A stretch of DNA of 64,000 bases from Curvularia clavata (GCA_023920165.1 CP089278.1:3162001-3226000), one strand, 5' to 3'. Shown: positions 1-64,000, numbered from the stretch's first letter. Made by a program: numbers and translations. Notes: generated by a model from the sequence alone, not told the origin.

Positions 1-100
1 CCATTACAGCCATACACGCATAAATGACGAGCGGTCTTCCACTCTCTACTAAATGCCCCCTCATAAATCCATCTTCATCCTCTTCCAATCCAAACTTCAT

Positions 101-1854
101 CTAAACCTTCTGCGCAGCATCCTCGACCCGCTCAGGACTCTGCTCCAACCCCTTCTTACTCTCAAACTGGCCCCTCTCGGCATTACGTGTAGAGCTGTAC
201 TCAACCTTCGTCTTGTACGCAGGAATGCCCCTCATAAACATCTCTTCGACATCTTCAAGCGTCTTTCCAGCTGTCTCTGGGAAAAGGAAGAAAGTGTGAA
301 CAGCCATGGCAGCGCAGAAGCAACCAAAGACAAGGTACACCTTCCACTGAATATTGACGAAAGCCGGAGGAACGAAGTATGAAAGCGCAAAGTTGAAGAT
401 CCAATTAGCGGAGGTGGAGAGAGCAACGGCCTTGCCACGGATGCGTAGGGGGAAGATTTCAGGCGGGTAGACCCATGAGGCTGGACCCCAGGTGGGAGCG
501 TAAGAGGCGACGAAGAGGTATGTGCAGGCGATGACGGCCTTTGCGGGAGCACCGCTGATTTCCCAAGATTGCTCGGCAATGTTGTTGAGACCGCCTGGGG
601 GTGCGGGGCGGCCGTACGAAGCCATGAGTCCGGCGTTGGCGAACATCCAGGTCATCATAAGGACGGCGCCAATGACGAACATAGGTCGGCGGCCCCAGCG
701 GTCCATGAAGAGAAGAGCCGGCACAGTCATGAGCACGTTGATGATGTACTGGATCGAACTGGAAACGAGGTTGATGTTTCCGGTGAGACCTGCCATTCCA
801 AAGACGTAGGTGATGTAATACCTAGAGGAAGATTAGCGCCAAATATGTTCGAAGCGAGTTTTCGATTACATACATCATAACGTTCATGCCAGTAAGCTGG
901 GACCAGATCTGCGTGAAAACACCAATGTGGAGGCGGTTAATCATGTTGGGCTTGAACAGCTCCATGAAGGAGACATCGGCATTCTGGCGCTCGAATTCGA
1001 TAGCTTGGCGGATTTCGTCCATCTCAAGCTTGACAAAGGGGCTGTTAGGGTCACCCTTGCCATGAACCAGGGTAAGAACGGCGGCAGTCTCTTCCCAGCG
1101 ATCATGACGGGCGAGCCAACGTGGTGATTCGGGGAGGAATACGAGGCCAATTGCAAGAAATATGGCTGGAATCATTTGGAGGGCCCATGGGACGCGGAAG
1201 GCCTTGGGTCCGTCCAAGAAAGTACAACCGTAGGAGATGTAAAACATTATAAGTATACCCCATGTAATGGCCCACTGCGTTATTGGAATGATAAGCAAAT
1301 GCAAAAATACACTCCAGGTGTCGATAACATACCTGTTGACTTCCGACAACACGACCACGGCGAGAAGGTGGGGCCAGTTCAGAGACGTAGACAGGAACTT
1401 GAGCAGAGCAGATACCGACAGAGAGACCGTTGATAAAGCGACCAACGATGAGCATACCAATGTTCTGGGCAGCACAAGAAATCACTGATCCGATGATCCA
1501 GATGAGACAGCCAATTTGGATAGCACGACGACGGCCCAACTTGTCTGTGAGATAACCGGAGACGAGAGCACCAATAAAGGAGCCACCAGGCATGGCGGCT
1601 GTGATACCGCCTTGAACATTGGCTGTCGGGCCAGAGCATGCGTCTTCAGGGCCGGTAAAAGGCGGGCCCAAAGGACCCTGATTAAAGTAGCAGCGGTATT
1701 GCTGAGTTGGCAGACTGTCAATGTCAGTATTTGCTTTTTCTGGTGAGTCGTGGTGGAATTACATTGCACTCATCGAACTGATATCGAAGCCGAAGAGGCC
1801 ACCGCCAATGACCGCAATGGCGGTGATGCCATAGATGTTGCCGATCTGATACAT
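101..1854 (-). CDS. MFS sugar porter, high-affinity hexose/glucose transporter-like (3 introns)
   Basis: Spliced reading MYQIGNIYGITAIAVIGGGLFGFDISSMS...DKLGRR...VPVYVSELAP...PESPRWL...QLTGMNVMMYY...DRWGRR...YPPEIFPLRIR...PETAGKTLE: canonical sugar-porter motifs. ATG at 1854, TAG at 101-103. Confidence 0.95.
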
Positions 1855-4800
1855 GATGCCCGTTTCTTGTCTCGTCAACCAACCCTGAGCAAGTGTGTAT
1901 TAAGGGAGCCCGAGGTTGAACAGGCGTGGTTGAAGAACAAATGTTAACGAGGGGCACCCGAAGGACTTAAATGTCTTGGTGCCCCAGTACCATGGATCAG
2001 GCGAGCAAGCCAGGTCGGAGCAATGTGGGAGCCCCGCAACGGACATTTCACTGTCCCAGGCATCGGTATTGCTGGTTGGGCTGTCGGGAGACACACCTGC
2101 ACTGATGTGCTACCGAGGTTGGTATAGCCTCCGAGCATCCAGGCAATGATTGGGCCCAAGTGAGACGTGGATCTCGTAGCAGAACGAATAAATGTCAAGC
2201 TTGACACAGCCGGGGCAAGTTAGTGCTTGTGTTGCGACTCGCGGCTGGGGTTAATTGATGCCGAGGCGACGGCAGCGGCGACGACGACGGGCTGGAAGCA
2301 GGGTTACGAGCAGCCGCATGCTGGGTGATGGAAAAGACAAAGAGGATCCAATCACAATCCTCAGCTACATTTCACAGTCTGGTTGCACCAAACGTGGTCC
2401 TTGGCTTCTCCCATGTAGTATCGTCCCCCTGGGATCCCAACTGCCAGCACTCCGCACTCCGCAAAAAGTCGCTCTCCAGGTCTCCGGACTCCAGACACCC
2501 ACAGTTTCTGACACCCCCAAGGGCAACCCCATTCAGGCACAGAAATTTTCTTTTCGCGCACGTCCAGTGGGCCTGGTTGCAATTCGCGCAGTGATGAGGT
2601 TCCCACTGATGACGTCGCCGCATCACGATCAGAAACAGCATGCAGCCACTCAGCAATGCAGCCGCAACTTCGGGCCCGCTTTTATTACTGGAGCCAATGT
2701 TGCAGTCGGCGTCGACGTTGGCGCCTCCCGCCGAGCGCGTCGTTCAAGCTTCGTGCCGAGTCCCGCTTCAGCCTGGAGCCCGTTGCTGGTCTTCTTGCAA
2801 GCTTCGACAAGTCTTCGGTGACGGCCGTGGCGCGCCGTGTCGTGGTTGGTCCATGGCCCACGTCATCCCTACCGTATTTCCGGTGTTGTAGGACTGTTGT
2901 CTCCGTGTTTCTCGCGTATGCTGTGAGGAGACGATGCAGACAGCTCGTTATCCGGAGTTAGCGACAACGTGGTTCCGATGCGAGAGTGGAGTCTTCCACA
3001 CAGCCTGGAGGCGTGTGGAGAAGGAAAAGAAAACTGAGAAGCTAGAGCGATACAAGCGCTCTGGAGGACGGCACTTGTCAACGTCGTATACGCGGCTCTC
3101 CTCGCACCGAGCACCAACTCATCTCTCGAATCTTCAAACGAATATTGTGCTCCATGTTGTACTTATCTGTACGTGACGTCCATGGCTGTTGGTGGTGAGT
3201 GAGGCGTAATCCAAGCAAAGCTGATGCATTTCCCGAGTCGGCCCTTGTCGCGTCGATCAAAGCTTGCTAAGTCGCATTTGCCAAGCCACGAAAAGCCACC
3301 CGCATCATCTCCACATGGGCCTGATTATCGGAACAGGGTGACGGCTTCTCGGACGGCTGGTAAACCCGACAATCAGAACGAGACAATGCACACATTGCTA
3401 CTACCGCTTTTTTAAAGTACATCTATAAGTGCTATGAACACAGAAAACAATAATTGATTGTGACAACTACCGCTACTTTTGATAGTAGAGTGGGGTGGGT
3501 TTGAAGGCTGCTTATATTCCGCCTTTATCAGTTGTGCGAGACACTGCTAACCATCCATGCTCCACCCGTTAAATCCATCGCTGTTTTTCCCTCAGTCCAT
3601 GTGACCAAGGATTCAAATTGGTCAGCCATGCCGAGGCCCGAGTTGGCTTTGGGCATGTGGCAGATCAGACCACCAGCCATATCAATGTCTTGTTCCAACC
3701 TCTCGTGACATTAGACATTCGGAACCTAGAGCCCAGAGACCGTCCATGTATCATGAGAAGACAAGTGTACTCTAAGAGTGCTACGAGAACCTCCAGGCTA
3801 CTTCACCATTATTGAACCGTGTACCTTACTCGTCGTCGCTCCAGTCAATCACTTCCAAACCGTCTTCAACACCATCGCCCTCTTCATCTTCGACCTGCTC
3901 CCTCGCCCTGAAGCTCCACAAGGTTGTGCTGAAAAGGGTTAGGTCCAATGCCGGAAGGGTGAAGCACCCACATTGCAGCCTCCACTTCTATCTTAGGCGC
4001 GTACGATGGTGCGTTCCATTCGAGATCCGCCTACTTAATCTGTGCATGTGGAATATCGGTTCAAGAGCAACAAGGAAGACCCCATCTTTGACAATTCGTA
4101 TAAATATTGGTGCCTGGTACCTTCTTGCACTCCATTACATAGCCACCCACATCTTGATGGAGGAACGTAATCCAGCACAAGTCGCAGTTGGTGGGCCCAA
4201 CACTGATACCCTTTACCTCTCCCTGCTTCCCATCGGGACTGAATATGATCATTTATGCTTTGACGGCAGCACTAGATAGCTTCCCTGCCGACAACATCCA
4301 AATATATAGATCGTGAAGACTGAAACCGATAGACTGTGTCGTGTAGTTGTAACGAATCTGCATGACTCTTGCGTAGCTCCTCGCTTGTTGAATCCATGGA
4401 AAAGGGACTTTCGTACTGACATGGAAGAGCCAACGAGGAAGTTCCTGGCTTGCACGTAGCGTTTCGAAGAACCAAGGACATTAGGTTCGACTATGGCACG
4501 GGTGTCTGAGGCCTGCGTATACCGAAATCGCCCGCTATCTAAGCCTTGACGATATTCCCACTCCATGCGAGCCGCGAAAGAGTTCGCCTGGTCCCAGTTT
4601 TGGAAGAACCCCACCTTTGGAAGTCTTGCCCAGGCATGCGGGTGAGCGGTGCCGTCCATGTTAATTTTCAAAGACTAGCTGGTATGGTGCCCCATCGAGG
4701 AGATAATCCGAATCATCGAGTTCAGGGGCGGATATATATAAGATAATTGATAATTCCTTGGAAGATCTTGACCATCAAGAGCCCGTCGTGGTTCTTCTTC

Positions 4801-5131
4801 CTGATAAAATGACCTTGCATTCCCTTCTTGTAATGGATATTGAAACCATCTTGCGATAACCAGGAATCAATGATCTCGCAGTTGGGTTAAACGCTCTGAT
4901 TCAGCGTGTGCGGGGCAGGGCCAACGGGCGGGCCATCTTGATGAGCTTCCCACATGGGTCCAGTGCCTCGGAAGAGAATCGCTGTTACTCAGTCACTAGT
5001 CTCGACTGCCGCAGCGCCAGGAGACAGGCTGCTTGTTTGCGCGCGGCGTGTGTTATAATCGCTTGATTCTTCTTTATAATAGGTGACTGAGCCTTAGACT
5101 ATTATGGTAGCGCTGCACATATAGTCGTTTT

Positions 5132-5246
5132 TATATAGCTGTGGTAGCGCTGTTTATATAGTCGTTGTAGTAGTACGCATATCGTCGTGCTAGTACTATT
5201 TATATAGTTGTGGTGGCGTTTTTTATATAGTCGTGGCAGCGCCGTC
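5132..5246. repeat. Degenerate 23-bp minisatellite, about 5 copies, TpA-rich
   Basis: TATATAG/CATATCG cores start at 5132, 5155, 5178, 5201 and 5224 (exact 23-bp period); consensus about TATATAGTCGTGGCAGCGCTGTT. Confidence 0.8.
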
Positions 5247-6303
5247 TAATCCATGGATGCGCTGTATATACAGTGGTTGAGTGTAGAGGTTGGATCGTTT
5301 ATAGACTTGAGAAAAGGCGAGATAACTTAGCGAGGAAAGAGCAAACGAAGTGAAAGTACGCCCGCGCACAAGGCAAACGAAGCAAGAGTACGCTAGTGCA
5401 CGCGCACGCACGCAAGACAAACGCTTGCTAGTAGCGTATGATTCTCTGATTGTTTCATCTAAGTGAAGTTGCGTTCTGTGGCCTGTATACACCAGGCACT
5501 ACACCAAGATCACGACTTCTATTGACCGCCTCTTCACGTCCACCCTCCAAGTTGGCTAACCACTAACTGATGTGAGTTGATCGCAACAAAAGCAATTGTA
5601 AATACCAGTTTCTCAATCAACCACCGCTCCCATCGTGTCTACGCTCGACTGTAGCCACTACGTATCTACCGATGACCCTTTGTACTATTGATGAGACAGA
5701 TTGGTTGAACGAGCCCAAATCTTCGGACGAAGGTTGGTTCAAGACACTCTTCGATATGGCTTTTCCCTTCCAAACTTTCGCGTCACAGCTCGCATCTCCA
5801 GTGATACAAATAGAGTCTACTACGTCGATATTGTGAGTAGCAAATTGTTGACCACTAACGACCCGTGCTCCACCCCTTGGATCCATCACCGTTCTTTCCT
5901 CAAGTCCATATGACCAAGGATTCGATTTGACTATCCAGCCCGAGACCCGAATTAGTGTAGGCATATGGAAGATAGAACCATGCTCTCGCACCACTGTCTC
6001 TATATAACAGTGTATCTAAATGCTCAGAGCCCGTCTTGCCCTTCCCCCAGCCTACTTGGAACTGCTAACAATCAATCTCATGATTTGATTTATTGAGAAT
6101 TGATTTATTCGCTGAGTCCAATCAGTTCAATCGCAGAGCGCTCGCGCAATCAATCGAATCAATTGCGAGAGTGTCCGCTCAATCCTTTCGATTTTGGTGT
6201 TTCAACTCGTTTGAGTTGACTATCAGCGACTCTGCCTCCACGTCTATGACCTTCCTATTCTGCACCACCATTAATTACGTAGTCAATGTTGTTCTTAGCT
6301 AGC

Positions 6304-7645
6304 CTACTCCAAATCCCCATCCCTACACGACTCCGGCGCAACCAATGGATTACACCTTGCGACCCTTCCCTTTGGCAGCCCCACCACGTAATCCCATCCC
6401 CACCTCGAACTCATACCCCAAGCGGGATAATCCGTACTCACAATCTGCGCCCCACTTCCAAACGCAGCCTCCCTCATCTCAGTGCTGCGCTTCAGCACTG
6501 TGTCAAGCGGTACATCAGCGCGCGTACGCACGAGGTATCCCTTTCGCACGAGACGCTGGATCGTCGCCGTGTTATTCGCGCCGCGCGGCTCGTTGTACTT
6601 AATAAACGCCGCGTCGGGGGAGCCTTCAAGTGCATTCGTGAACACGGTACGGTTTTGCAGACTGGGTGCGCCAGCGGTGTAGAGTTGGCGGGGAGAATTT
6701 GGGTCAGATGGTTTGGGATCGTTGTCGAAATAAAAGAGGATGCGGCCGCGGACAGAGTCAAGCGTTGGCCAGCCGTGTTTCAAGATGGACTGCTCGAGAG
6801 TGAGACCTGGTTTACGGACGTCGTCTGGCCGGAGGAGCTGCTTGCGCGGGAAGACTGAGAGGATCTCGGCATCGACGTTAAGGAGGCGTGGCAATGTCCA
6901 GTTAGTAGCTTCACCTGGGCAAACACCACCGTAGTTGCAGACGGGAGCGTCGGTTTTTAGTTCCAGGTCGATAGTAATAGGGATATGGTGAGGGTGTGCG
7001 TCTGACCAAGTTTTGATCTGCTGGAGACAGTCGATAAAGGTGTGACAAACGGCGTCCGGATCAAGATCCGTTACGTGGAAGACTTTGATACCTGGTTTTT
7101 TGAGTATTTCACCATCGAATGGTGTCGTGGCGTTGGTGAGACTTGCATTCTTCCAAATCCAGGGAGGATAGTACAGACCGCCGTTCTCGTCAGAGTGCAA
7201 GTCCAATTCGAAGGAGCGGACGGATTGGTATTCCAGTTGGTTGTGTAGCTCAGCGTGAGAATAGTAGTAGTCTTGCGGGGAAGGCATTGCGCTCTCGAAC
7301 GCTTTACGCTCGGCTAGAGATACCTCACGGTGGTACGAGTTATGCGTGCCGACAACTTGGATGTGATTGAAACGGATGTCGGATTTGGACGCCAGCGCAT
7401 TTTCTGGAAGTTATCAGTTGTGCTGGTCATTCTCGAAAGCTGTGGGACACTGCACGTGCAAAGAGCAGCATGCTCGCAGAAGTCTGATTCAGTTACCAAT
7501 TTGTTTATTTTTACTTGAGCAAAGGAATAATTACCCATGGAAACCACATTTTGTCGACTTCTCTGCCAAACGGCACGTTCAAAACAAGAGCACTCGAAGC
7601 AAGTAGCAAAACCGCCAGCAGCAAATCTCGCTAGCTATATACCAT
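6304..7645 (-). CDS. PLC-like phosphodiesterase (Ca2+-dependent PI-PLC type); 5' end uncertain, possible nonsense codon in the signal peptide
   Basis: In frame upstream of the 327-aa ORF: FNHIQVVGTHNSYH; then RSFELDLH, FHVTDLD, WSDAHPHHIPITIDLELK, GYLVRTRAD, SGAQIVSTDYP. Putative exon 1 reads ATG(7645) V Y S TAG R D L L L A V L L L A S S A. Confidence 0.85.
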
Positions 7646-7978
7646 GCTGCGGTTATCGGATTTCTCCCGTATTGGGATATGGCTAGATCGTTTTCCTGCT
7701 GTTAAGCGTATGGTCTCGGCGGCCTACCGTGTGCGTGGTCTCACGTGCCCCTGTCATTGGTCAATCGCTTAACATGCAGACGGCTTACAGCTCCCGAGAC
7801 TGGCTAGGCGTTTATTCGTCGGGTAGATAAAATGTGATGGGATTAGACAGAATTCGCTTCATTTTGTTTTAACCCTAGACGTCGACTGCAAAGTAAAGGT
7901 AATTGGGCCGATCTTAAGAAACCGTCTTCATATCTGCCAAGCCATTTATCCAAACTTCACAGCATACACTCCCACACT

Positions 7979-8804
7979 CTACCATGGGTGCTTTAGGCCA
8001 TTCCTTCCTATGTAACCGCCCACATCCGCATCTCTTTCGCCTTGTATAATCTCCAGCAACCCCTTTGCACTCGTTTCTGAGCTATCGGCACCCGTCTTGA
8101 CCCTCTCCTCTCGATTGTCGGTCAGATCGGTGGCCACATAGCCCGGGCAATATGTCCAGATCTTGAACCCTTCGGGCTTGAGCTGGTACCACTGGTATGC
8201 CGTCAACATGTTGAGCGCCGCCTTGCTCATGCGATAGCCAGGATACTGGACCGGCGCCGGCCACTCGCCGTGGTTTGACATGGTGCCTATACTACCAAGC
8301 CCTGATGTGATGTTGATGATGCGTGGATTCGAAGACTTCTTCAGTAGTGGAAGGAAAGTTGTAGCAATGATGGTAGGTCCTGACACATTCGTGTCAAAGA
8401 TATCACGAAGCTTCTCGCGGTCGGTCCACCTTCCATCCCTCTCTGGCCTCTCCGGGCATATGCCAGCGTTGTTGACGAGTACATCGAGGTGGCCGAATTC
8501 CTGCTCAACTGTTTTAGCAGCCGCCTGGATGGACGCGTCGTCGGTGGCGTCGATATGGACAAGAGACACCGTGCCTTGGAGGCCAGGCTTAGCTTGGACG
8601 CTCTTCAGAACTGTCTCGCCCTTGGAGAGGTTACGCGCGCCAATAATAACATGGTAACTTGGCGATGCAGAGGCAATGTATACGACACTGTCTAGGCCAA
8701 TGCCATTTGTCGCGCCTGGAAGATGTTAGTTCTTGAGCGTGGCTTGAACCGGGAGAGGTTGTACCAGTGATGAGGATGATTTCTTTTCCAGTGTTCGCTG
8801 CCAT
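7979..8804 (-). CDS. Short-chain dehydrogenase/reductase (1 intron)
   Basis: MAANTGKEIILITG|ATNGIG (TGxxxGIG split by a GT-AG intron), LVNNAG, catalytic YRMSK, CPGYVATDL. Confidence 0.93.
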
Positions 8805-9738
8805 TCTAATTGCGTTGAAGTTTTGAATGTGATACAGGTTACACAGCTAAGGGTAGTTGGAGTGAACTTGAAGTGCCTCATGAACTTGCAGGACATTAGG
8901 GTGTATTTATACCCACTCCCCTAAACCAGAGCTTAATCGATCAATTTCAAGAACTACAGCATAGCTAAGCTTATCCTGTAGAAGGCATGTCAAGCTTTGC
9001 CAAATGCTAGGAGTTAATGGAGTTGTAACAGTGAGCGGACTTAGTGAATAACTCCGACGGACATAAGCGCATCATGATCACTACAGACGCCCGAATAGGG
9101 TCGCGCAGGACGCCTAGAAGTACTTGTACATTCTTATTCCATTGTTTTAAGTTGTGATAGCGGTGCTTCGATCTGGAGAGAAGCTCAAGTGTGCTTCAGT
9201 GCGCGGTGTTTCTAACAGAGTCAGTCGAAGCACCTTTCACCAAGTCCTCACCAATATTCTCGTCATACAAATCTTTTTGAGCACTCTCTGTTGGCCATAT
9301 CGTTCCTGTCAAAGAGTCTTCAATCCTCTGCGGCCGAGTGATGGATACTGACTGATCTCGGCTGATGTGTACTCTTGAACTGTCCTCATCTCAGAATATC
9401 TTCTTCGTTTGATAAAGCGATGGTGTAGCACAATTTGGAAGAGAAGGGTTACAATAGCACAAAGTTTCTGAAGGCCGATCGATTATCGACGGTGATACCT
9501 AACCATGGCAAATACCGGAAGTTATTGGTGACCTGAAAGTGTAGCACATTTACTTTTTCGTAAGTGTCAGCGTGGTGGTGGTCAGCCAGTCGTGTGGGGC
9601 AACAAGGGCTACTAGCGTCGCAAACAAGACGTCATACGCTGTTCAGCAACAAATGTCTACGCGCGTTTATCATAGCCTACTCCATGTCGCATCTCTCCCG
9701 GCCAATGCCCTGTATCTGCGCATAGTCCTGCCGAAGAG

Positions 9739-12700
9739 ATGCCTTCCCTTGTTCGAAAGCTACTCATTTTTGCTGCTGTCGATGGGCTGATCTTGCAACC
9801 TGCCCCGCCCCGCAACCATCCGCCGACAACACAACAGGCCATCAAGGTCGACTACAAGGGCAATGTCGGGCCGCTACTCAAAGATAGACGAGAGGAGGAT
9901 ACTGCACCAGACTCTATTGAGGCCCACGGCATAATTGGTACTGGCGCATCACTAGGCGCATTGCGACACTCACACATTGCTGACAAGTTGGATAGGACTA
10001 CTAAACGTTGCGACATCGCACTTCCTCATCTCCATATCCGATCGCGAGCAGGTCGCGCAGATACGTGGAAAGCCCATCTACAAGATCACTGATGTCGCGC
10101 TCATCCCACTTTCATCCCAAGCGGATGCTGACAAGGCCATTGCAGCCACGCGGGACCATCTGAAGCGCCGAAACAGAGGGCCAGGACTTGAAGATGAAGA
10201 GACTGATAGTGAAGGTGACGAGGATGCACCCAGCGTGACCGACTCGGTTGCGGAGGATGTACCATCAACATCGAACGAAGCCACCGACCCAGTAACCGGG
10301 CGAAAAAGTAGCCCTTCACGAAAGACGAGTGTAGCCGAGGACGTCATACAGCGGAAAGGTGTATACGGGAGATTTGCGGATAAGTGGTTCTCTCGGAAGG
10401 GATGGAGTGCAGATAATAGGCGTCTACAAGGCTTCAGCTCAGATGAGAACCTCGCCACAAAGTACGCACGACACGATGCCGATTCAGCAGTGCCTAAGGA
10501 CCAGGAACCAGTACAAGGTGAATCCAAGCCGGATGTATTTCCAGCAGAAGATGGAAACGTGCCTCAAGCAGTCAGTCCCACAGCAATACCGAAAGCATTG
10601 GGCGGCGACAAGGACGCGGCAACAGTAGCGTTACTGCCCAAGATCCTGCAGACGACGAAAATGTACTTTTCTTCAGGCAACTTCTTCTTTTCTTACGAAT
10701 ATGACATTTCACACGGTATCGGACAACAGCAACCTAGCTCCAGTGTACCACTGTTCAAGCAGTTTGATCCTTTGGTCAGTCCGTATCTCATGCATGCGCT
10801 ACACATCGGTTAACCTCTTTCTAGTTTTTCTGGAACCAGAACATTATTTCTCCCTTTGTTGAAGCTGGCCAGCACTCCTTTGTTCTCCCTGTAATTCAGG
10901 GCTTTGTTGGCCAGCGATCGTTTACCATCAAGGCAGCGGATACTCAGTCTAATAGCCTAGTAGTTGACCCAAGTGCAACCCCAGACGATATACAGTTACA
11001 ACCTTGGCAGGAAAAGCAAAAAGAGGATGTGAAAGAGGTAGAGAGCAAAGATGAGGAGACGCATCAAGAACAAGACTCTCTGGTACATGGTAAAGACTTC
11101 TTGTTAACACTCATTTCGCGGCGATCCACCAAGCGAGCTGGACTCCGATATCTGCGCCGTGGTACCGACGACGAGGGCTGCACTGCAAATAGCGTCGAGA
11201 CCGAGCAAATACTTTCCACACCGACGTTTGACACAACCCAAGACAAGATTTTCTCATTTACGCAAATCCGTGGATCGATACCCTTGTTCTTTTCCCAGTC
11301 GCCATATAGTCTCAAGCCTCAGGTCACTACTTGGGGCTCGTTTGAAACGAATGCTCTTGCTTTTAAGCGGCACTTTCTTGATCTGTCTGCGCGATACGGA
11401 GACATATATTGCGACTCGCTCATTGATAAGCACGGTACAGAGGCAAAGATTGGTGAGCTGTACGAGCAGCACGCGAAGGCACTGAATGAGAATGGGGGTA
11501 TTGATGGGAAAGGCAAACAGCTAGGGTTCGAGTGGTTCGACTTCCACAACGTGTGTCGTGGCATGCGATTTGAAAATGTGTCCATACTGATGAACACGAT
11601 TGGACCATTTATGAAATCGTCCGGTTGGCTCGAAATTTCGGATGACCAAGTACAGCAAAAGCAGACCGGTGTCTTGCGAACAAACTGCATGGACTGTCTG
11701 GACCGCACTAATGTCGTCCAGTCAGCTTGCGCTAGGACGGCTCTCGAAGCGCAGCTGACTATGGGCAGCTACAACATCGATCTCCAAAACGATCCCAGTA
11801 CTTCGTGGTTCAACACACTTTGGGCAGACAACGGTGACGCCATCTCTAGGCAATATGCCGGCACCGCTGCGCTCAAGGGCGACTTTACACGAACACGCAA
11901 ACGCCAAATCACAGGTGCTCTGACAGATTTTGGACTGACGCTGACTCGCTACTACAACAACATTGTGAATGACTACTTTGCCCAGGCACTCATCGACTAC
12001 CTTCTCGGTCGCGCAACTGACACGATATTTTCTGAGTTTGAGGCGGACATGAAGAGCTCGGATCACTTTGTTGATGTCCGCAGAGTACGACAACAGGCCA
12101 TCGAGCGCTCAGCAGGTATCGTGATTGAAGACCAGGACGAAGATCTTGTTCAGGGATGGACTCTAAGCGTACCTACTGCAGCGAACCAAGTGAAAACAAC
12201 TACGTTTGAGGAAGCGATCCTGCTGCTTACGGAAAAGGCCTTGTACTTCTGCCGGTTAGACTGGGGTACGGAAAAGGTACGCGAATTTGAGCGGATCCCG
12301 CTTGAGAACGTCCAGGGCCTTATGCGCGGTGTTTACATTACGTCAACCTTAGCCCAGCGGCACACGGATACGGACAAGAATGTCGGACTCATTATTCGGT
12401 ACCGACCCGATAGCCACGGCAAGCTAGTACGTAGGAATACGAGAGCGTTGGACTCGGAGGCCGGTAATGATGAGGGCAAGGAGACCCCAAAGGCCGAGAA
12501 GCCAGACGCTGCGGGCCGTTTCTTGGCGTTCAAGGCTCTGCCTGCACGAAGCAGTGTTCCGGTATCTTCGGGCGACACAATTGAGGACGAGGGCGAGATC
12601 GTGAAGTCAGTCTGCGATGAAATTGCACGAGTAGCCAACAGCATGAGCAGGGGGGCGGGCGAAGGCGATAGAAAAGTGGAGATTGAAGAGAAGGATATCA

Positions 12701-12780
12701 TCAGCCTTGCGGATGCGAAGAAGAGTACTGGATACCTAGAACAGTTTGAGTATTCGTTGAAGAAGCTTGTTTGGGGCTAA
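9739..12780 (+). CDS. SacI-homology phosphoinositide phosphatase with C-terminal hSac2-like region (Sac2/INPP5F-like; 2 introns)
   Basis: FFFSYEYDIS, LISRRSTKRAGLRYLRRG, ANSVETEQI, QIRGSIPLFFSQ, catalytic RTNCMDCLDRTNVVQS (CX5R), WADNGDAISRQYAGT; introns near 9938-9995 and 10774-10825. Confidence 0.95.
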
Positions 12781-13491
12781 GCCCTGGGAGGTTCCTGGTG
12801 CAGCCTGGCTGCTGGTTTGGGTATTCTTATTGTACATGCAATTGGGCATACACTCTATTACAAATAATGAAATCGGGAAATCAAAACGAGCTCAACTACG
12901 CTGCCAACACAGTGAGAAATACTGCGACAACTACAACTACTTTTGAAAGTAGAGTTGTAAGTGCCAAACACACAGTAAGTATTAGATCGCTGTGCCAACT
13001 ATGACTACTTTTAGAAGTGGTGGGTTTTTGTAGGTTGCCATCTTCTGGTTCCACCAGAAACAACACAAGAAGCAGGTAAGCTTCAAAAGAAAGCGTGCGA
13101 CGGCATTCAGCACATGCTTGAGCTGCAGTATCTGGAGAATGTTGTATGCCTCAATCACACTTCAGTAATGGAGAAGATCCTTACGGTACTTCTCGTAGTA
13201 TACAATGCATATAAACTCATGGGAACCGTTAATTCAAGGAGGATGATTAGAAAGATATCTGTGCTAACGCAAAGTAGTAAAGCTACCTATCAGAAGAACA
13301 CTATGTCGGTAGAGTATCCGAACGCCACGCCAAAACACCACAGCTGCAGGAACCACTAGCGCTATGCGCGTTAGCTTGGTAGGACAAAACCCTACGGGCA
13401 GTACGCGCCCTTGAACAACAACGCTGTTTCCGCTTACCTTCTCTAGACCAGGATTGAAGTAAACTACATTTTCGTCCGAGTTTAGCCCGCC

Positions 13492-14295
13492 ATGACAACT
13501 CGTGGAGGCGCCTCCGGATTTATTGGCAGGGGGGGCATGGGCGCACGTGGTCGCATTCATCGCAGGAAAACACACATCCTTCCATTTACAGACCACACTG
13601 GGAAAGAAGCGCTGATAGTCTTTGAAGGCAGAGAAACATGTCCGCTTCCACCGCTCTACAGTTTCGCCATCTACTTCACACACAAGGAAGCGAATGCAGA
13701 AAACATCCAGCCAGATTCGCTTCTAGATGCTATCATACGAGGCACCCCGATGCAATCCTACCCCTGTACGTTCCGTTTGGAGATATATTTTCTGCCTGCT
13801 CCAAGTGAAGAAGGTGCATCCGACGAGGTCTGCATCACTCATTATCGCAATGAGAAGCGCGGGCGGGGAGACTACATGCGCCAAATTGAAGCAATCTACG
13901 CTTCGAGCAGCCGCGGCACTGATCGCGACACCGGTACCCAAGGCCTACCTGGCTTCGTGCCAAGCTATATCGACAGCCCGATGAGCGAATATTACCATGC
14001 AATTCTCTATAACTACCGGGGAGCTAATTGGCTCACGAATCAGCAACCAGTACGCCGCGTTTATTTCGACCCTATTCCGCAGGAGGAGTATGCCCCGATC
14101 GCGGAAGAGACTGGAGAACCTGAATTCCTTCCGCCTGTTTGTGTCACTCTATATGCGATGCAAGAGAGCGAAACAGAAGGTCCGTGCGCGTCGTTTGTGG
14201 GTTTCAACATGTATGAAAAGTCGAATGGCAAAACTAAGAACGAGACGAATGAGCCGTGGCAGGAGGCGGTTGAACGTGGCTGGTCAACATGGTAG
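13492..14295 (+). CDS. Hypothetical protein, 267 aa, Gly/Arg-rich N-terminus
   Basis: Single ATG-TAG ORF with protein-like composition; no family recognised. Confidence 0.6.
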   Translation: MTTRGGASGFIGRGGMGARGRIHRRKTHILPFTDHTGKEALIVFEGRETCPLPPLYSFAIYFTHKEANAENIQPDSLLDAIIRGTPMQSYPCTFRLEIYFLPAPSEEGASDEVCITHYRNEKRGRGDYMRQIEAIYASSSRGTDRDTGTQGLPGFVPSYIDSPMSEYYHAILYNYRGANWLTNQQPVRRVYFDPIPQEEYAPIAEETGEPEFLPPVCVTLYAMQESETEGPCASFVGFNMYEKSNGKTKNETNEPWQEAVERGWSTW

Positions 14296-15168
14296 AAGAT
14301 ATCTGATGCAGCGGCCTGGCCAACGCCTCGATCAAGTCGCCATCATGTCTTCACTGGATATGTCCAGTAGCGCCATCACGAGATGCCTAGTCAATGGGCA
14401 TGTTGAGCCGGATAATGGCAATTGCAGCTCCACATATTGAATGCAATCATGTATCCATTCTGTTGCATCCTGAACGCCAATGCGCTTACTGCTGCTATCT
14501 AACAGATAAAAAGTCTCCCTTCTTACTAGTACCGCTCGATTTTCCTTTGCCGACTCTCCAGACGTGGATGAAGCAGATAGGACCTTCAATCTTGAAACGG
14601 ATCTGATATACAGTGGAAGTAACACTATACCGATTGCAGAGCGAGCCGACAACGACCCTTTTGGCGCCGTCGTGACGAGTCTAGATACCCAGCAAGTATT
14701 CCACCGTAAACGAGATGACTGTCACCGGGAATATTCAATGCTTTCGATGCCGCAACTCAGGGGAACATAATGTGAGAATTTTATGTACCAACTACAGCAA
14801 ATCTTACAGTGGCGAGAAGACAGGATATATCTGGGATGTGAGATTGCTAGTATTACTATCGAGGTTCTGCTGCTGGCGTAGGGCTGCTAGCATACGAGAT
14901 GATGAACCGTGATACAGCAGCCAGTCTCGCACAGGAGGCGAGCAAAAAGGATAACGTTGTTGTTGGGCGACTGACATGGTTAATGGGTGCCAAGGAGATC
15001 AAGCTGCTCAAAGCGATTCTGGTGGGTGAGGCGGTAATGGAGGTGCACAGGCCGGTTGAGGATCATGAGATGGAGAGCCTAAGAACATGGCACGGGCATG
15101 AAGGCAGAACATGCTATGAGCGCATAGTCATGATATAAAAATGAAAGTTGCAATCGCGCTCGGTTTTA

Positions 15169-17062
15169 TCAGTAACCATCCCCACTACTCGCAGTCACAA
15201 TTCCAGCAGTCGCAACAGCAAACGCCCCAACTACGCCCCAAAACAGAATAATCAGCAACCGACTCCCCGTCGTAGTCCCAATACAAAACGCCCAGAATTG
15301 TCCAAACCAAATAGACCACAGCCAGATCCAAAACCACACACCCCCACGAATCTGAAATCCCGCCATCCAAAGCGTCGAGCAAAGCACCGTCATGCAAAAA
15401 ATTGCCACAAACCACCACTTGTCCCTTCTCCACCACTCCCTCAGTCCCCTGCGAATACTGTACATTCCCCTCTTCTCCTCCGAATTCGCATAATTGACCG
15501 TTCCACCCCTGATCTCTTTCCTGATCCGTTCGTCAAGCTGTTTCTCGCGAAGCAAAGAGACATCAAGGTCTGCGAGATCAAGCTCGGATTGCATGGCGGC
15601 GGCTAACTCGAGCACGGCACGGTGCGTGCCAGAGACTTCTTCTGAGAGGCGTGAGTGCAAGAGGAGGGTATAGTGCGTATACAGCCACATTATGTAGATC
15701 CCGATTGTCCATGCGAGGAGAAGAAGGATGCAGAGGAACAGCTGGAGAAAGGAGAAGCCCCATTTATAGGTCTATAGGCCTTCAGTTTTAGATCAAACGC
15801 AGGGGAAGGGGAGAAGATAGAAAAGGGGACCGCACTCACGCCCGTGTTTTGGCATTGTCCATTGTCTTCAATGTATGCGCGGTTGAAGAGCTCGCCATCT
15901 TTAATCCAAGCCATACCCTTCGCGCCGGATTTGTTGTAAGCCGGTATTCTGGTGTCTTCAAGGGTGTAAGCTGTGATATTGAGTGCGGGTGCATCCAGTG
16001 TGATGTTCATCCCGCCAAACGAGTTGTCGAAGGTGGATGGCTCGGTCAGTTTACCACCGACACCATACGCTTCGACATCTGTTGCTGATTAGCAGAGCCA
16101 TAGGGGCTGGAGGCTTGCTTTCTTACACTGTGAGATTTTGTAAGCCAAGTTATACCTCCAGACTGCTGTGTCGCCGATTATAGGATCTCTTCCTATTTGG
16201 AAAGTTACATCGTTGTTCTGCTGCAATGCGGTCGAAAGCATCCAGTATACGTACCTGTCCTATAACTCTCATCGAAGACCCACAAGTTGTCCGTCCTGTT
16301 AATCCTTGAGCCATCCTGGATAAAATAAAGCACTCGCTGAAAATCGTCAAATGGAACAAGATTATCGCTCCGGTCTGTCACTCTCGACGAAACATTAGAA
16401 TCATAGCCACTCATAGCGCTCATTAGCGTTGGAAATGCGAGGATAAAAAGCATAGTCGCAGTCATAAAAGCCATGGCAACTTTCGACCTGAGTCGACGCT
16501 CCGTGATGAAGCTCTTAATCGTGCGGCATGTTGAGAGAACGGAGGCGTCGTTTTCGATAAAGATGGTGCGGAAGACTTGATAAGCGACGGGCTCACTCGC
16601 CATGCAAATCGTCAAGTACCGCGCAAACTCACGCCAGGATATGTATGCTAGAATCACTTGGCCACCACGACCGAAGCCCTATTATTGTTGTCGTTAGCAT
16701 AACAATTCATGGTGGTTCATCTGCTGGGCCGATCAACGTACAATATCCCACACGATATCCACGACCTTGGCCTGCGCAAAACTTAAATTCCCGCCCCCAA
16801 GCGTGATTTGAAAGAAGCCCGTAGAAGACCACATGCTGAATGTGTCCGGGCGCAGTCTAAACGTGCCATCCGGTAGGCACGCAGAATTCGTCGTGATGAA
16901 CATGGACATCATGCCAACTATGATTGCGCTGACGATAAGACCAAATAACCAGAAGACACCTAAGGTCCAACCGAAGCCGCGCAACCAGCGCGTGGATTTG
17001 AGATCGTGCTTAAGATCATGCCAAGCGGTCCATATAGGTCCAAACTCAGATTGCGTGGGCAT
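15169..17062 (-). CDS. Multi-exon hypothetical integral membrane protein
   Basis: Consecutive hydrophobic exon ORFs (16733-17062, 16205-16657, 15690-16010, 15169-15690) joined by GT-AG introns; motifs FFQITLGGGNLSFAQAKVVDIVWD, FPTLMSAMSGY, TYKWGFSFLQLF. Confidence 0.8.
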
Positions 17063-17499
17063 GGCTTAGATTTTGAACTGGGTAGTGCTTACCCAACATA
17101 AATTCGGTTTGGACAAGAGATACATAATGGATCGTAAATTCGAGCGCGATGGCGGGTTCAATTATCAATCTTGATCTAGGTGGTGGAGAGAAGGCTGAGG
17201 CGAGCCAAGGCTGACATGCATTTTCGCCCCCAATGAGCCGTACCAATTAACTGTAATTATGCGACTCAACATAGAGCGCTTATTGGTTGATACTATGATT
17301 AGACGCCCAAGCCTATGCAGTAGCGGCAATGTGACTCGCACTCAGGCACAGTTTCTCCTTCCTTGACAACCGAACAAAAGCAACCTCTAGTCGGTTATCG
17401 ATGAAGCGACCGAGTAGAACGTTGAGGCTGAGCGGATGATACTTATGGCTTCAAAGGCTCTGACTATGTTGGTTTCAGTGAAAGAGTTGGTCCACGCAC

Positions 17500-17790
17500 T
17501 TCAAAATAATTGAGAAGAAGTCACCTTTTCACGCCACGAGAAAGCCTTTTTCGCCTGCGCGCGTTTAGTGAATTTGTTGGAGTAGTTCGTTGCAAGAGGC
17601 TTGAACATCCTCACATCTATCAGCTTTAGGTTGTAGTTACTATGGATGGGGAAGCACTGCCACAAGGATCTCTTCGTTATGGTGGAAGTAAGAAAAGGCT
17701 TCGTCATATGACTGCCGTAACTGTCGACTACTAGTAACCGCCACTTCCGCCAAGTGCTTTGTTTTATGGCTACATCGAAATTCTGTTGCA
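17500..17790 (-). mobile_element. Degenerate Fot1/pogo DDE transposase relic
   Basis: WRLLVVDSYGSHMT...FPIHSNYNLKLIDVRMFKPL resembles the RLLxxDGHxSH...PPHSSHLLQPLDVGxFxPL core of the intact transposases in this window. Confidence 0.75.
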
Positions 17791-17870
17791 ACTAGACAAT
17801 GGCCATATCGTTGTTTCTCTGGTTTAAGGGAGTTACTGCAAGATATATATGAGAATCAGCTAAGATCACA

Positions 17871-20800
17871 TCACATACTGCCGTTCTGCGCGGCAGGTGT
17901 GACCACATATGTAGGCGCATTGAATCTGAGCAAACCCTCCAAACCTTGACTATGTGGATCCAGATACACCCTCCATTGCGGTTGATGTGACGCACCCTCT
18001 TCCAATGCATCCAAACCTGAGATCCTAAAGATGACATAGACTTCTGACGGCGGCGTCGAGGTGACGCGCAGCCGTTTTGCCTACTTGAATTTAGCCCAAT
18101 CATACACACCAGCTATGTGATTCGATGTAGCATACCAGTTCGTACTGAGCTCCGCTCATATAGAAAGCAGTATTTGCGTCTCGGCTAGTTGTGCTCTTAA
18201 CCTCAATGCGATATAGTGGCACATTACCATCATTACAATATGTAGCGAGCCACTCGGGTACTTCATGGTGGTGGTGCATCTGTAGGAATTGACGGGTAAG
18301 CGCACCCTCTGAGTCCGAATAGGTAAAGTCTGATATTTCGCGGCCAAAAGCCGAGAAACCTGCACGAGTGCGCAAAGAGCTAGTCCAATTATGCTCTCCT
18401 GTGAATCCAGGAAGCCTGAATATGTCGTGTAGTAAGGTGTACACCTAGACAGAAATCAACTTCAGTACGAGCCTGATTCGACGGCTCAGGACGGTAGTTA
18501 GACTTACAAATTGTTCGCCTAGGAATCCGACCTCAAAGTCACGGGCTCTTTGCTCCTCGTTACGCTGCGGGATTGGTCCGGCTCGCGGAGCACGATTATG
18601 TTTGGCCTGAGCTAGAGTCGGTATGGGAAGCGGCTCTACAGCGTCGAGTGCTTCGCTCAAAGAATTGAGGTCAAAAATTCCATCGTCCCTCACAGATTGT
18701 CCGGCAGAATCCATAGATCGGGACCCAGTTGAAGAACCTACACCTCGAGCTAGCCTTTGAATTCGCTCCACATTCCGACTTCGGTTGTCTGCACTGTAAA
18801 TTCCAGCGGCTGCAGGACGGCTTGTGATTTGTTCTTCGAGGAGGCTGCTCTCTGAGAGCGCATCCAGATGATCATGTGACTGCGCCTCAGACGGCTCAGG
18901 AGAAGAGCTCAGACTATAGCGCACATTTGGTCGCAGACTTGTGTGTGCAGTCCGAGCCATTGCTGAGCTACGAACGTAATGCTCAACAGTTGACTCTACA
19001 CCATAGTTATGATCTTCAGTCGTCCGTGTTTCTGTCGATCCATCTTGGTCGCTTTCATCGGATGATTCAAGTTCTCCTCCTGAATCGTCATCGGCGGAAG
19101 TTGCGACCGAATCATCTGCGTAATCGCTGGTACTATCCTCGCCACTGAAGCCTCTTCTGACCATCAAAGCTTTTAGCGAGGCAGATGGCACTCGCAAGAG
19201 ATCGCAAAGATCAGAAAGATGATCTAATCTGAGTTCCAGCGCACTTACAAGTTGTTCTGGAAAATCTATGATTAGTGCGCAATCCCGTTTGTGTATGTCC
19301 GTTGAGACATGAATTTTCAGCTTCATGACTTGCTCTTCCTCTTCACAAACCTCCACGTGAGAACCTCCCTCGCTCTTCGTAAAGATTTTAAAACCCAACT
19401 CATAGTGCGTTTCGATGTCTCCACTCTCCCAGACTTCAGCGTTCTCGAGTAGTGACCGAAGCTCGTAAGGTGACGTGCACTCAAGGTGCTCAAAATATCT
19501 AAAAGGGTAAGCATGAGAACAGTAGCGTTGCAAGGACGAACAGTGATACTTACAGTACAAGTGAGTCTGCACGGCTACAAATATCATCTGTAAGATCGCG
19601 ATTGAATATGGACTGTCCACTGCATGCTGTCTCTATCGCAACGTTCTCAGATAAAAACGATTCGCAGCCTTGACCACGAAGCAGAACTGCAAGTGACTTC
19701 GTATCCTCAAAATTGAAATCAAGGAATGTATGATGGTCTGCGAAGATATTGAAAAGATTTTGTCGGTCGTTGACATAGAAATCGCCGATGGAGCAGAGCA
19801 CAGGCTCTTGTTTTGGGTTGCGACATGGCCAGCAACATTCGTCATACAGTCTTTCCAGGTCTGCATTATCCTGCGGTAGATTGGCGATTCCTTTCAGAAG
19901 CGTCTTGATGTACTGATAATCATCCTCACAGCCTTCGAAGCTCTCGGTCAATTGCAACAATTCGGTGACTAGCATACCTATAGTTGTATTGGGGACTTTT
20001 AATGTGTCGCGGAAAAGACCACGAAATCCATCTAACGAAGGCTTGAGGGTATGCTTATTGCGTAGAGTCGATCCAGTCCAGACGCAATCTTTTAATGATA
20101 GCCATCGACCGTTTTCGTTGTTAAAACCACGAAGATATATAAGCGGGCGCTTTCTGAAGGCCCCTCTGTTGGAGATTTAGCAAGCGGACACGCCGACAGT
20201 TTGGAAACTTACTCGATGATTTCTTCGTGGGAGCGGCAATAGTATTGTATTCTCTCGTACAACTGATACACCCGCTTGGAATCGTCACGATTCTCCGTCT
20301 GCATGAACACTAGGTCAGTAAGGAGCTCGTTGATGCCAGCATTCGGTAACATGAGAATACGGGTGAAAAAGTCTTCTGCGTCTGGGATATTCTCCCTTAC
20401 GATAGAACGCAAGGCAGTTTTACTCTCTAGTTGGAGCTCGTTCTCGGAGAACTCTCTGTCACCCCAAACGCATTCTGCTGGCATCTTCCATTCGAGGTTG
20501 GACTCTCGCATAGACGGTACGGCAATACAGGCGTCTCTGTCATCAAAGTCGCATCTTTTTACATCAGCTAGGCTTTATATATCACGGAATATTTTACTCA
20601 CGTGTATGGATGGTAAGTCTGAAGAAATACATAAACTTCCATGACTTGTGCCAGGGTGGTGGATAAATCACCCTTAAGTTTTTCGAGATATTCCTGAGCT
20701 TCAACACTTGTAACATTTGGAACTCCCAAGATGTCGACAAAGAATCGGTTCAATTCATTCCCGTAGATTGGAAACAAGGCAGGTTTAGATGAGAAGCCTT

Positions 20801-23697
20801 TGGGCGCGATCCAAACACAGCTCGTCAAATACTGACTTTTGCCATCGAGAAGAGCGACAGTGGAGTCGGCAAACGTTTCTCTGTAAATCATGGTCAGAAC
20901 AATTATCTGAATTCATCTTGTTCGAGGGGCTGCCGCAATAGCAGCATTAGAGGTACCGTGGTCACTTACTTCACCCTTTCTACCTCATCGGGCGAAAAAC
21001 AACAGGATTGGATGGCAAGGAAGAGATCTTTCGACTTCACAACATCTGCGTGCTTTTGGAACCCTGACTGACAGAGTACCCATAGATAGTAGTCCAGCCC
21101 CTCTTTCAAGTTGATACCAAACTTCGATAGAAATATCCAGTCTTCTGGTTCGCCGTTCGGAAGGCTCAGGAAATCACACTGATCGGCTTTCGCGAACTTC
21201 TCAGTCTTCTCTACAAGTTCGCATAAAGGTACGAGGGTCTTATGAAGGACAGTTGTAGATCCCGAAATGCAAAGGAATCGATGGTTTCCTATCGTGTCTC
21301 TCGCTGCTGGTGTGATGATTTGTTTGTAATGATTCCAGTATTGACGTAAAGTTACCAAGATCCGGTCCCTTCTGTTGGCTAACAGCCACTCGAAGTTTGG
21401 ATGTACACCCCCGGATGACGAAATGAAACGAGGGGCTAGCGCTACGCCAGCTGTTTCTCGGAACCATTCTGCAACGGTAGCTTTTTGTTTGTCTTTCAGG
21501 TCGAGAAAGTAGCGGTCATCCAGAAAGCGTACTTCGTCGCAACCAGTGAAAAGTTCCTTCAATTCACCACCAGGAGAGATATCGGCATATGTTGAGGCAC
21601 CCTTCAATACAGACACTATGGGAACGGAAGAAGCAAAATATATTTTCCGCATGTCGCGAGGTCGAAGATGATCTCTGAACTTGCAGAGGTACTGAACCTG
21701 GGCGATGACATCATCGATAGTCGTAGAGCTGAGTTTGGCGTGGTAGTCGAGAATCCGTTCGATGACACTGAGGACGTTACAGTCCTTCACTCCAAGATAC
21801 TGAAAAAGCTTTCTCCTCTCTGGACAATTGGATGCTCGTTCTTCTACCAGAGTTAGAGGCAGGCCAGGCGGAATACTTGTCCCCTCGCTTGCTGGAAAAT
21901 AGATTGGGTCATCTTCAGAAGGCGCACACCGCCAAGTGCCGTCGCTCAGGGGAATTAGTGGAATCTTTCCTAGATCTTCCGTGTATGCTGTACTACCTCT
22001 GCGATGCCGTGACTCCAATATGATTCTGGCAAGGTCGGAGCACCATTGTGCGCTTTGCATTTTGCCTTCAAGCAATTCCTCACTGTGAAGCTTCCGCAGC
22101 TTTTTACACAGCCATTTCCATGTTGGTGCAGTGACACCCATTAACGACAATGCCTCACGAACCTCACTGGGGTAGTTTGAGGAGATGTAATCACGTTCCG
22201 ACCCGAACATTGGCTTAGATTCATGATCGTGCGCCCAGTCCATAAACATGAGGTTTGTCGGCCGCCTGACACGGCCAGTCTGATCTTTGACTACAAGCGC
22301 ATTGCTGAGGTGCTGATACATGCTCTTCGTTATGTTGCGCCAATATGAGCTTAATCCAAAGACGTATGTTTCGAGGTAGAGTGGCCACATTTTTGCTAGC
22401 TCGTCGAAGCTTGAATCATCTTGATTGAAGTTGTCGATAGCTGCCTCCATGGCAAAAGGAATCGCATCTGCAATATTCTTATTCCAATCGCTGTCTTCAT
22501 CAACCGATTGTCGATTGGATGTGGTGAGAAAATCCGATTGAAGAATGAACTGCGCGTAGCTTTAGCACAGTCTTATAGCTGTTATGGCGCAACACACCTT
22601 GAAGCCACAGTCCATCAAAGGTAGCCATGCAAAAGTATGGTTGTCCTTCTTTATCATAGGATGATACCTGTCCTGTCTTTTTTGAACTGGAAAGGCGAGC
22701 ACAACGTCGACTTCTGTCACCCCTGGTCGCCGAGACTCTGTACCTCTGAAGTTTGCGGTAAACTTTTGTTTGTAGAAACGACGCTGTGTGTTGGTATTTT
22801 CATCTTTCAGTGAAACAAAGCCAGATTTGGTGGTCCAGTCAACGCGTCGAAAGCACTTATTGATAGCCGGCTCGTCATCATTGGATGACTTAAAGAGTAT
22901 CAGATGTAATCGTTCTATACGGCGCAGGAAAAGGATAAGAACAGGGTCAATTGCATCCAGTTCTGCTTTTAGCGAAGTCGAAAAATTCTTTGAGCCGTTG
23001 CAGATATGGTCTAAGACGATTGTTGTCTGGTGTTCTTCCTCGTGGCTACTAAAGAAGTCCTCGTCCCACGTCGGCGTAATCATGCCAAGATCTCTCCTTT
23101 GATCCAGCTCAAAGTAGTAGGGATGAGAGCGTATGTGTGCTCGATTGGCTATTTTGAAGACAGACTTGAATCCGATGCCTTTTTCCCCTGTGTACCCTTG
23201 GCCAGGCGGTTTAGAACTTCGACCCGTTCGGCACAGCGCCTGAACATTATCGTTCGAGAAACCTACTTCATTACACTCAATCTTGATATGCTCAGGAAAG
23301 ATCTTGATGGATACTGTTGGTGTCTTGTTCCCATCATACTTATTATCGTCGGCATTTTGGATAACTTCCATCAGAAATCGTGCGTCGCTTGTGTACAAGT
23401 CCTTTGAGATGCTACAAAATCAACATCTTGGTGCATGAAAGGAAGCTTACAGAACCTGCAGCGAAAGTCTTACATCTTCAACAGTTTAGAGAAGTCTTCT
23501 CGAATCTCCTCACCGCATACCATCGCTTGTAGCATACCCGTGCGGCCATGCTCTGCCTCCCTCTTTGCTTCTTGTCTGAAGGCATCTGTGAATGCTCCTT
23601 TGCGCTGCGCTATTTCTTCAATGACTTTTCGTGCATCATCTGTGGTTGTGACAAGATCTGAAGTGCACCTCATATCGCCAAAAGGTTTAGACGTCAT
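17871..23697 (-). CDS. Large sacsin/NO VEIN-like protein: N-terminal GHKL (HATPase) ATPase, internal repeats, C-terminal PD-(D/E)xK-like (DUF3883-type) nuclease domain; 8 introns
   Basis: LYTSDARFLMEVIQNADDN...CNEVGFS...ALCRTGRSSK...TGEKGIGFKSVF (GHKL motifs); FILQSDFLTTSNRQ; C-terminus VGFLGEQFVY...NWTSSLR...SDFTYSD...YRIEVKST...FYMSGAQYE...YVIFRI. Frame is kept across all GT-AG junctions; TGA at 17871-17873. Confidence 0.88.
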
Positions 23698-24830
23698 GGC
23701 TGTGCCGAAAGAATTTGGTAATGTAGGAATTGAACTTAGTGATTCCACTCTAAAGCAGACAAACTACGGAAAAGCCGTGTTCGAGCGTATGAAGCCTTAA
23801 GTAGCAACCATGAGCGCCCCTATTGCGGCACAGCAGTGCAGCAGCTGCAAGGCTGAAACCTACCAAGAGCATAACTACAGCGGTTGATCAAGGATGACAT
23901 CAACTCTTCCTATTGGATCTCTCTAGCCATCACTTCTGCAGCTTCTACATTGGTTTTGCTTGCGGTCAATATATATATGATGGTCCAAGCGAAGAATAGA
24001 ATGAGAGTAACTGATAGTATGGTCGCAAGCCAGCTCGCGCAAGTGGTAGAGAGTATATTGTCACATGCCGCGCGCTGGACGCAGCCCAACCGTATGAGGT
24101 TTCAGGTATTACTGCTTTGAATTAGCTCTGATCCTTCCACTGTTTAGAACTAAACCAAAGCAGCGCATCTTGCAGTCGTTTGCAATATCCGAGCGCCACA
24201 AGATGTAAACACTATCTTCATCACATAAGTGCAGGCAACTTAAACAAACGACGTTACGAGAACATGTCTTCAACTTTATCAGACAACAGCAAGATAGCGT
24301 AGCAGCTTCCGAAGACGAAGCAAATTTAGGGGATACTTGATACAATTCGCGCTGATCATCTATAATCCAACAGCCGGCTAAAATCAGTTTGGCATAGGAC
24401 ACCCAATCAGAGGAGCACCTTAACCGCCACAACAAGCCGCGTTGATCTTTGTGACTGCAATTTCGATAAGCTGGTTTACTCGGAACGGGATTCCGCAATC
24501 CAAGAGGCACAAACACATTGCCAAATTTTCGTGGTGTGTTGACATGAGAAAATAGGTCCCCCCATACTTTACAAGCTCTACTACACTAATCGACCCAATT
24601 GTCTTACCTAAGAAGAGCCAAATCTAGGTCAGCAAGGAGCTCGTTGTTGCCAGCAATCAGTAATATGAAAATGCGGCTTGTTGCAGCAGTAGACATTGTT
24701 TGCTATTTAATTCTGAGAATTTGGTGCGGTGAACTCCTTAATGGTGAAGTGTATAATTCGTGCGAGAAGGGATCGGCGCTGCCACAAGCGCGGACGTATT
24801 TGGAGCACCGGAAGTTGTGCGTTGGTTCTA

Positions 24831-26557
24831 CTCGCCCCACAGAGCCTAGTTCTGCCGAACTAGGCCCTACCCAGCTCAACGTCAACCACCAGCTCAACGT
24901 CAATTTTGCTAACCTATGCGATTTATATCGTAAATTAGCCGCGAAAACATGCGAAATATTATATATTTGCTATAGCTACTGAGTGTGAGGTGTCTCCTAG
25001 TATATAAAATGTATTACTTGTGCCTGTTAACTTGGTGTTAAGGCCTCTGCAGAGGCAGGTGTTGGCTGCTGGGTGGCATCTTGGAGGCGCCATCTTGTCT
25101 CTCTTATAGCCTTACGTATAGCCTTTTGCTTAGCGATCTTAGCTTTTTGAGATATAGCCTCCCGCGCACCTCTAGCTGTAACTACACCTCCTTTCTAAAT
25201 CGTTAATCGCGAGTTATCCTAGCGCTAAGCCCTCTCGCGGGCAGCAGCTGTAGTCTTGGCAAGCTCACAAATCGCAAGATTATAGTTTAAATCTAGTATA
25301 ACTAACGCTCTAGCAAGTCGCGCAGCCCAATTACTTAGTATATTCTTAGTATAATTATAGAGCTCTTACGTTTTACAAGCGTACGCAACAAAGGAGCGAG
25401 GAGTTGTAGGCGTAGACGTCTCAGAGGCTTGAAAGAGATAGCTTATCTCTTCGGGCGTTAATACTCTCTATAGGCGCGCGAGCTTATACAATACTCTCTT
25501 AGGATCCTATAGCCAGACGCCTACTAATTCAAAGGCTTTTTAAATAGTACTAGATTTAAATATGTGTCTTCTAACGCTATTAATTGCGTGTAGAAACTCG
25601 AGCTTGTTGAAATTGGTATAGCCCTCGCGAGCAGCTCTCTCAACGACGCCTCTGTAGTGCTTCTTATATACTTAAAAAACACTAACATTAAGAGGCTGCA
25701 GGTTGTGAGAGGTATGGGAGGGGAGCGAGAAAAGTACTATGTTATTGTCGTCATAAAAATCGATCAGCTCTTTTGTGCTATGGGATCTAAATCCATTAAA
25801 AATTAATAGCCTCTAGGTGCCTGTTTGATGGCGACGACTATAGGCGTCAAAGTATCGAATCCACTTGAGAGAGAGCTCGTTGTTATTATACGCTGTCTCT
25901 GAGACAGCTACTATGTAGTTGTTAGGCAAGTTTGTATTAGTGTACCATTTTGAGAGGTATGCTTTGCCCTTAAGAATAATGAATGGTGCCAGAACTGAGC
26001 CGTTAGCAGCAACAGTCTCAACGACTATAACAGACTCGCGATTTGTATTAGACGGTGACTGTATAGCGTCATCATCGCCAGCCATTATGAGATCCAGTTT
26101 TTACCTATAGGTGGTGCCTTACCATCTAGATGCTCAAGATCAAGAATCCGCTGCGCGGCAGAAATCAGCTACAGTATAAGAGGAGGCATATATAACGCGT
26201 TGCAGCGAGTAATATAAGCCTTTAGAGTATTCTTCTATTATTAATTAAATCTTCGATTTAGTATAGCGCGCTCTATTTTTAATATATAGCCTGAGACGCG
26301 CTTTTAGAGCCTGCTATAGGGTATATAATTATAGTCTACTGCTGCGCGCATATTTGCGTAGATACTACTATCTAACTCGGTAATAGCAATTTCAATACGC
26401 TCTTCAATCTGCGCGTAAGTCCCAAAGCGCTGCGACATGTTGTTGTAGAGAAAAATCGAGTCGAAGTGGTAGGGGGTAGCAAAATTGACGTTGAGCTGGT
26501 GGTTGACGTTAAGCTGGGTAGGGCCTAGTTCGGCAGAACTAGGCTCCGTGGGGCGAG
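24831..26557 (-). mobile_element. RIP-inactivated Fot1/pogo-type DNA transposon with both TIRs and TA target duplication
   Basis: About 80-bp TIRs (CTCGCCCCAC...CCTAGTTCTGCCGAACTAGG...2x CCAGCTCAACGTCAA) flanked by TA at 24829-24830 and 26558-26559. Stop-riddled transposase fragments MSQRFGTYAQIEERIEIAI, NRESVIVVETVAANGSVLAPFIILKGK, LPSHTSHNLQPL. Confidence 0.92.
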
Positions 26558-26567
26558 TAGTCTACTA

Positions 26568-28358
26568 AGCTCGGGCATATACTTTCCGGCCACATATGGT
26601 TTCCGGCCACCCCACCCAAAGTAGCCACTCAACTCAAACTTGTGATTTTTCCAACACCACGCTTTCAATATGGATCCACGGGAGCTTGCTATACAAAACG
26701 CTATCGCAGATCTCAATTCTGGTGTTTTTAAAAGTGAGCGGGCAGCTGCAAGTTGGCATAAAGTCCCACGATCGACGCTACAAGGCCGTCGCGCAGGCCA
26801 ACAACCACACGCGATAGCTCACCAAAACCAGCAGCGATTGACTCCAGAGCAAGAGCAATTTCTAGTAGAGTGGATACTAGAAGAAGACTCACGCGCACAG
26901 CCGCCATCTCATCCACGCGTTCGAGAGATGGCTACTAGAATTCTACGCATGAACGGCGACTGCCAACCACTTGGACAACTATGGGTATCTCACTTTGTTG
27001 CCCGTAACCCACGCGTCGCGTCGATAGTCGGCCGAAAGATTGAGAGCGTGCGTACTACTGGTGCCAACTATGAGACTATTAAAGCCTTTCTTGAGCTATT
27101 TGAACGTACGCGCATAGAGCTAGGCATACAGTACGAAGATATATGGAATATGGACGAGACTGGAGTCGCGCTAGGGGTATGTACGAACGCTAGAGTGCTT
27201 GCAAGCTCTTCAAAGAAGAAAGCTTACGTCAAGTCTCCAGAGGATCGCGAGTGGGTGTCAGTTATTGAGACCGTCTCCGCCACAGGCGCCAAGCTCCAGT
27301 GCCTAGTTATCTTCAAGGGCAAGCATCTTCAAACTACGTGGTTTCCAGCTACTAGTACACCAAATTGGCTATATACTACGTCAGAGAATGGGTGGACGTC
27401 GAATTCGATTGGATCTGAGTGGCTACAGCGGATTTTTATACCAAATACTGCGCCTACAAGTGGTGGATATCGACTACTCCTTCTTGACGGCCATGGCTCC
27501 CACACGCCTATTGACTTCATGTGGCTTTGTAAGGTGAATAGGATCCAGCTACTATATCTTCCTGCGCATGCCTCTCACTTGCTGCAGCCGCTAGACTTAG
27601 CTCCCTTCTCTGTACTCAAGTCTCGCTATCGTAATCAGATTCAAGCTCTCTCAGCACTTGACGACGCAGCGCCAGTAAAGAAAGAGTGCTTTGTTATATC
27701 ATATAACAAAGCTAGAGAAGAAGGACTATCAGAGCGTGTTGTTAGAGCTGGCTGGAGAGCTGCTGGGCTCTGTCCATATAACCCAGACATTGTATTACTC
27801 TCGTCTCAAATAACTGGCCGACCAGTTACTCCGCCAGCCGCCCGTCAGGCCCAAGATCTACCAGAGCAAGTCTTTAATACCCCTCGGAGCTCACAGGCTC
27901 TACATAAGACCCAACAGCAGCTGCTGCTGTCAGAATCTCTCTCACGAAGCACCCGGCTGGTGCTTAGCAAAGCAGGTAAGGCTATTGCGGAGGCAAATAC
28001 CAGAGCTGCCCAACTTGAAGCTCAAAATCAACAGCTTAGATATCAACTAGATAGCTACAAGATTACTCGCGTAAGAAAACGAGTTCAAGTTAACCCAAAT
28101 GAACGCTTTAGTAACGTTGAGAGTATTAAGGCTGCTATTGACCGAGCAGCAGCTCTACAGGCACAACAGGCAAATATTTCAACTGAAAAAGCAGCTGAAA
28201 AAGCAGCAGCAGAAGCGGCAGCGCTTACTCTTAGCTCTATGTGTAATGAGTGGCAAATATAACTGTTGTTGTCGAAGAAATCGCGACTTTGAGTTGAGTG
28301 GCTACTTTGGGTGGGGTGGCCGGAAACCATATGTGGCCGGAAAGTATATGCCCGAGCT
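26568..28358 (+). mobile_element. Intact Fot1/pogo-type (Tc1/mariner superfamily) DNA transposon
   Basis: About 70-bp TIRs starting AGCTCGGGCATATACTTTCCGGCCAC; TA at 26566-26567 and 28359-28360; intact transposase ORF. Confidence 0.96.
26670..28262 (+). CDS. Pogo/Fot1 DDE transposase, 530 aa
   Basis: HTH N-terminus, IWNMDETG, LLLDGHGSH, LPAHASHLLQPLD. Confidence 0.95.
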   Translation: MDPRELAIQNAIADLNSGVFKSERAAASWHKVPRSTLQGRRAGQQPHAIAHQNQQRLTPEQEQFLVEWILEEDSRAQPPSHPRVREMATRILRMNGDCQPLGQLWVSHFVARNPRVASIVGRKIESVRTTGANYETIKAFLELFERTRIELGIQYEDIWNMDETGVALGVCTNARVLASSSKKKAYVKSPEDREWVSVIETVSATGAKLQCLVIFKGKHLQTTWFPATSTPNWLYTTSENGWTSNSIGSEWLQRIFIPNTAPTSGGYRLLLLDGHGSHTPIDFMWLCKVNRIQLLYLPAHASHLLQPLDLAPFSVLKSRYRNQIQALSALDDAAPVKKECFVISYNKAREEGLSERVVRAGWRAAGLCPYNPDIVLLSSQITGRPVTPPAARQAQDLPEQVFNTPRSSQALHKTQQQLLLSESLSRSTRLVLSKAGKAIAEANTRAAQLEAQNQQLRYQLDSYKITRVRKRVQVNPNERFSNVESIKAAIDRAAALQAQQANISTEKAAEKAAAEAAALTLSSMCNEWQI

Positions 28359-28991
28359 TAATAGTATTGCCGCAAATGGTTGTGGGGCTTGGCACTGCGG
28401 CCGCAGTTTCCGCAACCAAAATCTACTGTATCATGTACAAAGATTTGAGGATAATCATAGCAGCCTGATTATTCCACGCCTAATTCTGAACAATATGAAC
28501 TATATATCTTGTGAATTAGTTGATATTAATTCCAATGATATGCCGATTAGGTTTTCTTATAGGTCAATACAGATTGTCTAGCTTAAAAATCAATGACCAA
28601 TGCGATAATTACTCACTATTAACGTTAGAATGCTGGGTGAGCATAGGAAATTCGACGTGGTGCAAAGACTATTCACCCATTTTTGCGCCTGATAGATGTG
28701 GAGATATTGCGCATGTCAGCCGCTGCAGTTTCAAGCCACTCGCAACCCTGGTCACGGCCGCAGCAACCGCACGTCACTCCATTGGTGATGATGGTGGGTA
28801 AGCTTACAAGACCTGCAGGATGCTTATGAATATGTTTTCAGAAGGTGTATTAAATGGTGTGAGCTTCTTCGTATCTAGCACTTTTGCGATCCATTCCAAG
28901 CTCAATTCAAAGTCCCAATATTTCTCACTACTCTCAACCAACTCCTTCAAGTTCAACTCCATACAACTTCCATCAGTCTTCAACCAACAAT

Positions 28992-30063
28992 ATGAGCCTT
29001 AGTCTGAACGTCAGACGCAGCACTCTCCTCCCCCACAAAGCGCCTTTGACAGAGAAAAACCTTTCCGACCAAACGGGCAAAGTCTTCATAGTCACCGGCG
29101 GCTCTAGTGGACTAGGCAAAGAACTCGTCAACATCCTCTACCAACGCAACGCCAAAGTCTACATCGCTGCGCGCTCCAAGTCGAAAACCAATGAAGTCAT
29201 TGAGGAACTTACCAAAAGTCATCCGTCATCAACAGGAGAGCTGATTTTTCTTTCACTCCAGCTCGATGACCTGACAACGATCAAGAGCTCCGCTCAAGAA
29301 TTTTTATCCAAGGAGACGAGACTGGATGTCCTCTGGAACAATGCAGGCGTTATGGTGCCGCCGCAGGGCTCGAAGACGAAGCAGGGCTACGAGTTACAGA
29401 TTGGCGTTAACAACCTGGGGCACTTCTTGTTCACATGGTTCCTCCGATCAACACTCGAAGCTACTGCCCAGATAGCGCCTAAGAACTCAGTGCGCGTTAT
29501 TTGGGTGTCATCCAGTGCCGCAGATGGGGCACCACATCCCGCGATCGATTTCGATAACATGGATTACCATCGCGAAGAAGGAATTTGGTCAAAGTACTCG
29601 CGCAGAAAAGCTGGTAACGTGATCCACTCGTCTGAGTTTGCAAGGAGAACCCAGGGCTCTGGTATCGTCAGTATTGTAAGTTCTCTGTTCTCATGAAGGT
29701 TAAGATGTGCTGATGAGGGGGGACATAGGCTCTCAATCCTGGAAACTTTGTAACTAATCTCCAGCAAAACATGCCTAAAATACAGCTAACTAGCCATGTT
29801 TGTACGTCGTCTTGCTCTCTCGTACGCTCATAAATAACAGTTTGGGCTAACACTGTGTTCAGAAACTCATGGCGTCGCATCCTAATAATGGCGCCTACAC
29901 TGAGCTCTTTGCAGGACTCAGCCCAACCATCACGGAGAAGGACAATGGCGGGTGGGTTTCACCATTCGGCAAGACGGAACCGGCGCGCAAAGATCTACTT
30001 GATCCGGAACTAGGGAGGACGTACTGGGAGTGGTCTGAAGCGCAGATTTCGCCATACTTGTGA
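28992..30063 (+). CDS. Retinol-dehydrogenase-like SDR (2 introns), possibly frameshifted by a 4-bp insertion
   Basis: KVFIVTGGSSGLG, LWNNAGVM, YSRRK (YxxxK), ALNPG; introns 29676-29728 and 29798/29802-29862; TAACTA at 29787-29792. Confidence 0.88.
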
Positions 30064-30744
30064 TGGTAAAACGCTCCATGTAGAACATGTAAGTAGGAGG
30101 ATTTAATGGCATTTAATATTTATTAGACCATGTCCATGATGCGAGAAAAGCTGGATAATAACACGTGACTGGTGTATTCGAGCTGGACCAACAAAGCCGA
30201 TACATAGACGTATGCCACCGACGGTTCCGGATGTTGCAGATGATGCAGCAGGGCCGGATGAGACAGATAAAACATCCATGTATCCTACTATTTGCTACAC
30301 TGGAAGACGCTAAGTACATCAGTAGTATTTCAAATTCGCATATATTTTCGATGAGGGGCACAGTCACACTGTTAGTCTGTGTGCTCCTAGATAATCTTAG
30401 ATCCGCGACAGATGGTTGATCATCTCAAGTCCAACTTCTTGTAAGTTCACCTAAATATTTGGATTTGTGGATGTATAGCAGCTGAAGATTTTTTTTCTCA
30501 AGTAAATGACGTTAACTTTAAGTGTCATCAATCACCAATATGTAGAAAACTCTATCGAAGTTCAATCTTTGGCAGGCTCCAAGTTCTGATCAATGAGGAA
30601 ATTGTTATCATACCTAACAAAACAAGTCATGTGTGTCGCTCCGTAGACTATGCACAGTCTTTTCACACAGTCTTACATCATTAAAACCTTTCTAACACGG
30701 CCGTTCCAATTATTTAGCAATGTTTGAGACTTGCATTTCCGCTA

Positions 30745-31683
30745 CTACACCTCATTTTCAAGCTCCTTCTCCGTCCAGGACCAGAGTTTCTCGGCTAGCT
30801 TCGGATCATTTGTATGCCTGTTACCCCGACCAGTTACACCCACTGGTTCGTAGTACTCGCCGGACTTGACATTTGGACTTGTAGAAGCCCACAGCTGATT
30901 GAGTGCGCCCGTGTATAAATCAACACCAATGACAGATGCTAAGACTTTCCACGCGATGCGCATGAGGATACTGTTCTCACTCATGGTGTTGGCTAGGTTA
31001 GTTCTTACGAGGCCAGGGTGGACGACGGGAACTTTGAGCTGGGGGTATCGGCGGGCGAATTCTTGGGCGAAGAGAATGTTGGCAAGCTTACTCTGGCCAT
31101 AGCGCGTGGTGGAGCTGATCTCCGGGGCCTTTGTCTTGAGCGTGTTGAACATGATGCCTTGTGCCCTAGGCGCGTACTGGTGAGCCTCTGATGAGAGCAC
31201 AACTACGCGCACGTCAGAGCCGGGCTGCTCGGCCGTCTTGAGCAGGGTAGGGAGGAGTAGCTTGGATAGTAGGGCATGGCCCATGTGGTTTGTACCAAAC
31301 TGGATTTCATAGCCGTCCTTGGTCGTTCCTTCCGGGACAGCCAAGATACCCGCGTTGAGAAGGAGCAGGTCGAGGCGCTGAGATTCCTGGCGAAAGGTCT
31401 TGGCTGCTTCACTGATAGATTCGAAGGACGTGAGATCCATCTGGAGGATCTTGATGGGCGGCGCCTTGGGCACTTGGTGCTTGATATCATCGATGGCTTC
31501 TTGGGCTTTGCTGTTGTTGCGGGCGCCAAGCCAGATCTCGGCTGGGTTGTGTTTGGCGAGCTCGAGGATGGATTGCTTGCCCAGACCGCTGTTGCCACCC
31601 GTGACGAGAATGACTCTGCCCTCTAAGGAGGGAATATCCTTGTCTGGGTTGAAGTGCACACCTTTACTTGAGAAGGCACCCAT
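30745..31683 (-). CDS. Retinol-dehydrogenase-like SDR, 312 aa, intronless
   Basis: LVTGGNSGLG, LLLNAG, QFGTNHMGH, YGQSK, VHPGLVRT. Confidence 0.95.
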   Translation of the reverse strand: MGAFSSKGVHFNPDKDIPSLEGRVILVTGGNSGLGKQSILELAKHNPAEIWLGARNNSKAQEAIDDIKHQVPKAPPIKILQMDLTSFESISEAAKTFRQESQRLDLLLLNAGILAVPEGTTKDGYEIQFGTNHMGHALLSKLLLPTLLKTAEQPGSDVRVVVLSSEAHQYAPRAQGIMFNTLKTKAPEISSTTRYGQSKLANILFAQEFARRYPQLKVPVVHPGLVRTNLANTMSENSILMRIAWKVLASVIGVDLYTGALNQLWASTSPNVKSGEYYEPVGVTGRGNRHTNDPKLAEKLWSWTEKELENEV

Positions 31684-32054
31684 TGCAGTTGTCGATGGAT
31701 AATGATAGGTTTGCTATCGTGTAAGCTGGGACCTTGACGGCGTCAAAATTCAAAGGCTCGACGCCGTGGATTAGCTGAAGGGGTGGGTTTATGAGATAGA
31801 TGCATCTGGTTGATGCAAGGACAGAGTCGTGTAAAACAGGAAAAGATGCAGGAAGATTTCGTCCGCGGACGAAATATGGTTGTTGTATAGAGATTGCAGC
31901 TCCGCTTGAAACTCGTGGTTGAGCTGACGCGGCGACTCGTTCGAGTGATGGAATGGACCCGCTGTGGGAACGAATGCAGGTGCGGCCGCATCCTCCGCTC
32001 GCTACGGCTGGTTCACGGCACCCCTGCTTAGCGCGACCCCACAACCCACCCCTC

Positions 32055-33518
32055 CTCTCGGTGGACTAGAATAGCCGGACAACCCCCGCCCCACCAAAGT
32101 CGCGCACACGCGTCACAATGCAACAACACGTTAAAATATAGCCAAAATCAGCCAAAATTACATTTCAAAACATGTAAAAAAAATTATTAGAAGCGCGAGG
32201 CTCTATACTAATATATATCCCGAACTTGTTAGAGTCGTAGTGGGTAGTTGTCAATAGTTTTGTTGACTTTGAGCTTCTTAAGTGCACGCCAAATCCGACG
32301 AAAACGCTGCTGCCCCTGAACCCTCGTAGCACAGCTTTGCTGCCAAAATTGGTGCTTGAGTGGTGAAACCCAGGTCTCCATAATACTGAGATCGGGTGAT
32401 TTGGGTGGTGAGAGGATATAGTCCATGCTATGGAGTTCTATCCAGCGGAGAGTTTTCTTACTAGTGTGAGACGAATTGTGATCCTGCCACAGAATATATT
32501 TACCGCCCACTCTAAGTAAGTACTTCTACAACTCAGGCAGGACGTATTCTGTATATGTTTTACTATCCATTTTACCATTTTCTAATGTAGTAGAATAGGG
32601 TAGAGCCTATGCAAAGTTATAACCGATAATATAGTAGACGTGAAAGTGATCTTATAATTTAGGATTTGGCTTATGATTTTTTTCGTATTGGATGTTATCC
32701 GGGTGATATTTGGTAGCCTGGCCTGCCTCTCTTTTGATATTTTTCTGATATCTAGGGCCAGTTATCTAGTGAAGCTCATTATACCAGAGCACATTGCGCC
32801 AGTCTCGTGCATCCGGCTTCTTAGAAAGATACCTGTTGACGTATGCCTTACGTAAGTCAAGTTGTGCTGGACTATGACGTTCTTTAGTGATAGCTTTGTG
32901 TGTTTTGATGTCTGAGAGTTGAGTAACTCGTCGTTGTATGTAATAAGAGCTCTATTGAATGTTTTCTACACCTTTCTCATGCTTATACTCCTTTACTATA
33001 CCAGCTTTCTCAGCCAAATCTTGCTAAGAATCACTCTTCTTATGAAACGGAGCATTTTTGATATATGTGGCAACAGCGTCGGCGTCGGACGTGGTGAATT
33101 TTGGCGGTATGCTGCGTGGATCGAGCTTATCAGAGTGCTGCAGTCGGCGGCATCGTCGGGACGCGGCAACATTGGATATCGTAGATTTTGGTATGCCAAG
33201 TATTTTGGAAATACGCCTGTAACTGTATGGTAGCTTCTGTATCTCGCAATAATAGAGTATCGCGATAATGGCGGTGCGTCGAGGGGTGTCAAGTTGGGGT
33301 GGTGCATTGGCATCTTTGACTAGCTCCTGCGGCGGCGTTATGAATCTTTTACATCTTGGTATTGTAATATTTGAATTCGGATAGTAAAATATACTACTTT
33401 TGCTTATGAAATTAATATATTTGAGTACGTGGTGGTGAGATGGTGGGTGGTTGCATGTCAGGGGTTGCATTGTTTTGGTGGGGGCGATGGTTGTCCGGCT
33501 ATTCTAGTCCACCGAGAG
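32055..33518 (-). mobile_element. RIP-damaged Tc1-like (DD34E) DNA transposon
   Basis: Perfect 30-bp TIR CTCTCGGTGGACTAGAATAGCCGGACAACC at both ends. Transposase fragments: HTH (RRISKILGIPKSTISNV), DWRNVLWYNELH, and WQDHNSSH...SPPKSPDLSIMETW with 34 residues between D and E. CCCTC on both flanks. Confidence 0.9.
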
Positions 33519-33614
33519 CCCTCTGCTCTCAGCCACGCTTCCGGGCCAGCCCCCGTCCATCACCACAGCCTCGTCTCTTCGTTCCTTTGTTTGTCACAGG
33601 GAAACAGAACACAG

Positions 33615-35580
33615 ATGGATACGAGCCCCGGAACCACAATCTCACGCACCCAACAGGCATGCCGAGCCTGCAAGCAACAAAAACGACGCTGCGACAAAGG
33701 CATGCCCGAGTGCAGCCTCTGCCAACGGACAGGCCGCAAATGCGAATACACTGACCCGCCAGACCCCCTACCTACTGCGGCCGAGTTTGCCGCCATGCGG
33801 ACACGGCTCGACTACGTAGAAGAGCGCCTAGCTTCTTCGGCTGATCAATCCTTTACCGAGTCCCGTAGCTCGCCAGCTACGTCAAATCGCACCCATCTTG
33901 ACCCTATCGATCCTCACAATCTTGGATGGAGTGCCTTCTCCCCCACTAATTCCAATAGCTTAGCTATGAGCCAAGACCACTCTAAAGTAGACTTTCCCGT
34001 GGCCCTGTTCCTCGATATCGACTACTTTGTCTGGGCTGGAATGCGGCTACCGCATCCCTCTGTTTCGATTCCCATGGTAAGCCATCGCTTCTACGTCGTC
34101 TATCTATTCAGGAACAATCCATCTTGCTAATTCGGTCCAAGGATGTTCTTGCTTTACTCAACCAAGGCAATGTCTTGATTGAAACCTCACGCGACTACTT
34201 TGACACCATTCACTCTTGGATGCCTATCCTATCCAAGAAGAGGATGGATCTTGGCATCTCAGTGCACAATTCCGGTTCCGATCTCGCCATGCTGTTCCTT
34301 GCCATGAAATAGGTCATCACCCCTGCAGAAGACGTCGCTAACAACTCGCTCTACTTACTGGCTAAGAACTTTTTGGCTGCTCTCGAACATCAAGGTGTTA
34401 TCTCGTTGCTCTGTCTCCAGGCTATGATTCTCGTTGCGCTCTACGAGAACAGCCATGCTATATATCCTACCGCGTGGATGACCATCGGGGCTTGTGCGCG
34501 ATATGCCGAAATGCTTGGGCTTTCTTGTGGAGGAAAGAGCATGCCCTGCATGGGCCAAGCTGTACGTTGAGCAACACCCTAGTCGTTTTTGCTCTCAAAG
34601 GGACCAAATTGGACGTAGCCGGGCGAAAAACTAATATCTTTGTCACCAGAATACATGGACGGAATCAGAGGAGAGAAGAAGAGTTTGGTGGGCCATTTTT
34701 ATCCTCGATAGGCTCGTATCTGTGGGGAGCAGAAGAGCCTGCTCGCTCTCAGAACCGTCACCCGAGGGCAGGTTGCCAGTTGACGATGACGCTTGGGTGT
34801 GCTACTCACCTTGCATCAATTCTTCCATTCGCCTCTGATGCCAATAGAAGCCGTGCTAACAGTTTCTTCTCTTAGAATACGGGCGACTTCACCTGCTCCA
34901 TGAGTCACGCTGTCTCCACCCATTACCAAATCCCTCAACCATCCTTCGCTCGTCTCTGTCAAGCGGCCCTCTACGTCGATCGAGCTATAGCCTTTACACG
35001 AAACCAACAACCAATGAGCAATTCACGCATCGCAGAGCTTACCGTGCTCGCCGATGAACTCTGCGCCTTTTGCGCCGTCCTAGACAGCACTCCTCCTAAA
35101 GGCTACCTCCAAGACGGCTTCCTGTCACTCCTTGCACCACAGTGCATGGCCAGATCCGCGCTCTTCATCATCTTGGATCCCTCCACCTGCCCCGAAAAAA
35201 TTGGAACAGGCGCAGGATACATTACCTCTACCGATGCCAAGACATCTGCCGAGCTCAATCTGCAGGCGTATTCAATCAACATTATCCAGCAAGTAAGTCA
35301 ACAAGCGCAAAATTTCATCAAAGAAATCATGTCCATGGTGGACATGGAGGCGCAGCTGGGAAGGGTTAGCCCGTTCATCCTACATTACATGTATTGTACC
35401 ATAGCAACATTCTACTGGTTCTTGGGAGAAAACGGAAAGGAATCATATCAGGCTAGGATTTATGAATTAGGTATGTTTTTAGAGAAGATGGGCACGAGAT
35501 GGAAGTTAGCCGAGAAGTACATGGAACTTGTGAAGTTTTACGATGTATCGGAAAGGTCGAGGAACTTTCCTAGTCGTTGA
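33615..35580 (+). pseudogene. Zn(II)2Cys6 transcription factor with an in-frame premature TAG
   Basis: CRACKQQKRRCDKGMPECSLCQRTGRKC; exon 2 reads YFDTIHSWMPIL...LFLAMK*VITP...LQAMILVALYE...AWMTIGACARY in one frame with TAG at 34310-34312; later WTESEERRRVWWAIFILDR. Confidence 0.85.
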
Positions 35581-36649
35581 ATCCAATTGATAAAAAAATT
35601 TCACATCTCTTCTTGACCTTTTTCCTTGAAGAGCGTATTAAATACCCCCATGCGTCTGAGTATCAAGGCTCTAGCTATCTGCTTAATTTACTGGTGTTTA
35701 CCATCGATTACCAATTCCACCGCAGCCCCTACCACCATATCCATGATTAACTATTACTGGCCATGCGCAGCTCAATCGAACGACTTCAATGAGGGTTTTT
35801 TTTTATAACTAGCACAGCGTTAGATTCTTTTGTTAGCACCATGTCGTTATGCTGTCTAGCATAACAGCCGTTGAATATTCCACTCTAGGTCACGATTGTC
35901 CGTCAATCATGACACTCCAGGTCGAAGTAGCCGAAGGCCTAGCTTCCATTTTAGGACTATTAGCATTATGGTAGTAGCGAATATTTCACCCCCTTGTTTG
36001 TTAAGCATCTTAGCGTATTGGTAGCACTTGCTACCTCAGAACAGCATTGCAGCGTTTAGTTGTTGATACTCACTGGTGGTTCTGTGCTGTTTTAGACCTA
36101 CTTTTCGAAACCATATGGCTTGCGACTTCACCATAATAAAATCGCTTGCACAATCAGTTTCCGGCCCTGATACAGTGCCTAGGCGCATTTTGGTTCAATA
36201 AGCAGAATCCGGGCGCTAGGGGTAGCGCCCAGATTTTGAGCTACACCGAGATCCGATCCAGGAACTACTCGAAGGGCGTTTGGCCCGTTACATTGTCGTC
36301 TTACTCCTTCAGGAGAACTTCAAAGAACTTCCCGGAGTGCCTGACAACGTCTGTAGGACAGTTGTCATATACAATGATTTTCTTAGCTATATTTAGTCCA
36401 GGTTGATGTTGAGGCCCTATTGCGCTATTGCTACTCTGGACCAGTTCGCGATTTCGTGTTATCGTCGAGTTTGACGCTTACAAAGCAATGGTTAGGCACA
36501 ATGTACATGCGCATGAAGTGGCTTTTGATTAATCGACAGTAGTATTTGCGGAAACTCATTGTCATTGAACTAGCTAAATAGTAACGGGCGCGACAGATCG
36601 ATCACTTGATTACATACAATAGTCCATACACCCGACAGCAACAACAAAG

Positions 36650-39600
36650 CTACTTCGATGTTCTTGATGCGCCCCTTTTTAGTAGCAATGTCGCGACTTC
36701 TTGGTGGCCGCTTCGTAAAGCCACCTGGAGTGCATTGCCATAAAGCCCACCCTCCGCGTTAACGTCAGCACCTCTGTCTAGCAGTAGCGTCACAATCTCT
36801 TTATAGCCTCTATCTGAAGCTATACAGAGCGCGTTGTCATCGGATCTGCTCTGTGCGTTGACTTTGGCACCTTTGTCTAGCAGCAGCGTTACAATCTCTT
36901 TATCACCTCTCGCTGAAGCTATACCAAGTGGGTGGCCATAAAGCCCGCCCCGCGCATTGATGTTGGCACCCCTTTCTACCAGCAGCGTCGCAATCTCTGT
37001 ATAGCCTCCATCTATAGCTGCGTAGAGTGAATTGTCCTTGTGTCCACCTTGCGCGTTAACGTTGGCCCCTCTGTCTAGCAGCAGCGTTACAATCTCTTTA
37101 TGGCCTCTATCTGAAGCTGCATAGAGTGCATTAGTATAGTCTCCACCCTGCGCGTTAACGTCGGCGCCTTTGTTTAGCAGCAGCATTACGATGTCTTTGT
37201 GGCCTCTATCTGAAGCTGCATAGAGTGCATTAATATAGTCTCCACCCTGCGCGTTAACGTCGGCGCCTTTGTTTAGCAGCAGCATTACGATGTCTTTGTG
37301 GCCTTCAGTCGAAGCTGCCTGAAGTGCGTTGCCGTAGTCTCCGCCCTGTATGTTGACGTCGATACCTTTGCCTAGCAATAGCGTTACAATGTCTTCGTAG
37401 CCTTTAGCTGAAGCTCCCTGAAGTGCGTTGCCGTAGTCTCCGCCCTGCGCGTTGACGTTGGCGCCTTTGTCGAGTAATAGCATTACAACATCTTTATGGC
37501 TTCCAGATAAAGCTGCCTGGAGCGGGTTGCCGTAGATCTCACTCTGCGCGTTGATATCAGCACCTTTGTCTAGCAGTAGCGTCGCGATGTCTTGATGGCC
37601 TTCAGCTAAAGCCGCATGAAGTGCGCTACCCAAGCGTCCCTGTGCGTTGACGTTGGCGTCTTTGTCTAGCAACAGCGTCACAATCTCTTTGTAGCCTCCA
37701 TCTGAAGCTGCATAAAGAGCATTGCTGTAGAATCCACCCTGTGCGTTGACGTTCGCGCCTCTCTCTAGCAGCAGCGTTACGATGTCTTTGTGGCCTTCAG
37801 CCGAAGCTGCCTGCAGTGCGTTGCCGTAGTGTCCGCCCTGCGCGTTGACGTTGGCGCCTTTGTCTAACAGCATTCGACTCAGAACACTCGCTCCCTTCTC
37901 TGCTGCTACATACAGTGGCGTTCGGCCCTTTGCATCGTTTGAGTCAAGGTTCAAGTTCCCTAATCCGATCAAATAGGAACATACGGCTACACTACCCGTC
38001 TCCACTGCAGGTATGAGTATCCCTCCCTTTCTAGAGTATTTGAAGTCGCGGCCTAGACTTTTTTCTATCTTTTCATGTCGAGAGTTTTCTTCAAGGAGGC
38101 TCCAGCCATGGTCAGCCTGTGACTGAGCGGCTTTGAGGCCTTCAATACATGCCTGCATGGCCTCCTGGCCTCCAGTGGCATTGGCTGCGAAGAAGGCGCA
38201 ACCGTAACGTTCTTTCTCCACATATAGACATGAAGTGACAGAATGGTGGGCCCTAATCAGGTTTGCCATGTTAAGCTCGGCAAGCAAATATAGCAGATTG
38301 ACACGTTCAGTGTGTCTCCGCGTTTCAAACTTCTCAAACAGGTTGTCAAGCTTCACCCATCGAGGAATAGGGAAGCTGTCAAGAAAGCACGCTTGAGAGA
38401 TGCCTCCACCTTCTGCCGTGTCTGCATGATACAGCACATTGCGGACGGCATACTCTAGAAAAGGAAACTTCTGGGTTGCTAATTTGCGCAGGGCAGCTGC
38501 CTGTTGCGAGGAGGCTTTTGCAAGCTTATCAGGAATTTCTAATCGCATGACAACGTCAATGCTCATATAGTCGAGACAGTTTTGCTTTAGCCGTTCGTGG
38601 CTCTGGTTTTGGAAATTGCTTCCCAACTCGGGCCAGATCTTGCCGAGGCCGTTTTCTTTAAGCAGAAAATCCCTTACTGACTCGTGGATGAACTGAACCC
38701 TCGGCTCTTTGGAAACGGTGGCTTCAGCGAGGCCTTTGGAAAAGTCGAGGATGAACCGCTTAATGTCGTCCCTTGTAGTCTCCTCATAGTCTAATTTGAA
38801 GATAGCTTCAGAATTGATGTTCAGAAGAAGAGCGTGATAAAGTTGCTCTGGACTAAGCGGCTGCTTCGCGAAGAGCACCCACTGGATGCACAGCACCAAA
38901 ATATCCTTATTGCGCGAGTCTCGCGTTAGAATGTCGCTGAACAATTTGTGCAGGTCCCCAGGGATTGCCTTCAATTTCTCTCGAAGCGCAAAAATCTGCC
39001 CACGATCGAACTCTGTGTTCAAGATTCCCACGACGAGAACAACCCACATGAAGATCCCTGATGATTTCTCCTGAAGCTCAGCCCGGATTTGCTGTGCGGT
39101 CTTACTCTTCCCAATTTTCAGCTCAGTCTCAACGTAGTTGGTGATATCCTGCGAGTGTCCCTCCTGCCCTTCTAACACGAGCTCTAACCCGTTCCGGATT
39201 GTGATGTGTGGGTAGTGCCTACTCGAGAAGCATACCTGGAAGCGGATGCCGTGTGACACAACTAGGTCGCCGATGTGCTCGAAGAACTGGACCATGTCCC
39301 GAACCTGGTCTTCTTCACACTCGTCAAGCGCATCGATAAAGCATATGACAGAAGAGTCTTCCAAGCTCTGTACTGCTTGCTCTAGCAGTGTCTTCAGCGT
39401 CTCGGTGTTCCACTGGTAATCTTTGGTGAATTTTGAGGTTGAGAGGCTGAGCGAATCAAAGATGCTCCAGAGCGCGGGGAGACGGTCTAGGAGCTGTATT
39501 AATAGCGAACGGTATGTCCCGATTGTAGATTTCTCGATGTCCTCGCCGCGCGCGTTGAAGAAGAAGGAGAGTATGGTGTAATCCTTCATTGCCTTGCGAG

Positions 39601-41135
39601 CATTGGCTAGTGCATACTTCATTAACGTCGACTTACCCGTCCCGGCCTTGCCCTTAATCCATAAGAAGCCATGATGTTTATCCAGCTTGGTCGTATCGAG
39701 CCAGTTGACGTACTGCTCACTTTGCAAGAGCCACTTACATGTCTTGGCATGTGCAGTCTTGATGGTCATCTGGCGGGCATCAATCTGGTCAAATCCCAGA
39801 GATTCTAATAGACTGTGCCTCTGTTCATCGTTCAATGGTGTTCGCGAGGGTTCCCGGGAGTGGGTGGGAACTAGCATAGTAAGAAAAAGCTCTGTCTACA
39901 CTTGGATATGATTGAGCTACGTACGGGGGACAGTCCACTGTCTGGATAGTTTAGCAGAGATTTGACAGAGAAGTGTCATTTAGGGACATGAAAGACTCAC
40001 TTTGCAGAACCATTCTCTACGCCGTTAGAGATAGTGGTCTTTAGTCGCTTATTGGAAGCATGATCAGGAGATGATGGTTGTCGGCAATGTTCTATTGCTA
40101 CATCAGTGCAACTGCATCTCTGGTAGCAATGCGGTTAATGAACTAACTGCCTCCGCCGCTGCTCGTAGAATCCTCCGCACGGTGTGCGTTCACCCCCTCT
40201 GTCGTTCGTATCACTGATAGAAGCTCCTTCGCATATGCCGCTGCTGTTCCTGCCGCGTGAGCCTGCCACTTGTCGTTCTTGTGTGAGTCGGCGTAGTCGG
40301 AGATGCCGCGAATGACAAGGCATGGGAATCTGTTCATTAACCCCGCCGCCTCCATCTCAAAGCACAATACCCCATCAAGCTCCGCGCTGATTCTGTCTCT
40401 CTCGGCAGCATCCTTCATGACCTGGTTGCCAGAAGCGATTGTTCCGTAGTGTATCATCACCTCTGCTCCTCTCTTGCGTTTTGATTGTGGCTGGTGGTTT
40501 TCAACTCTGCACTGGCTGCATGTGTCATTGTGTTCGTGATTGTAAGCTGACTTTAGTAGAGGATCAAGTCCTGCTCTGGGGCGCTGGAAGATGCGGTTGC
40601 GCTTGAGTATTGATAGGTGGTCGGACAGCGTGCTCCTGTTCACCATTGAACTTGCTCTAATAGTGCTTATAGCGCTAAGCAGTATCTGAGGTGGAGAGTT
40701 CAGCGATCCAATCCGCTCAAGTCCGTTTGGTGTTCTTCTCCCAAAGTCGTACTGGACTACTCCGCCAAAGGTCGAATGCGGCTGGCTCACCACGACATCT
40801 CCAAGTTGAATGTTTGCGCAGGCACTTGGAACGCCTCCACCGATCCCCACCATCAGGCCGAATTGAATGCCCTTGAACGCTGTCCGCAACTGTGTCGCGA
40901 CAGCCGCAGCTGGGTTGTTCCCGATGTGGCCCGCTGGAAGACACACTATCACAACATTGTGGCCTGCAATTGACCCCAGAGTATATAGGTTCTCGTCGCT
41001 GTCGCCAACATTATCACTGACGACTGCATGCGTTTCGTCGAGCATCTCCATGGCCGCCGCCAGCTCGACGGACAGCGCGCACACCCATCCTACGGTGTAG
41101 TCTTCGCGGCGTAGCTGGCGTAGCTGGCGTTGCAT
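36650..41135 (-). CDS. Fungal NLR: PNP_UDP (nucleoside phosphorylase-like) effector, NACHT, ankyrin repeats; 3 introns
   Basis: YTVGWVCAL...GLMVGIGGGVP...LGDVVVS...HYGTIASGN...CFEMEAAGL...IRGISDYADSHKN; Walker A GKAGTGKS, Walker B CFIDALDEC; about 13 ankyrin repeats. Two small exons between about 39870 and 40100 join the ORFs in frame (donors GTTAGT, GTGAGT, GTACGT). Confidence 0.93.
36660..37930 (-). repeat. Coding tandem array of 99-bp ankyrin repeats
   Basis: 12 units of GGxYxNALxAASxxGHKxIVxLLLxKGAxVNAQ plus one divergent unit; 37101-37199 and 37200-37298 differ at a single base. Confidence 0.95.
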
Positions 41136-41904
41136 TCGGGGCTGTTACGAGGGGAAGAAAGAAAGGAAAGATACCTGCTAGGGTCCAATGTATGCAGATA
41201 GAAAGAAGTAGAAGTAGAAGTAGAAGCAGTCTAGCAGCAGCAGCGCTGTCGACAGTTGCTGTCGCTTAGCCTCAGCCTTGCCTGCCGCCTACATATTGGC
41301 ATGGTGGATACTCAGTGTTATGATTGGACCAATTGGGGCGCAACTGTAAGCGCTGAGTAGCTGGTAGCGAGGCAGGATCAGATCCTTCATGGGTTATTCA
41401 CCCATGGCCTGCAGTCATCAGAGCAGGCTATGATGTGGCTTCACTTCGTCTGATAGAGATCATCTGTGATCCGCAAAAGCATAGCACATAGCCTCATTCC
41501 TACACAAGAGCGGAGAGTGAAGTGAAGTGAAGTCACAGTCTATTCTAATAATGCAGGGGAAGGAGAAAGCTGTTATCAACCCGCTACAGGGGAGTGCTCA
41601 GCCCGGTTAATGTCCCTTGCCAGGCTGAGCTGCGCCGCACTGCGCCGCGTAGCACTACGCTACGCCACTCGCGCGTCAGTCAGGAGTCGGAAGCCAACAG
41701 AACAAGCCCTAGTTGCCTTGAACAACATCATGGCCATGGAGACCTGCTCACTTCTCAAAGATGAGCAACATGCTAATATGCGCGACGATTTTAGTCTCTA
41801 CGAAGCACACAAGACTAGGCTGCTTAGGGTAGACCTAGGGACACGGTCGCGGACCGACCCGTCCTAGCACTAGCTCTATGAGTACTTCGGGCCTTTAGGT
41901 ATTA

Positions 41905-43766
41905 ACGTACCTCACGGGTTCGCGGTCCACACGGGTTCGCGGTCCACTTTTGCCAAGACCCCACCAAAACCACCACATTATGGCCTAATACAGCCCAACC
42001 TTGGCCAGTTTAATGCAAAAAAACATAAAATACTATTCAGAGCCTACTTCTGCTTCATTCTTACACGTTCGCGCGTTATGCCCAGTCCTATTGCACCGTC
42101 CACACCGCCGTTGAGACGGTTCACCCACTTCAGCGCGCTTCTGCTTCTTTGACTTCTTCCCATCACTACGCACCCCAAAGTCCTGGAGAGCAGTCAAGCG
42201 CGCCCCATCTTCAACTGTTAAGGTCCCCTCTGCCTGAACCCGCTTTCTTTTGTGCGATTTTCGTCGCGTGGCGGCTGCGTTAGCTGCTTCAAGCTCACTA
42301 ATCCGTTTTTGTGCCAACACTAGCTTATGCGCGATAATAGCTGCCCCCTTTGAGACCTTCTCAAAAGCCTCCACCATAGACGTTGGTGAGCTGTCTAGGT
42401 GCCTCTGAATCCTCTGCTTCACTAGCGTCGATTGCGACCCTATTTCAAGGGTATTCCTCGGGGTTTGCGACAGCCAGGGCTGGGTATCGACAGGTAGGGG
42501 TGATGGAGTGCGCAACTGGACATTAAGGGCGGATATGACCCGTTCTGGGTCAAATGGGACCAATCCAGCGCCTCGAAACCCTCCTTGGACATTGCTAGCT
42601 ATAAATGATGCGTCAAAAGCCCGCCTAAAGCAAGGTAGGAACTCTTGTTTGGTGATGTGGTTGATCTGGGTGCGCATGAGCGATTCGACTTGGCGCCCAT
42701 AGGCCTGCTTTAAAGGGGCAAAACAGCCCACATCAAGCGGCTGTAAGAGGTGAGACGAGTGTGGAGGCATGCAAAGAGTAACAATTTTGTTATCTTTGCA
42801 GTATTTTTGGAAATCCAGCGAGTTGTGGCTCTCATGGCCGTCAATAAAGAGTAGACGGTGGGTACCTACCACCTTCTTCTTTGTATGCTCATCAAAGTGC
42901 TTTAGCCACGCAAGACCAAGCTCATTGGTCGTCCAGCCGTTCTCAGAGACTCCAATAACCCAGTTCTGGGGTATATCTCCATCTTTGTACCAGCTTGAGA
43001 GGTGGTGGCGCGCCTTAAGTATGATGAAGGGCGGAATCGTCCACCCGGTCGCATTGATGCCCTGGATAACCGTCGCCCACTCTCTATTGCCAGGCTGGAT
43101 AGTCTTTGGCCGTCCACGTCTCTCTGAAGCTGTAACAACTGCTCCAGGGGTAATCTGGCCCATCATAAAGCCTGTCTCGTCAAAGTTGTACGTGTCGTCA
43201 TCTTGGATACCATACTTGGCTTTCATATTGGCTACTAGGCCAAACCAGTCTTGAATAGCCTTAGGATCCTCACAGAGTGCTCTCTTGTAGTCATACTTGC
43301 GATTAAACTTTACTTTAAGCTCAGGGCGGCGCTTAACGAATGTGCTGGGCCAGTTTTGGCCAACCTGGCCCAAATTGCGCTCAGCGCGCAAGGAATTGGC
43401 CATATTAGCCACATCTGCGAGCCTAGGGGGAAATCCACGTGAACCAAGATCAAGAATATGCTCAACAACCACCTCCTCCTCAAGCTTAGTTAGATTCATT
43501 GTTTTAGGCCTGCGATCTGCTTGTGAATCCCGTCCGTCGCGTCTTTGACGTAGTGTTGTTCGAGAGACGTTATAAAGAGCTGCAGCGCGTCGTTCTGAGA
43601 GATTCGCGTCCTGTTTGAGAGCTTGAAGAGCAAGCTGTATTTGACATTCACTAGAAGGCTGTAACTGCTGTTGTTGTTGTAACATTTGTGGGTAGTAGGT
43701 ATTTTGGTGGGGTCTTGGCAAAAGTGGACCGCGAACCCGTGTGGACCGCGAACCCGTGAGGTACGT
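41905..43766 (-). mobile_element. Intact Fot1/pogo-type DNA transposon (termini resemble, from memory, the Molly element of Parastagonospora nodorum)
   Basis: TIRs ACGTACCTCACGGGTTCGCGGTCCACACGGGTTCGCGGTCCACTTTTGCCAAGACCCCACCAAAA; TA at 41903-41904 and 43767-43768. Confidence 0.96.
42033..43721 (-). CDS. Pogo/Fot1 DDE transposase, 562 aa, with C-terminal CCHC knuckle
   Basis: YNFDETGF, FIDGHESH, MPPHSSHLLQPLDVGCF, CGRCNRTGHNARTC. Confidence 0.95.
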   Translation of the reverse strand: MPRPHQNTYYPQMLQQQQQLQPSSECQIQLALQALKQDANLSERRAAALYNVSRTTLRQRRDGRDSQADRRPKTMNLTKLEEEVVVEHILDLGSRGFPPRLADVANMANSLRAERNLGQVGQNWPSTFVKRRPELKVKFNRKYDYKRALCEDPKAIQDWFGLVANMKAKYGIQDDDTYNFDETGFMMGQITPGAVVTASERRGRPKTIQPGNREWATVIQGINATGWTIPPFIILKARHHLSSWYKDGDIPQNWVIGVSENGWTTNELGLAWLKHFDEHTKKKVVGTHRLLFIDGHESHNSLDFQKYCKDNKIVTLCMPPHSSHLLQPLDVGCFAPLKQAYGRQVESLMRTQINHITKQEFLPCFRRAFDASFIASNVQGGFRGAGLVPFDPERVISALNVQLRTPSPLPVDTQPWLSQTPRNTLEIGSQSTLVKQRIQRHLDSSPTSMVEAFEKVSKGAAIIAHKLVLAQKRISELEAANAAATRRKSHKRKRVQAEGTLTVEDGARLTALQDFGVRSDGKKSKKQKRAEVGEPSQRRCGRCNRTGHNARTCKNEAEVGSE

Positions 43767-44265
43767 TATATAACTACCTATAATTATATTGTATGCTAAT
43801 TATCTTCTTTAATAAGCTTATAATAGTTCTAGTCCTCTACTAACTGTAAGCTCGCAATAGATAAAATAATAGCTTAAACGGCAACCTAAGCTTTACATAC
43901 GACGATAGAGATCTCTTAATTTTAATCGCGCACTCGCGTATAATTCAGACTCTATTATTAAGTAGTTTAATACCTTTATAAGTCTAATTTAGACGTATAG
44001 TATTCTACTATTAGATATTTAGAACTTTAATGAGACTAGCTTTCGTATTAGAATTAGAAAAGACTAGTAGATTATTACTTTTAAACCTCGCCGCCGCGTC
44101 TATCTGCCAACGCCTGATAATTGTATATTATTAACTATTACTAAGTATATTAATGCCGCAGGCTACGCTATTCTACTAATAATTATTGTTAAAGGCGACG
44201 CACTCCTTAAGCGCTACTTCACCGATTTATCTAATAACTACTTTATTGCGTATAGCGACACTAGC

Positions 44266-45126
44266 TGTCAAAGTATGGGGTAGCTACTTGTTCTACTAGT
44301 AGTAGACTCAGAGGTAGCTTGATCAAAGACTCAAGTAAGTAGTATATGCTAGGGGAGAGAGTTAATAGACACGATTGACTTTGTATAAACTGCTCTGGTT
44401 TCTATTGTTACAAGTAACAAAGAAGGATCTCTCCTTGACGATGGCCGCAGGTAGGAGACCATTGGGCGACACGTCAGAAGGTAATGATCCCCGCGGAAGG
44501 GCGATCACATGACTGGCCTCAGGCCAAGACCGGGAAACCACGCTAGTATGTGAGGACACGCTCACACGTGACCAAAGTGACTTCAGGGACTTCAGAGAAC
44601 ACAGGGGTTATTCCGTGAGGACAGTGAGGACAGGACCGGAAGCAATGGGTATAAGAATGTGTTGGATTTCATTATTACACTCGTTGTGGTCAACTCAGCA
44701 AAGTATCTTTCATAGTTACCTTTCATACTCAGATTGATACTAGTTATTCTATCTTCCAATAGGATTGGTTTTGTCTATCTTCCGTTAATCCCTACCACCG
44801 AATCGCCAGACAACTACCTCACGGTATACTTCATAGAAACTGGCCTCGCCCTAACCCGGAATCTAGGCTAGGTAAGTATATTCCCAACTAACCAGTAGGA
44901 CCCCGTGTAACATCTATCTACTAGCTATTCTACTACTATATATATTGGCTGGAGTAGATTCTAGAAGAATCTATCTAGTAGTAGCTTGCGTAATCTTTGG
45001 CGTCATAGACAGATGTCTATAGATCGATTATAGTCTTGACAGATCGACTATAGACTAAGTTGATTCTGGGTATAGAAGTACGCACCCAGATACTGTAGAT
45101 TAGCTGACTAGCTTAGATCTACAACA
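44266..45126. mobile_element. Solo LTR A (about 350 bp net), interrupted by solo LTR B
   Basis: TG...CA ends with 5-bp TSD CTAGC at 44261-44265 and 45127-45131; removing it restores the host transposase frame. Confidence 0.85.
44406..44912. mobile_element. Solo LTR B (507 bp) nested in solo LTR A
   Basis: TGTTACA...TGTAACA inverted ends; 5-bp TSD TCTAT at 44401-44405 and 44913-44917. Confidence 0.9.
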
Positions 45127-45386
45127 CTAGCTACATAAATAATCGATTAAGTTTTGAGTAGATAAAGCACTTCGTATAATAGAGCTAAAAGCATATATAA
45201 GGGTTGTATCGACTGCTTTTATTTAATAGATTTAATTTACACTACACCTAAGAGTTTCTCAAAGTCCTTAAGGATTATAAAATTATTATCTATTGCCTGC
45301 CTCTATATACATCTCACTTTCTCTAACCGCTTAATATAGGCTGTTTTCAGCCGTATAAGTACTGGCACGCGCAGGCTATTAATTAT

Positions 45387-45595
45387 TGTTAGACTGTTAG
45401 TGGCGTGAAGGTACAGCACGAGATAGATGAGAGAGAACTATGCTTTAACAGCCATGTATTCACGAGACGAATCGCTATCGAGCACCTCTAGCGATCGTGG
45501 AGGCTTTATAGCCTTAGGTAAGCCCTAGCTGACTAACTAGCGTGAAGAAGGAGGGAATTGGACTAATATGTCCTAATTTGGACTAGGTCCTGACA
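45387..45595 (-). repeat. 3' LTR of the Gypsy element
   Basis: TG...CA ends; 6 transition differences from the 5' LTR. Confidence 0.95.
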
Positions 45596-46188
45596 ATACC
45601 TCCCTTCTTAGGGTGCAGCTGTCCCAGCTGCGCAACTTATCATACTTGCCGCCCAGTTTGAGCGATTACTAGGTGATGCCGCCGTGTGGGTTGGAGGGTG
45701 TATTTTACTTGCTCACCGCCCTAGGGCTATGACGTCATAATAGCGGAGTTTTGCGCTGCTGCCTAGCCGACTGCCCCACTTTGGGCCAACCCGGCCCATT
45801 AGGGTACTCCTGGGCAGCGCCAAGAGTCACGTGACGCGCTAATTTAGTGCGGATCCAGGGATACAATAGCCAGTTTTTGACTAAGCCTAGTACACCCCAC
45901 AGTCCACCAACCCCACTTTGGTAAGTAGACTCCCATTTTGTGGGTCTTCTCAGTTTGGGCCCGACACCTTCCACCTACGGTCTGTTTGCAATAGTTTGGC
46001 CCAATTTGGGCCAGTTTGTAGTCGACCTTGGTTTTATTGCCTTTTTCTGAGGTTCTTCCCCTGGACTTGGAGTTTTCTGCTAACTTTTCTTTTTAGGCTA
46101 TTTCCTCCTATACGATCTATTTCGCGATAGATTCGACTAATTCGTCCCAAACACCCCTAAATTGGGGCTTTTAAGACCCACTTGAACC

Positions 46189-47254
46189 ATGACGAATGCA
46201 TTTGGATCCGTCAACCGCAGTACGGTGTCAAACTTGTTTATACGTAAGGGCCAGAGGTCTTACTACGCTTATGTGTGCTGTTTGAACGCCTCTAGGGATA
46301 ATAAGCCTGTTACTTTTGGCAGAGCGGGTTGCGTTATGTTAGATATCGACAATCCTGAGGTAGCTGAGACTTGGTCTGGCTATAAGGTTGAACCGGAGTC
46401 TGGCGGTATGCCTAGGTAGGTGATGAAGTGTCTTCGCTGCTCTTACATCAACCGTGTCTGTTTTGCGGTAAGTTGCCCTATTTTGCTCTGATTTGGTCTA
46501 ATTTGGAGCTAAATGAGTGGTTAGGTGCCTCCTCCTGACAAGTTCTCCCCCGACTAGATGAGACTTAGCCAGCTTATTAGGAAGGTTGAGGATGCCTTCT
46601 ATGCCATTAATAAAGATATCCCTAAAGGTGCTAATAAGGCTGAAGTTCGTACTGAGCGCAGGGAAATATACGAGGTGGCTGTTACTAGACTTAGTATATT
46701 CAGTAAGTCTATTATTAAGTTACTTAAGAAGTAAGTAATCTAATTTTTCTAAATCTAGCCTAAATTAGACTAATTTGTGTAGGTTTAAATCTTATACTAC
46801 TTATCTGTCTCTTTCCTCTAGTACTATCGAGGAGGAAGATGATCCCCGCTCTAGTGTGAAGACTTCTGCCCTTGGCCGCTCTAAGAAGGATGAAGAGGTC
46901 AAGAGGAAGGCTTATAAGATCGAGATAGAAACTTTAGTTAAGGTAAGGGTCAAGAAGTCTAAGTATGGCTCTAGTAGGCGTAAGAAGGAGGTTTATAATT
47001 CTTTTCTCCTCTATTTACGCTAAATTGCTCTAATTTAGACTAACTTAGTTCTTTAGGTTAAGATTGCCAAAAATATTACTAATGAGCTTTAGAAGCGTAT
47101 TAATAATATTAATAAAGAGATTTTATAAAAAATGTCTAAGAAGGAGGGGGCTAAGGGTTAAGCCAAGAGGAAGATCACTAATAACATCAAGAACTTAGAA
47201 AAAGCCAAAGTAAGGCTTAATAAGGAGTACGAGGCCGCAGTTACTAGTAATTAA
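46189..47254 (+). pseudogene. Antisense, 3-intron accessory gene inside the Gypsy element (about 296 codons; Cys-cluster N-terminus, Lys/Glu-rich helical C-terminus), RIP-inactivated
   Basis: Exons 46189-46467, 46525-46730, 46783-46990 and 47057-47254; introns of 57, 52 and 66 nt (GTAAGT, GTAAGT, GTTTAT ... CTAA branch ... TAG). One frame across all junctions; internal stops are only TAG/TAA. Confidence 0.8.
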
Positions 47255-50200
47255 GGGTGGTTGGGTCTAGTTTTTGTAACGGCGCGAGCAAGACTAGTCG
47301 AATCGGTTCCGGTGGGAAGTGTCACTCAAATGCATATGGAAGTGCGTGGGACAGCAGAAACACCTTGGATTCGGTAGACACTCATAGGCCTGGTACGAAA
47401 GGATATCAAAAATCTACCGAACATCTATGGAAGGTACCTGGTACTTATACCTGGGTGCGGGTCTTCATCGGGTCTGACCCGGCTCTCAATCGGATCTTGA
47501 TAAGCTGCCCTGGCTGGGGTATGTTTTGGTCTATGCATGGTTACAGTTTTGTCCGTTTTGGCCTAAATTAGGTTAGTATAGGCTATGGTGGTTTTCTTCC
47601 CTTTTATATGAGATACCTAAGGCATTAGGATAGAGGTGATAATTGAAATTCTCTTTTCTTTACTTTTCTATTTCTTAGTTTTTGTTATGTAATGTCAGTT
47701 TAATATAGACTAATTTGGGCCAGGTTGCTCTAATTAGCTTATGCCGTTAAACACTTATAAAACCTTTTGGGGAAAAAAGTAGGTGAAGGTATATATGCTA
47801 ATTTGGCTCCTATTGGCCCTATTTGGCCCGTTTTGGCCCGCGTCTGCGTTGAGGGACCTGATTTGATTTGTTCTAGAACTCTTGAAGCGTTTTCTGGGTA
47901 ATATTGGCGGCTGGCTTCTATATATTTTTAGAGTTGGGGTATCTAGTCTATTTTACTAAGTATTCCCACTAATCGTTCTTGTTCTTTCTATGTCCCACTA
48001 TTTTGTCCACGAGGTAGACATCGTCGCCTGTCTCGCCTAGTTCGTGTTGTGTTGGGACTTTAGGATGTGGTATATCATCTGGGGGGTGATACTGCTCTAG
48101 TAAGGATGTATGGAACACTGGGTGTACGTTTTTTAGGCCAGGCATATCTACTTTAAATGCTGATGGGCCGATTTGCTTAGTTATTGTGCCTGGGCCAACG
48201 TATTTCTAGTCGATTTTCTTCTTTGGTTGTAGGGATTTAATATGCTTATTAGATAGTAGTACTTTATCCCCTATCTTAAAAGGAATAGGTTGTCTTTTGT
48301 TATCTGTGTGCTGTTTTTAGTACTTTTGCGCTTTTAGAATATTATTCTTGCACTCTTATTATATTTCGATTATTCTTGAGGTAGTATTTGCCGCTAGGGG
48401 GTTTTCGCCCCTAGTTTGGGCGTCTTTGGGCTATTCTGCGCCTCTTGGGTGTATGCCGTTGTATGCTTGGAAGGGGGTGACCTTGGTAGTCGAATGTACA
48501 CTGTTATTGTACGCGTATTCCCCTACTGAGATCTATAATGCCCAGTCGTCCTGCTCTAGGGAATAGTAGCAGCGGAGGTACTGTTCTAGAGTCTAATTTT
48601 GGCGTTCAGTCTGGCCATCTGTTTGTGGGTGGTATGCCGAAGTAAGTACACGTTTTGAGTTAAGGTAGTAAAGAAAGGTCTTCTAATGGGTAGAGTTTAT
48701 TAAAGGGCCTCTATCTGATATGATTTGGCGTGGTACGCCATAGAGACGGATTACTTTGCGCAACCATGCCTGAGCTAGGTCTACTCCGTTCTAATTGGAC
48801 CGTGCTGGCACGTAATGGGCCATTTTGGTCAGTCTGTCGACTATCACGAGAATTACGTCGTATACTACGCCTTGTAGTTTGCTTGGTGGCAATTTAGTTA
48901 TAAAGTCCATTGTTACTTCCTCCCAGGCTCTATTAGGTGGTGGTAATGGTGTAAGGGGCCCGTATAGCAGGTGCCGTTTCGGGGTAGATTTTTGATAGAT
49001 AAGGTATGATTTGCAGTAGTCTTCCACGTCTTTCCTCATGCCAGCCCACTTGTAGTGGCGCGTTAGTTTCTCTAATATACGTCTTGCGCCAAAATATCCA
49101 GAAAGCGGGTCGTCGTGACCTTATTTTAATGCTGCTGCTTTTTCCTGTGCCGTCTTGGGCACGGTTGGGCCAGAGTGGCCCTATTTGAGCCTTTGTAGAC
49201 TTGGTTTGGCCACGTCGTCTTCTTCTAAGCTACATGAGTCCGAAGTGTATTCGTCCGTCTCTAAGTCGGCCTCTTGAGCCAATGCTGCATGCCTCTGGTC
49301 TTCATATTGCTTCACTGCTGTATTCTACCGTTCTTATAATTGTGTGGTGGTAGCTGCAGCTATAGCAGTCCCTTCGGCATTGAATTTGAGCAGATGGCGT
49401 AGCGATGGCACATATGCGCTATTATTCTTCTACTTTGGCTCTTGGGCGGCTTTTATGTAGTCGGGTCTGCGCAATAGGCCGTCGGCGGGGTTTGTTTTCC
49501 TAGATTAGTATACAATTATAAAATCAAAACCTGATAGGGCTAAGTAAGACCGTACCTGGCGGTGATTTAGTATTTTGGTTTCTATAAACCACTTCAGATT
49601 TCGATGGTCAGTAATTAGATCAAAGTATATCCCATCAAGATATCTTCGCCAGTGTTGGAGACTAGCGATGATAGCTAGTAGCTCTTAGTCATACGTGTTA
49701 TAGTTGTACTCCGCGGCGATTAATTTACGCGAGTAGAAGTCTACAGGTCTCTAGCAAGCCTTTTTGGGCACGTACTGGCTTAGGATGCCAGCAATCGCTC
49801 CTTCTAACGCATCAACCTATACTCTAGTCTGATTGTCTAGATTAAAGTGGGTTAGGATAGATACTGCTATAAAAGAGTTTTTTAGCGTCTTAAACGCGCT
49901 CTTAGCGTTTTCGTCTAGAATTAGCAGTACGCTTTCCTCTTTTCGCTGAGCTTTGCCCCCTTTGGCGGTGTTCGGCTCCTTTTTTAGTAACTTAGTTAAA
50001 GGCAGTGCGATTCTGGAGAAGTTAGTAATAAATCGACGATAGTAGTTCATAAAGCCTAGAAACACGCGGACATCGCGCACTGTACGCGGTTCTGGCCATT
50101 CCTAGGCCGTTTTGGCCCGATCTGGGTCGATACTTATACCCTCGGGGCTAACTGTGTAGCCAAGGAACTCAGTGTGTTAGATATGCCATTCACACTTCGA

Positions 50201-52784
50201 AGTCTTCAAATACAGCTTGGCTTCGCGCAATCTGTTTAAGACTTCGCGCATATATCTCTCGTGCTCCTCTTCTGTATTGGAGAACACCAGAATATCGTCC
50301 AAATACACAATACAACTCACATCTACCAATCCTGCAAGGATATAGTATATGTACGCCTAAAATTATGCAGGAGCGTTTGTAAGGCCAAAAGACATTATAG
50401 TATACTTAAAATGGCCGTATCTGGTGCAGAAGGCTGTCTTCCACTCGTCTCCCTTCTTAATCCTCACCCTATGATATGCTTCTCAGACGTCTAGCTTGGT
50501 ATAGAATTTTGCCTCAGCCAATCTATCTAAGGACTCCATAATTAAGGGTAAAGGGTGACGGTTTTTAAGCGTTATATTGTTTAGACCTCTATAGTCCACA
50601 CATAACCTTATTGTGCTGTCTTTCTTCTTCGCGAAGAGTATTGGTGCGCCTGCTAGCGATTTTAAATATCTAATTCACCCTCTCGCGAGATACTCACGTA
50701 AGTAATTCTGGAGTAGCGCTAACTCGCTCTTCGAGAGCCTATATAGCGGCTGATATGGTGGCGTGGTGCCTTCTTTTAAGGTTATCACCAAATTGTGCGG
50801 GCTATGCTTAGCAAGGCACTTGGCATCCTCTTCCAAGGCCAAATCCGCAAAGTCCTCGTACTATGGTGGCAACTAAGACAACTTGGCTTGATCAGGGCTA
50901 ACTTGGGCGTTCTTAGGCTTCTCCAACCCCTCCCAGTCCTCTTCCTCGTCGCTTGGGTCCCAACCCATTACAGTAGACACTTTGAGCGCGTAAACGTCTG
51001 TTATGGGCGTTTGGAGTATTTTCTTAAACTTTTTGGCGCTTTCTATCGCGATTTTCTTATATAAAGCCCTATCTATATATTTTACGCCTCTAAATAGCAC
51101 TCGACGCGATTAGAGGCTTATTTTAGGCTTGTAGAAGTCGACTTAAAGCATATCTAAGTATACTAGATAATGCTTCATTTCTATCACTATAAAAGGTATA
51201 TTCTAGAATTTAGTTCTCTCTCTTGTGTCTATAACTTTTATAGTCACCTCTATAGTACTATAAATCTTAAACTCCGCGCCGCTTAAGGCTTCTACTACTA
51301 AGTTTGGTATAGGAGTTATTGTTAAATCGTGATCCTTGGCTTAGTGGATTGAGAGTAGATTTAGTTGAGACCCTCTATCTATTAGCGCTTTGAGTAGATC
51401 TTAGCCAATTTGCACTATTATGGTCAATAGTGGGCTAGGTTTGCTAAACATTGCTTCGCGAAGTGTCTTCAAGTCCTCTTCTAGCTCTAGTCTTGTAATA
51501 TAGGCGGAGAGTAGGGCTACTAGGTTCTCCGCCCTTTATCTTTTTCTAGTTTGGGTTCTTTAGGTGCCGCTTGGCTTTATTTGTGCTTACTATAGTTCCT
51601 ACTGATGTGTCTGGGTTCCCCGCAGTTGTAATAGACAATTTTGCCCTCTACGTCGCGTCCTCGAACCTTGTTTGCCGCGTATGAACCTTTTATATCCGTA
51701 GGGTTCTGTCTTTATTTTTTCAGGATTTTTTCGTACTCTCTTGTGTTCTTTGGTGGTGTGCCGCTCCTAGCTTGCTTGTTCTGCGTTGTTCTAGCGTTGC
51801 TAGGCTTCTCTCTTTTCGTTCTGTCCTAGATAAGTCGCGCTCGCGCGTTTAGGTCTGAGATTGTGCTTCTTTGACCTGGTTCGAGTAAAAGCAACTCTTT
51901 TTATATTATCATTGTCAAAGCGCCTATAAAGTCCCTCACTCTCTGCTCTTCCGAGTAGGCATTGCCCAATTCGGACCAAAGTGTGTCCAATTTGGCCAAC
52001 AGGTCGTTTAGGTCCTGAGACCAGTCCTGTCTGATGTGTTTGAGAGCTCGGTGGGCTTCAAGCTTCCGCTGTTCTGGTGGTCCCAGTGAATCCACCATTA
52101 TAGTCTTCAGGTCTAGCCACGTGGGTGTCCAATTCGTGTCTTTTCTACAGTAGTCGTGATAATAGGCGTCCTATATAGAGCGTAGGGGGTCAGTGATATA
52201 CCTAAGCCCAAAATCGATCTTGACTGCCTCTATTTGGAACGTTTTAGGGCTTCCCCTAAATGTTGCCTCACATTCGCGTTCCTAGCGATTGTACTCGGCA
52301 CGATCGCGGCTTATAAACTATATTGGTTTTTCTAGTTATGGAGCTCCCACGTTTGGTTCTAGTTGTATCTCCACCGCACGGTGTGGTTTATATAGGTCCT
52401 CTGTCAGTGCTGTCGTGTCACTTTGGTCGAACCGACGCTTGATTTTCTGGAGACGTTTCAGTTCTTGCTCGTCAAGCGCTCGTTGCCTCTAAGCGCGCAG
52501 TTCGTCTAGCTGTTGAGCAATAGTGGTCTGAGGTGGTTCAAGTCGAGCTGGGCTGCCCTGAATTGGGCTTCTCTGTGCCAGTTCGGCCTGATCTGCCTCC
52601 GTGACGGCAGGCTCGGATAGTTCACTTGAAGATGGCTGGGTTGAGTCTCTAGTTAGAGTGGGCTGTGAGTCCCCTACTACCGTGTTTCGAGTTGACCTTG
52701 GGCGGCTCCGAGTTTGGCGACTACCTGGGTTCGGCATGGCTCTCTCTGACATCTCGTAGGTGTACTTGAGGAGAGCGATTCGAA

Positions 52785-52993
52785 TGTTAGACTGTTAGTG
52801 GCGTAAAGGTACAGCACGAGATAGATGAGAGAGAACTATGCTTTAACAGCCATGTATTCACGAGACGAATCGCTATTGAGCACCTCTAGCGATCGTGGAG
52901 GCTTTATAGCCTTAGGTAAGCCCTAGCTGACTAACTAGCGTGAAGAAGGAGGGAATTGGACCAACATGTCCCAATTTGGACCAGGTCCTGACA
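52785..52993 (-). repeat. 5' LTR of the Gypsy element with TATA box
   Basis: Copy of 45387-45595; minus-strand TATAAA at 52903-52908. Confidence 0.95.
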
Positions 52994-53928
52994 ATTATGT
53001 AACCTGAACAGGCTATACAGCTTTTAATAAGGTTAAGTTTCTAGCTGCTATCGAGTTAATCTGCGCCTATATATTCAAGTCCTGTATGATATAAAAAGGC
53101 TGGCGGGACTTAGGATTATATCTATTAGATATTAAGCGTATTAAGAATAATATATAGAGAGATTTTGCTGATTAGAACGCTAATTGCCAAGATACTGGTA
53201 GTAGTAGTAGTGATAGTAGCAGCAACGCTACTATAGATAGAACACTACTACCACCAGAGCTAAACACGCCTCTAACGATCCGGATACTTAAGCGCAATAT
53301 TGACTATTATCTAGAGAATGAGGAGCTTAGCGATAATGTAAAATATACGTTATTTAGAGCGTATAATATGTCTATTGCTGGAGACTAAGTAATTAATAAA
53401 CTACGTACTATAACTTCGATTGTATAACTACGGCGATTATACTAATAAAGGACTTGTATAATTCTTAAATCTTTAATAGAAGTTATTTACTCCTATTTAG
53501 CACGAAAGATAGTTTAAAATAAGTTTGTAGCTAAGTTAAGCTAGCTTATATTTGAATATTTAAAGATAAAGGGTATACTAGTTATAAAAAAAAAGTAGCA
53601 TTTCTAAGCTTACTAACTAGTATATAAACAATTATAGCGGGTATAAGTATTAATGCGTATTATAGGTTTACTAGTGTACGAAAATTAGTACGAAAACTAG
53701 TATAGTTAAGTAGCAATTTGATAGTTTATTAAAGGTAGTTGAAAAAATATCGTATTGAAGGTAATATCGTATTAAGGGTCGGCACTCGCCTGCGGCGAGT
53801 GTCAGCGCAGCTGACGTAGCTTAGTCATAAGCTACGCCTTGGCACGGATAACCTACTCTTTCCCTACCACCCACCATGCACGCTCGCGTGCCAAGGATAA
53901 AGACTTGCCAGATCCCATCTTGACTGCT

Positions 53929-56372
53929 ATGTTCAAGCAAGCCCGGAGCCGAGGTACGTGGCTGCCAAGCCGTTGATGCTAAGACACCGCGACTAACTGC
54001 GGTCCTGCAGACGGCTGCGGAGCCTGCAGGCAGAAAGTACGTAAACCAACACCGCCGTCCGACCTTATCCTGTGCAAGGACAAGCTGACATTAGCACCCT
54101 TCCAGCGCATCAAATGCGATGAAACCCGGCCCCGGTGTCGGAACTGTCAAGGGCGCAATATTCAGTGCCCCGGCTTCGCCCGCCAGTTGCGATGGAAGAC
54201 GACGTCCCTCACCTCAGGAGCTGTCCGTAAACATCCGCGCAAGACGCTGGCCATGCAGCAAGCGACGGCTCAATCCCTAAGCCCGGATCCGTCTACTTCA
54301 CAGCTCATAGTCATTGGCCAAAATTGGCGACAGCAGCCGACTATGCAAGGCTCGCAGACCAACGCGCATGACAGCTCTTTCATTCATGATCACGTGTCGT
54401 TGCCTTCCCCGCCCCTCGCAAGCGCCAGTCGTTCTCAGACAAGCACCCTAGACCCGCATCCCGCTGGCGCCAAAGAGAGTGAGCAACAGCACGAGGTCAA
54501 TTTCACCTCAGCCACATCCGTGCTGGATACTGCTGTCTCGCAACCCGTCACTCCGCAGAGTTCCACAGAGTGTGGTGACTCTCTGAATCAGACCGAGATT
54601 ACTTCCCCTGTGGGAGTCTTAGCACACGAGTCTTCTTCCCCACACACGGCAGAGTCAACTGAGTACGTGCTTTCCCAGGATACGCCGCCTTGCGTGTCAG
54701 CCTCTTCAGAGAAGACGAGAGACAGTGGAGGAGATCAGCACCACAATCTGATGCTTGGCGATATCGACCCCGTGCTTGAGCTGACTTCTAGCGATGCTTG
54801 GCTGTGTAGCATCGAGCAGCAATCTGGTGACGACTCGGACTTTGATATATCTGCTGTGACAGCACAAGTTGGCCAGCAATGTGTCGATTCTGATAGCCTT
54901 GTCTCGGCGAGTGCATCGTGGCAGCGCAACATCTGGATAGATGCCGAAACCGAGAACAACTTGACAGTACACTACTTTGAAAACATTTGTCAGATGATGT
55001 CGTGCTTCGACTCTCGTCAAAACCCTTTCCGCAAAGACATACCGCGGGTAATGCTCACTTGCGAATACTTAAACGACTGCATTAAAGCTCTGTCTGCAGC
55101 ACACCTGGCGAATTCAATTTGCGGTATGGACAACATTGCCGTAAGACACCAGACAAAAGCAATGCGTGGGCTCATGTCCGTTCTTCAAAAGCTACAATCT
55201 CCAAGTCGCCATGGCAGTAGCGACAATGAGCTCTCACGCTTGTCGGTCACGTTCACACGATACCAAGCCTTGTTAGCTGCTCTGCTACTTGCAATTAGCG
55301 CGGTAAGAACAAAACCCAAGTACACGATAGTTTTCCGAGACTAATACATTGTAAGGCTTGGGTTGATGCTTCAACAATTGGTTTGGCCCATTATCATGGC
55401 GCGAAACTGCTTTTCCAGGCATGGTTATCCGACGAAGGAATCCACGATACGCTAAAAGAGTCTGTTATACTAGATCGTGAGCAATCCTTCATCGTAGGTG
55501 CGATGGTATATCTGGAATGCCTAATATCCATAGTCACCAATCAGCCTATGGAATCGCTACAGTACTTGCTGCGTTTTGTTACACTTTCCCAAGAACAAAG
55601 AGTATATCCTAATCCCTACACAGGGATTAGCACCCCTCTGTTCATCTACCTAGCTAAAAGCGTTACGCTTATCAGACAAAAGCGGAATCTGATACCTTGG
55701 GAAGAACGCGGCTTTAATCTCGATCTTCAGATATCCAGAAGCGCCAGGGAACTGTACCTACTCGTCTTAGCTCATCGTCCTCCTTTGGTAACATCAGTGG
55801 ATGACACTCAAGATGAAAATACCCCTCTCACCCATCTATTCGCCATGGACACAATACTGCGCCTAGTAATATTGTTAGAGCTTATGCAGGGTTTCCCCGA
55901 AGTCGTCATATACGATCACCCCACACGTGAAGTGCGGCAAACAAGCCTAGACCTCGCCATCGCAGTATTGACTATCATATCCGACCTGCCCGAATCATCT
56001 GGTACGAACATCATGCTATCTATTCCCCTTCTGTCCGCAGGTAGCGCATTGCAACCTATTGAAAGCACTCCAAGGAATATCCATCAGGGTTACGACCTCA
56101 GCTCCAATTGCCTCGACGCGCTCTGTGGCCAAATAGCTGCTTTGATGCACCGTCCTGCCACGCTTCAAATGTGGCGGGATCAAGTGGCATGGCGTGTCGA
56201 GCGATTGTACTGTCGCGTTAGCGTAGCCTCAGTAAAACGGATAAGCGCAATTTTGGAAGCTGTCTGGCGTCAAGCAGACGAAGCGAGTAATTTTGGCACA
56301 TGTGCATCAGCCACTATGGTCCATTGGATGGACGTCATGATCGAAGGAAGACTGGAAACGCTGTTTGGTTAG
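53929..56372 (+). CDS. Zn(II)2Cys6 transcription factor with Fungal_trans_2-type C-terminal domain (3 introns)
   Basis: Spliced MFKQARSRDGCGACRQKRIKCDETRPRCRNCQGRNIQCPGF...; HYFENICQMMSCFDSRQNPFR, ALSAAHL, PNPYTGIS, WMDVMIEGRLETLFG*. Confidence 0.9.
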
Positions 56373-56929
56373 GTGCAAACTCTTTAGTCCGCAAATCATT
56401 GGTTCGGGTCAGCGTCGGAGCTGTGGCGGATCCCTTTGGCATTACTACCGACATGTACGGAGTACATATATGAGCATCTTTGAAGCGGCAGTCACACGAC
56501 TACGACCGACCTTCCGCTCATCTCTGTGTATGCATCAGCGAATCTGTATTCTTGGTCCTGCACCGCGTGTTCAGCCAGAACACATCGCGTGAGCATAGTT
56601 CTGGAGAATAGAAACCATCACTTCACAGCCCGTTGGCTGCAGTGAATTTGAATCTGCCGCCCAAAACATTCGAAGAAGAAATCGCCAAGGTTTGGAGCCT
56701 TGGCTACTGGAGCCCCCGCACGCCCCTCTAGAGTCTTTGCAGACACAAACGCGCTGCGTTATCGACCAACAAAGTCGATAGGATGGGCGCTCCGTATGGG
56801 ACCAGCGGTATACCCACACCACACTAGCTGCGGACTCGCGAGTCTACAGTGCAGCGGTTCCGTAGATTGTGCAAAGCGGTTGTTTGGCTGGAGATGATGG
56901 ATAGAGGAGGGCACAAGGCACTACGCTGG

Positions 56930-57100
56930 GAGGCGGAAAGTCTCCGCCAAGCGAAAGCTATCGCCTTATCGAAGGGGCATTACCTCGTGCAGTGGATCCT
57001 AGAGCCAGACTGATGTGGTTTCTTGTCCTAGATCATCAACGTACGACAAATGGCAGATACTCTACTCGTTGCGCGCGGCCAAAGTGCGGTGTCTCAGGAC
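56930..57100 (+). mobile_element. Short degenerate pogo transposase (CENP-B-type HTH) relic
   Basis: LVQWILEPD*CGFLS*IINVRQMADTLLVARGQ resembles VVEHILDLGSRGFPPRLADVANMANSL of the intact transposase at 42033-43721. Confidence 0.6.
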
Positions 57101-59243
57101 GTATGCGGACTTTGTGTAGTGCTGGATAGTTCATTGTATTTTCCTACACTTCATCTGGTTCCATTACGTTGTTGAAGACCTATCGTGCAACTTATCAGTG
57201 GAACATGCTATGTACCAGGTTTCTAGTCTTAGGCACAAAGTGCACTAGATGTGCGCTTCGCAATTCATATTTGCAATGATTTCTTCAGCTTCACATCTCT
57301 GCCCGCTAGTTCTATTCATTATCATCTATCAATTCGTGCACCACGTGATTTTGCCTACCGAGCTTGGCTCGCTTACAATCAGAAGTATCATAGTCGTCTG
57401 CCCTTCTGCTTGTATGACCGTTATGATACTATTTACAAGACCGCGTTACGTGTAGGGATGAATGATCAGAGAAACTCATCAGCTCGTCATTCGAGGCCGT
57501 TGTAATTCAAAGTTCTCTATCAACTATGTTGACAAATTGCAATGAACCATAGCCCTGAAACTAAGACCCCGCCTACTTCTTCTTAAGCTCCCTAGTCTTG
57601 GTCGACTTCTACTTATCGATAGTCAGGAGGTGCTCGCCATGAAGATGGAGAAGGGTGTGCTTGACGACGTCAATGTCCCTCTACAAGCTGGCGGTAACGG
57701 TATTAACACCAACGACCTATACCAAGGTTACATTGGCGCAACCTGGATCGAAATCGCCTAACATGAAGCGGTTGGAACACATGCTTTCTTCAAGAGGAGT
57801 GTCATCGCCACCGTCAGCCTTCCTAAAGATTCGGTCCGTCTTCTCAGACAGTAGACACTCGTTAGTAGCCCTCTTTGTAAGCATCTCCGTCTTACCGCGC
57901 ACCTTCTTATACGTCCGTTAGTTGCTCTTAGTCGTACGTTCAGTTCTCTTCCATACAACCCTAGGGCTCAAGTGAGCGTGTGCCTACTAGTTAATGATAG
58001 AGCGTAGCCCATGACACTTCTCTCTAATATATACTAGTCTTCAACTATGTTTATCACACTATACCCTGGTATAGTATCATATTCTCTGCCTAATATCATC
58101 ACCCCTAACCATATTTTATCTACTATCTACAAGATACGAACGATATCGGCGCAGGTTAATCAAAGAATCGGCATTGGGTCAGAGGTATGATAGAGGTATA
58201 TGGGAGTATGTGGTTGCCCTATAATAATACCATATATCAGTTGATAGGGTGTCGGCTTTGTACGGAAGGATAGTGGAAAACTATCAAGATAGTAAGAGAG
58301 GAAGAAGACGCCCTTTTTACCCTAAGCGTGATACATAGAATGGAAAAACTCCTAAGGTCCGATAAGGGACCGTACGAGATCTGACCCACCTCAGGAGCAG
58401 GGTAAGCGAGTTCTCCCACTAATACCAAACAACAATCACCTCGACTTACTCCAGTGAATGAGCACAGATTTTCTTTCCTCTAATGATTCTCGTCTACGGA
58501 AATCAGTTTGGTGGGGTGCCCAAATTTGCCCGCAGTAAATCTGGCAATCCTACTAGAATCCTATTCGGATCCCAATCTCAGCTTGCCAGATCAAAGAATT
58601 GGCTTCTCGTTCCCGTTTGCCAGGTTGCGCATCTCAACTTTTTGGATTGCCGGTTTGCCTGCCGGCTCTGTCGGAGCCGCAATGGTAGTGCTTCTTGTGT
58701 GATTTGTAACTTTAGTGTCATGAGAGCAACAAGCAAGATGTCTGGGACCTAAGTAGGCTAGATATATGCTCCGTTTGGTATTTGCGTGTAGGTTCGAGAT
58801 TCAAGATAAAGAGAAGGGGTTTTCTGCTCCTTATCGAGCGACGGGTATGTATATCTCGTTTCATGACAGTCTAGTGCAACGGTTCTTCCAATTACAAGGC
58901 TTATCCGTGTAGCATTTTGTTGGCTAAATTGGAGCGCTCGTCGAGTCAGGTAATATACTATCGTTAATGGTACGGCCATGCTGTCGGGGTGCCTAAGAAG
59001 CTACGATGACCGGATTGTTAGTGACAGAGATAGTTGTTCGGGATCATAACAAGAAGTGTTTCTTTAAGAAGAGGTTGATAATGTGTTCATCTCGGTAAGA
59101 TGAGCTATTTGTAAACCTTCAAACTTGTTATATCCTATCTTTCCAAGGCAAAATATTCAACTATACCCATACTTACTATACGAGAGCCAACTGCACAGGT
59201 AGTAACCTATTTTGAAGGCGTCTTTCAAGACATCTCTAATCAT

Positions 59244-61095
59244 CTAGATCGCAACGTCCAGCACTGCCGAGATGCCTCGATTAAGACTCTCCACTGCCCC
59301 ATTCAGTGCTGCCTCAAATTCGGAGGGGTTGACTACGCGGGCACCGAATATTTCTCCGTTGCTTGCAGCCTTCGCTATGCCTGCATAATCTGGGCTTGGG
59401 GCGAACGAGATATTCAGCTCCCCCTTGGTGGCTTTCGATGCAGGGCCATCAGGATGTACCAGTAGCATAGATCTCCGTGGCGCGTTCCAACCAAGATTGT
59501 TGAGAACAATGGTCAGTACGGGGATTCCGTAGCGGACAGAGATCCAATAAACACTTGAAGGAACACTGAACATGTATGATCCATCGCCCACGATCTGTAC
59601 TACAAATCTCTTCCGTTTCCCTAGGACTAAAGCATCGGCTGCGTCTGCTGCAAGCTTGATGCCTAAAGCGCCGCCACCGCTCCATCCAAGTCCGCCACCT
59701 CCGCAGTGAATCCATTGTCCTGGAAGCGTGGCTCGGATCTGATCAGCAACCGCGATAGTATTTGTGATCGCCTCTACCGCGAATATGGTGTCTTGAGGCA
59801 GTTTTTTCCGCAAGGTGGAACAAACGTAATCAGTTGTGAGATTCCCCTGGTCTGAGAGCTTAGCTCGATTATCAAGGATGCGAATGCGTTCTTTGTGTGA
59901 CTGCAGGAGAGCCTCGGCCCGGCGGTCGAAGTCAACAGTTGTCAGCTCCTTGGCCAAAGGACCACGCAGGTACTCCGTAATCTGCTCAAGAGCGACTTGT
60001 GTATCCACACGATAACGCTGCTGGGCATCGATATAGAACAGTAGCATAGATTCCTTCAATGGATCAACATCGAGATGAAAAACCTTTGCTGCGCTCTTGG
60101 GTTTGCAAAGCTTATTGATCCATGGTACATCGCAGTCGAGTATAAGAAAGACATCGGCATTCTCGATCGCAGGGTCCACGCCATATTTCATTCCAAGCCA
60201 ACCAGGGTGGTCGGCTGGAAAGCACATGTCAGAGCAACCGGTATCAAGCACGCGAAGCCCCCGTAAAGTATCAGCCAGTGACACAAGGGATTGCACCGCG
60301 GTATGATTACGCCCGGTGAAGCCGACAATGACAAGAGGATCAGACGCTCTGATCAAAGCCTCGGCGATCTCACGGACAGCCTCCTGTGGCAAAGCTGCGG
60401 GAGCAATCGGCTTCCAAAATGCAGAGTTGATAGTATAGGGTTCAATGGTCTCTTCCATGACCTCACGAGCGCCCATAAGATAAGATGGCCCTTGAGGGTG
60501 ACTGGTGGCAAGCTGAAGAGCACGGCGAACCATCTGCTTGACGTTTTTTCCTGTTTTGATCTATCCGACGTACCGACAGTATTGGGATACAATTTGCTTC
60601 TGATCGGGCACATCCTGGATCCAGTGGCTTAGAGCCATTAGCCAATTGCTAGAGTCTCGAAGTGGGAGAACTCACATGAACTCAGTCCTCGAGCCAAGAG
60701 CTTCTCCTTCAATAGTGTAGGGTGAGAGCCCTGCGAAGATAAGAACAGGGGCCCGGCCCATAGCGGCGTTGTGAATAGCGGCCGCAAGCGCTAATGTCCC
60801 GACATCCACATGGACGATAACACACTGGGCCTCGCCACTCATCCTGGCATACCCATCAGCCATGGATAGGGCCACCATCTCGTTCGGACATGTGATGATC
60901 TTCGGGAACAAATCAGGCAGTTCCCTCTGGCCTTTAACCATCGCCTCAAGAATACTAGGGTGGTCAGAACCCAGGTTGACAAAGCAGTTCTTGACCCCCG
61001 CTTCGATCAGAGCCTCGAAGAATGCAAAGGATGTTGTATACCTGAAACCTTTTTGTTAGAGGTCAGCATGGTGGCCTGGACGGTGATACTGACAT
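59244..61095 (-). pseudogene. Thiamine-diphosphate-dependent enzyme (acetolactate-synthase/2-oxo-acid decarboxylase family) with an in-frame premature TAG
   Basis: MYTTSFAFFEAL...FVNLGSDHP...CPNEMVALSMADGYAR; HWIQDVPDQKQIVSQYCRYVG*IKTGKNVKQMVRRALQ with TAG at 60561-60563; ThDP-binding motif GDGSY...LNN. Confidence 0.88.
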
Positions 61096-61659
61096 GGTGG
61101 GCCCGACAATAGAAATGTGTCTATGTGTAGAAAACTCCCTTGTAAAGGAATTAACTCGAGATACTAATCACAATTTGAGTGTTCAATCTCAACTCGGGAA
61201 CGACCCTGTGGACCCTTTATAGATGTTAGGATAGCTTACATGATACATCCGAGGTGGAACGGCACGTCACACGGATGATTTCCAGGTGGGGGCTTCGTTC
61301 GGCAACTCTTGTCGGGAGCTCTTATCGGGAACTCGCCCAGTAATTTTGCTGTAGAAAGACTAGGGTATTGCTGTTCGCCGTGAAATCACCCATAAGCAGG
61401 AAAAGGACAACGGGCAGGCTTAATCTTTCATCATTTGGGTAAAAACAACAGCGGAAGACTTTTCATGATTCAAAAGCTACATTCACAACTTTGTAACTAT
61501 GTACATGCCAGACTGATACAGGGTGCTAGTAACAAACTCATGGCCTGGCATTCAAAGAAATTTGTGTCGTGAGATAGAGTTATATAAATTAAAACTATCC
61601 TTCCAGAATCAAAATATGAACATCATTGTCGAGGAATGAGACTGTAGCACCCTGCCGAA

Positions 61660-63590
61660 CTATAACGCAAGAAGATCTTCTAGATGTGGTCCACGGTAAT
61701 GTTTCCTTGCATGCACGAACCAGTTTACTATCATAAATATGCTCATCCCTCCAATGACGACTGGCGAGTAATCTACAGCTGTCAGAAATGTCAAATTCAT
61801 GGACGGGCCAGCATTGGTCAACTCACTCATGTTCGAAGCGGTCACTGGCCTGACTGGTGGGAAGCAATAAAAGATGAGACATAGAACAGCAAACGCAACG
61901 GTGAACAGGTTTGCAACCCAGCCGAAAGCACTTGGTAATCCGAATGTACGGGTATGCGGTAGAAAACGTTTTGGTCGACCCCTTAACAACAATAGCGCTG
62001 CAGGAAAGGCAAATGTGATAAGCTGAAGGATCAGGCCTGTGCCGATAAATGCGCTAAATGCTGTTGAGGATCCGAGGTAGATACATCCGATAATAAATAT
62101 TACAAATCCATTTGCGCAGAGAGCCCATACGGGAGTCTGCCATCGCACGTTTATGCGCGAGAGCTTCGAGGAGGCAACTAGGCCAGAGTCCAGGGCGAAT
62201 GACCAAGTCAGACGCGAGGCGGTCTGCTGACAGCCTGCGGTAGCCAAAAGTCCAGCTACCAATGTGAAGACCAAGAGAGCGGTTGCTGCAGCCTCAGAGT
62301 TCATTGCTTGGCGCCAAAGTTCGAAAATAGGGAAGCTGCTCAAAAGTCAGCACAATTCTGTTTGTTCAGTTGGGTTGATGTAACGCATTACCCAGTCTTC
62401 GTTGTCGCAACCGCGTTAAAGTCTTGGACAGAATACATGCAAGCAACCGCTGCTATGAACGATGTAACAAATCCAATAGCCCAGGTCGACAAAAGAGCTT
62501 TGGTAACAGCTTCTCGAGCGTTGAGGGCTTCCTCTGCTAGGTGGATTGCTCCATCTATGCCCGCATACATATAACCAGGGGTAAGAAGCCCGATCAAAAA
62601 TACAATTCCTTTATTGTTCCAGCCGCTCAGATCGACGAATGTAACCCAGACGGCTTTGCTCGACTGGAAATGGGGGGCTCGCGCTAGACTAGTGGTTGTG
62701 GCAGCTATAAAGGCGACGAGCGATAACGCAACTGTAACGCGCGTAGAGTTAGTGTCATGGTCAACTCATCCACTATATCCAAAATACTTGCAGATAAGTT
62801 CGAATAGCCACATTGTCCGTCGAATGGTGAAAACGTTGTGCAGCAGGCACAATATGCTTACTACCTGGTAGATTATAAACACGTGCCACCGTTGGAGCTC
62901 GTAAGAGGGGTTGTAGTTGATGACTAGAGCTAGTAGTGCTTGTGGGACGATAATGGCCACGCCGGAAGAGAGCGCTGCCCAGGCAAATATGTTGATCATA
63001 CCGCATGTGTAGCTCTACAGTAGACCATTTCAGTGTCCGAATCAAAACCCAGAATATTGTCAGAGTTTGCTTACTGTGAGACGGGCGCACCACTTCGGGG
63101 CCACGACCGCTGTCCAATGGTATCTGCAGCATGTCGTTTCAGTGCTGTATCTGACCCAAAGACCCGAGAAGACAACTTACTGTCCGCCTGCTGAAGGATA
63201 AACACGGCACAACTCTGCCAACGTGTATACAACGCAGCCATACATGATAAAGATGAACCAGAGTCCATAGAGAAGACCTGGTGAGCCGCCATTTGAAAGG
63301 CTGAATGCGAGTGTTGCCATAACGCCCACCCAACTGTTGCAAATGCTCCAGCCCACAGATACGATATCGAGGGTGCTGATATCACGCGAGGCTTCAGAGA
63401 CATAGCCTTCCTGAAACGACTCTACTTTCGTCCGTCTGCCTGTCGCGATATTGCGATTAGCGATCGACTACTGTCCATTTGCACTAGGTTACGTACCGGA
63501 GATGGATTTAGACTGCGTCAGTCCATCTAATGCCTTGTCCTCAATGACAGACATCTGTGCTCTTTCATAGTCGTTCTCACCGTTGGTCAT
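61660..63590 (-). CDS. APC-family amino acid/choline/GABA permease (multi-exon)
   Basis: GWSICNSWVG...GGSPGLLYG...LAELCRVYPSAGGQYHW, YAGIDGAIHLAEE, TASRLTWSFALD, CIYLGSSTAF, PVTASNMNY; start codon approximate. Confidence 0.9.
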
Positions 63591-64000
63591 ATTGAATGAT
63601 CCGAACAACTCTGGAAACTGTCGATTTGCAGTGAATAGGCACCAGGATCGCCTTTGACTGAGGGAAAATCCATAGAAGCCGTCAGCATGTGGACAGAGTT
63701 GTATAAGAGCATACCGTATCACTATCAACTAGGCCCCTCAGCTGTGACTTATCGCACCATCACCATCAGCATGCCGTCCTATCCTATCGGATCCACTCGG
63801 TGCGACTATCACTGCTCCGCATTTTGTGGATCTGGGGAAATATGGGGACGACAACAGGTGATGGTGCACGGGCCCCGGAACCAATTACCGCATTTGGATT
63901 TCGCAGTGGACTGGTGGCGCTACCGATTCATGGATCTCAAGTCATGAGATGGTCTGTGCCTAATGCGGCTCGCATTACCCTCTTGGTCGCATGGGCAATG

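Follow-up and report, generated by a model that had tools for sequence, protein, structure and literature searches.

The window analysed here is a stretch of 64,000 nucleotides from Curvularia clavata (GCA_023920165.1 CP089278.1:3162001-3226000), read on one strand, 5' to 3'. On its minus strand lies a Ty3/Gypsy chromovirus with RIP-type mutation (45387-52993), bordered by the target-site duplication ATTAT (left 45382-45386, right 52994-52998). The LTRs, a direct repeat of about 210 nt with 97% identity at 45387 and 52785, are each 209 nt long (3' LTR, 45387-45595, TGTTAG...CCTGACA; 5' LTR, 52785-52993; both minus strand) and differ at six places, all transitions. The polypurine tract AAGAAGGGAGG (minus-strand reading, 45599-45609) adjoins the 3' LTR and is kept in L001, a related element on a metagenome contig. 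Reverse transcriptase, RNase H, integrase, SH3 and chromodomain of pol are found in a single minus-strand frame, 47741-51709 (Pfam: RVT_1, E 5.6e-32; two RNase H families; Integrase_H2C2; rve; SH3_Tf2-1; Chromo), whose 1323 codons include 44 stops (TAG or TAA in 42 cases). Gag, with the remnant of a CCHC knuckle, occupies the minus-strand frame 51502-52794 and has 11 stops in 431 codons, all TAG or TAA. TpA/ApT is 1.38-1.58 in pol and in the parts between pol and the LTR, 1.24 in gag, and 0.92 in the whole window. The Chromo match stops near 47870 rather than at about 47830, where the initial annotation of this DNA had placed the end of the pol chromodomain; from there to the 3' LTR a gap of about 2.2 kb remains.

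Two further features of the element may be recorded here. Gag and pol are in different frames (region about 51100-51700), and some other copies skip 51085-51149 (joint 51084>51150), which may represent a programmed frameshift or an indel. In one contig each of two public runs (X1 and X2, see below) position 45381 is joined to 52994 with five ambiguous letters, resembling an empty target site; X2 also contains the element copy of the window letter for letter, and the joint may reflect either an insertion polymorphism or a duplicated target region.

The gap between chromodomain and 3' LTR holds a plus-strand gene, antisense to gag-pol, with four exons and three introns located exactly where the initial annotation had drawn them (46189-47254). 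Exon 1 (46189-46467; 279 nt, 93 codons) carries the ATG and the six-Cys domain, with a TAG at 46417 and a Tyr at residue 28, which is Cys in homologues. Exon 2 (46525-46730; 206 nt) contains a TAG at 46555, the Lys/Glu-rich part begins in exon 3 (46783-46990; 208 nt), and exon 4 (47057-47254) includes the terminal TAA and internal stops at 47090, 47126 and 47159. Intron 1 (46468-46524; 57 nt, phase 0) and intron 2 (46731-46782; 52 nt, phase 2) both have a GTAAGT donor, CTAA and a TAG end; L001 has the same site for the former and a phase-2 counterpart of the latter. Intron 3 (46991-47056; 66 nt) is a candidate based on its splice signals, a weak donor GTTTAT, CTAAC and TTTAG. GT donor, CTAA and TAG acceptor, which had been claimed for all three introns, are present in each, and the single frame of about 296 codons said to run across the junctions is there as well: the exons total 891 nt, that is, 296 codons plus the terminal TAA. 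From these signals, and from conservation in one relative (L001), we infer that the antisense gene is spliced.

All five internal stops are TAG or TAA, as had been noted (TAG at 46417, 46555 and 47090; TAA at 47126 and 47159), and the window copy of the gene is dead: it cannot make a protein. After splicing, the two remaining sense frames contain 13 and 52 stops. A first-order Markov model matched to the composition of the spliced sequence was simulated 5000 times; stops averaged 25.5 per run (sd 4.7), with 8 as the lowest count and no run at or below the five observed. The stop density of the antisense frame (5/296) is not above that of pol (44/1323) or gag (11/431) in the same copy, as expected if antisense gene, gag and pol all still encoded proteins at the time this copy was hit by mutation. 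Since a frame on the opposite strand of the spliced sequence also has just six stops, the strand assignment is based on homology and splice signals and not on stop counts by themselves. The proposal that the stops are products of RIP stands for at least the first of them, since 46417 is C in all other copies and the codon aligns with Gln in homologues; the codon ancestral to the second (46555) is ambiguous, this stop lying opposite a Trp of L001 in one alignment and opposite an Asp in another.

Contigs of four public runs (X1-X4; X1 and X2 under the same species label, X3 under another organism label) were aligned on 45300-53100. Those of X1 and X2 cover 30/30 bins of this stretch, and the related element L001 has the gene too; the segment thus belongs to the family and is not a one-off capture. 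Summed depth in X2 is 754-1105 over the gene bins vs 725-1203 over the pol bins 47910-51563, depth not being copy number. A high-depth contig of 1871 nt ties the last exon to the 3' end of pol, with 47011-47268 fused directly to 47545-49153. At the variant places of X1, 615/622 differences are transitions (A>G 188, T>C 220, C>T 87, G>A 120) and 7 are transversions; the excess of A>G and T>C in the other copies indicates that the window copy is the more mutated one. At least three places in the gene, among the best 40 of 1615 variant places, are such that all other contigs differ from the window: 46417, where T>C turns the first stop from TAG into CAG; 46369, where A>G changes Thr to Ala; and 46925, where A>G changes Ile to Val. 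Pieces of the gene are present in X3 at 80-90% likeness, and X4, a run guessed to be RNA, gave 7 short, diverged and partly fitting contigs on 45300-53100.

Between the stop of the gene and pol, the window carries a further insertion of 271 nt (47275-47545, TGTAAC...GTTACA), flanked by the target duplication GTTTT (47270-47274 and 47546-47550). Its summed contig depth is about 7000-8000 vs about 900 for the Gypsy element (~8x); ends, duplication and depth together identify it as a solo LTR of another, very abundant family. The joint 47268>47545 is found in X1, X2 and X3, where the solo LTR is absent from the other element copies, and 47275-47545 is therefore an insertion private to the window copy. 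Its TpA/ApT of 0.89 gives no RIP signature.

Exon 1, with X at its stop, was used as phmmer query against 1.84 billion representative proteins and gave 3 matches at E<=0.001, two of them real. These are P0001 (100 aa, metagenome; E 7e-19, 43% identity to exon 1) and P0003 (KAB2098925.1, a 309-aa hypothetical protein of Alternaria gaisen; E 1.7e-5, 33% identity). Judged by its sequence, P0003 shares the whole architecture of the predicted antisense gene product. The third match, P0002, is a repetitive protein aligned over just 30 residues and is taken as spurious. P0004 and P0005 came in addition from a look-up of clusters and a search by profile. In the databases the family amounts to three protein clusters. 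P0001, P0004 and P0005 end in ...CFAVSCP..., which is how the start of intron 1 (GTAAGTTGCCC) translates, and are therefore unspliced exon-1 calls. Word-index protein searches with exon 1 matched none of the longer proteins, and P0003 matched itself alone; a profile search of proteins of 51-541 residues, which depends on shared words, gave 3 proteins; 80 pattern matches in viral contigs included 0 relatives.

L001, a metagenome contig of 2189 nt, is laid out as the window is: LTR, polypurine tract, spacer, gene. Its LTR-like stretch (TGTTAGAC...CCTGACA, about 653-842) has the same ends as the window LTR and is followed by the same polypurine region, and the ATG lies about 730 nt beyond. Exon 1 measures 279 nt, identical in length to that of the window; intron 1 (1851-1912; GTAAGT...CTGAC...TAG) is at the window's site, in phase 0; exon 2 is 158 nt vs 206 nt in the window, both with remainder 2 modulo 3; intron 2 (2071-2127, phase 2) lies just ahead of a conserved motif, Y-x-P-[YF]-x3-L-x-L-x-S, common to the window, L001 and P0003. 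Similarity extends through exons 2 and 3. The spliced frame of L001 is open up to the contig end, and its TpA/ApT of 0.86 indicates that L001 is not RIP-mutated. With introns 1 and 2 at the same sites and in the same phases in this related metagenome element, the gene may be called a conserved family gene.

Upstream of exon 1, on the plus strand, are two candidate features. A candidate 5'-leader intron of 176 nt (45921-46096; GTAAGT ... CTAAC ... TTTTTAG) has a candidate counterpart in L001 at 1318-1503; GTAAGT, CTAAC and YAG are common to both. A CRE-like motif, a candidate promoter element, lies between the 3' LTR and the gene leader: TGACGTCA in the window (45730-45737) and TGACGTAA in L001 (1033-1040), with ATGACGTAA at the matching place of that contig. 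It is kept in both elements; the common form, ATGACGT(C/A)A, is upstream of the leader intron in each. We regard leader intron and upstream promoter motif alike as candidates suggested by sequence.

In each intron of the gene a 10-nt unit around TTGGSCC is repeated in short arrays, which in the window have the RIP-worn form CTAATTTGG; such arrays are also found in the leader and in the spacer adjoining pol. Period-10 arrays were reported by TRF in intron 1 (46469-46505), intron 2 (46749-46773) and intron 3 (47030-47048), and outside these introns at 45995-46018 and 47801-47839. In L001, repeat stretches of TTGGSCC are at 914-931, 1108-1125, 1866-1902 and 2099-2125; motif matches number 17 on the strand of the gene vs 5 on the opposite strand, 15/17 of the former are outside exons, and several are exactly 10 nt apart. 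CYAATTTGG occurs 10 times in the window vs 0.73 expected, 7/10 of these inside the element. The repeats are strongly strand-biased and are kept between two elements with 43% protein identity. It is conceivable, and in our view decidedly improbable, that the element encodes, in the protein with six Cys and long helices, a factor that binds DNA or RNA sequence-specifically at these 10-nt-phased TTGGSCC repeats (introns, leader, pol-side spacer and inner LTR edge). Through them the element would govern how much antisense relative to genomic transcription takes place, or label its nucleic acid as its own, and the introns would double as regulatory arrays.

The claim of a six-Cys pattern is upheld by the alignment, in which five Cys are invariant in 4/4 sequences and the sixth is present in 3/4. 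The spacing is C-x2-C-x16-C-x30-32-C-x2-C-x6-C, the first CxxC being residues 28-31, and K-C-L-R-C is invariant. The exception is residue 28 of the window, a Tyr (TAT) that is one G-to-A change away from TGT. The original de-mutated form of this part, SCHACVRR, has to be corrected: homologues read S-Y-Y-S-C-T-C-C, and only the third Tyr (residue 28) replaces a Cys. Nor does the spacing, 2-16-30/32-2-6, support the Zn2Cys6-like cluster that had been suggested. Pfam gave no family, Zn_clus included, for P0003, P0001 and P0004 at E<=10, and none for the window's own pieces of the gene at E<=0.01; the profiles DUF3716 (PF12511) and DUF8257 (PF26785) were likewise unmatched by the same three proteins at E<=10. 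Against the Zn_clus domain of the window itself (gene at 53983-55344), hhalign gave a probability of 0.3%. No PDB sequence match and no Rfam entry were found for the N-terminal domain and the gene.

The tail, which begins in exon 3, is basic and rich in Lys, Arg and Glu; the pI of the last 140 residues is 10.2 for the window and 9.95 for P0003. AlphaFold2 models are poor (mean pLDDT 50.9 for P0001 and 49.5 for P0003), and only the last helices of P0003 are confident (254-279 and 283-305; block means of pLDDT 85-89 over residues 261-300). The ESM Atlas gave feature scores of at most 0.76 with the whole protein and 0.84 with residues 1-95 as query, all structure TM-scores being below 0.4; the low-score leads (0.81-0.84) are clusters of ascomycete hypothetical proteins, of whose members 28-29% carry DUF3716 or DUF8257. 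In the literature, no paper was found connecting DUF3716 with a retrotransposon. Complex prediction for two copies of P0003 222-309 scored 0.00 vs a mark of 0.32. With models of this quality, zinc binding and fold are drawn from the Cys pattern alone: the N-terminal domain of about 90 residues with its six Cys probably binds zinc, and Cys pattern and composition together suggest binding of nucleic acid.

An established class of additional ORF in LTR retrotransposons, aORF-3R, as outlined in PMC7264820, comprises coding regions that run antisense to gag-pol in the interval from pol to the 3' LTR. Plant members named in the relevant passages are those of Grande (gene 23), RIRE2 and Retand, with TRP28 proteins (PMC7264820, PMC11963269); the non-plant example named in PMC7264820 is Boty of Botrytis and Sclerotinia, with brtn. 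This antisense gene of an ascomycete chromodomain Gypsy element is credited to Zhao et al. 2011, Virology 417:248 (PMC8365987, PMC7264820, PMC4227169); the name 'brtn' is absent from two supplementary text files of PMC8365987. DNA binding has been suggested for the antisense proteins of Retand, and in that element the same spacer is filled with tandem repeats (passages in PMC11963269). According to a figure legend in PMC2864245, certain Gypsy elements of fungi have an 'add. ORF' of unspecified function. Our search for literature on fungal LTR elements with antisense, Zn2Cys6 or additional ORFs yielded just the citations of brtn, this 'add. ORF' and the plant work.

The gene of the window has the position and orientation of this class, is present in other copies of the family and is conserved in the related element L001; it is a new member of the known class of antisense accessory genes in the interval from pol to the 3' LTR. 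With the plant aORF-3R, as these are presented in the passages cited above, it has in common the antisense pol-to-3'-LTR position, the family-wide presence, the short tandem repeats in the same spacer and a proposed nuclear or DNA-binding regulatory role; the plant elements differ in belonging to another kingdom and to the non-chromovirus Tat/Retand lineage. The fungal gene is also much shorter than the plant genes and is split by short introns, and the TRP28 profile (PF04195) is unmatched here.

HBZ of HTLV-1 is an antisense-encoded retroviral regulator, spliced, near the 3' LTR, with a helical and basic C-terminal part. It is touched on in general terms in PMC11963269. The likeness to the fungal gene is one of layout only (antisense near the 3' LTR, spliced, helical basic C-terminal part); there is no sequence relation, and the fungal protein has no bZIP match. 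To our knowledge, the function of antisense accessory genes of LTR retrotransposons has been established nowhere.

We propose, with a probability of roughly three in four, that 46189-47254 is a copy, killed by RIP-type mutation, of a third gene that a lineage of fungal chromoviruses (Ty3/Gypsy) genuinely possesses. That it is a real accessory gene, now dead in the window copy, we regard as highly probable. The idea of a separate, intron-bearing antisense gene of the element family, put forward in the initial annotation, is supported by the family copies, the related element and the conserved intron sites. According to this proposal the gene would be transcribed from its own promoter, within roughly 300 nt inside the 3' LTR. 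The splice signals of the introns would be present only on the strand complementary to the genomic RNA; since the genomic-RNA strand lacks them, reverse transcription would copy the introns intact and the introns would persist. The product's N-terminal domain, about 90 residues long, would have six invariant Cys and probably bind zinc; its tail would be basic and made of long helices, suggestive of a nucleic-acid- or chromatin-binding, possibly oligomeric, factor, which could regulate or assist the element, as has been proposed for the plant Grande and Retand antisense proteins. That the antisense gene product functions as a zinc-binding regulator is a tentative assignment, with the odds somewhat against it.

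A gene in this position might also be an orthologue or diverged homologue of brtn, known from Boty-like elements of Botrytis and Sclerotinia, a reading that is compatible with the third-gene proposal and that we consider doubtful; if it holds, the family has already been described. In its favour are the shared position and orientation: in the passages devoted to it, brtn is reported as a protein-coding gene that lies antisense in the interval from pol to the 3' LTR, in a Ty3/Gypsy chromodomain element of an ascomycete (PMC7264820, PMC8365987, PMC4227169). Weak arguments against it are that no BRTN-named match was among the 3 matches of the profile search, which depends on shared words (proteins of 51-541 residues), or in the exhaustive phmmer search, where the query was the mutated exon and the output carries no names. 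The product could, alternatively, be a true member of the fungal Zn(II)2Cys6 (Gal4-type; PF00172) family with stretched loops, acting as a sequence-specific DNA-binding dimer. The spacing of that family is C-x2-C-x6-C-x5-12-C-x2-C-x6-8-C, and the likeness consists in six conserved Cys, a second half (K-C-L-R-C-x6-C) with the Gal4-like C-x2-C-x6-C spacing, and long C-terminal helices further on, as seen in the P0003 model. The first half and the linker are wrongly spaced, however (2-16-30/32-2-6 vs 2-6-5/12-2-6/8), and the helices begin about 70 residues past the last Cys instead of immediately after it; PF00172 is unmatched, at E<=10 for P0003, P0001 and P0004 and at E<=0.01 for exon 1 of the window, the hhalign probability is that given above, and a fungal-specific transcription-factor middle domain is missing. 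We thus hold membership in this family to be improbable.

The two remaining alternatives dispense with an element-encoded protein. If the conserved functional thing were an antisense RNA, or a 3' untranslated part of the genomic RNA, the frame would be incidental, and conservation outside the coding sequence (the first 15 nt of intron 1, the ATGACGT motif, the 10-nt repeats) would agree with this; amino-acid identities of 33-43% with invariant Cys, open frames in the un-mutated relatives, and the exon 1 length and intron phases kept in the relative speak against an RNA-only reading, which is very unlikely. A chance frame, or a fragment of a host gene captured once by the window copy, is more unlikely still: the low stop count of one reverse-complement frame is all that favours chance, to which the outcome of the simulations (0/5000) is opposed, and a single capture is at odds with the presence of the stretch in other copies and, beside LTR and polypurine tract, in a related element of another source.

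Antisense accessory genes being already known from plants, and from Botrytis through one 2011 paper, the third gene proposed here is a modest addition. It adds a protein family that is nearly absent from databases (two real relatives among 1.84 billion representatives) and that offers a clear Cys signature, conserved intron sites and intact relatives usable in experiments. Gene finders and repeat masking hide genes of this kind, the metagenome relatives having been called as unspliced exon-1 fragments that run into intron 1. An element-specific regulator, if that is what the product is, would be a fungal counterpart of the retroviral antisense regulators. As the copy in the window is dead, the finding has little practical consequence for this stretch of DNA.

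Other features were observed elsewhere in the window. A host gene for a Zn2Cys6/Fungal_trans_2 transcription factor (53983-56372, plus strand) lies about 1 kb from the 5' LTR of the element; it consists of two overlapping open frames, 53983-55344 and 55299-56372, which points to an intron or a frameshift near 55300. A diverged tandem array with a period of 99 nt and about 72-76% identity between units (36669-37872) probably encodes repeat domains. Inverted repeats of 75-98 nt with 92-97% identity bound each of three units that measure about 1.7-1.9 kb (24828-26560, 26562-28364 and 41896-43776), two of them side by side; these units are candidate DNA transposons or foldback elements.
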